This document shows positions 1 through 64,000 of a stretch of DNA of 64,000 nt, in pieces. Each line of letters starts with the position of its first letter. Position 1 is the first letter of the stretch. Source of the DNA: Marsupella aquatica. Taxonomy: Eukaryota > Plantae > Marchantiophyta. The position numbers and the translations under genes are program-made. The notes below the pieces were generated by a model. It made no database searches. It saw only the letters and a program-made list of their open reading frames with translations, and had not been told where the DNA came from. The stretch covers positions 4,176,510-4,240,509 of the forward strand of contig OZ316892.1 of NCBI GenBank assembly GCA_973895155.1, written 5' to 3'.

Positions 1-76
1 ATATGCCCTTTGGTGACGAGCGTGATGTACCTGAGCCAACAACTTTTACACACTAGAAAGACATGGCTGCAAGAGT
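1..76 (+). pseudogene. Inverted duplicate of CACTA-1 transposase sequence (continues off the left edge)
   Basis: 1-76 is the exact reverse complement of 3512-3587, including the same premature TAG (…TTFTH*KDMAAR). Confidence 0.95.
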
Positions 77-722
77 TGCAAAACCAAAACATTCACAAAA
101 TGAGACCCTAGACAGGCACAGGATTTGCGAGCCTATTACATGGCTGCAAGTTAGCCATATATTCCACAAACATCGCTCATTTGCGAGACAATAAGACTCG
201 CAAAATATTTTGAGATGCTTAAATATTCGCAACCATTTAGTTTTCCAGCGCATCTCAATGAATTTGCGAAGCGGTAAAGATCGCTAACTTGTTCAATGGT
301 AATTGCTTCGGAAATGTTTTGCGATACCTGAAGTGTCGTAAAATGTTGCGATGGTCTAAGTTTCGCAATTATGTGTTGCGATGTGTGTAAACCCTAAACC
401 CTAAACCCTAAACACATCGCAACACATAATTGCGAAACTTAGACCATCGCAACATTTTATGACACTTCAGGTATCGCAAAACATTTCCGAAGCAATTACC
501 ATTGAACAAGTTAGCAATCTTTACCGCTTCGCAAATTCATTGAGATGCGCCGGAAAACTAAATGGTTGCGAATATTTAAGCATCTCAAAATATTTTGCGA
601 GTCTTATTGTCTCGCAAATGAGCGATGTTTATGGAATATATGGCTAACTTGCGATAGTAATAGGCTCGCAAATCCTGTGCCTGTCTAGGGTCTCATTTTG
701 TGAATGTTTTGGTTTTGCAACT
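74..722. repeat. Long inverted repeat (fold-back): arms 74-386 and 412-722, 25-bp spacer
   Basis: Arms are reverse complements, with about four transitions and one small replacement near 140-145. Confidence 0.95.
387..411 (+). repeat. Arabidopsis-type telomeric tract (TAAACCC)3 forming the fold-back spacer
   Basis: gtaaaccctaaaccctaaaccctaa fills the whole gap between the arms. Confidence 0.85.
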
Positions 723-859
723 TTGAGATGGTGGTATCTTCGGAAGTTTGCGATGAGGGAATGATGGCAATTAGGGAGCAGTTAAGTATCGCAAATGTAG
801 CGATGAGTTTGCGGGTGTAGGGGTTTCGCAAGATGTTTCGCAAAATATTATGAGCGCTT

Positions 860-1500
860 CAAAGAGGTGGAAAAGGAATGGGATTGGGGAGGGAGGGTAA
901 AGGAGGGTGGATACATGTAATTTTTAGGGAGGGACAATGAAAAGGAGGAGGAAGGGAATGGGGCTAGGAGGGACAAGGAACGGAGGGATCCAAGAGGGAG
1001 GATACAGGTTTAGGGGGCACAAGGAAATGAGGGAGGAGGAAGGGTATGTAGATATAGTTTTAGGGAGGGTTTGGATTTAGGGAGTGAAAATAAAAAGGAG
1101 GGAGTTTAGGGTTTAGAGAGGGACAAGGAAAGGAGGGAGGGTATTGGTTTAGAGAGGGACAAGGAAATGAGGGAGGTTTAAGGGTATAGGTTTAGGAGGG
1201 AGGAGAGAAGCTAGGTTGTATAGGTAAGAGTGGGGGACAGGGGTGGAAAGTAAGGAAAGTATAGGGTTGAAATAGAAAGCCAGGGGTTGGGACAAGGAGA
1301 GGAAGGAGGAAGGAGGGTTTAATAAGAGGGACAGACAATGAAAGAAAGGAGGAGGGAGGTGGGTACAAGTAATAAGGAGAACAGCTAGGGGGGGATTAGG
1401 AAAGCATGGAGGATAGAGGACTACAAGCAACATGAGTTTTCTTTGCATAAAGTCTACCAAAAGGTGTGGTGAGTGTGGGGTAGGGATGGGAGATATAGAA
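860..1500 (+). repeat. Purine/G-rich low-complexity tract with degenerate GAGGGACAAGGAA and TTTAGGG units
   Basis: Strong G/A strand bias; a C-rich counterpart lies at about 7600-8060. Confidence 0.7.
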
Positions 1501-1650
1501 AACAACATTTGAAAATGATATACTTACAAAACATAAGTTTATTGATAATTGAGAAGCACATATTTCTCCATTCTACCGAGAAGAGAAATCTTCATATCAT
1601 CAAATCTAACTATATATCCGTGTAGCTATATATCCACAAACACAGACCCC

Positions 1651-4600
1651 TCAAACTTGGTCCTCATCATCTTCAGGTTGGGACACAACCAGAATATCAG
1701 GCTTTTCCCCAACGATTGAACGAGACCGTGGCACATATGTGATGACAAGTGACCATTCCTCTGGGTTTGGGGGGTATGGAATATAGAAACATTGTTCCAC
1801 ATGACTTGGAAAAGTGAACGGCTCTGATGTTTGCCAATGAGATGGCTGGAAACTAGTGGCAGACGTCTTCAGTCGTGTAAATCCACACTCATCTTGAACC
1901 ACAGTAGGATTGTTACCTGCAAGGTTCACTTTGAACCACTTGCACTTGAAGACATACTCTTCAAACTTTGATTGTGCATCATAAGATATCACTAGAATCT
2001 CTTCTACCTTTCCATAATGTGGCACAACATCTTGAATAATATTTGTGTCATGGCGACTGCTGCGGGAATCTTGAGAGAATTGTCCTTGAACTCCACAATC
2101 AAAGGTACGACCCCTCTTCTCATCAAGGGAAGAAATCCTAAAATCCATCAAACCATAAGGATATGTTACACAAAAATAGACACAAACATATTCCAATTAA
2201 TTAAACACACCAAGAATCTGCCTCTTCAATATACGTGCTTGTATTACAAATGAATTAAATTAAACCAAGTGATTCAAATCAAAGGTTACTAAGGTAGATG
2301 GAGATCACCTGAAATGTCTTCCTTGTGTCCACATTGCTGTCCTTGTTGTAACCACTCTCAAGGGACCATGAACAATGGTACGAACATCATCTGTGATAGC
2401 CGGAAAATGTAATACACTCTCTCCCCTGACCACCATGTCATCCCCCTCAACTAACTTCTCCTTCATATAGTCAAGGTACTTTGGAAAAATCCTTGGTCTT
2501 GTGCTGTTACTTTTGGCATCCTCATAGAAATCCCTCCATTCTTCCATGATAGTGCTGTTACTCAACATGAATGTGGTCAGTTGTTTCACCTCCACTGGTG
2601 TCAACATGCGAGTTTTCCTAGCACCTGTTAAACGATCCTCTTCATCTTCCCTCTCCTCTACCCAAGTACGGGGAGAGGTACAATCAATTGTGGCCAATAT
2701 GTTACTACAATAGAACATACTCTCAGCTGCTAAGTATCCTGTAGCCATGCTTCCCTCAACCCGTGCACGGTTACGTACATAACCTTTTAACACTGCCATG
2801 TATCATTCTAGCCAATACATCCACCGACAATGCACAGGACCTGCAATGGCCACCTCATGAACAAGATGAACAAGTAAATGCACTTGACAGTCAAAAAAGG
2901 AAGGAGGAAGGGCCTTCTCCAACTTGCATACCACCTCTGCTGCCAAAACCTCCATCCCATGGATCTCATCAGTATATATCTCCTTAGAGCATACCCATCT
3001 CAATAGTTTTCCCAATGACCAAAGGGCATCTTGCACTTCTTCACTTGCCAAACCTATTATGGCCACAGGCAATATGTGCTGCAATAACCTATGGTAGTCA
3101 TGTGTCTTGAGATACCTTGGCCACTTATGATTGTCCTCCATCCCAAAGGCCTTTCGGAGATTGGCACCATAACCAGTAGGAAACCGCATGTCTCCTATGC
3201 GATTCTAAAACTCCCTTCTCTGGCCAATAGGAAGCACCCATGGAGCTGAAGGTCGATGCTCGATCCCTGTGATAGGATCACTTATGACCCACACGTCTGG
3301 ATGCATCTCAAGATCCTCACAAGCCTCCCTGAAGTTAGTGTCTTTCTCTCCATAGAAAGCCTTTATCAAAGCCTTTCCCACATTTCCCTCAATGTGCATG
3401 GGGTCTAATAGATGGCGGATCTTCAACTCACCCCAATAGGGCAAAGTGGTTAATATACTCCACCTTGTCAAGCCACTACCGTCAAATTGCATGGGATCCT
3501 CTGGGTCTGCCACTCTTGCAGCCATGTCTTTCTAGTGTGTAAAAGTTGTTGGCTCAGGTACATCACGCTCGTCACCAAAGGGCATATCAATAGAGGAAAA
3601 TAGTAGTGGGTCACGCCTCATCTGATGTCCCATTGGAAGAAACTTTGTATGCCCAAGATAAACAATCTTGCGAAGATGTGATGAATACTTGGCTACATCA
3701 CCAAGGCTTGGGCCACAAGTGGAGCAATCCTTGTAGCCTTGGGTTTGCAACCCACTCACAAAGCCAAATCCTGGTCATATAAACACACATTATGTTAGGA
3801 TTAGCACATGGAAATGAGGGGATACCATGCATTAGAATATGATGCATTTAAACAACAAAGTTCTTACCTGGGTAGTCATGCATGGTCCACATACAAACCC
3901 CTTTGAGTTTGAAAACCAGTGGGGTACCCCCTGTAGTCTTTCGACCATCATATGCCCATACTCCTTCCCATAATTTCTGGAGTTCCTGAACCAGTAATGT
4001 CAAATAGGTGTCCATGTTCTTCACCTTCTTTGGCCCTAGGATAATCAAAGATAGCAACAAAAAACCCTTTTTCATGGACAACCATGGTGGAAGGTTGTAA
4101 TTCATGAGAACCACAGGCCAGACCGATGTAGGTCTCCCCTTCCCTCCAAGTGAATGAGGGCTAACTCCATCTGATGCCAACCCCAGTCGCACATGCCGAG
4201 GGTCACGCTCAAAATCTGGCCATGTTGATTCCACATGTTTATGAGCAGGAGAGTCAACTGGTAATCGCATGACACCGGGCTCCGAACGATGTTTCTTGTG
4301 CCATACCATCAACTCGGCCAAGTCAGAACATCTATACATGTGCAACAAGCGAGGAATTATGGGGAACCAACGAACTGCTTTCCTTGGTACCTTCTGGGTT
4401 AGCATGTTTGGCTCATACCGTGGCTCATGACACACTGTGCATTCTGTGATATGGGTTGTATCCCCGTGAAATAACATGCAATCATTCACACAGGCATGAA
4501 TAATATGGTAATCCATACCAATGGATGAGAGAACCTTCTTTGCATCCTTCCAGGTCCCTGGCAACACATTCTCCGAGGGTAACATCAAGTCATGACAATA

Positions 4601-6420
4601 TTCAAATATGTCTGATAACATAGAATTGCTTGTCTTGTGTTTGGCTTGAATGTTCAAGAGCCCCAATATGGCAGAAAGACGGCTCAACCGAGCACCCTCA
4701 AAAATAGGTTCAAGCATGTTCCTCTGCCTCTTTCCATTGTTGTTGTCCCTCTGGAGTATGTTGTGGCCGTGGGTCATTTGAAGGGCCAACCTCATGACCA
4801 ATGTGAGGCACATCATCCTCAACATCGGCACCAAACCAATCAACCATGAAGTCATCCATGGCTCTATCTTGATCATGCATGACCTGGTCATCAGTCCGAG
4901 GTGCGGCTTCCTCATCAGCACCACCTACATCATTACTTGATGAGGAATCACCCTCTGATGGTTCTCCCTCTTCTGGCATACCCATCTCCCGATATGTTGC
5001 TCTCAACCTTCGTGGTAACATTTGTTGAGATGGTTGTGCATTCTATGCACATTACAACCAAAAAACCTCCTCATGTATATTTGACCAAGTACAACAAATT
5101 AAAATAGACTTAACACCATTCATTCAAGACATTAAGAATTAAAGTAAATGCATGGGCTAAAACCTTATTACTCCAAAATGAGCCCAAAGGCCATATATAT
5201 AATAGTAAATGGGAAGTCCAAAATAGGTGCAAGAGGATAAAGGACATGATTTCCTAATCCCACTCATAGTGTGTGAATAACTCATCTCCTGCTCTAATGG
5301 TCCTAGTAGCAAGAACTAAGCAATGGTCCTTATGATATGTCGTGCCATATGGTGCTGGCATTGGACCATCAGTAAAAACCCACTCACAATTGGCCCTACG
5401 CTTGGGCCGAGTCCCCACAGTACTATTTATGAAACCAACAATATTCCCATTACGTATGGGATCACCATCTATCACCCGCTGCTCACTATACCTTCTAGTG
5501 CTACCATCAAAAGTATCCATCTCTAGAGCATATGTTTTCCACTCAGGATGTTGTGCAAGGATCATGTTCCAATGTCTTCTCTTGTAGATGGGTCCACCGT
5601 ATGGGAACAAAGTAGGACCCTCTCTACCACGAACACTTGACCCACCCTCCTCATCCATGATGATATCCTCACAAGCAAATACTCCATATCCATGTCTCTC
5701 TCCAAGTGTGGAAGTTTTCACAATCCAACGTCTACCCCAAACCACAATCTCCTCATCAAAATCTGTAAAATAAGGCAAGCCAAGAGTGATAGGTTCCCAA
5801 TCCTTGATGATAGAGGCACACTTGCCAGTGAATGAACAAACACCCCACCTACCCTGAACTAGTGTTCTGGATGGGTCATTGGGTGCTCGTGGCCTCCTGT
5901 TGGATTGGGGCCTGGACCGGGGTCTTCGTGTCTCAGTGGGCACATGAGGGTATTCCCCTTCTGTCCCATGACTGGTACTAATTCCCAAACCCAAGGCTTG
6001 TGAAAGTGCATTGCCTATAGCATCTAAAACTCCTTGTGATGGGACATAGGGTGGTGGTGTCACCAATCTACGCATACTGGATCCCTATTCCATGCAAACA
6101 CCCACAAACAACCAAATGTGTAAACCATATGTGTAAACATTGATTCACCTCTAAAAATAACAGTAAAGAACGGCAATCAATTGAAACAAACTTACCATAT
6201 GGGATGAAGAAGCCCCGGGAGTAAGACCTCTATGACGTCCATATCTCTCAATATGTTGAGCACACACATAAAATTTTTGAGAAATTTGGCCCACACATCT
6301 GGTGCAGTCACAAAGTCTTCGGGGTGGACCACGAGGACCAGTAACCTCGGGCTGAGGAGGAGGGGGTATATCGTCATCGGAGGAGTACTCACTACTGGAT
6401 AGTTCAGAGGAAGAGGACAT
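1651..6420 (-). pseudogene. CACTA TnpD/Tnp2 transposase of CACTA-1 (transposase-associated Zn domain, Transposase_21, DUF4218, DUF4216), disrupted
   Basis: Motifs CDCTRC…HIERYG, RHVRLGLASDGVSP, NYNLPPWL, MHDYPG, LDPMHIEGN, LKTHDYH, FFDCQVHLLVHL, WMYWLE, FKCKWF. Predicted exon 1 6420-6196 spliced to 5042. Frameshift near 4715; stops at 3532, 3205 and 2803; introns near 3770-3870 and 2160-2307. Confidence 0.93.
5254..6084 (-). CDS. SET-domain exon/ORF inside the first intron of the CACTA-1 transposase
   Basis: Open 273-aa ORF with SET motifs HGYGVFACEDI, LFPYGG, IDGDP..NGNIVGFINS, NCEWV, LATRTIRAGDELFTHY; phase-0 acceptor GAATAG|GGA at 6085/6084. Confidence 0.88.
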   Translation of the reverse strand, partial: GSSMRRLVTPPPYVPSQGVLDAIGNALSQALGLGISTSHGTEGEYPHVPTETRRPRSRPQSNRRPRAPNDPSRTLVQGRWGVCSFTGKCASIIKDWEPITLGLPYFTDFDEEIVVWGRRWIVKTSTLGERHGYGVFACEDIIMDEEGGSSVRGREGPTLFPYGGPIYKRRHWNMILAQHPEWKTYALEMDTFDGSTRRYSEQRVIDGDPIRNGNIVGFINSTVGTRPKRRANCEWVFTDGPMPAPYGTTYHKDHCLVLATRTIRAGDELFTHYEWD

Positions 6421-6559
6421 ATCCACTGCCACATTACATTGCATGTAGGGCATGATTAGGAAAAATTAGGCCATATATAAAGCAATTTTTAAAAAAATGA
6501 ACTCAAAAAACAATTAGGTTGGTTTATACATGGGATTTTATTACCCTTTTATATTTGTT

Positions 6560-7580
6560 AGCATGAAACCCAAATTAAGGTGAGTGTCATGCAAGAAGAA
6601 ACCACATTATAACCTTTGGGAAAATTGTAATACCCTATGTCCTAAGTGAGGTTAGATTATTACCTGAATGAGACCCGGGCTCAACAGTGCCTATAGGTCA
6701 CGTGGCTTTTGGAACATTTGCCAAATCTAGAAGTAGGAGGAAAATACTGGAAACAAAATGTAAGTTTGGATGGTAATTAGCAGCCGTCAAGTTGTGGAAT
6801 CTTAGACATTTACCCACATATATCATGGCACAACAAAGAAGGGCAAGCATAAAAATCTGTACTAACAACATTGACTGTATACATGATGTTATACCTTTTA
6901 GATGCCCGGGTTCCCACAATGCATATGCATTAGACAAAAGTTGAGGTAGTAGTGTTGGCCCTGCGTTGTATCATGATTACATGGGTTTTCCCCTCAATTG
7001 TTAGCATAAAACCCTAAACCCTAAACCCTTATCCCCCCTCGAGTGAAAGGTGAGTGTCATGCAATAAAAACCCACCCTAGACCCCTGGGAAAACTCTAAA
7101 GGCCTAAGCCCAGAATGAAGTTGGACAATAATTACCTGAATGAGATCCGGACTCAATAGTGCCTGTAGGTCGTGTGGCTCATTGAACATGAGCTGAATCT
7201 AGAAGCACGAGGAAAATACTGGAAACAAAAAAGTAAGTTTGGATAGCCATTAGCTTCTCTCAAGTTGTAGACCCCCAAACATGTGCATATAGATATTCTT
7301 GCACAACAAAGAAGGACAAGGTTTATGAACAATCTCTTTATCAAACCCTGCTAACATACATGTTTAAATATACCTTTTAGATGTCCGGGTTCCCACAATG
7401 CATATGCATTAGACAAAAGTTGAGGAAGCAGTGATGGTCCTGCACTGGATCATGATTACATGGGATTTCCCTCAATTGTTAGCATAAAAACCAAAACCTC
7501 ATCCCGCTTCAAGTGAAAGGTGAGTGTCATGCAATAAAAACCCACCATAGACCCTTGGGAACTCTAAAAGCGTAAGCCAA
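6560..7580. repeat. Degenerate tandem repeat, about 470-bp unit, a little over two copies, upstream of the transposase
   Basis: AAGGTGAGTGTCATGCAA recurs at about 6577, 7047 and 7517, with long shared downstream blocks. Confidence 0.85.
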
Positions 7581-8303
7581 TGAAGTTAGCAAAAACCTAA
7601 ATGGTCAATTCCCTTCAACCATCCTATGCTTCTCTCTACCATAATTATATGCCACCCCTCTTGGTTACCCTCCTAAGATACCATAAAAGTAACCCAAGAT
7701 ACTATAAAACTGAAACCTCTCTTTCAAACCCTCCTAAGTTGGCCTAAACCCCAAAACCCAAAACATAAAACCCCTCCTAGCTCTTACCCTCCAATACATA
7801 TAACCCCAACCTTCATAAATAAAACCCCCCTGCAAACCCAAAACATAAAACCCCTCGTATCTAAGCCAATCTAAGCCCAACCTTCACAAAAGAAACCCTC
7901 CCCTAACCAGGCCAAACCCCCTCCTCTTACCCTGCAATATAACTCCTTCAATTTTCTAACCCCCCCAATCCTTATCTCATCACATCCCACTAAAATGCAA
8001 CATAATCCTCTACATCTACCCCATTTAATGTTCATAAGCCCCCTTAGTATCCCTAACAACACATCAAATACGCATGCGAGACGGGGGTTATGCCAAAACC
8101 AAATAGCGAAGGCTTTTGCGAATCTTGAAGCTTCGCAAAGATAGAATTTGCGAAGCTTTTTGCGAAGGCCGATGCATCGCAAACTGCGATGCGAAACGAA
8201 TCGCAAAGCCCAATATTTTGAATCCTTATGGATTGCCGAACGCGGACAAGGCGGATTCAGTTCATTCAGGCCTGAGGAGAGCAACGAGGGCAAGGGCGGA
8301 GCG

Positions 8304-10402
8304 ATGGCGAGCGAAGAGGGGACTGGTGGTGATGGAGGAGCTTCTTGCAGCAGCGGAGGCAACCGAGGGGGGGGGGATCGATTGAAGGCGATTGTGGATG
8401 AGCATTTTTCGGTTGCACAGTTGAGTCAAATTGATTTCACCAGTCCAGCAGGGCTGGCATCATTGAGTGCCCTTCTGGGCCAAGCCTTGCAAGCAGGTCT
8501 CACTGCAGGGTAAGCAGCAGTGGAGGAGGATGCAAGGAAGGCAGCAGAGCAGGCGGCTGCTGAGAGGAAGCGAAAGAGGGACGAGAGAGCTCAGGCTGGA
8601 GTGCTCTCGCCTCAAGCATTGGAAAAGAAGAGGAGGAAAGATGAGAGAGACCTGATCAGGAAACAGAGGGAGGAGCAAAGAAAGAAGGAGGCAGCAAGGA
8701 GGAAGCTGCCTCTGATTACTTTAGAGGATGAGGGGATTCCCACCGAGCTTGCTTACAATGGGGCCAAGAGCACAATCAGGCACATTGTATCCACAAATTT
8801 TGCAAGAGGAGTCGAGTGGGGCACTCGCTCAAAGGCAGAGCAGAAGCGAGTCATCAATCAGGTGAAAGATGCATTTCGAAATGGAGGAGAGATGGATTCA
8901 CAGTGGCTTGCTGACAAAATTTCAAACTCCATGTCACAAGCTAGATACCATGATAGAATGAAGATCAGGTCTCACCTTAGAGATTTGGAGGAGTATAGGA
9001 ATTTGCAGAGGCCGCTGCAATTCTCAGAAGATATCTGGCAGGCCTTCTACCAGACAGAGGTGAAGTTGAAAGCAGCCAGGCTCCTCAATGATTTCACAGA
9101 GAAGCTGGCAAAGGCTCGAAGGGCAAAGGAGGCCGGGAAGTCTGACCGGGACCTGAAGGTGATGGAGCAGAAGGTAGCCCAGCTCAAGCAGGTTGTAGCA
9201 GAAGTAGGCGATCCACCCAACAAGTTCCTGAAGGCAGCTGAGCGAGTCCGAGACAAGCCCAACATCACCCACAGGCTGGGTCAAGGTGGCCTCCCCGGCC
9301 TCAAAGCAGCATTCGTGAGTGCACCTCCCTCTCCTCCCTTGACTTCTTGCTACTCCAATTCCTATTCCAACACACCTGCAATGAGCCAACTCTTTCTTGC
9401 ATTTCCACCAAGTAGTTACAATTAGACTTGTTGTGTCAGATTAGGTCACGTACAGTTGCTTCCCTCTCGGGTTTTTGCCATGACAGAGTTTGCGATACAT
9501 TTGCGATGCGGGTAGCTTCACAAATCCTTCGCAAACCTTATTATGCCCTTTTTTTGCTTACGTTTGCGAAGGCGTTGCGAAGACGTTCGCATCGCAACCA
9601 GCTTCGCAAACGTAATTGTCCTTACCATTGCGAAGTTGGCGCCTTCGCAAAATTTCAAAAATTTGAATTTTTAAATTTTCCGATCGTTTAAGTGTTCTTT
9701 GAGGGTCTTCCCCATATATGCCACCCTCCATAACCCCAAAACCTTGATGCACCACCCCACCAGCCCCAACAAACCCCCTAATTTTTAGAAGCCATGTGAA
9801 TCGGGTTATGGGTTGGTGTTAACCCAATTGTGCTGGTTTTGTTTTGGCTTAGTACAAGAGGTACAAGAGGAAGATTACGGCGGCTGAGATGGAGGTGGGC
9901 CAGAAACATGGGAAGGAGTATCTCTTTCAGCAAGTTGATGAATTATTGGTGAGAATTTTTAGGTTATTACATTCATTGCAATTTTGAATGAATATCTCTT
10001 TTGTTCACACTTGTAAAGAATATGAGACTAACAGACACCCTGGTTTGCTAATGGAAGCAGGGAGGGGAGGATGGTGACTCCCATACCGAGGGTGGCACTG
10101 ATATTAGTGATGAGGATGTGGAGGGGACAGGGGAGGGGAGCACAGCTCCTGCTACTCAAGCCACGCCAACTAGCACTGGAGACCAGTCATTTGCATCAGC
10201 ACGTTCCAGTGGTGCTGGGGGTGGTAGCGCGGCAAGCCAGGGCGGTGGAGGTGGGGATGAGGATGAGGATGAGGATGAGGGTGACCCCGAGGGTGACCAA
10301 GAGGAGGAGGAAGTCCAGGTTGCACCCCCCCCAAGAGCACACAAGGGCAAGGAGAAGGCCAAGGGGAAGAAGGCAAGGAGGGGCAGGAACACTCCTTTCT
10401 AG
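8304..10402 (+). pseudogene. Second CACTA-1 gene (TnpA/Transposase_24-like), three exons, divergent from the transposase
   Basis: Exons 8304-9314, 9853-9948 and 10061-10402 join in phase 0 at GT/AG; HRLGQGG motif; acidic tail and basic end; one in-frame TAA at 8511-8513. Confidence 0.72.
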
Positions 10403-11204
10403 CTCGATGTAGACAAGTTGTAGCTAGAGCACTTACATCGAGTTCACATGTATAGCGATCAGCATGCATGGCCGTGGCACTTTACCTAAGGGTTTTTACC
10501 CTTCCATTTTGTAACTTTTGTACTTTTTCAGTAATGCCATTTTAATTGCGGCAGACTGGGTCAACATCACTTTTCTCCCTCCTTCAAAACCCATGAATGG
10601 TCTCCCTCACCCTCACCCTAACCCAAATACACAAAAACCCATGAAATATACATTTTGCGAAGCTTTTGAGAACCAACCCCCATCTCAAAGACCCACGGTG
10701 AACGTATCGCAACCATTCCGAGGAGAAATGCATCGCAATACTTGCGATGTTGTCTAAATCACAACCCTAGCAAAGACTTCCTCTCCACACGTTTGCGAGT
10801 TAAATGCCTTTGCAACAAAGCGGTCATCCGCTTCTCGCAATCTTACGAGTTTGTTTGCATCGCAAGTTATAGAGAAATTTAACATCGGAAATTGCGATGT
10901 AAATGTTACCGCAACGTGAGCGATTCATTTGTTCTCGCAAAATAATGAAATTTGTCATTTCTCAATATTTGCAAGGACAGTGCCGTCGCAACGTTGCGGA
11001 GATGTTGCGACGTATTTAGAATCGCAAGTTGCAAAGTAGTTGCGAAGGGCCGTTTGCGAAGAATTTGAGATGGGAAGTAGCGAAGACGTTGCGATGCGAG
11101 TAAGTTCGCAAATTGGGTATTTCGGATTTTGTTTCCTTTGTATGATGCGAAGGGTGGTGGTTCGCAAAAGAGGTGCATAGTGTTGTAGTGCTTGCCCTGA
11201 GTCT

Positions 11205-11920
11205 ATGGTGGTGGATGGGGGACGAGTGGAATCATTGATTCAGGCAATATACCCGACTCTTGCTAATGTGGACGATAGGTTCTTAAGTGAGAGAACTATC
11301 CTGGCGCCGACAAATGACGAGGCACTAAAAATTAACGACTCTATCTTAGAAGGACTTCTCGGGGAATCAAGTGAGTTTTTTAGCGTAGATCGTCCAGATC
11401 AGCTTGAGGGGGAGAACTTCTACCCTATGGAGTTCTTGAATACACTCACGCCGAGTGGTCTGCCGCCTCATAAGTTGGTACTAAAGGTTGGATGCCCTAT
11501 CATTTTACTTAGGAATATAGATCACTCTTTGGGGTTGTGCAATGGTACTCGGCTAATTGTGAGAGCAATGAATCGTCATGTCATTGAGGCACGTGTTCTC
11601 GCAGGAAAACATGCAGGGACCCTTACATTTATCCCACGGATTCCGTTGACGTATGACGAGTCACTTCCTTTTTTATTACGTAGGGTCCAATTTCCCGTTC
11701 GAGTGGCATATGCAATGACCATAAACAAGGCTCAAGGTCAGACTTTAGAACATGTAGGGTTGCAGCTTTCAAAAGCCTGTATTTAGTCATGGACAGTTGT
11801 ATGTAGCATTCTCAAGGGCAACATCACCTACAACTATCCAGGTTTTACTTTCAGATTCCAAGGAGGGTCAAGCAAAGTTGACAAAAAATGTAAGTTGTAT
11901 ATGATGAGGTTCTTTATTGA
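11205..11920 (+). pseudogene. Helitron RepHel PIF1-like helicase, C-terminal fragment, frameshifted
   Basis: ILAPTN, SGLPPHKLVLKVG.PIILLRN, GLCNGTRL, QFPVRVAYAMTINKAQGQTL; FSHGQLYVAFSR continues in another frame after about 11775. Confidence 0.93.
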
Positions 11921-12009
11921 ACTCCTGAATAAAGATTGTATCACTTTTGTATTAATCTCTTTGACTTTTTGCTTGAATTATAAGTTTGCAATGCACAACC
12001 ATGTTTGGC

Positions 12010-12376
12010 TCGCCTCAAAATCTTACCCTCACCTCCACATCTTGCTCTCATCTCGACATCTTGCTCTCACTTTGATAACTTGCCTTCATCTCCAAATCTT
12101 GCCCTCACCTCAACATCTTGCCTTCACTTGAAATCTTGCCCTCATCTCCAAATCTTGCCCTCATGTTGACATCTTGCCCTCACTTGAAATCTTGCCCTCA
12201 CCTCCAAATATTGCCCTCACCTCGACATCTTGCCCTCACCTCCAAATCTTGCCCTCACCTCCAAATCTTGCCCTCACCTCCAAATCTTGCCCTCATCTTG
12301 GCATCTCGCTCTCACCTCGGCATCTTGCCCTCACTCAAAATCTTGCTCTCACTCAAAATCTTGCCCTCACTCAAAG
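12010..12376. repeat. About 18-19-bp minisatellite (CTCCAAATCTTGCCCTCAC) in the Helitron 3' region
   Basis: Roughly 18 degenerate tandem copies. Confidence 0.9.
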
Positions 12377-12994
12377 TCTTTCGTGCAACGCACGGGCATG
12401 GGGCTAGTCCTCTTATATTAGTGCAGGACAACCATGTCATCCTCACCAAGAAATGGAAGTGCATAAGAGTAGAGCAGGTAGACCCTCACTAACAACAAAA
12501 TATCTGCACTAAACAACAAATACATAAGTGCATTTTTATCTATGAGTGTACACCTACATTTATCAGTTATTGCAATGAATGCATACATAAGAAGCATTAT
12601 TAATAAGTGTGGAACACTACATAAAGTAGTTTAATAAATGCACTTATCCAGTTAAAGTTTGCAATATGAGCCAGATCTTGGGGTATCAGAAGTCCTATGT
12701 GTGTGAACGACAACACAACTTACAGGAAAGGGTGCATAAAGAAAATAATGTCCAGTGCACTTATGGTGTAGTGCATTCCGTGGATAAGTGCTAGCTGGTG
12801 GTGTCTTCCCAGGAGCCTGCACTTAGACACGGTTCACTCACTGTAGATAATTGCTAGGATACGTTAAGTGTTAAATTGATAAATCATTTTAGTAGCACAT
12901 TGTAATTTAAGGCACTTGGCATATCTGGATTGTTGCCAGTCAAATTCACGGTTGACATAAGGAAGAATAAGAATTTTAAGGAGTTGTTATAATG

Positions 12995-13664
12995 TGTGAC
13001 ACCTGAATTTTTTGCAAAATCAATGGAAGATGGAAATAAGATGCAAAGTTCACGAATTAATTGCATTTTGGTACCCAAATGCCCAACTTTACCTTGCTGA
13101 CAATACTTATGAAGGACGCTTCTGAGAGGTGTCCCATGGAGACCAAACTTATGAAGGACGATACTCAGCGGAAGTTCGAAGACAGATTTTTGTTACCCAT
13201 TTACCCTAGTTATTTAGTGATCTTTTTCTACCTTAGTTTAGTACTCAATTTTTTTTTTTTTTTTTTTAAGTTTTGAAAAGGCATGACTTTTCATTTCCCC
13301 TTTTTATGCTCCACTTAGACCTATAAGATTATTGTTTTCCTTTTTGTTTTTTTAGTGAAGCTTGTATTCAGTATTGCAAACTTTTGCAAGTTTCCCTCCT
13401 TCCTTTGTAATCATTGCTTTTGAGAATGATTTATGAATGAAGTAAAACACTTCCTTTGTGATGTAATGAATTTATTTCAAAAGATTCCTGTTGGTGCTTG
13501 AGTTTTCATTACAGATTTCCAAGATCAGATGAATTCAAATTAGGATTGTTTGTGGGTCAAGAATCGCTAAGAATTCAATGATAAATGTGGATAAAAAGGA
13601 GCAAGATTCTGATTTCAGAATAGTTAGTACCGTTACCCTTACTTTGGCATACCCACTAGTGATA
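12995..13664 (+). repeat. 5' LTR, left part
   Basis: Matches the 3' LTR from TGTGACACC to CCCACTAGTGATA. Confidence 0.96.
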
Positions 13665-14519
13665 CACTAGAAGAATCCGAGGTGAACTGAGACCGCAATA
13701 TATGACTCATTTTGGCTCATGTGACTTCATTGTGACTCAACGTGACTTGACCCACGCTGTGACCCTTGGAGTTGCAAAAGTTGAGACCAAAAAATGGAAG
13801 TCACTATTGATACTGGGCTTTGCAACTTGCTTGATACCCATTTGTGACTGATCTGTGACTTTATTGTGGAGTCTAGCCTTGTTTCGACGTGACTGCAATA
13901 TGACTTCAGCGAGTCACATCGTAAGTCACATACATGACTTACCCGCATTCAACAACGACTAGCGTGTGACTATTTAGTGTCACAGGAGAGACCAATGGAG
14001 ACCCTGGCCCGCGTCACACAACAGAACCATTTGGGACTCTATATACTCATGTTTATAACTAATAAGGTTCACATGCAAGTTATAACCATGACTAATGAAC
14101 ACAGAGGGACAGTTCATAAGGAGAGAGAGCACTCGACATTACAATACATAGAAACCTGATGTTCTAACTTTAGAAATATAACACATTGAATACAAGAAAT
14201 GAACATAGCATGAATGACATCCACATGAAACAAAGCATCATATAAGCAGATCCTACATAAAACATTCATAAGAATTAAACACAATCACAATCTTGCTAAA
14301 AAATGAAGATCATTTGAATTCCAATGGAATAGTTTACAATGTGATCAATGTAATTTAGACAAAACAGGAACTCATAATTGATGACTGTAGGATGAGATAA
14401 CTGAAAGCACATGCATGATACTATGAATCTCCAAGAGGACATGATTCTTGTACTGCTTCTTGACATCTAAAATCTACATAACATGACTCACACTACAAAA
14501 AAATAATGGCATGACATTG

Positions 14520-17500
14520 TTATGGATCCTCTATGAACTTGCTTGGCCATAATACCAAAGAACCTGCAGCATCTCCAAGTGTCTTTTGAGGAGGATCATC
14601 ATTTGTGTTTGGAATGGGAAGGACAGCTTTAGGTTTCACTAGTAATGTGACTAACACTACTGAATAACCTGGGGGAATCCTCTTGCCATGGAACGTTGTG
14701 GAACCAACCTGCACTCTGGCAAATCCTACTCGTGTTCCACTCTCATCAACAGCTAACAAGCCACTTTGTCCCTCAGCATTAGGTGCTTTCCCCACTTCCA
14801 CCTTAGATCTTTCTGCCAGCACTGTTCTTGGAGGTTTGTATGAAACCTTTGACGTGGCTCTGCTCCCACCAGCAGACTTGCTTCGTGTGCGCATGCTTCC
14901 TCTCTTCACAGTAGTGAAGCTAGGCTCAGTAGGTTCCTCTGTTAGGACTGTCACAGTAGCAGGTTCATCACCTGGGAGTGTCATACCAACTAACTCTTTG
15001 GTTGGATTTATCTCAACAAGAGGCACACCTGTCATTGAGAATGATACATTCTGCAAATCATTTATCTCTGCAATGGAGTCAAGATCTACATAGCATGAAT
15101 CTGGCTCAATGGTATCATTGTCATGCTTGCTGATATCCTCATTTGCCCCAACATTGATATCATCCACTCCCTTGCCAATGTCATCCTCATCCAAACATGG
15201 TTGACTGCCCTCTGTCAAACAAGTTGCTTGTACAGACTGCAACTTTGTTGCCTCTAAATTACAGCGAGTATTTGCCAGGTTCTCATACTTCTTCTCTGTA
15301 GCACCTGTCTTATTCTCTATGGACACAACAACCACAATATATGTTACTGAAAATAACACATTCAACAAACAATGTCAATTCAAACTATACATTTAATAAT
15401 CATATCCCACACAGTTGTAAAGGCCTTACCTTCAAGCCTACATGTCGTTGGCATGCCAGAAGAGTGCATCGACTTTGCCACCTCAAGTGGTGATGGTGGA
15501 ACTCCTGCAGAATTGGAATCAATTTTATCTCTCACCGACACAACAGCTTCCATTAATGTCTTGAAGTTCACATGGAACAAGTCAGTCAATGAATTCAAAC
15601 GTTCATTGATCTCTGGAAGACATGTTTCGACAGCCTTCAAACGACCACTTATCTCTGTAAGTGAAGATCCACCTCCCTACATGACACAGGGGTATAGGTT
15701 CAATCACTCCATATGAAATGTTGGACAATATATGCACAATCAATGTTATATACAGTGTACACCTGAAATTCAACGCAGGTCATTCAATTACCAATCAGAA
15801 CTCATATAACTTACATGCTTGGAGGATTCAGATGCACCCTCTTGAGCCCGGGTGTTCACAATTTCAGCCCTCAACTCTTCTTTTGAAGGGCTTTGCCCCA
15901 ATTGGGCTTTCTGCACATGCATGGCAAACACAAGTTATCGATCAATATTCAGGGAACGTACACTAAAAAACAAAGTTTACATGTATGGGTTTACACTAAA
16001 AAACAGTACATAGTGTAGCATAAATTACATAGCTAGGCCATTCATTCTTACCAAACGTTTAGCTGTCGGTGCAGTGCCGGTCCTTCCTGTCAAATTAGGG
16101 TTCTGAACACTCAACCTGGCCTCGGTCATCTGTGAACTCTTCTTTTTTGAAGCATCTGTTACAAAATAAGCTACTAACCTTGCCCACACTTTATCATCAC
16201 AACTGGCTGGTGGAGGCATATCTGGCTTCTCCCCACCTTCCTTCCAAGCCTTATGCATTCTCCACCTCTCTTGCTTGATAATTTTACCTGCTGTACTCTC
16301 TAGGCAACCTATGTCCACGCCATCATCACTGCCCACATAATTCCATTTGGCAGCAACATTTTTACATACAGTCTTCCAATCTTTTGGATGCTGTTTTTTA
16401 AAATTAATAACACTCACATCTAACCAACGCAATACTTCAGCTTTCAAATCAGCATGCCATCGGTTCTTGCGAGGACACTCAGCATCCACCCATTGTCTCT
16501 CATTCAACTTTACGTTCCCTTTCTTTGTCACCTCCCCTCGTGCACTGCTCTCGGTAGTACTGGGCGTTGTATTGGCCACCCCTTCATTCACCCTACCTGG
16601 GGTTCTGAAGCCACCTGGGAAAATACAATGCCATTCATGCTTGAGAACTACATATAGCAGAATGGATGACGGCTACATTCAATGCTTCACTTCAAGAAAA
16701 ATTCTTCAAACATACATACCTGTAGCTCTGCCTGTAGATGCCTGTGCAGGGACTGCACTCTGAAATTGTTGCGACCCTGGACCACCTGTCCAGCCTAGTA
16801 CAGGGGCCGGATGATGTCACTTTCTAGGTATGTGTGTGCAAACATATGTACTGAAAACTAAGTACAAACTGTAGGAAAACAACTGAACATTCACCGACAT
16901 ACCTATCCCCCTTCCGTGCTGCATCTGCATAGGGGCATTAGTGAATACTTGAGTCGATGGTTCGACTGTCCAACCTGCACACATACATTTTCTATCATTA
17001 TACATGTGCAGAGTCCCCCCCACGTGAATGGACTCCACATATAATGAGTTCTTCCATTGCTGACAAGATCAGACATTACCTGCTCCTCTTCCAGCGTTTG
17101 TAGGTACTGAATTTTGATATCCCTGCCAATTACCTTCACCACCTTCCCAACCTTGTTCATTCCACGACCCACCACCATCCTCCCAACCTGGTTCAACCCA
17201 TGTCTGTCCTTGTGGACATTGGAACTGATCATTACTAGCATTTGCCCAATCAGGTTGGGCAGAATCTGCATGCAATGGCAGGTGGACAGAATTTCATGTT
17301 GTCTGAATCCAATACATCCCAAACAATGTCAAAAATTGATATGCAGTCTGAAATTCAGGAGTGCCATGCCTTCACAAAGAACTGGCATATAGATATATAC
17401 TCACATCCCCATGGTTGAGGTGGACGTCCATACCCACGAGATTGTGGGTTTGGACCTGCTCTGCCTCTACCATGGGCATAACCTAGAGCTTGCCCCCTGC

Positions 17501-18230
17501 CATAGTATTGGGCACCAGCCTGGGATCTACCACTACTACCACCTTGCCAACCTTGATCAGAGGTCAGCCCCCCCTGCTGGTATGGTGCATGCACAGGCTT
17601 CGAAGGCAAAACAGAACTGGCAGGACGCTGCATCACATCACCAACTACAATGTCAGGAACTAAGCAAGGTACATATGTGTAGTACTGAACATATGAAACC
17701 TCTAAACAAGAGTTTTTAACTCAAAACCTTGTTGGGAAAACTACTTACATGTTTCTTTTGGGGCTGCTCTGCAATGTATTCATCTTCATAACCCCCATCC
17801 TCATCCATTTCCTCTGGAAAATACTCATCATCTGCATCTTCTTGTCTAGTGTCTGCACTCACCTGTGCAGCATCAATGTCATCTCCACATTCTGCCATTG
17901 TAGGTACGACCTTCTTGCTCAACCTGTCACTCCGACGCACAGGCCCAGAGATAGTGCTGGTCACCCTTCTTGCGTACTCCTTTTGTTTCTTTGAAAATGC
18001 TGTGGCTCTGCGACATTCCAATATGAGAATACAGTCACAATTTCAGTGCCACATTGAACTATTCATGTCACACAAACTCAGCGGAGGGGTGTAGTTGAGA
18101 ATCGTTCCCTTACAATTCAGCCACATCCTTTTCCAGATCCAGTTCTGCAATTTTGGCTTTCACGTATGCTCGTTGTTCCATAGCTTTCCTTTCATACTCA
18201 CACATCTCTGTGTCACTCTGTTCCATCCTA
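14520..18230 (-). CDS. Second CACTA-2 gene (TnpA-like, multi-exon, DUF8039-like C-terminus); exon model approximate
   Basis: Minus-strand ORF pieces: CEYERKAMEQR N-terminus, ERWRMHKAW…VWARLVAYF…KSSQMTEAR (Transposase_24-like), FHGKRIPPGYSVV…TLGDAAGSLVLWP. Confidence 0.7.
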
Positions 18231-18334
18231 CTGGACCACAAAAACATGTCATCTATGGTCACCCCGTATAACACAATGCAACCACAATCACCAGGCATCC
18301 ATCCATACATCTGTGTTGCTTCATAATTACTTTA

Positions 18335-21300
18335 TTACACATCCTTCCCCTCACTAATGTCCATGCAAACAATTCACATTACTCATGGCACAGGCACACT
18401 GTTGGCATCTGCATCTCTGAATTCGCCTCCTTCAGCAAATGCATCTACCCTTGTCACAGGAATGAAGTCCCCGCTATCATGAACTACAGGCACTTGGTCT
18501 GAACGCCGACGATCAAAGGCACTATGAGAGTGTAAATGAAACTCAAGGTTTGATCCTTCCATCCGACGTTGCCTGGCCTATTTATGACACACTACACGCC
18601 AACCCGGGGAGTCTTCCACATCCAGGAAGAAAGCTTGCTCCACCTGACTAGGAAACACAAATGGCTCAGACCATTCGGGCAATTTCCCTCTGAAATTGGC
18701 CAGCAAGAAACCGTCGTTGTCTCTCTTCATGGTAGCCCTATTTCAAGCCAATCCTACCGCACCCATGAACCTTTCATAAGAATCACAGGACTGGACACCG
18801 CCCCATAGTCCAGAGCCCATATGTCAACTAATTCTCCCACATATCCCATCTCCATCCAGGCCCTGTCGTGATTGTGGCTCTGTTGCTCAAATACAGTGAT
18901 TAGCCCACAGTCATTCGTCACCCTGTAGGCACTGTCACCATCCTTCACTCGGAAGTGATTCCCATATGCTCTCATCCGTTTGTAAGTCTTCACTTTCAGG
19001 CTAGGGGCATTAGATAGTAGGTAAACATCTGCATCCATGTCTGGGTGGGTCTCGTGATGCTCTCTAATTGCCACTCTGATCCACTCCATGAAACCTGGAA
19101 AAGTTGTTCCTGCAGTGGGATGGGCCGCCTTCAATGACTCATACTCCCTGAACGAACAACCACATAGCATTAGCTTGGGTAAACATGAACAGGCTGAAGG
19201 AGAAAACCACACGAACACAACATTTAAGCTCATGAACTGGATTATAGCACATGTATGCACTCACTGTATCCAGGGTTCCATCACCACAGTGTTGTGCAAT
19301 ACAAAGTCATGTGCCAAGTCTCTCATAGATATGGTCAGGTTCTTTGTGGTTGCAGCCCCTTCCAGTACTTCACCTATCACCCCTTCCTCCTCATCAGAAT
19401 TCCACACCCTGGTCTTCACATGCTCATATTGTGCTATGTATTCGGTCAGAAATCCCAGAGTCTCATCCTTGATGTAACCTTTAGCCATGCTTGCTTCAGG
19501 TTTGTAATATGTTCTCACGTGACCTTTGAGTAGCTTCATGTACCGTTCCAAAGGGTACAACCAACGAGCACTCAAAGGCCTAAATTGGTGTAGCTCTTCC
19601 ACAACATGGACAAGTAGGTGGATCATGACATCAAAAAATGCGGGAGGAAAATAAATCTCCAGGTCACACAGCACCTGAGCGACATCTTCTGTCAGTTGTG
19701 GGAAGTGTGTTTCATCCCAAACCTTCACACAAATACGACGAAACACATCACTGAGTCGCAGGATCACAGTACGAACAGGCTTTTGCAACAGGCCCCTGAG
19801 GCATAAAGGCAACACCTGTTGCATCAACATATGGTAGTCATGGCTTTTCATACTACCAAGCTTTCTAGTCATGATATGCTTCTTGAAAGCACTGCCATAG
19901 TTTGAAGGAACCTTCAAAGAACTCAACCTCTGCACAAATAGTTCCCACTCTATGTCTGTCAGAACATAGGGCGCTTGGTACTTCAAGAGCACATCAACTC
20001 TGTGGGCATGTGGCCTCAACCAAAGATGGGGTTTCATTCCCCTCTGTTCAAGATCCAATCTCACTGAACCAGTGTCTTTCTCTCCACACAAGAATTTGAG
20101 TAGACTCTCACAAATATTCTTTTCAATGTGCATAACATCAATGTTATGTTTGCTTGGCTCAAACTCCTGCATCGTTGCAATGCAAAAGCGTCAGGAAATG
20201 CCTCAAGTTTAGTCTCTCTCTTCGAAATGAATGCACATGCTCTGAACCAAAACATGTATCCCAATTAGCATCAACTCCAAGAGGCTTACCCTCCAGTACT
20301 TGAGCTCCAAGTCCAATATGCTCAGTCTTTTTACACCATATTGCTTTATTGGATCACTCACTCCATCTTCCCTGCCCCCTCGTTTGATATAGTCATCCCT
20401 CAGTGCTCCCCACTGCCTGATCTCCTCTTTGGTCACTCGTGCCGGGGGTCCACGTTGCTCAATCTCATTGCCAAAGTGTGCAATCAGTGCCTGTCTTTCT
20501 CTGTAAGGGTGATCTGCCTTCAGAAAACGACGATGGCCCATGTATATCACTTTCTGCAGGGCTCTGGAGTACTCACTGGTGACATTGCGCCCACAGATAG
20601 TACAAGCACAATATCCTTTTGTTGTTTGGCCTGATATCATCCCATGGGCTGGGTAGTCAGCTATAGTCAGAATGACAATGGCTCTAAGGATGAATGGGTT
20701 TAACCTCCCAAGCCTCTGTAGGACATCATATGTGAGAACTCCTTCCTCCCAAAGCTTTCTCAATTCCTCCACTAGGGGAGCCAGAAACACATCTATGTTG
20801 GCAGATACAGCACTGTCTGGCCCTGGTATCAGTAGGACCATCAGAACAAAAAATCGCTTTGTAGTCATCCAAGGAGGAAGGTTATAATTCAAAATAGTTA
20901 CAGGCCAGCACGAAAATTTGTTGTTCTTGTCTCCAAATGGGTTTACCCCATCCAATGACAGCCCAAGTCTGACATTCCTCGGCTCAGCAGCAAATTCGGG
21001 ATACATCTCATCTATGAGTTTCCATTGCCTTGAATCTGCAGCATGTCGTTGTAGCCCATCATCACTTTTCTTGTCAGTTGCCCAAGTCATCATCTCCGAG
21101 ATGGCATGGCTTCTGAACATCCGCTGAAGTCTGGGAATGAGTGGAAAATGACGAAGTACCTTGGAGGGAACCATAGACTTTCCTGAGTTCCGATACCTAT
21201 GCTTCCCACACTTAGGGCATGTCAACGATTCTTTATACTCCTTTCTGAAAAGAACATGCCCATCAGGACAGGCATGGATCGAATCATAGTTCAATCCAAG

Positions 21301-22113
21301 ATTAGATATGCATCTTTTTGCCTCGTACATGTTCTTGGGCAAAATATTACCATCTGGTAGCACAGTTGTTCGCAAGAATGCCAACAACTCAGAAACCAAA
21401 ACGTTGGGGACATTGTGGTTGCCGCAAATGTTCAGGAACATGATGACAAATCCCAGTTTAGAACATTTGCTACCGGGGTACAAAGACTTCCTGCCTTCCT
21501 ATATTTGCAGGGGAGAGCCAAACATCCCATCATGCCCAGGGGTTTCCTGCCCTATCTCAAACTCATCAAGAGGCTCTTCGACAGGGGGCACACTTGCATC
21601 TGCAGCCGTATCCTCTTCGTTGTCCAACCCATCATGAAATGCATCCAAGTCTTGGAAGATGTCTCTCACCATCTCTTCCACATGAATTCCTTCGTCACGT
21701 GGTGCTGCCTGAGCACCATCCCATTGGAGAGCTGACAACCCACAAAGACCAGCTACAACATTTTCAAATGCACCAGGCAGAACCTCACTTGCCCGTCTTG
21801 CAGCATTGGCAGCATCAAATTCTAACCTCCACTCCTCATCGGAAGAATCTTCCTCTGCAGGATCATTCCAAACTCGATGTCGTGGATCTCTTCCATGAAC
21901 CGCGATATGCCGCCAAACCTCATTCAGACCCCTGGTACGGGATCCTTGGTAGATTGCACAAGGACATCTCATCCTACTGGCTCCTGAAAGTCTGGTTCGT
22001 AACCTTTCACGCTGCCAAAGCTTATTATCATGGCGTGATATCCTTGTGGGATGATGCAAAGGCAATGCCTGTGCCCTGGGCTGGGTCTGGGGAGGGTGGT
22101 GACCAGGGTGCAT
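18335..22113 (-). pseudogene. CACTA TnpD/Tnp2 transposase of CACTA-2, disrupted
   Basis: RCPCA…HIAVHG, RNVRLGLSLDGVNPF, NYNLPPW, ADYPAHG, IDVMHIEKN, MKSHDYH, FFDVMIHLLVH, WLYPLERYM; in-frame stops at 21499 and 18754; introns near 20170-20290 and 19148-19262. Confidence 0.94.
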
Positions 22114-23160
22114 TGTAACAGGCTGGGAGCTCTGCAGTCATGGACAGCAGTGAACAAGGATGCCTAATGGTGGTATTTGTGTTCCATATATCCCTGACTG
22201 TATCTGCCAAAAGAGTTAACATAAGGTGTACTAAATTCTCACAAACCCTAAACCACCCCAAAAGAAAAAAACAGGTTTGCAAGTAGTGTACCTATTGTCA
22301 AGTGAATGACACAAAATTCCTAAATGTTGGAGAGTGTCACCACCTCCTCCGCTGTCCTCAAATGTACCGCCTCTGCATGTACGTTTACAGTGACACCCCC
22401 AGGCAGCAGGAAACAACAATCCGCCAACAGTAAAATAAGCCCAACTGCCACCAACCATAACAAGGTACATTAGTTCAAAGATCACATTTATTTCAATGAT
22501 CTGATTTATACAAAAAAACTTGTGTCCAAACTGATGCTACTACTCCTCACTCTGATTCAGAATCGCTAATGACCCATTCCTCACTTGTTGTCTCATAGTC
22601 CTCTCTGTAAGGATCCTGACCCTTCCGTGGCCAGGCCTCAAAAAGATCATAGTCCATTGGGTTTTGACGCTTCCCAGCTGCTACTGATTCCACAAGCCAA
22701 GCATATGAAACCACAAACACATTATGGGACATGACATAAAAGCGAATGTCTCCCTTCCCAAACTTGCGGCAGGCTTTGGGATATGACTTAGTAATGACAT
22801 GAGTGGTGTCCTCTGTTATATTCTCCTCCACTGTCCCACCTAGGTCAAGCACTGTGGACTTGTACACTTTGCACTTAACCTCTCCAATTCCCGCCTCCAC
22901 AAATACCATGCTCAGCCCTTTCAGAATGGGGGTTGGTTGCTTCATCTCCTCAGCCAACATACTCTTCAGCCTTGTAGAGCTCTGTCCTTTGTTGAGTACA
23001 GGTCCATATTGGAGATCAGCAAGCCGTGCCTTTGCTTCCCAGACTTCTTGTTCAGCCCAAGCTGATGCAGTAGCTTCTTCATCCTCCCACAACTCATATT
23101 GCTCATATCCTGTACAATCTTATGTGCTATGGAATCTGTGATCCAAGAGGCCTCAACTAC

Positions 23161-26100
23161 TGTGGTGCGTCCCATGGCTCCCTAAACCCAAGAAACCCCC
23201 CAGCTCAAGCCGATTCCCGCAGGTTTCGTGCTTGGCGAGGCCGTTTCCGCGGCTTAGCAGCATGGGACGCTGCTAACCTTCTACTACTACTATTAACATT
23301 TTACACACATATACTGGACAGATCCTTCATCGGGTCATGAGATACGTAGCCGGCCTAATATAGGCCTTCCCCTGTCTTCCCCTGTCTTCCCCTCCGTCTT
23401 GTTAGGTATGTTTGGATTCCGCCGCCGGAATGATCCCCAATAGGCTTGGTTAAGCCGCTAAGACCTCTCTCAGCTCGACACATCCAACTCTCACTCCCCT
23501 GCTTACTTTCCTTCCTTCTGTTGATGTGGGCACTCTTCACACAAGTTAATGCGACACACAAATAGCAAAATGACTCATTCTGACTGAGTCATACCATGCA
23601 CTTGCCATACAAACAGTACATCTCATACACAAGTTCTGCGAACTAAGCCGTGAGGCCAACTCTATTCAGCTCTTAGGCATGAGGAAACATGAATATACAC
23701 AAGGGTCACTGTATGACTAACCGAGAGCTTCTCGTACTACTTGATCCCAGCCCGGCTGGTGCAAACTAAAAACTTGCTAAAGAAGAGGCCCTGAGCTCCC
23801 CGCTGCCCAGGTACTTATCCTGGTAGTGGATCCGCCATTCTTTGCATCGTAAGCCTAATCTACTTAACAGTAATCTACTTGCCCGAATCTACCTATGTAC
23901 AGCAAGGCAGGAGCACAAGTGTTGCTCCTACCAGTGGGACCGCAATCCCACTAAGCTAAGTGTCAGGGCCGCTCCTGGTTCTGATCCTAATCCTAAACGT
24001 GGAGATCCGCGCCCGCCCTGCCCACTCACGCCTCCTCCCTCCACGTCCGCCCTCCCTAAAAGGAACGGCGCCCTTGCACCGTCACGACACCGGTGGTGGA
24101 TCCTTAATGGACGCCCCCAACGCTTCCTCCTCAGCCATTGCCGTAGGTTCATTCTCTGACAGATTACCTGCCCTTGACTGAGTCAACTCTCCATCGGCCT
24201 GACTGGGTCCACCTTCGGCTTCAGCCTCGACACCGGCCTCGGCAATACCCACGGCTTCGGCCTCAGCCACTCCCACGGCTTCGGCCTCCCCTTCCCCTAG
24301 GGTAGTTGGATCCTTAGCCGTGACCCTGTCTGGGGTCGGTGCTGGGTCTACCTCCTTGATCACCACGGCCTGTGAAGTCGTATTACTCCTTGACCCTGAA
24401 GGTTTCCGCTTCTTCTTCGTTGGTGGCTCGGCAGCTGGTCCCTTCCCCTTCCCACTTACTTCCGGCACTGGTGCAGGTGGCGCGGCTTGTCCTTCGGCAA
24501 TTACCACCCCTGGTAACTGGTTTGTCCCAACGGGAGATGGACCTGCTGCAGCTAAGCATTTAAATACTGCGGCTTGTTTCTTCAGCCGCTCTGTTTGGTT
24601 GTCGGCCCGCCGCTGTAGGTTCTCCATCTTCCTCGTGATTTCCTCCAACTCCTCTTGGGTTTCATCCAGGTCCTTACGTGCCCCCTCCAGCTCGTTTTTG
24701 GCCTCCTCCTGCTCCCTGTGGAAAAAGGGTCCTACCTCCAACTCCTCTCCAAAGATGCCGAGCGCAAGTTCCCCACACATCTCACCATACTCCATGGCTC
24801 TATTCTTAGCGTAGGTGGAGTAAGTAGAAGTGATCGGCATCGCCCATCGTGGCCTCTGCTCCCAAGCCGTCCTGCGGATCTCTTCAATCGTGGCTAGAGG
24901 TTTGCTTCCTTTTTCGGCTAGCCGCCTGATGTCCTCCGGCCAATCTCCTCCTGGTAAATCCTTTTCCTTAGCCATGGCGGCCTCCTCCTCCTGCTTGATT
25001 CGCTCCTGAAATTCCTGCACCGTCTGTTTTATGCCGTCGAAGCTCGGGGGAGCAACATCTGGTGGGGGAGACTCAGGGCTACTCTGCTGGTTGGGGTCCC
25101 CTCGCACTACCCTTCGAAGTGTGGGGACAAACCGGCCACAGGTCCTTACTCCTGGAACGTGATGGTCCGACCCATAGCCGGAATTATCATGGCTGCAGTC
25201 CTCCACTGCCTCCTCTACCTCTTGGACGTCCGGCTTCTCCCTCTCCTCTTCGTCGGTAGGAGCTTCAGGCAATTCTGCCTCAGATTCGGAGCTTGAGGTT
25301 CCCACGTACATTCGAACACCTGGCTTGGATTCCGGCCTGATTCTCTCCTTGTCTCCAGCAAAGGGGTTTTCTCTTGTGAGCCGGTGTAGGCCTACCTCTG
25401 TAGTAGTGTCCTGCATTATTGCCGTTGCCGTTGTTGTTGCCGATGCCAATTTCTTTTCTTTCTCCAGTAGTTTCAGCAGACTCTGCATGCCTGGTTGGTG
25501 CATCGGCAAGTCTTCCTTCCTGGGCCTAAACACCTGCTCGATCGTAGGACTAACAGGTGGTTGAGGCTTCTCAGCCAACGGCCTCGGCGTTGGAGCTTCC
25601 TCGGGTGCCCTTACCTGCAGGGGAAGTACCGGGGCAAAAGTCTGACCTCTGGCATACCGGCACAACAGCGGCATGTGATAGCCAAGCCGCGACACGCTCC
25701 CCATGCCGATTACCTGCTGCTCCTCCTTTAAGATCTTCTTCAATTGGTTGAGGAGGTACCCGTTGTAGTCCCGGCTTGGGTCTGGCCTTTCTACCAGATA
25801 GACCTGTGCCTTCCCGATCTCTGTCCTCGGCAAGTTACAATGCATGGTCACCCGCAAGAAGTCGATCATCTCTCCTATGTGCGGGTTGGTGCAGGTGTTC
25901 CGGAAGAAGCCATTCTTCGTTGATGGCCCGGGGAACGATCGGAACTCCTTGTCAGGCAGGGTCTTCCTGGTATCAACTTTGGTCTTATTGCCTATCGGCA
26001 AGCCAAACACTTCGGCAATTACCTTGGGAGTAAGATAGAAATCCTTCCCATATATCCTCGTGCAATTGGTCTCGGGTTCCCATGACCCCACGAATTCTAA

Positions 26101-27163
26101 TAGGTCTAACTCCGGTACCTCCGGCTTCAGCCATGGTAATCTTACAAAGGCCTCCAAGCCGGATCCGGCCATGAAGCCTTGGTACTTCTTGGTCTACATG
26201 GCCGTAAAGCATGCATCCTCCTCCCGTGCAAAATGTAGTTGCACCTCCACCGGTAGGGTTGCCGCCCAGCCCTTCCAGGTGTCATCCCTGGTTGGAATGG
26301 CCTTGATGGGATCGACCTCCTCCTCTTCGGCTTCTCCCTGCCTCCTGCTCTGCTGCTCGGCTGGCCTCTTTGGTGCCGCCGACCTCGTTCTTTTTGCCGG
26401 GGTGGCTTCATCGTTGACGGCCCCCTTCCTCTTCATCTCTGCTGCCATGGAGGTTTCTCCTAGCACCGTTGCCTGGGTCCACCTTTCCGTGCTACCCTTT
26501 AATTCCCAGTGTATGTCGTTGCAGTTCTTGATGGCCTCTCAGATGCCGACGACGCTGTCTTTGCAAAACAGAAGATCGTCGAGTTGATTGGAAGTAGGCG
26601 TCCACAGGAACTCGTCCTTGATGAGTTCGCCTCCTAAGAAAGCCGTCTTCTGCAGCTCCCACAATCGAGCGAGCTCCTGCCGTTCTCGAGCTGCCCTTTC
26701 TGACTCCTCGTCCTCGTAAGTCTTGATGTACTCAGTTGCCCGTTCGAACAGGCATCCCCAGAAATGTGCCGCTTGATTGACGTTGCTCATACCCTCCTTA
26801 GGTCGATCGTCGGTATCTATTCTCTCCCCGAGTGCTTGCCTAAGCAGCTGACAGTAGTTGGCCTCCCGTAGTCGTCTGCCTAGTTCGTGCTCGCAAATGA
26901 GCCACCATCTCCTGCAAGCGCTCCTTACCCCTCTCCTCTGCCGGTCCTTCTTCCCGTTGATCCTTCCTAGCCGCCGACGCTTAACGCGCCCTAACCCTAA
27001 TCGGGTTTTCACCCTCAGCCTTACCTCCGGCCTCTGCCCGGGTTCCATGGTTGCCCCTAATTGTTTATATTTTCCTTGTTTTGTCCCTATACTAAGGTGT
27101 TCCTAGGGTGCCTTCCTGCTTTACCCACTTAACCGGCCGAGTGATTCCTGTCTAGGCATCACA
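23161..27163 (-). mobile_element. 4,003-bp TG…CA insertion with 5-bp TSD (solo-LTR-like), containing one long reading frame
   Basis: Ends TGTGGTGC…GCATCACA; TSD ACTAC (23156-23160 and 27164-27168); removal restores the BRCT frame; no terminal direct repeats seen. Confidence 0.9.
24082..27048 (-). pseudogene. About 988-codon reading frame (retrotransposon accessory-ORF-like domain plus coiled coil) with two in-frame stops
   Basis: ORFs 26539-27048, 26194-26466 and 24082-26172 share one frame, separated by TGA (26539-41) and TAG (26194-6). GLEAFVRLPW…LTPKVIAEVFGLP resembles GLDFLIKLPW…WTLKVIAKVYRTP in 37491-38333. Confidence 0.75.
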
Positions 27164-28030
27164 ACTACTTTTAGGCCTTGCTTAGTAATTGCAGAATTCA
27201 TGTAGGACCATGACCACTTCTTTATCACTGATAGCCATGTCCCTGCAACAACATGTGTAGTCTCTGGAGTGATGTCCTGAACTACAGTGCCATGGAGCTC
27301 AGAGAATCGTTTCTATACAGTTGGCCAATGCACTTTGGTCAACCCATGCTGGCCATGGACCAAAATCGCTCTGACCCCTATAAACCTCGCTGTAAACACT
27401 GCTGGGTGGTCACACTTTCTACGTTTACCAGGCTCCATGTACACACACCCTACGTGATGACAGTGAATTTTGGAAGAATGGGTTCACCTGACAATACAAG
27501 GATAACAAAATTCCTGCTTTTTGAGTTGATCTGGCCCACTGGTGCTCAGGTACGATTTTGATAGGTACAAGGGATATGTGAACAATACGTACTAGGCACC
27601 TGCACGGATGCAGGACATTGTTTGAATATATACTACAAAATCCATATCCATGGTGAAATGAAGTGCAACCAACTTGTCATGGCACATACATATTTTGTTG
27701 TAAAGGAGGATACATTCAATGACAAACTTATAGGGCAATTTGATTAATTGCATGCCTGATAATTTATACGCTTACAACTTAGAAGTCCTGTTTTAATTTA
27801 GCAGTCTGATGAAAGTGTTTATGAAAATGACCACTCAGCCTAAATACTTCCAAGAAGGCTTGTAAGGATAAGTTTGTATAGGCATGTACCCAGCCACTGA
27901 CGCCAGAGCACAAGATAAGTGCTGCCTATATAAACTCGCCTACCCAACTCCTTTTCAAAATTGGAATCTCTGCAATCTCAAAAAATAGTACATCCACATC
28001 AGGTGCACTGTGCATGTATAATGTTCAGCT

Positions 28031-28711
28031 TCACAGCCAAGATATGTGATCTCTCACAGGAGTGCGCGAGGTAGGATCAATGGCATGGCGATGACAATAA
28101 AATATCCATCGATCAACACCATGTGCAGAGTGATCATAGATTTCTCTATCACAAGCATAACCCTCTGCTTGATGATCTTTCAGGCAATGATAGTGCCACA
28201 TAGTGGGACACCTAGCATAGTGGACTATGTCAGTCCAGTAGTCATCATCATGCTCACCACATGCCTTGCACCTATGAAGTGGGCAAGCTGTGGCATGAGC
28301 AGGCAAACACTCAAAACAGAAAAATCTCACACAAAAACGGTCTGGACATTTCCTAACATTTGCTGTAGCATCAACAGAGCCCTCATAGGACCCCAACTTC
28401 CCACACTGTGCACACTTAGCCTGCTTCTCCAAACAATCAGTGCACATCCAGTCTCCCTGGTGTGTTGACGGGAGGCCCACCCCTGGACAGTTGTTTTCTG
28501 CAGCAAGGTCAGACTCCGGGTTGAGGTGGAAATGCCTCATGCAAGGGCCCTCACAAATGACCAGGCCCCCACCATCATCACAAATGGCACAACAATGAGC
28601 TGCCTTCTGGAAAATCTGACTTGCAGAGAAGTTAGTAGCATCTGCCCCAAGTACACCTGTGTTTCTCACCTCTGTCACACGCTTTTTGGCTTGAATTTTA
28701 GGCCGTGCCAT
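28031..28711 (-). CDS. EDM2-like composite PHD-finger protein (226 aa) carried by CACTA-2
   Basis: CAICDDGG..VICEGPCMRHFH…WMCTDC..KQAKCAQCGKLGS…CPLHRCKAC…FYCHRHAID….TPVRDHI follows the plant EDM2 PHD region as I recall it; open ORF. Confidence 0.85.
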   Translation of the reverse strand: MARPKIQAKKRVTEVRNTGVLGADATNFSASQIFQKAAHCCAICDDGGGLVICEGPCMRHFHLNPESDLAAENNCPGVGLPSTHQGDWMCTDCLEKQAKCAQCGKLGSYEGSVDATANVRKCPDRFCVRFFCFECLPAHATACPLHRCKACGEHDDDYWTDIVHYARCPTMWHYHCLKDHQAEGYACDREIYDHSAHGVDRWIFYCHRHAIDPTSRTPVRDHISWL

Positions 28712-28722
28712 GCCTGCGCATG

Positions 28723-28938
28723 AGATAGACTCTACAATTTAGCAGACTGCACAGAAAGTAAAATATATTTAGCATTTAAGGTACAAAGGCATTTAGATAG
28801 ACTCTACAATTTAGCAGACTGCACAGAAAGTAAAATATATTTAGCATTTAAGGTACAAAGGCATTTAGATAGACTCTACAATTTAGCAGACTGCACAGAA
28901 AGTAAAATATATTTAGCATTTAAGGTACAAAGGCATTT
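28723..28938. repeat. Three exact 72-bp tandem repeats just upstream of the PHD ORF
   Basis: AGATAGACTCTAC… starts at 28723, 28795 and 28867. Confidence 0.95.
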
Positions 28939-29553
28939 GCTACTGCAATGAATTGGAATGGCCACACAAGGATGCAGAGCACACATACTTTTGGTATGTT
29001 GAGCCCACACACAAAACTGATCCCCTAATACAATTTCTCCACCAACACCTCAATTTTAATTGTGGCTATGATTCACCAAAGGAGATCTGCAACAACATTT
29101 CATGCATTTGAATCACATACAATAGTCGTGACATGTAAATCAGGCATTCTTCGAAGAGGATTGGTATGAAGCAGTGTCATAAGGGTTGAAATTTATACAT
29201 CCTAAATAGGTTATGATAGTGGCTGAGACAAATAAGTGAGGCATAAATCATTTTGCATATTATCACATGGCCCATTAATTCATTCAACGTTGCAATGTTC
29301 ACCAGGTTAAAGCAGTCATGAAAGCAGTCTTTCAATAGAGACTTTTATGCGAGTTTGCTAGCCTCTTAAATTAGGATATTTTGCTTAGTGCAGGCATAAT
29401 AGGATATAAGTTATGTACTGTTGACCCTAAACCCTGGACCCAAAATTGCTCATACATCAAAATTTTAAGTAAATATCCTCTGTGTTGAAGTCAGAGTGTT
29501 AAGCTATAGGTCAATGGTATCTGGTCTGTGCATGCGGTGTGACAAGTGGTCCT

Positions 29554-30003
29554 CTAGAGCATGTGATCCAAACATGTGTAGACACCAAAGTCACCGGTGG
29601 TGGGGTCTGGGAGGGCAGGACAAGTGACATCACCAGGCACACTGCAGGATGGCGAGTGGTTCCAGATGATACATTGTGCTCTGTGCAAAAATCGGCATCC
29701 AAGAGAACGGTCATCCAATTCTGGGCCAGAAGCCCTACAGGCAGGACAATCATATTGGCAACTGTGTACACACCCTTGGCACCTAATTTGTGGCGGGTCA
29801 TGTACAAGAGACACAAATACCAAGGATGTCGGGAAGGGTACTGAAGCAGGTAGAGGCCGGCTGTAGTTGTTCCTGGAAACAACAGGGTACTCAAAGTACC
29901 ATGCAGACTGGGCTGGAAGGATCCCAAGTCTGACATACTCAAGGCGCAACATCTCTGCCTTGCGTGCAAGTCGCACATGTTCAGCGTTGCGGGTCCTCAC
30001 CAT
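29554..30003 (-). CDS. Cys/His-rich protein of unknown function (149 aa)
   Basis: ATG-initiated open ORF, co-oriented with the other cargo; CxxC…CxxC…CxxxxHxxC…CxxH pattern. Confidence 0.5.
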   Translation of the reverse strand: MVRTRNAEHVRLARKAEMLRLEYVRLGILPAQSAWYFEYPVVSRNNYSRPLPASVPFPTSLVFVSLVHDPPQIRCQGCVHSCQYDCPACRASGPELDDRSLGCRFLHRAQCIIWNHSPSCSVPGDVTCPALPDPTTGDFGVYTCLDHML

Positions 30004-31011
30004 AAGTGTTGCTTTCGTTGTGATGTCCTCTGTTCACGTCCTTTGATGAGCAAGGTGAGCAGGAGGTCGACTTGCCTCGCCAACAGCAACCACCTAAACT
30101 AATCAGTTCCCACTCATTGTCTTGGTTCCAACTACAGGTCATAGTATACACATAGCATGAAACGTGCATAGTACATATTTGATTCTGAGTTTATGAGTTT
30201 CCTAAGACAAAGAGCTTGGTGATAAACCCATATTCTCGACGGACATGTATATCAATCATATTAAATTCCTGTTTTTTCATCCAGAAAGACCGAAAGTCTC
30301 ACCTTGCAGGTTGCAGCAGAGAGAAAATTCACTGGTTGTCGTGTTGTGCAAGTGAACCTCCACTGATGCCCCGGTGTAGCCCCTCAGATGCAGGTGACAC
30401 TTACCAACTCCCAAGTTGCCTGGTCTAACAGAAAATGCTTATATCTTCATAACTTTATAGAGCAAGTACATGATCACATACTTCTGGATCTATTCATATT
30501 TGGAACTCTTGCCAACTACAACTCCCATTATGCACAAGCTCACATCAACAGAGAAAGATACAGAATGCATACTTACTATGGCTCTAAGCACCTTCACTAC
30601 CTTGTTGAACCCAGTCCTGAAGTCTTTTCAGCGTGTTTGTTGTGCTGTCTCCTTTGGCACCCAACACCTTAGTCCTTGATGTAACAGAATGCGATTTTAC
30701 AAGTTAGATGCTTTGGAACCTTCTATGGTCTTAGCTGAATTGATGTCATCGTAAGTGGTGAAAGACAAGGAAGACGAAAGCTGGTTGAAGAGCTGTGGAC
30801 AACACACTAGCATGAAGTGCTTCAACCAATCCACTGCCAAACGGAACTCTTACACAGTCACATTCTTTCAATAAACAGAAACTCAGTCAAACTTCATAAT
30901 CAAAGTACAGACTCTGAAGGACCAAAGGAGGATGTTGTGAGTTTCTCTGTTGTTTAATGTGTTACCCTTCTAGTTTCGAAGTTAGCAAATGCTGAATAAT
31001 GTGTCTACCAG

Positions 31012-31350
31012 ATCTTCGAAAAGAAGCCCACCACAATTAAGAACTTCGGTATCTGGGTGAGGTATCAAAGTTGTACAGGTTATCCCAACATGTACAAGAA
31101 ATATCGTGATACCACATTAAACAACCACACAGCAGATGTATGATGAGATGGCTTCTTGTCATAGAGTTCGGTTCCCTGCATCCAGATCATCAAGACTACA
31201 ACAGTCCCTGTCTCTCTGTGCAAGCGAGAAAGTACCAAGCAGTTCCATGATTCAAAGATCAAGTTCCCCTTGACGTACCGCAAGATTCAACCTCCATCGC
31301 GAAAGCTAAAGACGACTTACAAGGCCACCAAGCCCAACACATTTGTTTGA
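31012..31350 (+). pseudogene. RPL18A: Captured last exon of 60S ribosomal protein L18a (eL20), two frameshifts
   Basis: After a CAG acceptor: [84 protein letters not shown]…[15 protein letters not shown]. Confidence 0.93.
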
Positions 31351-34300
31351 GTAGTGCGGGTGCAGGTTCCCAATTTTGAAACAATTTGGCTCATTTTATG
31401 TCCCGAGGGACTCCAGGAGTTTATGTATTGAGTTTCTAGGTCAAGATGCTTAATATAAGGAAATTCAATTATCACTTCGTTCCCAACTTCTATTAATTGA
31501 ATATACACAAGCTGGAAGCAAGAAGACAAGCCACAATCTAGCATCTTAGCCAAACACAATCGTCCCGACAAAGCAAAACTCAGCTAGACAGAAGTCACTC
31601 GGATCCACAGAAAATTGAAGATTCACCTCCAAGCCGGAGGCCGATCACTTCAGTACAGCAGCTTCTGGATGGAAGAAACTCTGCTCAGCCCCACAGAAAC
31701 ACAAATGTTAAGGCTCCAAGTCAGAGCTCACAAACAGAAACTCAGATAAATAACATTCAAAATCTGTCCAGGTTTGTGCAAAGTGTACATATTCATTCTT
31801 CTGGAATGAACACGCAATCCATAAGAACGAAATTAGGAAGGCAAGCGCACAGGCCACCGAGAAAAGTAAAGGATGCATGTGTTAGTGGGGAGGGATCTTA
31901 GCAAAAACAGGGGAAAGCAAGGGAACTTGTTGCTAAAATCAGCTGAACGATTGCACGGTTCCTATAAATTTAGTGGACCTTAAGGCCGTCTGTTCACCCC
32001 CCCACCCCACCGCCAGAGCACGGGGCACAAGGCATGTTCTGATACAGGGAGGAGCGAAACAGTCATGTCAAGCAAGAAGTGTGGAGAGACCAATCAGTAA
32101 GCAAAAATAGGGGAGAACATACATACATCAGCAACAGCAGGAAACAAGAAAGATGATTTCGGGTGGCATCTTAGGGTCGGGGACACCACTGCAACACCGG
32201 GACTTAGGATATGACTAAATGTAAGCTACATAGTCCTCCGTTCTCTTCAACAATTACCTTAAACAGTGAAGTAATCTAAATGGATGTTGATCAAAATCAA
32301 TTGCAACTACGCGGCCCTTGGTTCTGCTGCGGCTACAGCAGCCAAGAGAACAGCTCAGAGCCTTGATTGAAGACTGTGCTCTCAAACTAAGCTAAAGACA
32401 AAGAGATATAGAGAGAGACAAAAAAAAGTTGACAGGAGTGCAAAGCGAGAACCCACTCCCGTTCTTTCAACACCCTAAACCCCGCTGCCTGACTTAAGTT
32501 GCATGGCGACAGAAGCAGTCATTGAAAACTTACCTTGTGATGACAAAAACGCTCTGGGATGGGCTGCTACTCCCAGGACTATCCCACACTCTTAGCGCCC
32601 CGTTGCTATTGAGCCACACTTCAGTTCAGCCGCGCACGCTCAATCTTTGTCATTCAGCTAAGTTCAGCTCCGCAGGGCCTGGACTCACTCTCATCCAATT
32701 TCAGTTGATCAGTATTGCAGCTCTCTGCTCCCAAGAACAGGTCCTTGCGTTTGTTGAGCGCCTCTATAGACTCACTTACCTCCAAAAACACTGAAAGTTT
32801 TTATCTGCATTACAATGAGCTCTAAAGACCAAAAACATTCCCGCCTAAACTGAAATAGAGTCCGCAACTACAAGCTTTGCAGCTCAACTCTCTGAGCTCT
32901 CCCAGCTCAAAGGTATCAGCATGTTGTACCCACACTTGATCGAACGCTCTTCCAATGCTCGCTAGGTTGATCTTCCAATGCTCACGGTAAGCTATGGACA
33001 CCAAGCTCAGAAGACCGTGGGGAGACAACTAAACTTGCAGCAACGTAGGACCGCAAAGATAGGGATTGCAGCTTTACCTGGGGCGATGCAGCACCAAGCC
33101 GTGCTGCGTAGCAATCCGTAGCAAGAATAGTCCAAATGCAAGCCAAGTGACAAGCTCCTGGTTCTCGATCCCAAGTTGCAACTGAATATCGAATTCACTC
33201 TCCTAGCTTCAAGGAATGAGTATCTATTGAATGTTGAATTAAATTCTCGCAAACTCTTCACAGTGCTTCCCGTAGTGCCTATTGTCGATGCAACACACAA
33301 TCACTCTTGATGCCTACTACTCACATTCCCTTTTCTCAATGCAACACACACTCGCTCTTCTTGCCTCCTACTACTCACATTGCCCAACGATCAACGAAAG
33401 TAGAAGGACAGGACAGGGAGAACCCTTTCGCAGCTCAGGACGGCAAGGCTAGGAGTGTATACACATCGGGCCGCAATAAGGTCCAACCTCAACTTCAAAA
33501 AGTGCAACGCCAAAACTGGAAGCCGGGTCCAATAACAGTCGTTAGTAGCTAGGATGTTGTAAAACCCCTAAAGTTGCAGCATTGCCATACTCTACTTCCT
33601 CACCCGGTAGCGCTAGGCATTCAACCTCTCTCTTCCAAAGACCTCGATGACCTCCCACCAGCTCAATGACGATGGCACGCAAAGCTTCCGTTTGGCTTGC
33701 AAACCCTTGAGGCAAACCAACTCCCTTGGAGACCCTTCCCAAAACCCTGTGCGAGAGAGAAATGCCGAACGTGAAGACCACTCACTTGTCTTCCCATTGA
33801 AGTGGAGACATTAGTTCACAAAAGAGACACAAAAGTCTATGATTTGCCTAATTTGTTTTTTCCTTTGAAACCAAAGGACTTACGCAATAGTTATATGTGG
33901 GGTGAGTGGTTAGTCACAACTTTGAACCACCCCCTTTGGTGAAAATGTGGCCAAATATTCAGGTATGACCCCACATTACCATTATGAAGTACACTTTTTT
34001 AGGGTTGGGGTAGTGAAGAGCTGATCATATATATTTAAGTTGGACATTTAAGTTGGACTTATATTGAACATGAAGCATGCATTGGTTGTCATATATGAAG
34101 GGGGCCGGGGAAACATGGTGGTTTCTGGGGCATGGCAATAAGTAAACCCAACCTACATATGTGAGGCTGAAATTGGGTGATAATTAAGCACGCCTTTGGC
34201 ACGACCAGAAGACGTCGATAGAAAAATTAGAGATTGACTACAAAAAGCATTAAGTTAGGTTAGCAAGCTTTGACAAATCCTTTTTGCAGTTGAATGGGGC

Positions 34301-34725
34301 TGGGGCGCGCTTCATGGTGTCTAGATGGGGGTAGGAATAATGATGGAATACTCAGTAATGGCATGGTTTAAAATGGTATGACCAAACTAGAATTAAATCT
34401 ATGTGGAATGACATATGGTGTATCCAAAATCATATGTATTGGGTTAGATCTCATACTTTAAGGTTGAAGGGCTCAAATGTTGTGCTCTCATAAGTTGTAC
34501 TCTAATGTAGAGTCGCTTGTATGACTTCAACCTAATTGCCTTAACTGAGTTATAGTTACAACTTCCCTAAAAGTTGTAAACATGACTCCTCAAAACTTCA
34601 CCAAAACTCAGTCAAGAAGGTGTGACTAACATGACACCAATAACCTTGGAGTCGTTGTTTCATGAAGGTCTCGGACAAGTCACATTCTTTGTGGTCTCAG
34701 AAAGGGTGGGTTTCTTCTAGTGATA

Positions 34726-35188
34726 GATCGGAGTTGCGTATCGCCGAAGTTCTATCCATGTTGACGGAATTTTAGTGAGTATCATTGTATCGGTCACCAG
34801 AAAGCTACTTTGGTGTTGGTGAGCATTTATCCTTTTTGTTTATATTTTCATGGTGATGGAGAAGAGCAATTGAGGCAAGATTTGTTGCAATCTTGTTAAC
34901 ATGATAAGACCAGAATCCTTTTTGAAGGAGTGGCAGTGGAGATTCAATCCATTGGACTTTGGTTCTAAAAGCTTTTCCATAATCCATGACTTGGGAATTA
35001 ATCTTTTCTGTTCATTTTGTTAGTTTATCCATTTGTTTCTCTTTTGTCTGAAGATTTGGTTGAGTGATACTCTTAAGTCTTCAAAATAGTTACAATCATT
35101 CAATCCATTCCTATTTTGTTCTTAAAGGGATCGAAACCTTGGTCTTTAAGTGAAAAGTGTCACTTTTGATTCTTCCGGCTATACCACA
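34726..35188 (+). repeat. 5' LTR, right part
   Basis: Matches the 3' LTR through …GGCTATACCACA. Confidence 0.96.
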
Positions 35189-35194
35189 TCTTTT

Positions 35195-35212
35195 TGGTGC
35201 CGCTGCCGGGGA
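35195..35212 (+). promoter_or_regulatory. Primer-binding site (Athila-like, tRNA-Asp type)
   Basis: TGGTGCCGCTGCCGGGGA begins 7 nt after the LTR end. Confidence 0.85.
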
Positions 35213-35586
35213 ACGGATGAAGGAAGGAGGTTGATGTTCAGGCAGTGAATGCTGAAAAAATTGAAGAGATGAGAAATTGAAATTCTAGGGAGAAGTTTTG
35301 ATTTGTGAAGAGAGAAGTGTAATATAGAGTTGAAGGGAATTGTATTGGCTTCAAGGAGGCTTATTTGATTTGGAGAATTGAGAGAAGAAGCATATGCAAT
35401 CATGTCTACGTCAGAAAGTGGGAAGGATTTTAGGTTTGAGAAAAATCCATATACCTTAGAGAACGCCCCAAGATTATTGGTGGGCATGCTAAGGAAATTG
35501 GTTGAGCCTAATGTCACCAACGGAAAGAGGCAGATTCAGGGAGCGTCAGCACAAAAGAGATTGGAGGATTTCAAAGAACCAGGGAA

Positions 35587-35934
35587 GTGTCCGGCCAAAT
35601 TCCAATAAGCAATCATCAATTCTTTAAGATGGAAGAGGAATTTGAATTTGAAGTGGTAATTGGGGGAATTGTATTGTCCAATGTAGTTATGGATAAAGGA
35701 TCCCAAAACAATTTGATGACCACTGAAATTGCTGACAGAGTGGGTATTAGGCAACTGCTACCCACTCCTGAAAGACTGAGAATCAATAATGGAGAGATAA
35801 TTAGACCCGAGGGGCTTGTAAGAAATGTTCGAACCCAAATAGGTGATGAGACATTTGAACTAGATTTCTTAATTGTGGATTCCCAGATTTTTTCCCTTCC
35901 CTCAATTTTGTTAAATAGCACCTGGATACATTAG
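35587..35934 (+). pseudogene. Retrotransposon aspartic-protease-like remnant
   Basis: VVMDKGSQNNLM…IRPEGLVRNVRTQIG..FELDFLIVD; the catalytic D(T/S)G reads DKG. Confidence 0.7.
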
Positions 35935-36576
35935 GGTTTGCAGTAAGATCAAAACAATCAATTTTGTTTTGGAAAATTCCACCAGTCAGGGCACACCTCG
36001 CCTCCTCCTTAAGCTCAAAACCCATGAATTTACATATTGATTTCTCAAGTTTTGAATCCTTAGGGATCCTAATGACCTAATGGGCGGCATAATTCCAAAT
36101 CTGAAATTGACTGTTTAAAATGAAGTTAGACAAAGAAATAGAAGAAGGTAGAGGAGTAAAATTATTGATTAATTAAGTAAATTGTACAGTAACGTCAAGC
36201 TAGATTTAGGATAGAGATGACTGTGAAGGACGCCACGAAGAGGCGTCCCAAGGATGAAGGACGCCACGCGAATGCGTCCCAAGGAAATGTTGAGTTGCTA
36301 AGGAGGGTGCTTTAATCGGGAGCAAGCAAAAGGTGCGTGCTTGAAGACATAAAAAGGTGCGTGCTTGAAGATATAAAAGGGTGCCACCCCTTGTTTAGAA
36401 TTGGAGAGGTGCAACTGTTCTGATTGAGCACCGCCACCTTTCCAAGCTGGAGGATCTGAAAGGGAGAACTTGAACAGGCACCGCCGATAGAGTCCGTTGA
36501 GATCTGGTGTGATGGAAGGTAACCATCATTTAGCCTACTTGCCTTCTATTTGTGCAACCAAATTTGGGAGTAAGGC

Positions 36577-37470
36577 ATGTCGCAGGACGAACAAGCAATC
36601 GCCAAGAGAGTGAGCAAAACATCCGGGAGACCTGAAACTTCGAGGAAGGCAGTCGAGCCTCGAACGTTGCTTCCTGAGTTTCAAACACCTGGAGCACCTG
36701 TACCTGGAAGCGTGTGGAAGCAAGTGAAATCCATCCAAGAGGGAGTTTCAAGCGGCTCTGTGGAGCAGCCCACAACATCTAGACCTTTGTTCGTCAACCT
36801 TTGGTCAGGCCCAAAGTTGATTGGATCACATAAGTCACGGAAGGGCTCAAAGACTGTCCGTGCCTTAAGGCAATCCGATCAATTAGAAGAAGGTGAATCT
36901 GTTATCTCAAAAGGAATTCCTGATTCACCAAAGAACTTAATTGGGATACCACTTGAAGGAGAGAATCCTGACATTTTCTCACATTCCGATGGTGCGAATC
37001 CCTTGAGTGAAATAGGGAGTTCATCTTCTAGCGAGAAGAGCAGTAGCTCAGGAAATAGCAGTCATTCCAGCAGCTCGAGTTGTGTGAGTCCTCAAATTAC
37101 TACCAATCCTTTTGCTAAGCCTTTCACACTTCCTGTTGCTACTCGTTCAGCCCTCCCTGTTATTTCTATTTTTCCTACACCAACCATGGCTCGAAACAAT
37201 GTGAGATATGATAGGTTCTTTGGCGTTCAAAGGAGGATGCAGAAGTGTATCTCAAGGAATTTGAAGCTGCGGCAGCATCCAATGGACAAAGCCAGGATGC
37301 TGAGAAGGCCAACTTGTTTGGAGGCTTGATGAAGAAAGGTGCTCAAAAATGGTACAACCGTTTCCCTGACAAGCAGGATTATTTGGGGAAAATTGAAGGC
37401 TGCTTTCCTATCCAAATACAAAGAAGGAGCTGCTGCTTGAGCTTTCAACATGGCGATGGCGGCTGAGGAA
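36577..37470 (+). pseudogene. Gag-like remnant, frameshifted
   Basis: YDRFFG…AEVYLKEFEAAA…NLFGGLMKKGAQKWY resembles a retrotransposon Gag N-terminal region. Confidence 0.55.
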
Positions 37471-37490
37471 GGCACGCACCTCGGCTGACA

Positions 37491-39232
37491 TTGCGGGCTG
37501 ATGAGTGGAGCGTTTGGACTGATTCAAGTTGGAAAGGGAGTGCAAGGACCAGACAAAGAAGTGGAGTGCAGAAATTGGAAGCAATCTCAAGTGTTTGGCA
37601 AAGGACGGCCAGTGAAGTGGACCTGTTTTGTGGAGTCATGACAGAGAAATATACAACTCGGGCTCCTCGACCAGAATACCCTCAAACAAAGGAAGGTATG
37701 AAACGCCTAACGGAGAACCTGGCTAAGATGGGCCTCGACTTCTTGATTAAGTTGCCATGGTCGATTCTCGATGGTTCACTACTTGAGCAGAGCACTTTTC
37801 GAACCAAGAAGCAGAAGCGTAATGAGGGCATTCGAGCCAATCCAGAAGCTTGGACATTAAAAGTGATTGCCAAAGTTTATAGGACACCAAAGAAAGAGAA
37901 AGGATTGCTGGATGGAGAGACCGAGCATCGTGGTTATGTGGAGAGCAAGTTTCAGCCCCAATCGTGGCAGAGAAGGAGCGGATGGATGATCGTGCATTGT
38001 TTGGACCTCCTTGACCTGACTCCTGTTTTTGCATTTCTGATCCCTATTCTGAAACCTGAGAAGCAAACCAGGATTTCTCTAGCCTTGGCTACCACCATTG
38101 TTGTTTCTCTAGAAGGCAAGGAGCAGATCAATTGGTCCCAGATTCTATTTGATGTCATTCATACTCAGGTGCAGAATCATATTTCTCGGATGGCTCAGAA
38201 GATTATCAAATTTTCTTATCTTCCTTCTTACATTGCTCATATCTATTGGAGTGAGAAATGTCTGAATGATGAAGAGAAGATTAAGTTGGAATTCTTATTT
38301 CCTTCGACTGAAAAACCGAAGCTCAAGAAGTGAAAGCTACCTAAGCCAGCATCAAACGAACCTGGTTCTTCTCAAGCTTCACCCTCAGATTCGACTCTTC
38401 TTGATCAGATTTGTGACATTTGAATTGCACTAGACTGAATGTGGTTGATGCTGTGACTGAATTAAGACGAGATTTGGACATCGTCGCTGGACGCCATACA
38501 GAAGCAGAACCGGTTGACGAGGACCAGGATCTATCCGAGAAGGAGACATTTGATGTTGATGCTGACTCAGAAGAGATTCCTGTCAATTCATCTCCACCCG
38601 CAACTTGTAGTCCTTCCGCATCGGTTCCTGCTGAAGAAATACCACCAGAAGTCGAGCCTACTCCAGTTGCACCAATACCTATAGCTCCTGCTTTTGTTCA
38701 TACTTCACCTCTAGAGTCAGTACCACCTCAGATTTTCAAGTTGCATCAATGGAGTCCAGCAGAATGGAATTATCGATTCAGTGAGTTAGTGAATCAAGCT
38801 GCCTTCAGCAGAAGACAAATTTTGCCACCTGTTTCCCCACCAGTTATTCATGGTCGTCAACAGAGCTTCTGTGCTACTTACACTTGTCCAAATCTGCTTT
38901 TGCCCATTGATATGCTCAGATCCTGCCGACTGGAGTCTATTGAGATGTGGAACTGGGTTTACCATTGTCGCAGAGTTTATGCCCCTTTTCCACCACCTCA
39001 TCCAGATTTTAAGTGGCCATTTGCTTACTTTACATCGGTAGGCCCTGACAGAGTAATCATTAGAAAACAGAAGGATGACACTTTAGTGGAATTCCGAGGT
39101 AAACTCAAGAAGATTATGGCTATTAAAGGCAAGACCTCCAAGGGAAGGCAACAGATTCAATGGATAGCTCAGTTACCTTCTATCAAGGTTACCCCACCTT
39201 TGTTAGATACCGGTTTTGGAGTTGGACTTTGA
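37491..39232 (+). CDS. LTR-element accessory ORFs (280 aa and 270 aa), function unknown
   Basis: Two open ORFs before the PPT; the first resembles the accessory domain in 24082-26172. Confidence 0.5.
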
Positions 39233-39388
39233 TCCTTCGATGATGTCAACAAGCGCCCATTTTTAGTTCTGATTTATTTATGTGAGATACCAAATCAGCA
39301 TCCTTCTTTTTGTGTCAATTTTGTGAAGACTTTATGAAGACATTTGAAGTTCATCTGAATTATGGCTTGTGAGGGCACGGCGCCATTT

Positions 39389-39401
39389 GAGGAGAGGGCT
39401 A
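39389..39401 (+). promoter_or_regulatory. Polypurine tract
   Basis: GAGGAGAGGGCTA lies directly before the 3' LTR. Confidence 0.8.
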
Positions 39402-40535
39402 TGTGACACCTGAATTTTTTGCAAAATCAATGGAAGATGGAAATAAGATGCAAAGTTCACGAATTAATTGCATTTTGGTACCCAAATGCCCAACTTTACC
39501 TTGCTGACAATACTTATGAAGGACGCTTCTGAGAGGTGTCCCATGGAGACCAAACTTATGAAGGACGATACTCGGCGGAAGTTCGAAGACAGATTTTTGT
39601 TACCCATTTACCCTAGTTATTTAGTGATCTTTTTCTACCTTAGTTTAGTACTCAATTTTTATTACTTTTTTTTTAAGTTTTGAAAAGGCATGACTTTTCA
39701 TTTCCCCTTTTTATGCTCCACTTAGACCTATAAGATTATTGTTTTCCTTTTTGTTTTTTTTAGTGAAGCTTGTATTCAGTATTGCAAACTTTTGCAAGTT
39801 TCCCTCCTTCCTTTGTAATCATTGCTTTTGAGAATGATTTATGAATGAAGTAAAACACTTCCTTTGTGATGTAATGAATTTATTTCAAAAGATTCCTGTT
39901 GGTGCTTGAGTTTTCATTACATATTTCCAAGATCAGATGAATTCAAATTAGGATTGCTTGTGGGTCAAGAATTGCTAAGAATTCAATGATAAATGTGGAT
40001 AAAAAGGAGCAAGATTCTGATTTCAGAATAGTTAGTACCGTTACCCTTACTTTGGCATACCCACTAGTGATAGATCGGAGTTGCGTATCGCCAAAGTTCT
40101 ATCCATGTTGACGGCATTTTAGTGAGTATCATTGTATCGGTCACCAGAAAGCTACTTTGGTGTTGGTGAGCATTTATCCTTTTTGTTTATATTTTCATGG
40201 TGATGGAGAAGAGCAATTGAGGCGAGATTTGTTGCAATCTTGTTAACACGATAAGACCAGAATCCTTTTTGAAGGAGTGGCAGTGGAGATTCAATCCATT
40301 GGACTTTGGTTCTAAAAGCTTTTCCATAATCCATGACTTGGGAATTAATCTTTTCTGTTCATTTTGTTAGTTTATCCATTTGTTTCTCTTTTGTCTGAAG
40401 ATTTGGTTGAGTGATACTCTTAAGTCTTCAAAATAGTTACAATCATTCAATCCATTCCTATTTTGTTCTTAAAGGGATCGAAACCTTGGTCTTTAAGTGA
40501 AAAGTGTCACTTTTGATTCTTCCGGCTATACCACA
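39402..40535 (+). repeat. 3' LTR (1,134 bp)
   Basis: TGTGACACC…ATACCACA; about 8 substitutions plus poly-T differences versus the reconstructed 5' LTR (counted by eye). Confidence 0.97.
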
Positions 40536-40857
40536 TAATGACATGGAGTAATCTATTCAATGTTGGACAAAGAGGCACATTGCAACAGTGTAGTAGATAA
40601 CGTTGAGACATTAGATACTGTCCACATTAAGGCATAGTCCTTGGCCCATATATCCCTAGCTTGCCATGTCAAAATCAACTTTTATAGAACAAATCTTGAC
40701 ATGCAAGAATGTTGGTTGATCTCTCGGACATCATCAACACTGACCCTTTATTTACAATTTTTTAGGGCTGAAAATTGCTTCCTAGTGAGCTACTGGCAGC
40801 AATTGGATAGCAACCTGGTTTTTATGCCAACACTAGCTCAATACTTGTGCATTGCAT

Positions 40858-41290
40858 GCACAAAAGATGTTGTGACGACCAAGATCTGGTTGAGAACAAA
40901 AGAGGTCATGTCGGCCAAGAGGTTGTTGAGAAAAAAGATGTCGTGTCGGCCAAGATGCCGGTGCGAACAAAAGATGTCGTGTTGGCCAAGAGGTCGTTGA
41001 GAACAAAAGATGTCATGTCAGCTAAGATGTTGTTGAGAAGAAAAATATTGTGTCGCCCAAGATGTCATTGAGAACAAAAGATGTCATGTTGGCCAAGATG
41101 TTAGTGAGAACAAAAGATGTCGTGTCAACCAAGAACTCGTTGAGAACAAAAGATGTCACGTTGGCCAAGATGTCAGTGAGAACAAAAGATGTCGTGTCGG
41201 CCAAGAACTCGTTGAGAACAAAAGATGTTGTGTTGGCCAAAAGGTTGTTGAGAAGAAAGATGTCATCTCGACCAAGAGGTTGTGGAAGAA
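40858..41290. repeat. 36-bp minisatellite, about 12 copies
   Basis: GAGAACAAAAGATGTCGTGTCGGCCAAGA..TCGTT units. Confidence 0.92.
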
Positions 41291-42487
41291 ATAGAGGTCG
41301 TGTTGTTGTAACGTCAGTGCCATGATCTTTACTATGTCTTTGGTCCTTATAACTTTTGTTTTTTTGGCAGTGAAAATGGCACAAAAAATGAATGTAAAAA
41401 ATCACCCTAAATATTGGGAGAATAATATTTTATTTTATTAGTGTATGTAGTCCCCTATTGCCTGAAATAGTATCTGAAATTTAACTTCTACCAATGTTAC
41501 ATGAAACTATACACTATCTGAGTCTATTAAATATCTACACCTTATTGAGTATGTACAATTCTCCCTATCATGGATCATGGAGGGAGTATCCTCCTTGATC
41601 ATTGTGCATAGTGTTAGTGACTTCCCTTGTTTGTTTGCTTATCTCATTTGATTCCCTCCTACTTGGAAATTGGTGTGACTCTTTTTCATTCACACTAAAC
41701 TAAATTTATTTTGTCTTGATTCCTTCCTTCTACCAGATTTCTTATTTTTTGTGCCCTGCAAATTTGAATGACGACCATGGGGAAGAAGACGTAACCTTGT
41801 ATTATAGAAGTTAATTGAGTTATTTAATTGCTCATATAGGTTTTTTCAAAGTGAAACCTGCAATCACATGGTTCACTAGCTGGCTTTTAATTGTCCATGT
41901 GAGCATCACTTTTGCCAATTGACCATTTGGTTGGAAGCTTTGTTGGGTAGTTGAGCTATTTAGAACCTGGTGAAAATTTGAATTGGGACCGGTTTAAAGA
42001 AGCATTACGCTATGACAGGCCCAAAACTAGGTCTCCCAGTACAGAGCAGTCATGAGTTGAAACCAGGTCAACCTTGGTCAACCTCTGGTGCAATGTCAAT
42101 CACCTCGGCTGGCCAGGAGAGAGCAAACTAAGCAGTTGCACGTGCCTGAATGCTCAATGGCATTCAGAAAGAGCTGTACGTGCCTGAATGCTCATTCTTT
42201 GAATATTAATAAAAATGATGAGAAATATCACCACACATGATCATCATTTTGACATAAGTAACATCCCATGAACCCCAATTTAAGGAATACTGAAGTATTA
42301 GATTAATTCCAATTTTATCTAAATATTATTAGTTAATGAATGATCAACCTCTTTAACATTTGGTGGGATAGTCAAAAACTTCAAATGTTTTGTTGCAAGA
42401 TCTTTATAACAATGCATCACTAAATGACATCAAGTACCTCTTGATCCATGCACAAATCCTTAATTAAACTGTCATTCATTGTTTCAA

Positions 42488-43064
42488 TTGTCTATTTAAT
42501 TATTATAGGGTTGAATACAAAAAAGATTGACATGCACCAGGGTGCGTGACCTACAGTCATAGTAAGTACCACCCTTTAATTAATTATTTTCTTTACAACA
42601 ATTAATAGGATTGTTGTATATTACAATGTCTACTGGACATTCATTTGAATGTTAATAATATCATGCCTTAATATCACCAAACTAAGGGCCCACTAACTAA
42701 TATTATATCTTAAATAAACTAACCAACTAACTAACTTGTCTATTTAATTACTATAGGGTTGAATACAAAAAAGATTGACACGCACCAGGGTGCATGACCT
42801 ACAATTATAGTATCACCCTTTAATTAGTTAGTTTCTATTGCTTTGACTCAATCAGGCATGGAACCATATAAAATCAGAAATCATTGAAAGTTGAGTTCAC
42901 TTGAGGGTGTAACTATAATTATTATTTATTAATAGGATTGTTGTATATTATAATGTCTACTGGACATTCATTTGAATGTCAATAATATCATGCCTTAATA
43001 TCACCAAACTAAGGCCCCACTAACTAATATTATATCTTAAATAAACTAACCAACTAACTAACTT
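42488..43064. repeat. AT-rich imperfect tandem duplication (two copies)
   Basis: Blocks starting at 42488/42736 and at 42601/42928 are near-identical. Confidence 0.88.
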
Positions 43065-43693
43065 AGACGATAAGACTTGTCTAAACTCTGGCTTTTTCTG
43101 CTCTCTCTCGCCATCGCTACGATCGGGATCCGCTTTAGAGCCGGTTCTGCTGTTTTAGGGTGGAATACTAGTCTGGATTGCGGGAGCACAATTGTGGAGA
43201 TCCGGTCATGAGAGTTGGAGCCAGGGGTGGCGGATGAGCCGATGCGTTAGTCTAGCGGGAGCACCTTTCCCGCTGCCACTTTTGGAGGCGGGGATTAAAA
43301 GGTAGACACATTGGAACAGGGGTTCGCATGATCTGGTGGGGTGCTACAGTGGGCGACTGAAACAAACGGTGTGGATTACGGCAACGGACCTTGGTGTCTG
43401 CAAGCTCGGATTGGACAGCGAGTGGCGGCACTCAGATTCCTAAAAGTGTTTGGAGCTGACATTGCCAAAGAGGATGGCGGAACATGCAGAGAAGAGTTAA
43501 GGCGGCACAAAGTGTGCCTGAGTGGTTCTATTCTGATGGGAGAATTATGGAATAGTTCGGGAAGGACATCTTGGTTAATGAGATTGGACCCAGTGGACTC
43601 GAGAGGAGCCTGGAGCCCTCTTCGATTACAAGGTAAGCACTGCCCCGAACATCTTATTAACGCCGTCTGACTGTCATTGCATACATTAATTTA

Positions 43694-45928
43694 ATGTCGG
43701 GCGAAGGTGAAAAGGGATTGGACTACTACGGGCGCTTAGAAACCACATCTCGTGGAAGAAGCGATCGGAATGGACGTCTTTCTGAATCAAGGAACATCCG
43801 AGTGGCTACACTGATGGCTGTCCAGACTAGAACGGGGACGCTTCAGGGGGTGAGAGGGCGCGAGACCAATCTGGTTGGTTTGGCCTCTCAGAATAAAGGA
43901 AAACTCGGAGAGGAGGGAGTGGGGAGGTGCAACCAATTCTCGGCGCAAGATGCGCGGAATGATGGGGACGGACCACGGCGGGAGAGAAAGGGAGGAGGCA
44001 ATCCTGGCCTACAGGGAGAGAGTAGGGGGGGCTCAGCCGGCTCACAACGGGAGATACAGGACGATCTGATGGACATGGAAGAGGATGAGAATGGCGGCGG
44101 CTCAGCCGGCTCACAACGGGAGATACAGGACGATCTGATGGACATGGAAGAGGATGAGAATGGCGGCGGCTCAGCTCGGGACAAGGTCCCAGCCTTGGAT
44201 GGAGAGACACGACGTAGCCTGAGAGGTGCAGAGCTCAGGGGAGAGGGTCCTGGAATCTGTGGAATCTCAAATGGTACCCGGAATCCTGATACATGGGGCC
44301 GCGAAGGAGCTGAAGAGGAGGAAACATCGGAGGAATGTATCAGAATTTTGAGAGCTGTAGCACACCGCTCTAAGGGTGACCTTGACAAAAAGCTGTTTGC
44401 CACAGTTGAATGGAACATGACGGAAGCAGCTATGAATGTGAGGCAATTATATAACCATGCCTTGCTATGCTACTTCACAGACAGAACCCCATTGCTTCCA
44501 GCCTTCAGAGACTGGGTAGAAGACGAAATGACTAGCCAAGGGCGCTGGCCGGTGCTACAAGTCAAGTTTGTGGGGAAAATTTTTTACATGGTAATCCTTG
44601 AAGAACCTGATCATCGGGATCTGGCACTGAATGGGGCGCCATGGTTTATGGAAAATAGATTTGTATACACCTTCCCATGGGATCCAACCTTTGACATAAA
44701 AAATGAGTCTTACACCAAACTGCCAGTATGGATTGAGCTACCATTTAGAGCCTTGGAGCTGGAAGGATGCAGAAGGAAAATTGCAAGCGCGCTTGGCACC
44801 CTACTATACTACATTCAAGGAGACCAATTCAATTCTTACCCACATGACCGTGCGTGCATACTATGGGACACTGACAGGGAGATACCGGCAAGTGTTCGAG
44901 TGAAAATTCAGAAGGATATAGTAATTTGGCAACCGGTGACCTTCCGCAATATTCCTTACCACTGCTACAAATGCCATAAGAAAGGGCATCTAGCCCGCAG
45001 CTGTCGAGAAGGAGATGAAGGGCAGAGGCCGACGAGTGTGCTGGAAATACCTGATGAAAAAGACGACGAACGACACTCGGAGGCTGACCCAGAAGAGATA
45101 CAAAAGGCCCAAGAGAATGCTATGGTCCGGGTTAAATTCAGGGAGAACCAAGAGTGGCAGGCGAACACGATCCGGAAAAACTCAGTTGAGGAGGAAATTG
45201 CCCATGTGGAGCTGATCATTGCGACAGATGTTAGAGAACCGGACAAAGGAACTCCAGCTAACCCACAACGGCCGAATGTGGGTGCTATTGGGATGGAATT
45301 GCTGGAGCCCACTCGTGGACCCTTGGACGCCATGGTGAGATGGGAACCGACTAGGACTAAGGGGAATTCGCGAGACTTCCCACCTGGGAGTGGACTGGCC
45401 CGGGATCCTGGAGGTAACACAGACCGCAGAGGCTCTGTTCTAAATGCCAGTGCACCAAGCTTTGGGCCAGAATTCAGCACGAAGGCCAGAACAGACACAC
45501 TCGGGCTTCCAGGATCGCTCTTAGAGGTAGAAGCCGAAGGGAATTTCTCGTACCATGGGGACACCGATGCAGAGATGTCAGAATATGAAGCTTACATATC
45601 GAATAGCAAACTCAAAGCACGAACCAGGAAACAAGAATTGAGAACCCCCCCAACTGAAGATAAAGATAAGCCGAAGGGTGAAGCAAAAAAACAACGTTCG
45701 CTGTACTTCTCACGAGGATCCATGTCTGATGCAGGTGCGGGCGAAAGCTCAACAAGGACAAACAGATTGCTCAGCCCTGAAATGAGGAGTCCGAGAAGTG
45801 AACAAAGAGGCGCAACACAAACTAAGATGAGAGACGACTACTCCCTGATAGGGGGACTGACTGAGCAGCAAACAGGGAGCGGCTCTCAGGGCTGGATGCT
45901 ATCCCCTGGAGGACGGAATCGTATCTAG
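43694..45928 (+). CDS. L1 ORF1 (DUF4283-like region plus CCHC zinc knuckle)
   Basis: ALNGAPWFM…LPVWIELP…CYKCHKKGHLARSC; 69-bp internal duplication at about 44031-44168. Confidence 0.9.
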   Translation: MSGEGEKGLDYYGRLETTSRGRSDRNGRLSESRNIRVATLMAVQTRTGTLQGVRGRETNLVGLASQNKGKLGEEGVGRCNQFSAQDARNDGDGPRRERKGGGNPGLQGESRGGSAGSQREIQDDLMDMEEDENGGGSAGSQREIQDDLMDMEEDENGGGSARDKVPALDGETRRSLRGAELRGEGPGICGISNGTRNPDTWGREGAEEEETSEECIRILRAVAHRSKGDLDKKLFATVEWNMTEAAMNVRQLYNHALLCYFTDRTPLLPAFRDWVEDEMTSQGRWPVLQVKFVGKIFYMVILEEPDHRDLALNGAPWFMENRFVYTFPWDPTFDIKNESYTKLPVWIELPFRALELEGCRRKIASALGTLLYYIQGDQFNSYPHDRACILWDTDREIPASVRVKIQKDIVIWQPVTFRNIPYHCYKCHKKGHLARSCREGDEGQRPTSVLEIPDEKDDERHSEADPEEIQKAQENAMVRVKFRENQEWQANTIRKNSVEEEIAHVELIIATDVREPDKGTPANPQRPNVGAIGMELLEPTRGPLDAMVRWEPTRTKGNSRDFPPGSGLARDPGGNTDRRGSVLNASAPSFGPEFSTKARTDTLGLPGSLLEVEAEGNFSYHGDTDAEMSEYEAYISNSKLKARTRKQELRTPPTEDKDKPKGEAKKQRSLYFSRGSMSDAGAGESSTRTNRLLSPEMRSPRSEQRGATQTKMRDDYSLIGGLTEQQTGSGSQGWMLSPGGRNRI

Positions 45929-45990
45929 GGTGACGGTGTGCTGACCAAGTGCACCACTCGACTTGGGGAGCAGCGGGGGGGGGGGAGGGG

Positions 45991-48900
45991 ATGGAGAACA
46001 TAATGCGGATTGCCACATGGAACGTCTGTGGGCTGTGTGAGACAAACCGCAAACATGTCGTCAAAAACTGGGTACAGGCACTGCGATTTCCGCTAGGATG
46101 CCTAGCTCTACAAGAAGTGAAGACGGATCAATTCCGTTTGGACATGGCTTTGAGAACAATTCTCTCAAACTATCAACACTTCTCATCGGCACCAGAGGAA
46201 GGCAGGGGAGGAACGGCACTTCTGGTCCACCCGTCTTTGAAGGTGGTAGCATCAGGCAAACTGGACCTTGGCAGAGCTGTGTGGATAATCATTGAGAACG
46301 AAGGAGGCAATTATGGAGTGGCATCTATCTATGCACCAAACTCGGCTAACTTAAGGGCTTTGCTATGGAACGAGCTTAAGGATGAGCTTCCGCAGGTAAA
46401 CTGGATCATCTGTGGCGACTTCAACATGACAGAAAGAAGAGCGGACTCAACCGGGAGATCACCTCTGATCGGCGGAAGAGAAGCGGAATTCTGGCGCTTC
46501 TTAAAAACGCGCTTTGACCTGGTAGATGCGTGGGAGATCACCGGGGGCGCTACGGGTGCCCAATTCACATGGAGAAGGATGAGAAGGGGATTAATGGTAC
46601 AATCCCGATTAGATAGGTTCTACATTAGCGAGAAGGGATGGTGGTTAGAGAAGAGAGTAGAGCTGGTGCATGAAGGAGGATCAGCGTTATCAGACCATGA
46701 CCCGGTGATACTGAAAGGGAGGTTCAGAGATGCAGGTCAGAAGGTGGAGCGAGGTAAGGTGAGACTATTCATGGCCAATCCAGCGCTTCTAAGCAACAAG
46801 GAGGACCTGGCGCTTCTAGAAGGAGCCTGGAGGGAAGGAAGGAGGGAATTTGCAAACCCTGTGCTGCGATTTTCAAAAGCGTGCTCCAATTTTAGGCAAA
46901 AATACATGGAGTTACAAGCAAGACCAAGGCTGGCAGAGGTTGAGATGGAGTTTCTTAGAGCGAGAATGAGAGCACTGAAAGCATCCATTCTGGAGGAACA
47001 CACAGAGGATGAAATCAAGGAATACACGGAAACGGAAGACACACTGCATGCAATCGAGTTGGAAGTGGCTAATAAGGGACGGAGACTTGCAAGGATTAAA
47101 TGGCTGGGAGAAGGAGACGAATCAACAAAGTTCTTCTATGCGATAGTAAAGGCTAAACGCGCCCGAGAAACCATGAACCTGATTCTCAAAGAGGATGGGA
47201 CGGAGATAACAGAGGCGGCAAGCATTGTGCTTGAAGTGGAGAAAATGTGTCAAGCACTTTATGCACCGCAGGAACCCTCACAAAGGGAGACACAAGAACG
47301 ACGGCAAGAGAGGAGATGTCTACTGCAACACACAAAATTTGCGCTTACAGCGGCAGAGAGAATGAAATTGGAAGCTCTCCCGACAACTAAAGAGGTGAAG
47401 GAAGTGCTTTGGATGCTACCAGGAGACAAATCGCCTGGCCCAGACGGCTTAACGGCAGAAGTACTGCGCGCATGCTGGGAGTTTCTGGGACAGGACTTGG
47501 TGGAAATGATACAAGAATTCTGGATGATAGGAGAGATTGATAGTGCGTTAAAAGAAGGGATAATAAAGCTCATTCCGAAGAAGCCTGATAAGAGATCACT
47601 GAAGGACTGGCGTCCCCTTACAATGTTGAACACAACGTACAAAGTCATTGCTAAGATCCTGGCATTGCGGTTACAAGAAATCATGAACAAGATAATCAGC
47701 CCCCAACAGACCGGATTTATACAGGGGCGCCACATTCTGGAAAACATCTCACTGGCCTGGCTCGCATGTGACTGGATACAGCACAAGAAGACGGAGGCAC
47801 TTTTCTTGAAGTTGGATTTCGAAAAGGCCTTTGACAGGGTGAATCACGAATACATATGGGACACAATGCACTTACTGGGAATAAGTGGCCACTTTATCAC
47901 ACTGGTACGGGCTCTGTTGGCTGGATCTTTCTCGAAGGCAATGGTCAATGGTTTTGCGACGGGTATGATTGAGCTTAAGAGGGGGGTGAGACAGGGCTGC
48001 CCCTTGTCGCCCCTACTTTTTGTCATCTTGACACAACCGCTGATGGACTTCTTAGCTGCGGAGATGGAGGCTGGGAGACTTAGTGGACTGTCAATCACGG
48101 ACACACTCACAATATGCTACAGATTATTCGCAGATGATGTTGGAATGTTCATTCCTGCCACGGAGGAAGCTTTCACCCAGGCACAAACTGCACTTGCATG
48201 TTATGAAATGGGTTCTGGAGCAAAGCTGAACCTACGAAAATCTGTGGTGATTCCCTTGGCAATTGAGGTCATCCTGGATTGGCTGCTGTACTCTGGCTGT
48301 CAAGTGAGTGCAATGGGGGAGGTTCATAAATATCTGGGCGCTCCCTTGGGGGCCGGGCTGAAGACTGAGCAACTGCACAGATTCTGCCTAGATAAAATCA
48401 GCTCACGACTGTCATCCTGGACAAATAAGCTCCTCTCTTTCACAGGTCGAACCTTATTGGTCAAACACGTGCTCCAGGCCATCCCAATCTACCATGTGAT
48501 GCACCTCAAGGCTTCAGCGGGTCTGGCCAAGAAACTCATTGCCCTCAGTAGAGATTTTCTGTGGGGATATAATCCTGCAGGTGGGAAGAAAATTCCGCTG
48601 GTGGCATGGGACAAGATGACACTTCCAAAAATAGAGGGCGGCCTGGGATTCAAGGACTTCAGAAGCCACTCCAATGCATTATTATCACAATGGTTCACTA
48701 AGGCCCTAGAGTATCCAGACAGGGAATGGTCGAAGATGCTGGCAGCCAACTTATCTTTAATGGGATGGTTGAATTACAAGGTGATCAGAAGAAACAATTA
48801 CACGTTCAAGGATAGGCTTCTGCTCTGTACTCCTAGGGCAGGCGGTGGTCTCAGGTATACAAGTGGTCTATGGAAGGCTTGGGAGGAGCTGCGTGCCCAT

Positions 48901-49935
48901 CTGGCTTTTTGTCCTGGGAGATATGGTGCCCCTGGACGCTGGAGCATTAACGATGCAATTAGATGTATGGTAGATTTCAATTCATTGCCAAATGTGGACA
49001 TTGTAGGAGTCACTGCTATTTGTGGACACTTGGGAATGAGATCAATTCAGGACGGATGGTCGGTGGAGACAGGGGGCTGGAAAGACCTTCCGCTTAGGGG
49101 GCAGGTGCTGCGAGGATTCACGGGGGAGCACAGAGGGCTGGCTAGAGCGTTCCCAGGGAGAATTTGGGAGTCAACTGCCTGCAGGTGGGACAGGGATCCT
49201 CCGGCCAGATAGTGGCGCTGGTCTGACAGGGCAGAACCTCTCAAGGACTTTCAGATCACCAACTGCAGGGTCTACCAGTTCTTGAGACCCAAGATGAGCC
49301 TTCATGTGCTGCTTAATAGGTGCTGGTCCTCACACCGGTCGGAAATTGAATGGTGCATTGGATGGAAGAAGCTGTGGATTTCTGACCTCTCCTGCAGGGC
49401 AAAAACCTTTATCTGGCGGATCCTGGTTGGTGGATTGTTTACTGGTCAACGGGCCCTCCGTATCCAGGCTGGTACTGGGAATTGCAAGCTTTGCTGTGGG
49501 GTCTTGGAGACGATGCAACATTTGTTCATTGAATGTTCCCATGCCTCATGTTGCTGGAGGATGTGTGACAGGATTTTGACGGAGCTTCGCTTACCCATTG
49601 GAGGTGGTCTGCTGGCTATTCTTGATGCATTGACAGGACCGGAGCCTATTCACACTGCTAGGATCTTTTGTGTATATCAGACTCTCTGGATGATTTGGCT
49701 GGGAAGAAATGAACATATGTTCTCTGACAAGGTGGGACGTTCATTTGACTTGGGCCTGATGCTTGCTGAGACTGCCAATCACATCCATGCGGTTGGGGCT
49801 GGTTTACGCTTTGGGCGGCGTCGCTCTCGGTTGAACCGGGCTCAGGAATGGTTGCGGGGAACGAGGCAAATCTGGCTGGGACGGGGTGGGGACAGGATTC
49901 TCTTGGTGCCCTCTAGCGGCGGTGTTGCTGATTGA
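45991..49935 (+). pseudogene. L1 ORF2 (AP endonuclease, reverse transcriptase, zf-RVT) with one in-frame stop
   Basis: ATWNVCG, LQEVK, GDFN, SRLDRF, SDHDP, KSPGPDG, WRPLTMLN, KLDFEKAFD, GVRQGCPLSP, LFADD; TAG at 49210-49212, frame continues to CKLC…ETMQHLFIEC. Confidence 0.95.
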
Positions 49936-50247
49936 GGGGTCTGCTTTTTGGGGGGCTGCTGTGGGAAGGGCATGGGTGCTCTCTTGATCGGTGTTATTTC
50001 CCTTCTTTGAGGGGGGGCTCTCCCTGGGGCTTTGATGCTCTCTTTTGTGCTTTTGGGCTCTCTTTGTGGCTCGCTAGTGTGCTGTTGCTGTCCCTGTATT
50101 AAGGGCTGTTGTTCCCCCTATCCGTGGGGTCTTTCACGGTATTAAAATTTATAAAAAAAACCATTCCAAGGAAACTTGAGTTCTTTGGCTACTACTATTC
50201 TGAGTTGCCTTTTAAACTGTATGCTAAACTACATGCTTCATTATTGT

Positions 50248-53200
50248 CTAGGATTTGTCACTTGCTATGCATGTCAAGAGATAGTCTCTTGCCTTGACAG
50301 CAACATTCTTTGGAATTCCTACCAGCCCTGTCACTGGTCCTTTGCGTGCTTTCAAACACCACAAGGCAGAGGAAACATCTATTGTCTCAGCTTCCTTGTA
50401 TATTGGAGTTGGATCACGTTCCCATTTCTTATCCCAAGAATCTGCCCACCGCTCTCTTGGCTGCCAGTCTGATTGACCACGTTGCTTCTTTGCCATAAAT
50501 GGTCTAAACCACTCAACGCCACATACATGAGTAAGAAGGTTTTGTTCATTCACTGGTCCTTCTACCACATCTGTAACAACTAACCCCATATGGACGGGAT
50601 AAACATCCAGGTCTGAGTCGTCCGGCCGTACCAACACATAACAGCCCTTCACAACATCAACCCTAGGGTTAAAACTCTCAGGAGGTTTATCTTTTGCTGG
50701 TCCCACATAATCCACTGTTGCCTCCAACTCACATGCCACATTTCGATATTCTGGTGGAACGTGCTCTCTCCATATTGATAAAGGCCAAAACCCGTATTCC
50801 AAGTTGTGTGCACCTTCAGGTTCATATTGCACCTGCTCACCCTATAGAGTATCTACAATGTCATTCCAATAATTGATGAGAGTTGTCCAACGTTGCTTTG
50901 GTTCTTCCTCTTTTGTTCGCTTTAGAATAAACTCAAAGAATGACACATGCTTCTTCAACCCTGTCAGCACTTCAGGAAGCATTTTCAACTCCATCATTGG
51001 TAGCCGTTTGGGCACCCCAATTGGGATGTGAGGACTTTTGTAATCTTTCCATGACCACATTTCAATACCTTCCTTGGGTAACCATCCCTGATCAGTTGAC
51101 TTCATTTTGTATTGGAAGCATGACATACTATCATGACGAACATAGAACCTAAACAACCTGGGTTTTAAATGCCCCACCAATGCCTCAGGGCCCTTCAACA
51201 TGAATGGAGCTAAGTAGTTTTTAAAATCTGGGACCTCCTGTAGAAAACGTGGGACTGCATTGGGTGTCCTTGCTCTCATGAACAAGGACATTAACTCAGG
51301 CAATGAGTATGTGGGGTTATGCATCATAGACTCTGAAAAATGCCCGAACATACCGTCAACGTCCTCATGAGTATGCCCAACTACCATAAAACCAAGATGA
51401 ACCTCTTCAAACACCTCCCTTGCCGTCAACAATGACAAATAAGCCATCATATATCTGTTCTTGTTGTCTGAGGCACAATTATCCAGTTGTAGCTTCAATA
51501 CTCGTGGAAGGGGCCTGAACTTTGGTGTCTCAGGTGCTGCATCACAATGTAACAATCTCAGAATGCTTTTAAATAAAACCCTAGTCAGACCCTAAACCCC
51601 AATTTAGGGTTTAGGGTTTAAACCCTATTAATGAAACCTTGGCTAGGAGGAGCAACAACTACACAAAGTAGAGTGTCAGTGTGTGTGAGCTTATATTATT
51701 AAATAATAATAAATTAAAGGATTGTGAGTAAAGTACCTAGGCTTGAGATGTAGGCAATGTCATCCTCAAATGCTCTACGGACACTTGCCTCCAAGATATC
51801 TGCTCTCCCAAAAAGGAGGTCTTTAAAACGACTTGTCGAGTCTGGCCCCTCCACAAGTGATTTGATCATTGGATTTGGGTTTTCCAACATCCTTAGTATT
51901 GAATCAATTGACCCAATAGTGATGTTGACATCACCTGGCCACACTCCAACATGATATTGGGCTATGGCCTTGGGACCATGACCATGAGTAAGGATACCAG
52001 TGACAGTAATTGGGAACTTTTGGGCACCATCCACATGCTTAGGATTGAAGGGCATTCTTGGGAGAGCTGTCTTTGAATGATCCATCTTATCATGAATAAG
52101 GCATAACACTTCCTTTGGACGATGGATGGACTCATATCTCCAGGTATGATAGCACATTCTTTGCTATGTGTGGTCTTGGTGATGTTCCTCCTCGTCACGC
52201 CTTAGGCCCTCTAACTCTTCCTTAGCTCCTGTAAGGTTTGCTTTCCGTTGAAGCAACTCACTACAAGTTGTACACTTTGAAAAGTTGTTGCCCTTTTTGT
52301 GACGTGAGAACTCCCTGAAATACATCTGATGTAGATGACTCAAGGTGGGTTGGGAAATTGGAGGAAGACCAGCCTCCTGGTTGACAACATTAACCCTGTT
52401 TCTAATATTCTCCCAAGTAAGATTTGTTGGCAATTCCCTCAAAACCATCCTTGTACTATCTGCCATGGTTCTCAACTTGGCTAGATGATGATCAACTGCC
52501 TCAATAATCTCTTTCATTGACATGAACGCTTGAGATACTTTCTCAGACATACGCCTTTTTCCAGCATTACCATGGGTACCTATGTTCATTCCAGCCATCA
52601 CAGTCTTCTTCAAGGCATAAAATTGAGTCTTTCCTCTTGAATGAATGATTCTCCATGCCTCCAAGCACAATACTTTGCCCTCCACTGCTAGAATCCTTTC
52701 TCCAATACCCAAGTGTATTGTATTTTTAATACCCTTGATTTCCTCCTCCTTGCGCTCCGCAAAAGATTTTGACCACCACTTTTGCCTAATTGCCATAGCC
52801 AAGTTGCGGTCCAAATATTGGCAACAATGTTCACTACAACAGTCCTTAGTGTTTATCAACAACACATCTTGACGTGCCAAAGATGTGTCTCTTCTAGATG
52901 TCTGGGAAGATGGACTCTTTCTTTTCCTACTTTTATGGACGTAGGACCGCTTGCCACTTGTTGGAGATGTGTTCCCTCCCACAGCTTGCCTGATGTTGTG
53001 GAAAGACAACAAGTTGCCATCCTTGGCAATGAGTTGGTCCATCGACCAAGCTTTTAAGCAATCTCTATGCTTCAGATGACCTATGGTAGCTCCCTCGACA
53101 AAATCGTTGATCAGAATTCCCACATGTGTATTCCCAAGGGTGACATCCCCAAGCTTCACTATAGGATCTAGAACATGTATAGTTGCCACTGCAAAAATCA

Positions 53201-53635
53201 ACTTGTTCTCATCCACCACCTTTACAGGCATGCCCATCCACAAGGCCTTTGGTAAAACTACTTCCACACCAGACCATTATGGTTATTCCCATCAGAATTT
53301 TGATTGACTGGATCTTGATCATCACCAACAGTGCCAAACACATCCTCCAATTCCATGGGAGCTCGAAAAAGCTGATTCCTTTCCCATACAAGGTAACCCC
53401 CAATCATGTCCTTCAAAAGTTTGCCATCTTCGCAAAGAATGGTCTCGTCAAAAACTTCCTCCAATAGAAGAAGAACTCTGTCCGCCCCAAGAGGAACATT
53501 GTGACAAACCCTGGAAGGATCAAGACTTATCACGTGACCTTTTCCAACCTGTTTCTCACGTATGCCTATAATAACTTGTCCGCCTTCCCTGATCCAGATT
53601 GTTGATGTCACCATAATAATTATGATCCTGCACAT
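50248..53635 (-). pseudogene. DUF7869/Sola1-like RNase-H-fold transposase, disrupted
   Basis: FSKCTTC, IHDKMDHSK, LQLDNCASDNKN, FMVVGHTHEDVDGMF; in-frame TAGs at 52164 and 50842, frameshift near 53260, intron near 51560-51737. Superfamily assignment is tentative. Confidence 0.8.
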
Positions 53636-53679
53636 CAGAGAATATCACTGTAAGCGTATAGTCCTGTCACGTCCATCAA

Positions 53680-54480
53680 TTTCACTGCACTGTCCTGTCA
53701 CGTCGGTCAATAAGCAGAATGTAGTCAATGCACTGCGCTGCACGCGACTGGTCGCGTGACCCTAGAGGTACCACACATACCGGCAACAGACTATGCATGG
53801 TCCGTCAGTCATTTCAAATGAATGAGAATGACCACAATCGATTATGATCAATCATTTCACATCCACTCAGAACAAATGAGTGGACAGTCAGTAACTACTG
53901 AGGACAGTAGTGCTAATAAGCGCCAGTAAAACGTCCGTGAACTGCATTGTCCTATCACAACCGTCAATAAGTAGGTAGAATGTAGTCAATGCACTACCCT
54001 GCACGCGACTAGTCGCGTGACCTTAGTCAGAGGGTGTAGGGATAACAGGGTCTATGACGTAGAAGCTAAAAGGCTAGGCCCAAACTCTAGCTCGTACTTG
54101 GTACTTCATAAGTAAGATACGATTGCGCGTGAGATAGGAAGATACAATTACGGATCTAAAGGCATGTCGCGTGACCTTAGTCAAAGGGTGTAGGGATAAC
54201 AGGGTCTACGACGTAGAAGCTAGAAGGCTAGGCCCAAACTCTAGCTCGTAATTGGTACTTCATAAATAAGATACGATTGCGCGCGAGACAGGAAGATACA
54301 ATTACGGATCTAAAGGCATCACACATACCGGTAAAGATTATGCATGGTCCGTCAGTCATTTCAAGTGAATGAGAACGACTACAATCGATTACGAACAATC
54401 ATTTCAACTCCACTAAGAAAAAATGAATGGACAGTACCAGTTTACCAATGAGTGGACACCGGACAGTCAGTAACTACTGA
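53680..54480. repeat. Composite direct repeats (154-bp tandem pair and others) with palindromic motif copies
   Basis: 54013-54166 matches 54167-54320; blocks at 53772 and 54320 match. Confidence 0.88.
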
Positions 54481-54796
54481 CCTTCATAAGAAATCTCAGT
54501 ACTTCACTAGCAATCAGTATTCCCGGGGCGGTCACCAAACATGAAATTAAAGCCATAATTAGAGGACAACTGAATTCCCGCCAATTCTAATACGCGCCAG
54601 TCAAACGCGCACCCTCTTCTAGAAACCACTATGTACAATGACTAGTGGAGACTAAACAGGAAATAAAGCATTGAGATGATCCCTATTGCTCATTCCCCCA
54701 CGCATTCCACTTTTTGGCTACTGGATAATCTATTCGCACATCAGCTCTCTCATTTCCAATTCTTAGTCTCGGTCAGCATCTCTTGTTTGAAGGGCG

Positions 54797-55339
54797 ATGA
54801 CTACTCCGCTGAGCTCGAAGAATGAGGATGTTTCGACGGACAATTCAGAAGGTTTGACGTATCGAATTCATGGTACTCCTTACAAAATGTGTCAGCGATG
54901 TAATATAATATTTACGGTGACTAAATCGGGTCAAATGTTTTGTGAGAGACGACATTGTTCACCACATTTATCGATGGAAGATCAGATGGAGACCAATCCG
55001 ATAGAGATGACTACAAAGATGGTATCAGAGGAGAAGTTAAAGGGCAAAGCCCTCGTAGAATCCGTTTCGAGGGGGGAGAAGTTGAAGGCCAGAGCATGCG
55101 TCGAATCCATTTCAGGGGAAGCAGCAGCAGATGCTAAGACAGTCAAGAAGGAGGCCAAGAAAGTGGATGCACCGAAGAAAAGGCAATTAGAGATGAACAA
55201 AGATTCTGATTTGTATTACAGAAAGAGCAAGCCGAGAAAATCTATGGACGTTAGGACTTGGGCAAAGGAAGAATTTCTGGATTCAAGGGAATCCACACCA
55301 GACACCGATGAGTGGATGCCTTCATCTTGGAATGACTGA
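54797..55339 (+). CDS. Hypothetical 180-aa protein with possible Zn ribbon and basic/acidic tail
   Basis: Open ATG ORF; CQRC…CERRHC; PKKR and RRKSKPRK NLS-like stretches. Confidence 0.55.
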   Translation: MTTPLSSKNEDVSTDNSEGLTYRIHGTPYKMCQRCNIIFTVTKSGQMFCERRHCSPHLSMEDQMETNPIEMTTKMVSEEKLKGKALVESVSRGEKLKARACVESISGEAAADAKTVKKEAKKVDAPKKRQLEMNKDSDLYYRKSKPRKSMDVRTWAKEEFLDSRESTPDTDEWMPSSWND

Positions 55340-55549
55340 CTCGATCGAAGTCAACAATATTTTGAGTAGTCAAAGATTAGAACTACAGATTCAAGAGTAG
55401 TTCAAGTTAGAACTTGTTATAGATACTGTGTAGCTTAAATTCCTGGATAGTGCTACTGGATATGGATTCCACATCCGAAGTCCTTCGGGATCAATGTAAC
55501 CATTTTTGCAATCAAGGAAAAATCGAGATTCCTCTGACTGACAATTTGT

Positions 55550-56500
55550 TAGGCTGTCGACTACAATAAACAATATAAAAAAGACCTGAGATAAATTGGT
55601 TCACGCGACTGTGCGCGTGATGAACTATATGTGTAACCAAAAACAGGTCATCCTACTAACAAGTTGAGATCAGGCAGATCTGAGAAATAAAGGGCGATTA
55701 CGTCTAAGAGTGCAGAGCTTTCGCTGACCTCTAAAACATTAACGCGACCGGGCGCGTGATGAAACGAAGACCTCAGTTTTAAAATATATTTCTAGCCAAT
55801 TTGCTAGGCAATCGACTACAATAAACAATATCAAGATAAATTGGTTCACGCGACTGTGTGCGTGATGAACTACATGTGTAACAAAAAAAACAGGTCATCC
55901 TACTAACAAGTTGAGATCAGGAAGATCTGAGAAATAAAGGGCGATTACGTCTAAGAGTGCAGAGCTTTCGCTGACCTCTAAAACATTAACGCGACCGGTC
56001 GCATGATGAAACGCAGAACTCAGTTTCAAAATAGATTGCTGGCCAATTCGCTAGGTTGTCGACTACAATAAACAATATCAAAAGACACGTGATAAATTGG
56101 TTCACGCGACTGTGCGCGTGACGAACTACATGTGTAACCAAAAAAAAGGTCATCCTACTAACAAGTTGAGATCAGGAAGATCTGAGAAATAAAGGGCGAT
56201 TACGTCTAAGAGTGCAGAGCTTTCGCTGACCTCTAAAACATTAACGCGACCGTGCGCGTGATGAAGCGAAGACGTTGGTTTTAAAATAGATTGCTGGCCA
56301 ATTCGCTAGGCTGTCGACTACAATAAACAATATCAAAAGACACGAGATAAATTGGTTCACGCGACTGTGCGCGTGACGAACTACATGTGTAACCAAAAAA
56401 CAGGTCATCCTACTAACAAGTTGAGATCAGGAAGATCTGAAAAATGGACCTCGATTATGTTTCGTTTTGCTAGGCCGTCGACTACAATAAACAATAGCAA
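55550..56500. repeat. About 250-bp tandem repeat, roughly 3.7 copies, two palindromic motifs per unit
   Basis: TCGACTACAATAAACAATA recurs near 55557, 55812, 56059, 56314 and 56478. Confidence 0.92.
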
Positions 56501-57909
56501 AACATACGGACAACTATACGCGTACGCCATACAATTTTAGACTAGAGAATTCATTCGGATCCTCTACTAGTACTTTTGATACATTGCTTCTGTATTGGAC
56601 TTGAAACACGGATTGATCAAAATCGGAGTGAGAAATTGGACCATAACTTCATTGACTCAATTCATGCATTGAATGCATGATTTAAGGCAACTACTCTCCT
56701 CATTTATTGCGGAATTAATGCTGATTGATACTTACAAGTTATTCAGTTGCGTGTGGTCTCAGCAATGTTGGCGGCAACCCTCCGATGTTGGTGGAAACCC
56801 TCCTCCCAGCCAAGCCTCTTCCTTCCAGTGTAGCCTCCTCGTCCCAGCCAACTAAGCCTCCTCCTTCGAACTCCAATTTCCTTGAGTATCATGATTGAAT
56901 CCCACCACCAGAGAATGACAACTTGTTGATTGTATCAAGATCAAAATCCTCGACCAGACTGTGATTTCAGAATAGCCCCTCTTTGTTGGTCCGCTAGAAT
57001 GCTTCGATGAATGAGGCAGACTATGGAGGTTCTAAATGTTTGTCGTCTCGCTTCATCGCAACTCTCCCGCTTGATCGGATGTGCTCTCCTAAGATTGAAG
57101 GTGATACAACAAGAACTGCGCCAGCATTGCTTGAATGAGCTCCGCCTCCGACTGGAATAGTCGAATGATCCAATCTGCTCCACCTCAAATGTGCCTTAGA
57201 TCAGCCTCCGCTGAGAGCCCAGCTAGTATCCTGGTCAGGAGAAACTGAAAATGAAGAATGATCCATGAGCAATGAGATCAGTCTATTGACTCCATGGAGG
57301 ATGTGTTCATCTGGACTCGATTTTGATTTTGAAAATTGGTTGAGTCTCCAGTCGTGAGAATCATTGTACAGGATTGATTTTGAATATCGGTTCTCCCCGA
57401 CTGTGAGAATCGTTTTACGTTGTTTAGAGTAAGGGTTTGAATTGGCAAGATAGAGAGTGGAGTACGGATCCAGATCCGACGGTCTCCACTACCAAAATGG
57501 AATGATTTTGAAGTTTGCCTCCACTACGTGATGGAACGATCGTGAGAAAGTTGTCGTTCGTTCACATTTTGGATTTGAATTGGCAGATATAGTGAAGATA
57601 CGGATCCGGGGGTCCCCACTAACAATCTTTCGCAGTTGCATAATTACCGGTTTAAATTTCAAATTGGCGATCAAATATAAATCTCCTTTAGTACGGCAAA
57701 TCAAAACGAATCCGGTAATCTTTTTTTCACGATTGCATAGTTTGTTCAGTCGATGGTGGAGTGTACGGAGATCATCTGGAACCTTCCTGTCGCTAGGCTG
57801 TTATTAGGGTTATGCTAAAACAATACCCTAATTAGTCCTTCCTTAGTGTCGGCGCCCACGGTCTCGAGTTCACTGTTCATTGTTGTTGTTTCTCACTCCC
57901 TAGACTTTC

Positions 57910-58143
57910 GCGCTCTTGCTCTCGTCGCTCTCGCTCTCGTCGCTCTCGCTCTCGTCGCTCTCGCTCTCGTCACTCTCGTTGCTCTCATCGCTCTCATCGC
58001 TCTCATCACTCTCGTCGCTCTCGCTCTCGTCGCTCTTGCTCTCGTCGCTCTCACTCTCGTTGCTCTCGCTCTTGTCGCTCTCGTCGCTCTCGCTCTTGCT
58101 CTCGCTCTCGCTCTCGCTCTTGCTCTCGCTCTCGCTCTCGCTC
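57910..58143. repeat. (GCTCTC)n/(GCTCTCGTC)n microsatellite
   Basis: Direct reading of the sequence. Confidence 0.95.
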
Positions 58144-59234
58144 CTGCCCTGGATTTCATTTTTGTCGTTGCAGCTCGTTTGTTGTGGTCAGGTGCTTGTT
58201 GGCGCGTTGCAGCTCTTAGTAGTTGTCCATCGTTTTGACCAGGAGCTCGTTGGCGCATTGCAGCTCGCATTTACAGCTCGTATTCACTTCTAGTTTGCTA
58301 GTTCGTTGCAGCTAGCTTTTTGGGAGTGCTTGTATCAGCTCGTGTCAGCCAATTTTAAGCTCATATCAGCTCGATCAACGTGTTTCAGCAGCTCAAACTA
58401 CTTTTTGGCAGCTTGTTTTAGCTCCTTCCATTCAGCATTCAGGTTTGTTTCACCTCTTTGAATCTTCAGGTTTAGTGCGCTTTTATTCATGCTCAGTTTG
58501 CCTATCCATAGCTTTGATTGTACTTCTGAAAGAGTCTTTTTAACTCGACATAATGAGCTCCTTAGCATTAAGCACATGTTATTCAATTGGTGGCAGCGAA
58601 GCTCTATGTATAGAAGTATAGAAGCTGTGTTGTTGTTGCTTAGCATATTAATATCTTCAATCTTATATTTACTTTCTGGAATGCCGCAACAAGGTCTTCA
58701 AGTGCTTGGACGTCAATCTCTCAGATGATTACATCAATTTTTCAGAATTTAGGTGCAATTTCTACATTTTCTGCTGGTGTTGATTGTGGTTTGCTAAAAT
58801 TTCTCTTGATTGTTAAGCTGAGTTTTCATAATGCGGTTTTTTTGTAAACTCAAATATGTGTGAATCATACAAACTCACTAATTAAAATACAACCTGAATC
58901 ATCTTAAGTAAGTCATTACAAACTTGCACGCTGTGAATTTAATCATATAAACTCTCATGTTATGTGAATCTCATTACACTGAATCCTTTAATTGACGAAT
59001 ACAACCAGTAGACTGCTAAATTGAATCATCTTAGCTGGATCATTCTCTAAACTTCTGATATATAATAGTTTCACAATGACAAAGCTCAAACATCTGAATT
59101 ATTGTAAAGTTCATGAATGAATACAAATGAATGAATACAAATGAATGAAATCATGCTTACTCGGATTTCCTTGTCCGTACGGGTCAGTAATCACAGTTGT
59201 ATCACTGTATTATCCTATTGTCCAAAAGTTGTTT

Positions 59235-60085
59235 GAGCTGTTGACGCGACCAGTTGCGTGAAAATATTGTGAGGTTCCTTTTAGGACCAGTTGACGCGAC
59301 CAATCGCGTGTGAGAAGGAAACTGGATAGATTTATTGAGCGCGTACCATATCCAAATCTCCACAAGGAAGGTTCAGTGGATATAGTTGATTAGGTTCAGT
59401 TGACGCGACCAGTCGCGTCAAGTAGCTCTCTCATTGACTGGTTCTGTTAGAGGAGGTAAGGTTCCTTTTAGGACCAGTTGACGCGACCAGTCGCGTGTCA
59501 GAAGGAAACAGGATAGATTTACTGAGCGCGTACCATATCCAAATCTCCACAAGGAAGGTTCAGTGGATATAGTTGTTTAGGTTCAGTTGATGCGACCAGT
59601 CGCGTCTGAGGTAGCTCTCTCATTGACTGGTTCAGTTAGAGGAGGTAAGGTTCCTTTTAGGACCAGTTGACGTGACCAGTCGCATGTGAGAAGGAAACTG
59701 GATAGATTTACTGAGCACGTACCATATTGAAATCTCCACAAGGAAGGTTCAGTGGATATAGTTGTTTAGGTTTAGGTGACGCGACCAGTCGCGTCTGAGG
59801 TAGCTCTCTCATTGACTGGTTCTGTTAGAGGAGGTAAAGTTCCTTTTAGGACCAGTTGACTCGCGTCTGAGGTAGATCTCTCATTGACTGGTTCTGTTAG
59901 AGGAGGTAAGGTTTCATTTAGGAGCAGTTGACGCGACCATTCGCGTCTGAGGTAGCTCTCTCATTGACTGGTTCTGTTAGAGGACGAAGCAACATTTATG
60001 ATTTGTCACGTTGTGACCCAAAAAAATCAGTCTCTCAAAGAATTGTTTATACATTCTGATTTGTAGACGCGACCAGTCGCGTGAA
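59235..60085. repeat. About 185-bp tandem repeat array rich in ACGCGACCAGTCGCGT
   Basis: AGGTTCCTTTTAGGACCAGTTGAC recurs near 59272, 59460, 59649 and 59838, plus partial units. Confidence 0.92.
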
Positions 60086-60123
60086 AATAATCTCTGGGAT
60101 ATATCATTTGGCTGAAAAGAGTC

Positions 60124-60675
60124 ATGGGCGAACCTGGTCTGGAGAGCTTCAGATATCTATGCCCAATATTTGATGTTTTGGACAGAAGCCAAGATGGTCT
60201 ACTAGCGGGATATTCTGTATTTGTTGAAACACTACTACCTGGACTTCCAGATTTCATTGTCGCGGAATTGATATGGCCTCGGATCAAGGAGACTTTTAAT
60301 TCCTCGACTAATGCAGGAAATTTCTCAATAAAGGAATTGGATGAGTTTGTAGGACTATCTTCGGTGTGTCGCAGATGGCGCCACCTTGTTGGGAATACCT
60401 ATCTTCTAGGTGTAATCAAGTTGAGTTTATTAGATTTGGCTTTCCCAGGAAATCCTACTAAACCGATCGGAAATGAGTCTCTCTCATCGATAGTTCAAAG
60501 TTTCTTCCAGAAATACCCAAGAATTAAATTCATGGGGTCAATGTCCAGAGATCTTAGGGAACTCTTCACGAAGACTTACGATGCTCTTCACCCTCTTGAA
60601 AAATGGAAATTTACAGTCAGATGCCACGAAGTTGGATACCTTGAGGGTGACATCTATGCTTTTAAGGAATTCTAG
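60124..60675 (+). CDS. Small F-box-like protein 1 (183 aa)
   Basis: LLPGLPDFIVAELIWPRI…LSSVCRRWRHLV. Confidence 0.75.
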   Translation: MGEPGLESFRYLCPIFDVLDRSQDGLLAGYSVFVETLLPGLPDFIVAELIWPRIKETFNSSTNAGNFSIKELDEFVGLSSVCRRWRHLVGNTYLLGVIKLSLLDLAFPGNPTKPIGNESLSSIVQSFFQKYPRIKFMGSMSRDLRELFTKTYDALHPLEKWKFTVRCHEVGYLEGDIYAFKEF

Positions 60676-60740
60676 TTAACTTACGTGACCAAGCGCGTCG
60701 TATGTCTTCTAACAATGTTTTGTGATATGATAAAAGCAGG

Positions 60741-61247
60741 ATGAGCCAACTTTTGAATGAGGCTCGAGATTTCCTTTCATCTCATGAAAAGAAACAGAAA
60801 ACAATATGGGATACGCTGGATGAAACCTCCTCTAGTCTCATTGGAGGAATACCAGATGTTTTGGTCATTTCAAACATTTGGCCAATACTCTACGAACACT
60901 TTATTTCAATTGAAAGATTGCGTGGATATCGACACCTCGATAACGATTTGGTTATCGATAGGGTCCGAGACCTTATTCCGCTTGGAGCTTGTAGCAAGAA
61001 GTGGAACTTTTTAGTTACAAATACAAGGTTATGGGCTATTCTCAAACAAGCAAACCGGATTGTCGATGTCGCAAATGATGCTCTTTACGACATACTCGAA
61101 ACTGACGAGTTGGAGTTTGACTCAGTCTGTCGAGTTATTCGACAGGATATTTTTATGCTTCCAGAAATATCTGTTCTTGGGACTACTACTTCTGATGAAA
61201 TCGCATTGTTTACGAACAAATATAACAATTTAGATGAGGAAGAATGA
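60741..61247 (+). CDS. Small F-box-like protein 2 (168 aa; stop may be premature)
   Basis: LIGGIPDVLVISNIWPIL…LGACSKKWNFLVTNTRLW. Confidence 0.72.
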   Translation: MSQLLNEARDFLSSHEKKQKTIWDTLDETSSSLIGGIPDVLVISNIWPILYEHFISIERLRGYRHLDNDLVIDRVRDLIPLGACSKKWNFLVTNTRLWAILKQANRIVDVANDALYDILETDELEFDSVCRVIRQDIFMLPEISVLGTTTSDEIALFTNKYNNLDEEE

Positions 61248-61341
61248 GATGTCCTAATCGAAAGGTTTGGTAGATTTTCTCAGAATCTCGGTGGTCCCAG
61301 TTCTTAATGGATAGGTTCTTGTTCTTAATCTTTTCCATATT

Positions 61342-61872
61342 ATGCTGCAGTCCTTTGACATGAATCAAAAATCTCATCATCAAATGATGATGGAGCGCAT
61401 TGCACGTGCAAAGGTTATCAACCGAAACATGATATGGAGTCAAGCTGAAGACCTGATACCCGGTCTTCCGGACGATATTGTCGAGAAATATATTTGGCCA
61501 TTAGTCAAAGAGTTTTTCCACTGTCTTGGGAATTTGTCGGATACTGCGATTAAAAATTGGGTCATGGACTTTATCGCCATTCGAATAGTCAGTAAGAAGT
61601 GGTGCCACATAGTTACTTATAGTAGTACTTGGGCGACGGTCACCTTGGTAGCTTACGACTTCATTGATAGACCAGGATATGAATCGCTTCGAAGGCATTT
61701 GACTTCATGGAGTGTAGCATTAAGATTTACAGAATCCATTAGAACTCTCCCGCCGCTGGACATTTTGGGTGGATTTGAAGGATCTGAACTTGACACATTT
61801 AGGAACCTTTGGTTTTGGTTAGATGAAGATGAGCGAGAAGATTGGGTCAGGATAAATGTTCCTAAAATGTAA
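61342..61872 (+). CDS. Small F-box-like protein 3 (176 aa)
   Basis: LIPGLPDDIVEKYIWPLV…IRIVSKKWCHIVTYSSTW. Confidence 0.78.
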   Translation: MLQSFDMNQKSHHQMMMERIARAKVINRNMIWSQAEDLIPGLPDDIVEKYIWPLVKEFFHCLGNLSDTAIKNWVMDFIAIRIVSKKWCHIVTYSSTWATVTLVAYDFIDRPGYESLRRHLTSWSVALRFTESIRTLPPLDILGGFEGSELDTFRNLWFWLDEDEREDWVRINVPKM

Positions 61873-61947
61873 TTCGGCACGACGCGACCATGCGCGTGTT
61901 AGTATTTTATAATAAACGTTTAACTTTCAATATTTGTCTGTTTCAGA

Positions 61948-64000
61948 ATGGATCCTACCGGAACCTCAAAGCGGAAAAGAGACTCGTCTAAAGCTGCTTC
62001 TCGTAAGAAAACCAAGACAAAAATGACTCCCGCGGAGACATCCATACTTGCATATCGAGGAAAGTCAATTAGAGAGAGAACAACGGAGACGAAGAGTATC
62101 CATCTCTTTGAATTGACTGAGATATCCGATTTTGGAATAGTCATTTGCAATGGGGCTGTCCGTCTTGTGATGGCAAGAAATGATAAAGCTACAGTTTTGG
62201 AGAGATAAAAAATTCTCGGGTGTTTCTTTGAGAAGAACATGAAAGTTAAAGAGTGTATAGAGGGATTGGTTCTGCTAGTCAGCGACGACCAACAGGAAGA
62301 CAAAATAAGCATTTGTTTGGATCGAACGCAATATATAACCTTCAATCAGCCCAGAATCAATGATCTTCTAGGTGCAAGGCACGCCTTGGAAAAAGTTACT
62401 AGTGTGGAATCTATCCTTCCGATCCAGAGGGATCAACGGGAGATTTAATTTGTCAATACATTATTGACGTACTTGAGTTCCAGAGAGTTCCTTTCAACCA
62501 GGGATTTCGCTTGGGAAAGGCCCCGCCAGTGAGCAAGGTTGAAGTATACTTGGCGGAGAATCTTCTGAAAGTAATTACCTCAGTGAATGTCGGGGCTCTA
62601 TTCGATTCTTTCCTCAAAGAATATAGTGCTGTGAATATATTTAACAGCAAGTCATTTTTTGTTGAGATATCACGTTGTCATCTTGCACCGGACCACATCA
62701 AGTGCCGAGAGTGGAATCAGGATTACACAGATAGGCTAAAGAATTCACTCCTCTCTCATTCGGCTATAAAGTTTGAGAAGCGATGCTGCTTTTTAGTCCC
62801 TGTGAAGTGGGTTCAGTCGGAGGCCGACAGAGATCCCGACTACAATGGGGCGCCCTACGATTCATCGCCAAAGGAGGAGGACATTATGACCAGTCATTTT
62901 TGGATACTCGGAGGCCAGCACACAATAATGGCGTACAAATTGCTAAGAGAGGACGACAAAGTCAGCCAAGTTGTACGAGACGCTTGCGGTACTGTAGAAG
63001 CTGTAATGTTTTGGGCAACGCTCAACAACGACAATAATGTTCATTTGATGGGATTATCGAAAGCTCTGAACCACTGTCATCAAACATCAATGGAAGAAGG
63101 ACAGTTTCTCACCATTGTACGACAGTGTCGTAATATCTGGAACTCATTTGGGCGGCCTGGATCACATTATTGTCATCCAAATTGGAAGGTATATAAATAT
63201 CCCTCTTCGATCACATTATCATTTAAACTTTTGTCACGCGAACGGTCGCGTCAAGCTTAGAATTGTCATGTTTCCATTGTTTTTCAGGTATTTATGAGAG
63301 CTACGAGTTTTGTTTGCCCATGGGCTCAAATGGGGAAGAACGAAATGATGAAATTTGGAGAATTGGCTCCGTTTCTCTTTACAATGGAGGACGAAACATT
63401 CAAGAAGTGGATGGAGGTCTACGAACTATCAAGGACAGGAGAGCTTGTAATTTACAACAGAATTTTATAGAGGGATGCCATCAAAATTGCGGATAATCCA
63501 TGTGCTTATCATCTTCTGAAGAAGACGTTCCGTTCTTGTCAAGGGTGCTCAGACTCGGTTCTTCGAAAGGCAGCGGAATATATGTTGAGCGGAAGACTGT
63601 CTATACTCAAAAACCGAAGCATCAAAGTGAAATCTAGGAAGGCGAGGAAGTCCTCTGAGGCTCCAGTGTTGTCAACGACCAGCATGAGTTTGGAGCAATT
63701 CTGTATAAAGAAGAAGACGAAAGTTGAGTTTGAGATTTTATTATTGAGTAAACTCAACGGGGAGACATCCACCCGGACGGAGCTGAAAAGTCTGACAGAT
63801 TCAGCGCAGAAATTGCGGGTCAAAGGAATGATTGATCGCTTTAAGCTCAACAAGATGGTGCTGAAGCAGTTGAGACATGCGATGAGTGGTTATCTGAAGA
63901 AGTGCTTAAATGTAAATATTAGTAATGATAATTTGTTGAAGGAGATCGACCCTATATTCTACAGGTTGGTGGAAGGAATACAGAAATCAGTTGATAGTCA
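61948..64000 (+). pseudogene. Large spliced gene with a ParB/Srx-like domain, disrupted, runs off the right edge
   Basis: N-terminal NLS-like stretch; CREWNQDYTDRLKNSL…FWILGGQHTIMAY…LSKALN; stop at 62206, frameshift near 62420, intron 63189-63287, stop near 63468, frame open to 64000. Confidence 0.6.

Follow-up and report, generated by a model that had tools for sequence, protein, structure and literature searches.

Why should a DNA transposon carry, as a separate gene, the chromatin-reading cassette of a host protein, and what might such a gene do for the element? The question is raised by an open reading frame of the liverwort Marsupella aquatica, located in a 64,000-nucleotide stretch of contig OZ316892.1 (hereafter the window). 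The preliminary description, made from the DNA letters, had called it an EDM2-type PHD reader carried in a CACTA element, and its 226-residue product is here termed mini-EDM2.

The surroundings of the ORF are those of a complete CACTA element inserted into the 5' LTR of a retroelement (Table 1). The element ends in 11-bp perfect terminal inverted repeats (TIRs; CACTAGAAGAA) that begin with CACTA; CAC(TA)..(TA)GTG termini with short TIRs are the mark of CACTA/EnSpm elements in the accessible text of PMC12730594. A 3-bp duplication, ATA, flanks both ends, and the uninterrupted 3' LTR of the surrounding retroelement aligns across the insertion site. Together with the TnpD- and TnpA-type domains, these termini bear out the CACTA context claimed for the ORF and place the element in the CACTA/EnSpm superfamily; the mini-EDM2 ORF is separate from the transposase and is not fused to it. 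The two LTRs of the interrupted retroelement differ by 11 mismatches and one gap in ~1,134 bp (~99% identical), and because they are so nearly identical the CACTA insertion is judged to be recent. Among the ORFs scanned in this young retroelement, an aspartic protease was matched weakly and a reverse transcriptase not at all; the retroelement is apparently non-autonomous. Elsewhere in the window lie a LINE (43694-49212, plus strand) with a long open ORF1 (DUF4283) and an ORF2 (endonuclease and reverse transcriptase), a Helitron-like stretch (8158-12492) with a Pif1 helicase fragment (11181-11786), inverted repeats rich in TTGCGA and a 19-bp tandem array, and an inverted repeat (74-722) that is MITE-like or a foldback, with 244-bp arms, 98% complementary and 19 bp apart.

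Table 1. The CACTA element, its genes and its insertion site, in coordinates of the window
Feature	Position	Strand	Remarks
LTR retroelement interrupted by the CACTA element	12995..40536	+	CACTA in its 5' LTR (12995-13664 + 34726-35189); 3' LTR 39402-40536
Target duplication and TIR	13662..13675	.	ATA 13662-13664; 11-bp TIR 13665-13675
Complete CACTA element	13665..34722	-	21,058 bp; minus strand for every recognised gene
TnpA-like exon (Transposase_24)	16025..16672	-	E 1.5e-4, below curated cut-off
Transposase, C-terminal part (DUF4218)	19261..20190	-	E 4e-26
TnpD-type transposase, N-terminal part (Transpos_assoc, weak; Transposase_21)	20209..22137	-	Transposase_21 E 7e-71
Second cargo gene, 3' part (end of first BRCT, second BRCT)	22547..23160	-	BRCT E 9.9e-8
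Nested LTR-type insert interrupting the BRCT gene	23161..27163	-	4,003 bp; TG..CA ends; 5-bp duplication
Second cargo gene, 5' part (start of first BRCT)	27164..27438	-	BRCT E 0.0053
Mini-EDM2 ORF	28031..28711	-	226 aa, own ATG
Mini-EDM2 layout (residues)			Basic N-terminal motif; PHD1 41-93; shortened PHD2 100-146; PHD3 148-209; EDM2-type C-terminal motif
72-bp unit in three identical copies, immediately upstream of the mini-EDM2 ATG	28723..28938	.	Acceptor-like site in each copy
Cys/His-rich ORF upstream of the PHD gene	29554..30003	-	149 aa
TIR and target duplication	34712..34725	.	11-bp TIR 34712-34722; ATA 34723-34725

All of the features first listed for the ORF were reproduced, i.e., its position and minus-strand orientation, its own ATG, the basic N-terminus, the HYARCP motif (residues 164-169) and a stop codon two residues past TPVRDHI. 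The statement that the gene is intron-free and stands alone holds in that the frame is open in the DNA; it requires the qualification that its basis is DNA and that sequences resembling splice acceptors are present 2 and 35 nt upstream of the ATG. One contig of sequencing run X5 omits 157 bp within the 72-bp repeat region, and the triplication is possibly a recent expansion in the window copy or an assembly artefact.

Three NSD-type PHD models of Pfam match the ORF at values that all fall below the curated cut-offs (PF23011, E 4.6e-5; PF22908, E 0.006; PF23004, E 0.0047), and no VANC-related Pfam match was found for it. A profile of six sequences (the ORF and five relatives) reaches human NSD2 at E 1.2e-10 and, at E ~1e-30, proteins named as host EDM2s, which are its best long matches by source names. 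Searched against 1.84 billion representatives, the profile yielded 546 proteins at E <=0.001, 150 of them among the matches listed. The C-terminal YCxxH...TPxRDHI motif is present in nine of nine aligned plant hosts and in the family of the ORF, and in neither of two NSD-type outgroup rows; for this reason the cassette is termed EDM2-type rather than generically NSD-like, and this part of the preliminary description stands on both the profile matches and the motif. Of 24 predicted zinc ligands, 23 are present in the window copy, one of them as Cys in place of His. EDM2 itself is described as having an RFD, acidic tracts, a methyltransferase-like ELP domain and a tail rich in proline (PMC7529245, accessible text); all of these are absent from the ORF, the frame of which ends right past the cassette. 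An AlphaFold model of the protein is middling (mean pLDDT 69, pTM 0.66). Foldseek with this model gave two matches at E <=0.001, both PZP domains with TM ~0.2, and a VIA structure search gave as its best match the PHDvC5HCH of NSD2, with a weak score (Z 4.2, rmsd 2.8, 75 residues); searches of the PDB returned no EDM2 structure. The model and fold searches are consistent with fingers that are PHD-like, and with nothing beyond that.

Mini-EDM2 is not alone. At least 26 short relatives were found, with 33-85% identity among those aligned. Ten were looked up; all come from Logan, JGI or ENA contigs, none comes from an annotated proteome, and none bears a name beyond "hypothetical protein". The longest contigs for these ten are ~1-13 kb. 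By eye, about ten of the 26 appear truncated or frameshifted, some perhaps at contig ends. The 14 relatives examined at their C-termini stop 1-9 residues beyond the RDHI-type motif. In a quick tree of 69 rows, 18 of 18 family rows form one clade (SH-aLRT 92) outside the host clade. A careful tree (LG+G4) of a 34-row subset of that set, with the frameshifted relatives and most angiosperm matches left out, unites 12 of 12 family rows (100/98) and places them outside a 17-row clade of host EDM2s (87/92), with its base unresolved. The comparison with host EDM2 and NSD-type PHDs that had been proposed thus returns the short relatives as one supported clade outside the sampled host EDM2s. A further 226-residue stand-alone PHD cassette from JGI (P0153) sits on a long branch beside the family and lacks the His-to-Cys swap described below.

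Identity falls to 33% inside the family; for comparison, Marchantia and legume EDM2 are 50% identical, and the window protein is 32-36% identical to hosts over the cassette. A recent, host-like capture without protein-level conservation, of the Pack-CACTA type, is not what these values and the fixed ends of the ORF describe. A recent neutral capture confined to this copy would have counted against the preliminary interpretation; the relatives, their conserved clade and the multicopy state in sequencing runs (below) speak otherwise. The conserved clade and the related contigs in several runs support mini-EDM2 as a maintained cargo gene, and the family is a real and conserved one, apparently undescribed as yet. 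CACTA linkage was seen for the window element only, and the distant relatives are known without genomic context. For these, context scans of metagenomes with the family alignment gave 0 of 205 stretches, a metagenome scan with P0156 gave one of 153 (a 19-residue match judged unrelated), and a scan of viral contigs gave 0 of 111. A word-index search for longer relatives gave 0 of 318 candidates, a blank that is uninformative because host EDM2s surfaced by profile search only.

The fingers have been both kept and remodelled. Each of the 24 predicted zinc-ligand positions is Cys or His in all, or all but one or two, of the relatives. Two derived traits mark PHD2: Cys in all 14 relatives where each of 11 non-family rows has His, and a loop deletion common to the family. 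Ahead of PHD1, an acidic residue within five positions is found in 0 of 20 family members as against 23 of the 23 other rows shown. An acidic residue ahead of a PHD finger commonly reads H3K4. Because this residue has been lost, the specificity of mini-EDM2 has probably shifted from that of EDM2; and since PHD2 is remodelled as well, H3K9me2 binding is not simply transferable from Arabidopsis EDM2.

The N-terminus carries a second conserved feature. Of 24 family members, 16 have the pattern [AST]RxKxx[AS] within their first 30 residues, as against 0 of 155 other matches (shuffled controls: mean 0.3, maximum 4 of 24), counts that are to be read with the pattern having been picked post hoc and the sequences being kin. 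A MARxK start is found in seven of the 24 and in three of the 155. Conservation of the motif supports the ATG of the ORF as the true start. Its spacing, Ala-Arg-x-Lys-x-x-Ala-basic-basic, presumably recalls the tail of histone H3. That the N-terminus is an H3-tail mimic, baiting host H3K4/K9 readers and methyltransferases within a chromatin toolkit borne by an ancient plant CACTA lineage together with a tandem-BRCT phospho-reader, is an unlikely proposal on present grounds, and a plain localisation signal is possible because of the post hoc choice of pattern and the kinship of the sequences. If the mimicry were true, the transposon would encode a histone-mimic decoy and with it a route against silencing that differs from those of VANC and TET. 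Histone mimicry is documented in viral proteins (PMC11738798, accessible text); no case of a transposon doing so was found in the titles and abstract openings surveyed.

The window copy itself is not a good representative of its family. Residue 165, the expected Cys that was noted from the start as Tyr in HYARCP (codon 28217-28219), is occupied by Cys in all 13 relatives compared, and in each of three runs no less than 98.9% of the contig depth likewise encodes Cys; the Cys-encoding base at 28218 accounts for 5,876 of 5,894 in X1, 349,505 of 353,295 in X2 and 311 of 311 in X5, with no cover in X7. The observation therefore stands for this copy as the lesion of a single copy and not as a family trait, and Tyr165 as a family adaptation is rejected, since the relatives all have Cys. 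Other genes of the element are damaged as well: the transposase has an in-frame TAG (21499-21501), and the BRCT gene has both an in-frame TAG (27313-27315) and a frameshift near 23105, neither TAG being present in the covering contigs. Seven of the ten ORF differences listed change the residue (203 further rows cover the region), and eight of nine transitions examined lie within CG or CHG context, a bias as expected from methylation-driven decay. From its sequence, the window copy is decayed and would be a weak or dead allele.

Related sequence occurs in several sequencing runs. Parts of 27300-29300 are present in nine of the 11 runs listed, spanning seven studies and six organisms; five runs (three organisms) contain 45-66% of the words of this interval, and one run may share the source of the window. 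Contigs placed on 13400-33300 (6,134 in X1, 10,340 in X4, 1,290 in X5 and 269 in X8) fill all 30 bins for X1, X4 and X5, and 23 of the 30 for X8. Near-identical contigs of X1 reach similar depths over the transposase (1,554-1,782) and next to the PHD gene (1,641), depth here not being copy number, and among the contigs listed none bridges the two genes; for these reasons, linkage of PHD gene and transposase in the runs is an inference. When contig depths are summed, the PHD ORF and the interval 29336-29999 stand above their flanks, by a measure that cannot rank genes.

Between the PHD gene and the transposase sits a second cargo gene, which encodes tandem BRCT domains and is split by the nested insert. 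BRCT domains are commonly phosphopeptide readers. Contigs of runs X1 and X4 pass from one flank of the insert to the other, lacking it (joint 23153 to 27162). The insert, covered by very many contigs of the same two runs, has no internal LTR pair that could be found and contains a 703-residue ORF without a clear Pfam match; it may be either a long solo LTR or a retroelement that has undergone deletion. The 703-residue ORF was considered as a CACTA gene and rejected, being located within the insert. The Cys/His-rich ORF upstream of the PHD gene is a possible third cargo gene; no usable Pfam or Atlas match was found for it, and profile comparison to the mini-EDM2 family gave no match (probability 0.2).

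The likeliest donor, though not a proven one, is a liverwort paralogue of EDM2 that is itself truncated at its C-terminus, and sequence comparison would put its capture at one old event. The paralogue (Marchantia Mp1g03210, Riccia R1sor_003797, M. paleacea Mapa_015239, and Calypogeia CAM6087769 and CAM6107985; proteins P0013, P0016, P0018, P0024 and P0029 of the analysis) has 620-770 residues with a long N-terminal region and ends 3-47 residues beyond the motif; no description of it was found in the literature surveyed. Like the family, it has a non-Ser residue in the R-x-FH of PHD1. When 134 non-family matches were scored for the pre-PHD1 motif of the family, the two Calypogeia paralogues came top, at 13.7 and 13.6, as compared with 5.2 for the next and a median of -8.7. 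Unlike the family, the paralogue retains the His of PHD2 and the acidic residue ahead of PHD1. Constraining the tree to unite the family with the paralogue gave a likelihood 0.48 above the free tree (AU p 0.53), and two other forced placements gave AU p 0.19 and 0.17, with none rejected under LG+G4, a model prone to long-branch pull; the donor is graded as likely because these alternative placements also survive.

What the cassette does for its element is best considered through several mechanisms, of which one is tentatively preferred at something short of an even chance. By this account a plant CACTA family present in many copies carries the ORF as a cargo gene for the triple-PHD cassette alone, and its product would be a decoy without catalytic activity that binds chromatin and relaxes the silencing of the element. 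A single old capture of an EDM2-type cassette would have been followed by purifying selection on the captured protein. The protein is predicted to be made from its own ATG and to enter the nucleus, for which the basic N-terminal motif may provide a localisation signal, possibly doubling as a bait that resembles the H3 tail; to bind histone tails or nucleosomes with a specificity altered from that of EDM2; and to compete with host readers or writers, so that silencing of the element would be eased. The conserved clade of short relatives, their kept ligands and derived traits, the N-terminal motif, the contig cover of the element in several runs, the broken and unnamed relatives as in transposon copies, and precedents among transposable elements (TEs) are points that speak for a decoy. 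Against it are the neutral look of the window copy, given the seven residue-changing differences among the ten listed, and the difficulty that a sequence-blind reader, unlike VANC, offers no obvious way of singling out its own element. In a rival explanation the protein would recognise a state of chromatin and carry the transposase or the element ends to it, thereby directing insertion, with the BRCT protein as a link to break repair. Such targeting or tethering is the usual hypothesis for TE-captured readers (10.1101/2021.11.30.470311, accessible text), and it draws on the position of this CACTA in the LTR of another transposon and on the two BRCT domains of the second cargo gene. It is nonetheless held to be rather unlikely: mini-EDM2 is not fused to the transposase, whereas the published cases, in the text available, are fusions, and a single insertion site is uninformative on bias.

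The route first suggested for this ORF was that the ASI1-AIPP1-EDM2 complex is recruited or titrated, so that the element transcript escapes premature polyadenylation in heterochromatin. Its attraction lies in the binding of H3K9me2 by EDM2 PHDs and in promotion of distal poly(A) use by the complex (PMC7472560, PMC7529245, both as far as accessible), and in retention of the EDM2-specific C-terminal motif across the family. This appears distinctly unlikely for a protein that lacks every other EDM2 domain and the pre-PHD1 acidic residue (0 of 20, as against 23 of 23), whose likeliest donor already stops right past the cassette; moreover, no bryophyte report of the complex was found in the titles and abstract openings surveyed. 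A quite unlikely alternative is that the distant relatives are unremarkable small genes of the host, or are carried as cargo by various elements, with a single sub-family riding as a CACTA passenger. In its favour are the 26 relatives, all without genomic context, and the ~1-13 kb length of the longest contigs for the ten looked up; yet many relatives look broken, and none of the ten looked up comes from an annotated proteome, although the same search recovered host EDM2s of Marchantia, Riccia, Calypogeia, Selaginella and Ceratopteris. In its CpG depletion (o/e 0.23) the ORF also agrees with the remainder of the CACTA (0.23-0.36) and not with the nested insert (0.69). Least probable, and judged improbable outright, is a neutral or camouflage capture of the Pack-CACTA type, in which the protein would have no function. 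CACTA gene capture and camouflage are documented (PMC13317346, accessible text), and the window copy is indeed decaying, with its transitions concentrated in CG or CHG; however, an open frame, fixed start and stop, and ligand pattern persist at identities as low as 33%, and 32-36% protein identity to hosts leaves little camouflage at the level of DNA.

The decoy reading can be set beside systems already described. Arabidopsis EDM2 and plant EDM2-like proteins (AAE complex; PMC7529245, PMC7472560 and PMC9292364, as far as accessible) share with mini-EDM2 the triple atypical PHD cassette and the YCxxH...TPxRDHI motif; they are proteins of 800-1,600 residues with RFD, acidic, methyltransferase-like and proline-rich regions, all lacking from the 226 residues of mini-EDM2, which further differs in the His-to-Cys swap and deletion in PHD2, in the missing acidic residue before PHD1 and in being transposon-borne. 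NSD1/2/3 have a comparable PHD cassette, as the profile and the weak VIA match to NSD2 indicate, and differ in that mini-EDM2 has no SET or PWWP domain and that the two NSD-type outgroup rows are without its C-terminal motif. VANC of VANDAL Mutator elements is likewise a separate accessory ORF in a plant DNA transposon for which anti-silencing is proposed; it binds specific tandem DNA repeats and its activity has been shown (PMC10398659, accessible text), whereas mini-EDM2 derives from a host PHD cassette, sits in a CACTA and is no more than predicted to counter silencing. Separate counter-silencing cargo is thus represented by VANC and, by proposal, by the TET/JBP genes of fungal EnSpm elements (PMC12730594, accessible text); the latter encode enzymes, and mini-EDM2 is a free-standing reader beside a tandem-BRCT gene. 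Recruitment of host chromatin modules by transposons is otherwise known from Chromo/PHD fusions (10.1101/2021.11.30.470311) and the PHD of Rehavkus (PMC6446971), which in the available text of both reports are fusions to TE proteins, in contrast to the free-standing mini-EDM2. Literature outside subscription journals, Repbase Reports and bioRxiv supplements (including the fusion table of 10.1101/2021.11.30.470311) yielded no account of a CACTA element with an EDM2-type PHD gene.

Plant transposon proteins with a shown counter-silencing activity are few, with VANC as the main case. A PHD cassette of host origin, conserved and carried as a free-standing gene by CACTA elements, would add a route based on a chromatin reader. 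As a natural minimal EDM2 of 226 residues, the protein is easy to express and test, and it is in effect a natural deletion mutant from which it may be learned what the EDM2 cassette does without the other domains of the host protein.

What the first reader, a model, noticed from the sequence alone, without database searches (positions are those of the whole stretch)
53741..63251. A 16-bp CG-rich palindrome (ACGCGAC-NN-GTCGCGT) marks the non-coding gaps of an element encoding a ParB-like protein
Seen: roughly two dozen copies, including near-perfect ones at 53741, 54002, 59401 and 60067. They sit in three otherwise unrelated tandem arrays and singly just after the stops of F-box ORFs 1 and 3 (60683, 61882) and inside the 99-bp intron of the ParB-like gene (63236). 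I saw none in coding sequence, and the CpGs are mostly kept in a window where many stops look like C>T changes. Known: bacterial ParB loads at 16-bp palindromic parS sites; VANC anti-silencing motifs accumulate in non-coding repeats. Inference: an element-encoded dimeric protein recognises this operator-like site to self-mark or protect the element.
Basis: partly seen in the sequence, partly recalled or inferred. Interest (0 to 1): 0.8.

Follow-up and report, generated by a model that had tools for sequence, protein, structure and literature searches.

The report
Transposon palindromes mark CpG-keeping cargo half
A decaying copy of a large plant jumping gene carries 21 copies of one 16-base DNA palindrome, all outside its genes, over the half that has kept its CG letters, and the element's own predicted ParB-fold protein likely binds these sites to hold off silencing, a design already proposed for algal transposons.

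Summary
Observation confirmed: 19 copies within 2 mismatches (0 in 100 shuffles), 21 within 3, all at 53742-63251, none in coding DNA, in 10 unrelated contexts. Public contigs indicate one multi-copy DNA transposon running from left of 42.5 kb to beyond 64 kb, split here by a LINE. It holds a Sola-like transposase, three weakly F-box-like ORFs and a broken spliced gene whose domain has a predicted ParB/Sulfiredoxin fold. New here: CpG density triples at a change point (53348-53921) that contains the first palindrome. The motif-free transposase is CpG-poor; the motif-studded half keeps CpG even at codon wobble sites. This resembles the local CG protection shown for VANC. Against: motif CpGs are not kept significantly better than their flanks, this copy is itself decaying by CG/CHG deamination, the ParB arginine is missing, and no HTH or methylase could be shown. 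Binding and genome-wide confinement are untested. ParB-like cargo with inverted-repeat arrays is already proposed for red and brown algal transposons, and this scan noted it repeatedly on other DNA of the same genome. In passing: a phage group pairs private palindromes, one identical to this motif, with a variable gene.

The parts
42490..43082 (.). Left part of the element (3' non-coding side of the transposase), two tandem units; true left end not located
   Evidence: Contigs of 3 of 4 runs join 43053-43082 directly to 50172; the duplication is visible
42532..42547 (.). Variant palindrome ATGCACC-AG-GGTGCGT
42780..42795 (.). Variant palindrome ACGCACC-AG-GGTGCAT, about 360 bp from the transposase stop once the LINE is removed
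43083..50171 (+). L1-type LINE inserted into the element (not part of it); AAACT at both junctions
   Evidence: RVT_1, endonuclease, DUF4283; empty-site join
50248..53635 (-). Sola-like DDD transposase gene, broken by stops and a frameshift, probable intron near 51560-51710; CpG o/e 0.29-0.35; no palindrome
   Evidence: DUF7869 E 1e-37; the Sola label is recalled, not tested
53742..54018 (.). Two perfect palindromes (53742, 54003), 107 bp upstream of the transposase's first ORF; CpG change point
54797..55339 (+). 180-codon ORF of unknown function
   Evidence: no Pfam or PHROG match
55542..56445 (.). 255-bp tandem array, two palindromes per unit (7 copies)
59244..60082 (.). 189/72-bp tandem array with 7 palindromes, flanked by single copies at 59244 and 60067
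60124..61872 (+). Three paralogous, weakly F-box-like ORFs (60124-60675, 60741-61247, 61342-61872); palindrome at 60683
   Evidence: mutual BLASTP E 2e-12 to 4e-11; Pfam F-box E about 0.01, below cut-off
61882..61897 (.). Single palindrome between the third ORF and the ParB-like gene, 66 bp before its ATG
61948..64000 (+). ParB-like accessory gene, runs off the window; broken (stop 62206, frameshift near 62407-62448, stop 63468); ParB/Srx-fold domain at about 62640-63090
63189..63287 (+). 99-bp intron holding the palindrome at 63236
   Evidence: GT..AG ends; homologous reading frames lose similarity at the same W-x-V position and P0025 reads across it

Best explanation
The palindrome ACGCGAC-YR-GTCGCGT is likely the private docking site of a protein encoded by this large DNA transposon, most likely its predicted ParB-fold accessory protein, which would bind it as a dimer and locally keep host CG methylation off the half that carries the promoters and accessory genes. 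Shown: the motif, its exclusion from coding DNA, its presence in 10 unrelated contexts, its place in one multi-copy element, and a CpG step at the first copy. Predicted: the ParB/Srx fold. Inferred: binding, dimer state and anti-silencing. Tandem duplication would multiply the sites, as in VANDAL elements; copies that lose the accessory gene, like this one, would be methylated and decay. My odds: site for an element-encoded protein 0.7; that protein is the ParB-like one 0.6; the effect is protection from CG methylation 0.45.
For: 19 copies against 0 by chance. Flanks unrelated in 65 of 66 pairs. 0 of 21 in coding DNA. C followed by G: 42 of 808 left against 324 of 1893 right of a change point at 53348-53921, motifs masked; lnL gain 40 against at most 8.1 in 200 permutations. 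Wobble CpG observed/expected 16/53.4 in the transposase against 24/32.9 in the ParB-like gene (p = 0.004). The intron position is shared with homologues at about 25-55% identity, so the gene is an old eukaryotic resident that still kept CpG. All 8 structural matches at Z 5 or more are ParB/Srx family, best PadC Z 8.6, rmsd 2.8, 96 aligned; Foldseek's top 10 are ParB, Noc and PadC. Atlas first hit DUF3723 at 0.95, ParB_N at 0.92. No depth step at 53.6-53.9 kb. The variant at 42532/42780 is changed in both arms and stays palindromic. VANC21 removes CG methylation locally at its non-coding sites (PMC5735166).
Against: No binding data. Motif CpGs are not significantly better kept than flank CpGs (p = 0.22). 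This copy shows deamination in the motif half: 17 of 23 C/G-to-T/A differences there are in CG or CHG context against 36% background (30 of 40 displayed rows used, 555 rows not displayed). The motif reads GGQHT, DGQH or GGMH in all 18 records that match it, never with the GxxRxxA arginine. The matched ParB domain is the nucleotide-binding one; bacterial parS recognition comes from a separate HTH, which I could not show: the model of the downstream part failed (pLDDT 38). Foldseek E-values were all above 0.001 and Z 8.6 is only just above the usual background. No listed contig bridges both the transposase start and the first motif (32 of 2651 pieces shown). CpG stays high at 57001-57880, 600-1400 bp from any motif.
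Confidence: 0.55

Rival explanations
1. The motif is a site for a host transcription factor: two inverted CGCG boxes (CAMTA-type or MluI-box-type, both recalled) that the element multiplied to drive its cargo genes; host factor binding keeps the region under-methylated and the ParB-like protein is a bystander.
For: The CGCG core is the least variable part. Single copies lie 57, 58 and 66 bases before ATGs and 107 bases before the transposase's first ORF.
Against: Fixed 16-bp dyad spacing, a copy inside an intron, and variant copies on the 3' side of the transposase. No copy in the other transposons of 1-42.4 kb. Unchecked notes report different palindromes for different families in this genome.
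Confidence: 0.15
2. The site is bound by an element protein, but for transcriptional control or for marking by a fused methylase-like domain, and the CpG-rich half simply reflects recent capture of the cargo module from an unmethylated donor.
For: The CpG step coincides with the module border, and all cargo ORFs share it. A 58%-identical homologue of exon 2 continues about 215 residues past the window end into an alpha/beta region that looks methylase-like by eye. ParB-methylase fusions are reported on an algal Sola element.
Against: A shared intron position in distant homologues argues for long nuclear residence. The methylase reading had no support from Pfam, PHROGs, PDB sequences, the Atlas or the fold search. 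No relative of the ParB-like domain or of the third F-box-like ORF was found in viral contigs.
Confidence: 0.17
3. The motif works as an RNA hairpin that steers alternative 3' splice-site choice along a polycistronic cargo transcript.
For: Gaps between ORFs are only 65-95 bp. Copies lie about 35-50 bases before AG acceptor-like sites ahead of the second ORF, the ParB-like ATG and exon 2 (sequence). The variant changes both arms.
Against: Folding z-scores of 6 sites run from -2.07 to +0.38. Most copies lie in tandem arrays far from splice sites. No Rfam match. The centre is always a pyrimidine-purine step, which is symmetric on duplex DNA.
Confidence: 0.07
4. The sites are bound by the transposase itself, like subterminal repeats, and serve synapsis or autoregulation.
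For: Palindromes flank the transposase gene on both sides once the LINE is removed.
Against: Sites are spread over more than 9 kb of interior, between and inside cargo genes.
Confidence: 0.06

Closest known systems
PAG3 and its inverted-repeat arrays in Plavaka transposons of the red alga Bostrychia (bioRxiv 10.1101/2025.02.11.637652; passages and section 8 read; supplements not seen)
   Same: Giant DNA transposon, accessory gene with a ParB-like domain, tandem arrays of inverted repeats beside it, and the same proposal that the protein binds and modifies its own element.
   Different: Plavaka (EnSpm) transposase and a 2OG-oxygenase fusion there; here a Sola-like transposase, F-box-like cargo, a land plant (inferred), single sites in introns and gaps, and a measured CpG step.
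Sola1-1_Ec32 of Ectocarpus (PMC12477816; passages and supplement rows read)
   Same: 21.5-kb Sola1 element with a ParB-like gene on the strand opposite to the transposase, as here.
   Different: Its protein has an N4C/N6A methyltransferase domain; here that part lies beyond the window and was not shown. The word 'palindrom' does not occur in the main text.
VANDAL/VANC anti-silencing in Arabidopsis (PMC5735166; passages and section 7 read)
   Same: Short motif piled up by tandem repeats in introns, intergenic and terminal non-coding DNA; CG hypomethylation local to the bound sites.
   Different: VANC motifs are 9-bp, non-palindromic and shown by ChIP and EMSA; Mutator-like host element; no ParB fold is mentioned in what I read.
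Bacterial ParB/Noc/KorB with parS-type sites (PMC8494293, PMC13495010; passages)
   Same: Predicted ParB/Srx N-domain fold; 16-bp palindrome.
   Different: GxxRxxA arginine absent, HTH not shown, no ParA in the window, site sequence unlike parS (recalled), about 20 sites in 10 kb.

Membership tests
ParB/Sulfiredoxin fold superfamily | ParB N-domain fold | tested here: met
   Model pLDDT 77.5; 8 of 8 matches at Z 5 or more are family members, best Z 8.6, rmsd 2.8, 96 aligned; Foldseek best E 3.5e-3. Moderate strength.
Bacterial ParB CTPase clamp (ParABS) | GxxRxxA CTP motif | tested here: not met
   GGQHTIMA here; no arginine in any of 18 matching records; motif defined in PMC13495010.
Bacterial ParB CTPase clamp (ParABS) | Central HTH that reads the palindrome | tested here: inconclusive
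   The region after the ParB domain is predicted helical, but the model of homologue P0031 failed (pLDDT 38); no Pfam HTH.
Bacterial ParB CTPase clamp (ParABS) | Partner ParA ATPase | tested here: inconclusive
   None among 26 window ORFs scanned; the element runs beyond the window.
Sola transposons | DDD transposase of Sola type | tested here: inconclusive
   DUF7869 E 1e-37; the link of this domain and its motifs to Sola is recalled and echoed by earlier notes; no paper holds DUF7869; no comparison with a reference Sola transposase was possible.
Sola transposons | Terminal inverted repeats and 4-bp target duplication (PMC10741241) | not testable with these tools
ParB-methyltransferase accessory genes (Sola1-1_Ec32 type) | Fused N4C/N6A methyltransferase domain | tested here: inconclusive
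   Beyond the window. Homologue P0031 gave no family or fold match.
VANC-type anti-silencing system | Element-specific motif accumulated in non-coding tandem repeats | tested here: met
   (within the window only)
VANC-type anti-silencing system | Element protein binds the motif and lowers methylation | not testable with these tools
   Only the indirect CpG step.
VANC-type anti-silencing system | Homology to VANC proteins | not tested
   No direct comparison made; Pfam showed no such family for the cargo ORFs.
F-box proteins | F-box domain at Pfam cut-off | tested here: inconclusive
   3 of 3 ORFs hit F-box models at E 0.0095-0.014, 15.6-16.3 bits, below cut-offs of 20.5-24.3.

The most novel reading that the evidence does not exclude
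Land-plant DNA transposons run a second, ParB-derived anti-silencing system, independent of VANC: a CTPase-less ParB-fold clamp loads at family-private palindromes, spreads a few hundred bases and shuts out CG methylation, leaving a CpG-island-like footprint that ends at the outermost site, while F-box-like cargo may remove host silencing proteins.
Probability: 0.25. Interest if true: 0.8.

Novelty: new variant of a known kind. Interest (0 to 1): 0.52.

Why it matters
[quoted passage not shown] The algal ParB-like cases are proposals without a defined site or footprint in what I read. This element gives an exact 16-bp site, a candidate protein and a measurable CpG edge, so the idea can be tested with one binding assay and one methylome. 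A portable site-plus-protein pair that keeps plant DNA unmethylated would also be useful for transgene expression. The interest is tempered because the design is in print as a hypothesis and this scan met it many times in the same genome.

Tried and rejected
Run search: no RNA holder listed. Metagenome scan with the ParB-like alignment gave 1 locus of 39 candidates, L001, an antisense chance match in a bacterial kinase gene. Viral scans for the ParB-like domain and the third F-box-like ORF found nothing. Pfam, PHROGs and PDB sequence searches did not name the ParB-like domain. The model of the downstream half failed and its fold search is meaningless; the Atlas gave only 0.80 hits. No second ParB-like gene in the window. 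No Rfam match in 41-64 kb. The phage protein beside the identical palindrome does not match the plant profile (probability 0.1), and no ParB-like hit was found in the viral loci; I reject common origin as unsupported. Look-ups of earlier findings by place and by sequence were empty. Literature: one search was flawed (whole-word 'palindrom') and counts for nothing; searches showed no land-plant ParB-palindrome paper among the rows listed (one search listed 20 of 132). Iyer et al. 2011, cited by the Ectocarpus paper, was not read, and the bioRxiv supplements with the Bostrychia repeat sequences were not seen; either may bear on novelty. No complex prediction was run.
Full report
OBSERVATION. The motif is real. 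ACGCGACNNGTCGCGT has 19 matches within 2 mismatches and none in 100 dinucleotide shuffles. 21 copies within 3 mismatches lie between 53742 and 63251. They sit in an imperfect duplication near 53.7-54.0 kb, a 255-bp array and a 189/72-bp array, and singly at 59244, 60067, 60683, 61882 and 63236. The arrays share nothing but the motif, and only 1 of 66 pairs of contexts has related flanks, which leaves 10 independent contexts. None of 21 copies is in coding DNA, which fills 53% of the element's part from 50162 on (p about 5e-4 for 10 contexts). 77 of 84 arm CpGs are intact and the centre is CA, TG, CG or TA in 21 of 21.

HOST AND ELEMENT. No genome is held. The window is full of decayed transposons with CG depletion and, in places, CHG depletion, which points to a land plant; earlier unchecked notes say liverwort, which I did not test. 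Contigs from public runs cover 50.2-64 kb more deeply than the neighbouring LINE, with no step at 53.6-53.9 kb (summed depth is not a copy number). In 3 of 4 runs a contig joins 43053-43082 directly to 50172, so the LINE at 43083-50171 is a later insertion and the element continues to its left. There, two copies of a variant palindrome changed in both arms lie at 42532 and 42780. Joints that skip internal parts, such as 57066 to 59396, suggest deleted derivatives. The element holds a DUF7869 transposase on the minus strand (E 1e-37; the Sola label is recalled), an unknown ORF, three paralogous weakly F-box-like ORFs, and a spliced gene starting at 61948 that leaves the window. This copy differs from the common form at 27 listed near-fixed sites in 3.5 kb of the transposase part and its main genes are broken.

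THE PROTEIN. The domain before the intron has 26 relatives at E up to 0.001, one of them a compositional false hit. The ten I looked up are unnamed. Their similarity ends at the same W-x-V position, and P0025 reads across it, which supports an old shared intron. The model has mean pLDDT 77.5. Foldseek's top ten are ParB, Noc and PadC, best E 3.5e-3. All 8 matches at Z 5 or more among 48,161 chains are ParB/Sulfiredoxin relatives, best Z 8.6. The Atlas gives DUF3723 at 0.95 and ParB_N at 0.92. The signature GxxRxxA of ParB CTPases reads GGQHTIMA and lacks the arginine in all 18 matching records. In bacteria the palindrome is read by a separate HTH; I could not show one. A 58%-identical homologue of exon 2 runs about 215 residues past the window end; it looks methylase-like by eye, but five tools gave no support.

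THE CpG FOOTPRINT. CpG observed/expected is 0.29-0.35 in the transposase and 0.64-1.05 in the six cargo coding blocks. With motifs and the simple repeat masked, C is followed by G in 42 of 808 cases left and 324 of 1893 right of a change point whose interval, 53348-53921, holds the transposase start and the first palindrome; the lnL gain is 40 against at most 8.1 in 200 permutations. At codon wobble positions the counts are 16 of 53.4 expected in the transposase and 24 of 32.9 in the ParB-like gene (p = 0.004). As this copy is about 1% from its family, the contrast belongs to the family, not to the copy (inference). VANC21 lowers CG methylation only near its non-coding binding sites, which is the same pattern. 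Results against: motif CpGs decayed at 5 of 110 sites against 7 of 68 in array flanks, p = 0.22; the masked 59.2-60.1 kb array is itself CpG-poor (0.29); 17 of 23 C/G-to-T/A differences in the motif half are in CG or CHG context against 36% background (from 30 of 40 displayed rows of 595), so this copy has been methylated like a silenced element; recent capture from an unmethylated donor would also give a step at the module border.

MECHANISM. I commit, at 0.55, to a private docking site for the element's ParB-fold protein that keeps CG methylation off the promoter and cargo half in active lineages. Binding, dimer state and anti-silencing are inferred. Rivals: host CGCG-box factor (0.15), element protein with another role plus recent capture (0.17), RNA hairpin near splice acceptors (0.07), transposase sites (0.06).

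WHAT IS KNOWN. The Bostrychia preprint already describes a ParB-like accessory gene with tandem inverted-repeat arrays on giant transposons and proposes self-binding. The Ectocarpus paper describes a 21.5-kb Sola1 element with a ParB-methyltransferase gene opposite the transposase. VANC is the tested precedent. PMC4738411 mentions ParB-type HTH fusions to adenine methylases in algae and phage ParB-terminase loci (passages). Earlier notes of this scan describe the same design in other pieces of this genome (14 different notes shown) and led me to the Ectocarpus and VANC papers; they are not independent support. It works like VANC and PAG3; it is not a member of the bacterial ParB CTPases, since the arginine test failed.

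SIDE FINDING. A scan of viral contigs for the exact motif gave 23 loci, 22 with one exact site. One AT-rich phage fragment has six perfect copies in 3.2 kb of early-gene gaps beside the terminase. Among 80 related phage loci, 34 have their own palindrome in 3 or more perfect copies, different even where the small terminase is 98-99% identical. A variable 214-263-residue gene tracks the palindrome: for 10 seed proteins, every hit of 50% identity or more that had a called palindrome showed the same arm and spacer, except one locus with a single change (no control for shared descent). That protein is unrelated to the plant one. This shows that such private palindromes go with a variable element gene elsewhere, and that the same 14 bases can arise twice.

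VERDICT. Real feature; new variant of a known kind; interest 0.52.

Noticed in passing
L025 (G001) 602-3203; related loci L090-L169: A phage group carries lineage-private 16-20-bp palindromes in the gaps of its early genes, just upstream of ribosome-binding sites in the cases read; one lineage has the same 16-mer as this window. 34 of 80 loci show such a repeat, and a variable 214-263-aa gene without a named family co-varies with it. Likely a swappable regulator-operator pair; worth its own follow-up.
   Followed up: partly
window 42532-42795: Two copies of a variant palindrome ACGCACC-AG-GGTGCGT, changed in both arms, on the far side of the transposase.
   Followed up: partly
window 43083-50171: Near full-length L1-type LINE with long ORF1 and ORF2, inserted in the element; it ends in a short A-run followed by CCATTCCAAGG, and a similar tail follows the A-run in other copies.
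   Followed up: partly
window 60700-61950: Acceptor-like pyrimidine-AG sites just before the starts of the second and third F-box-like ORFs and the ParB-like gene, with gaps under 100 bp, suggest alternative splicing from one upstream promoter.
   Followed up: no
window 57880-58300: (TCGCTC)n-type repeat, open on the minus strand as Arg-Ala/Thr or Glu-Arg runs; may be part of a further cargo gene.
   Followed up: no
window 5254-6075, 22547-23092, 28031-28711: SET-, BRCT- and PHD-domain ORFs beside CACTA-like transposase remnants, suggesting other transposons with chromatin cargo; no recurrent perfect palindrome found near them.
   Followed up: partly
window 388-413, 1062-1189, 51570-51625: Short telomere-like TAAACCC/TTTAGGG runs, including inside the probable transposase intron.
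   Followed up: no
window 12009-12370, 28723-28938, 40860-41303: Further tandem arrays (19 bp x 19, 72 bp x 3, 36 bp x 12) without the palindrome.
   Followed up: no
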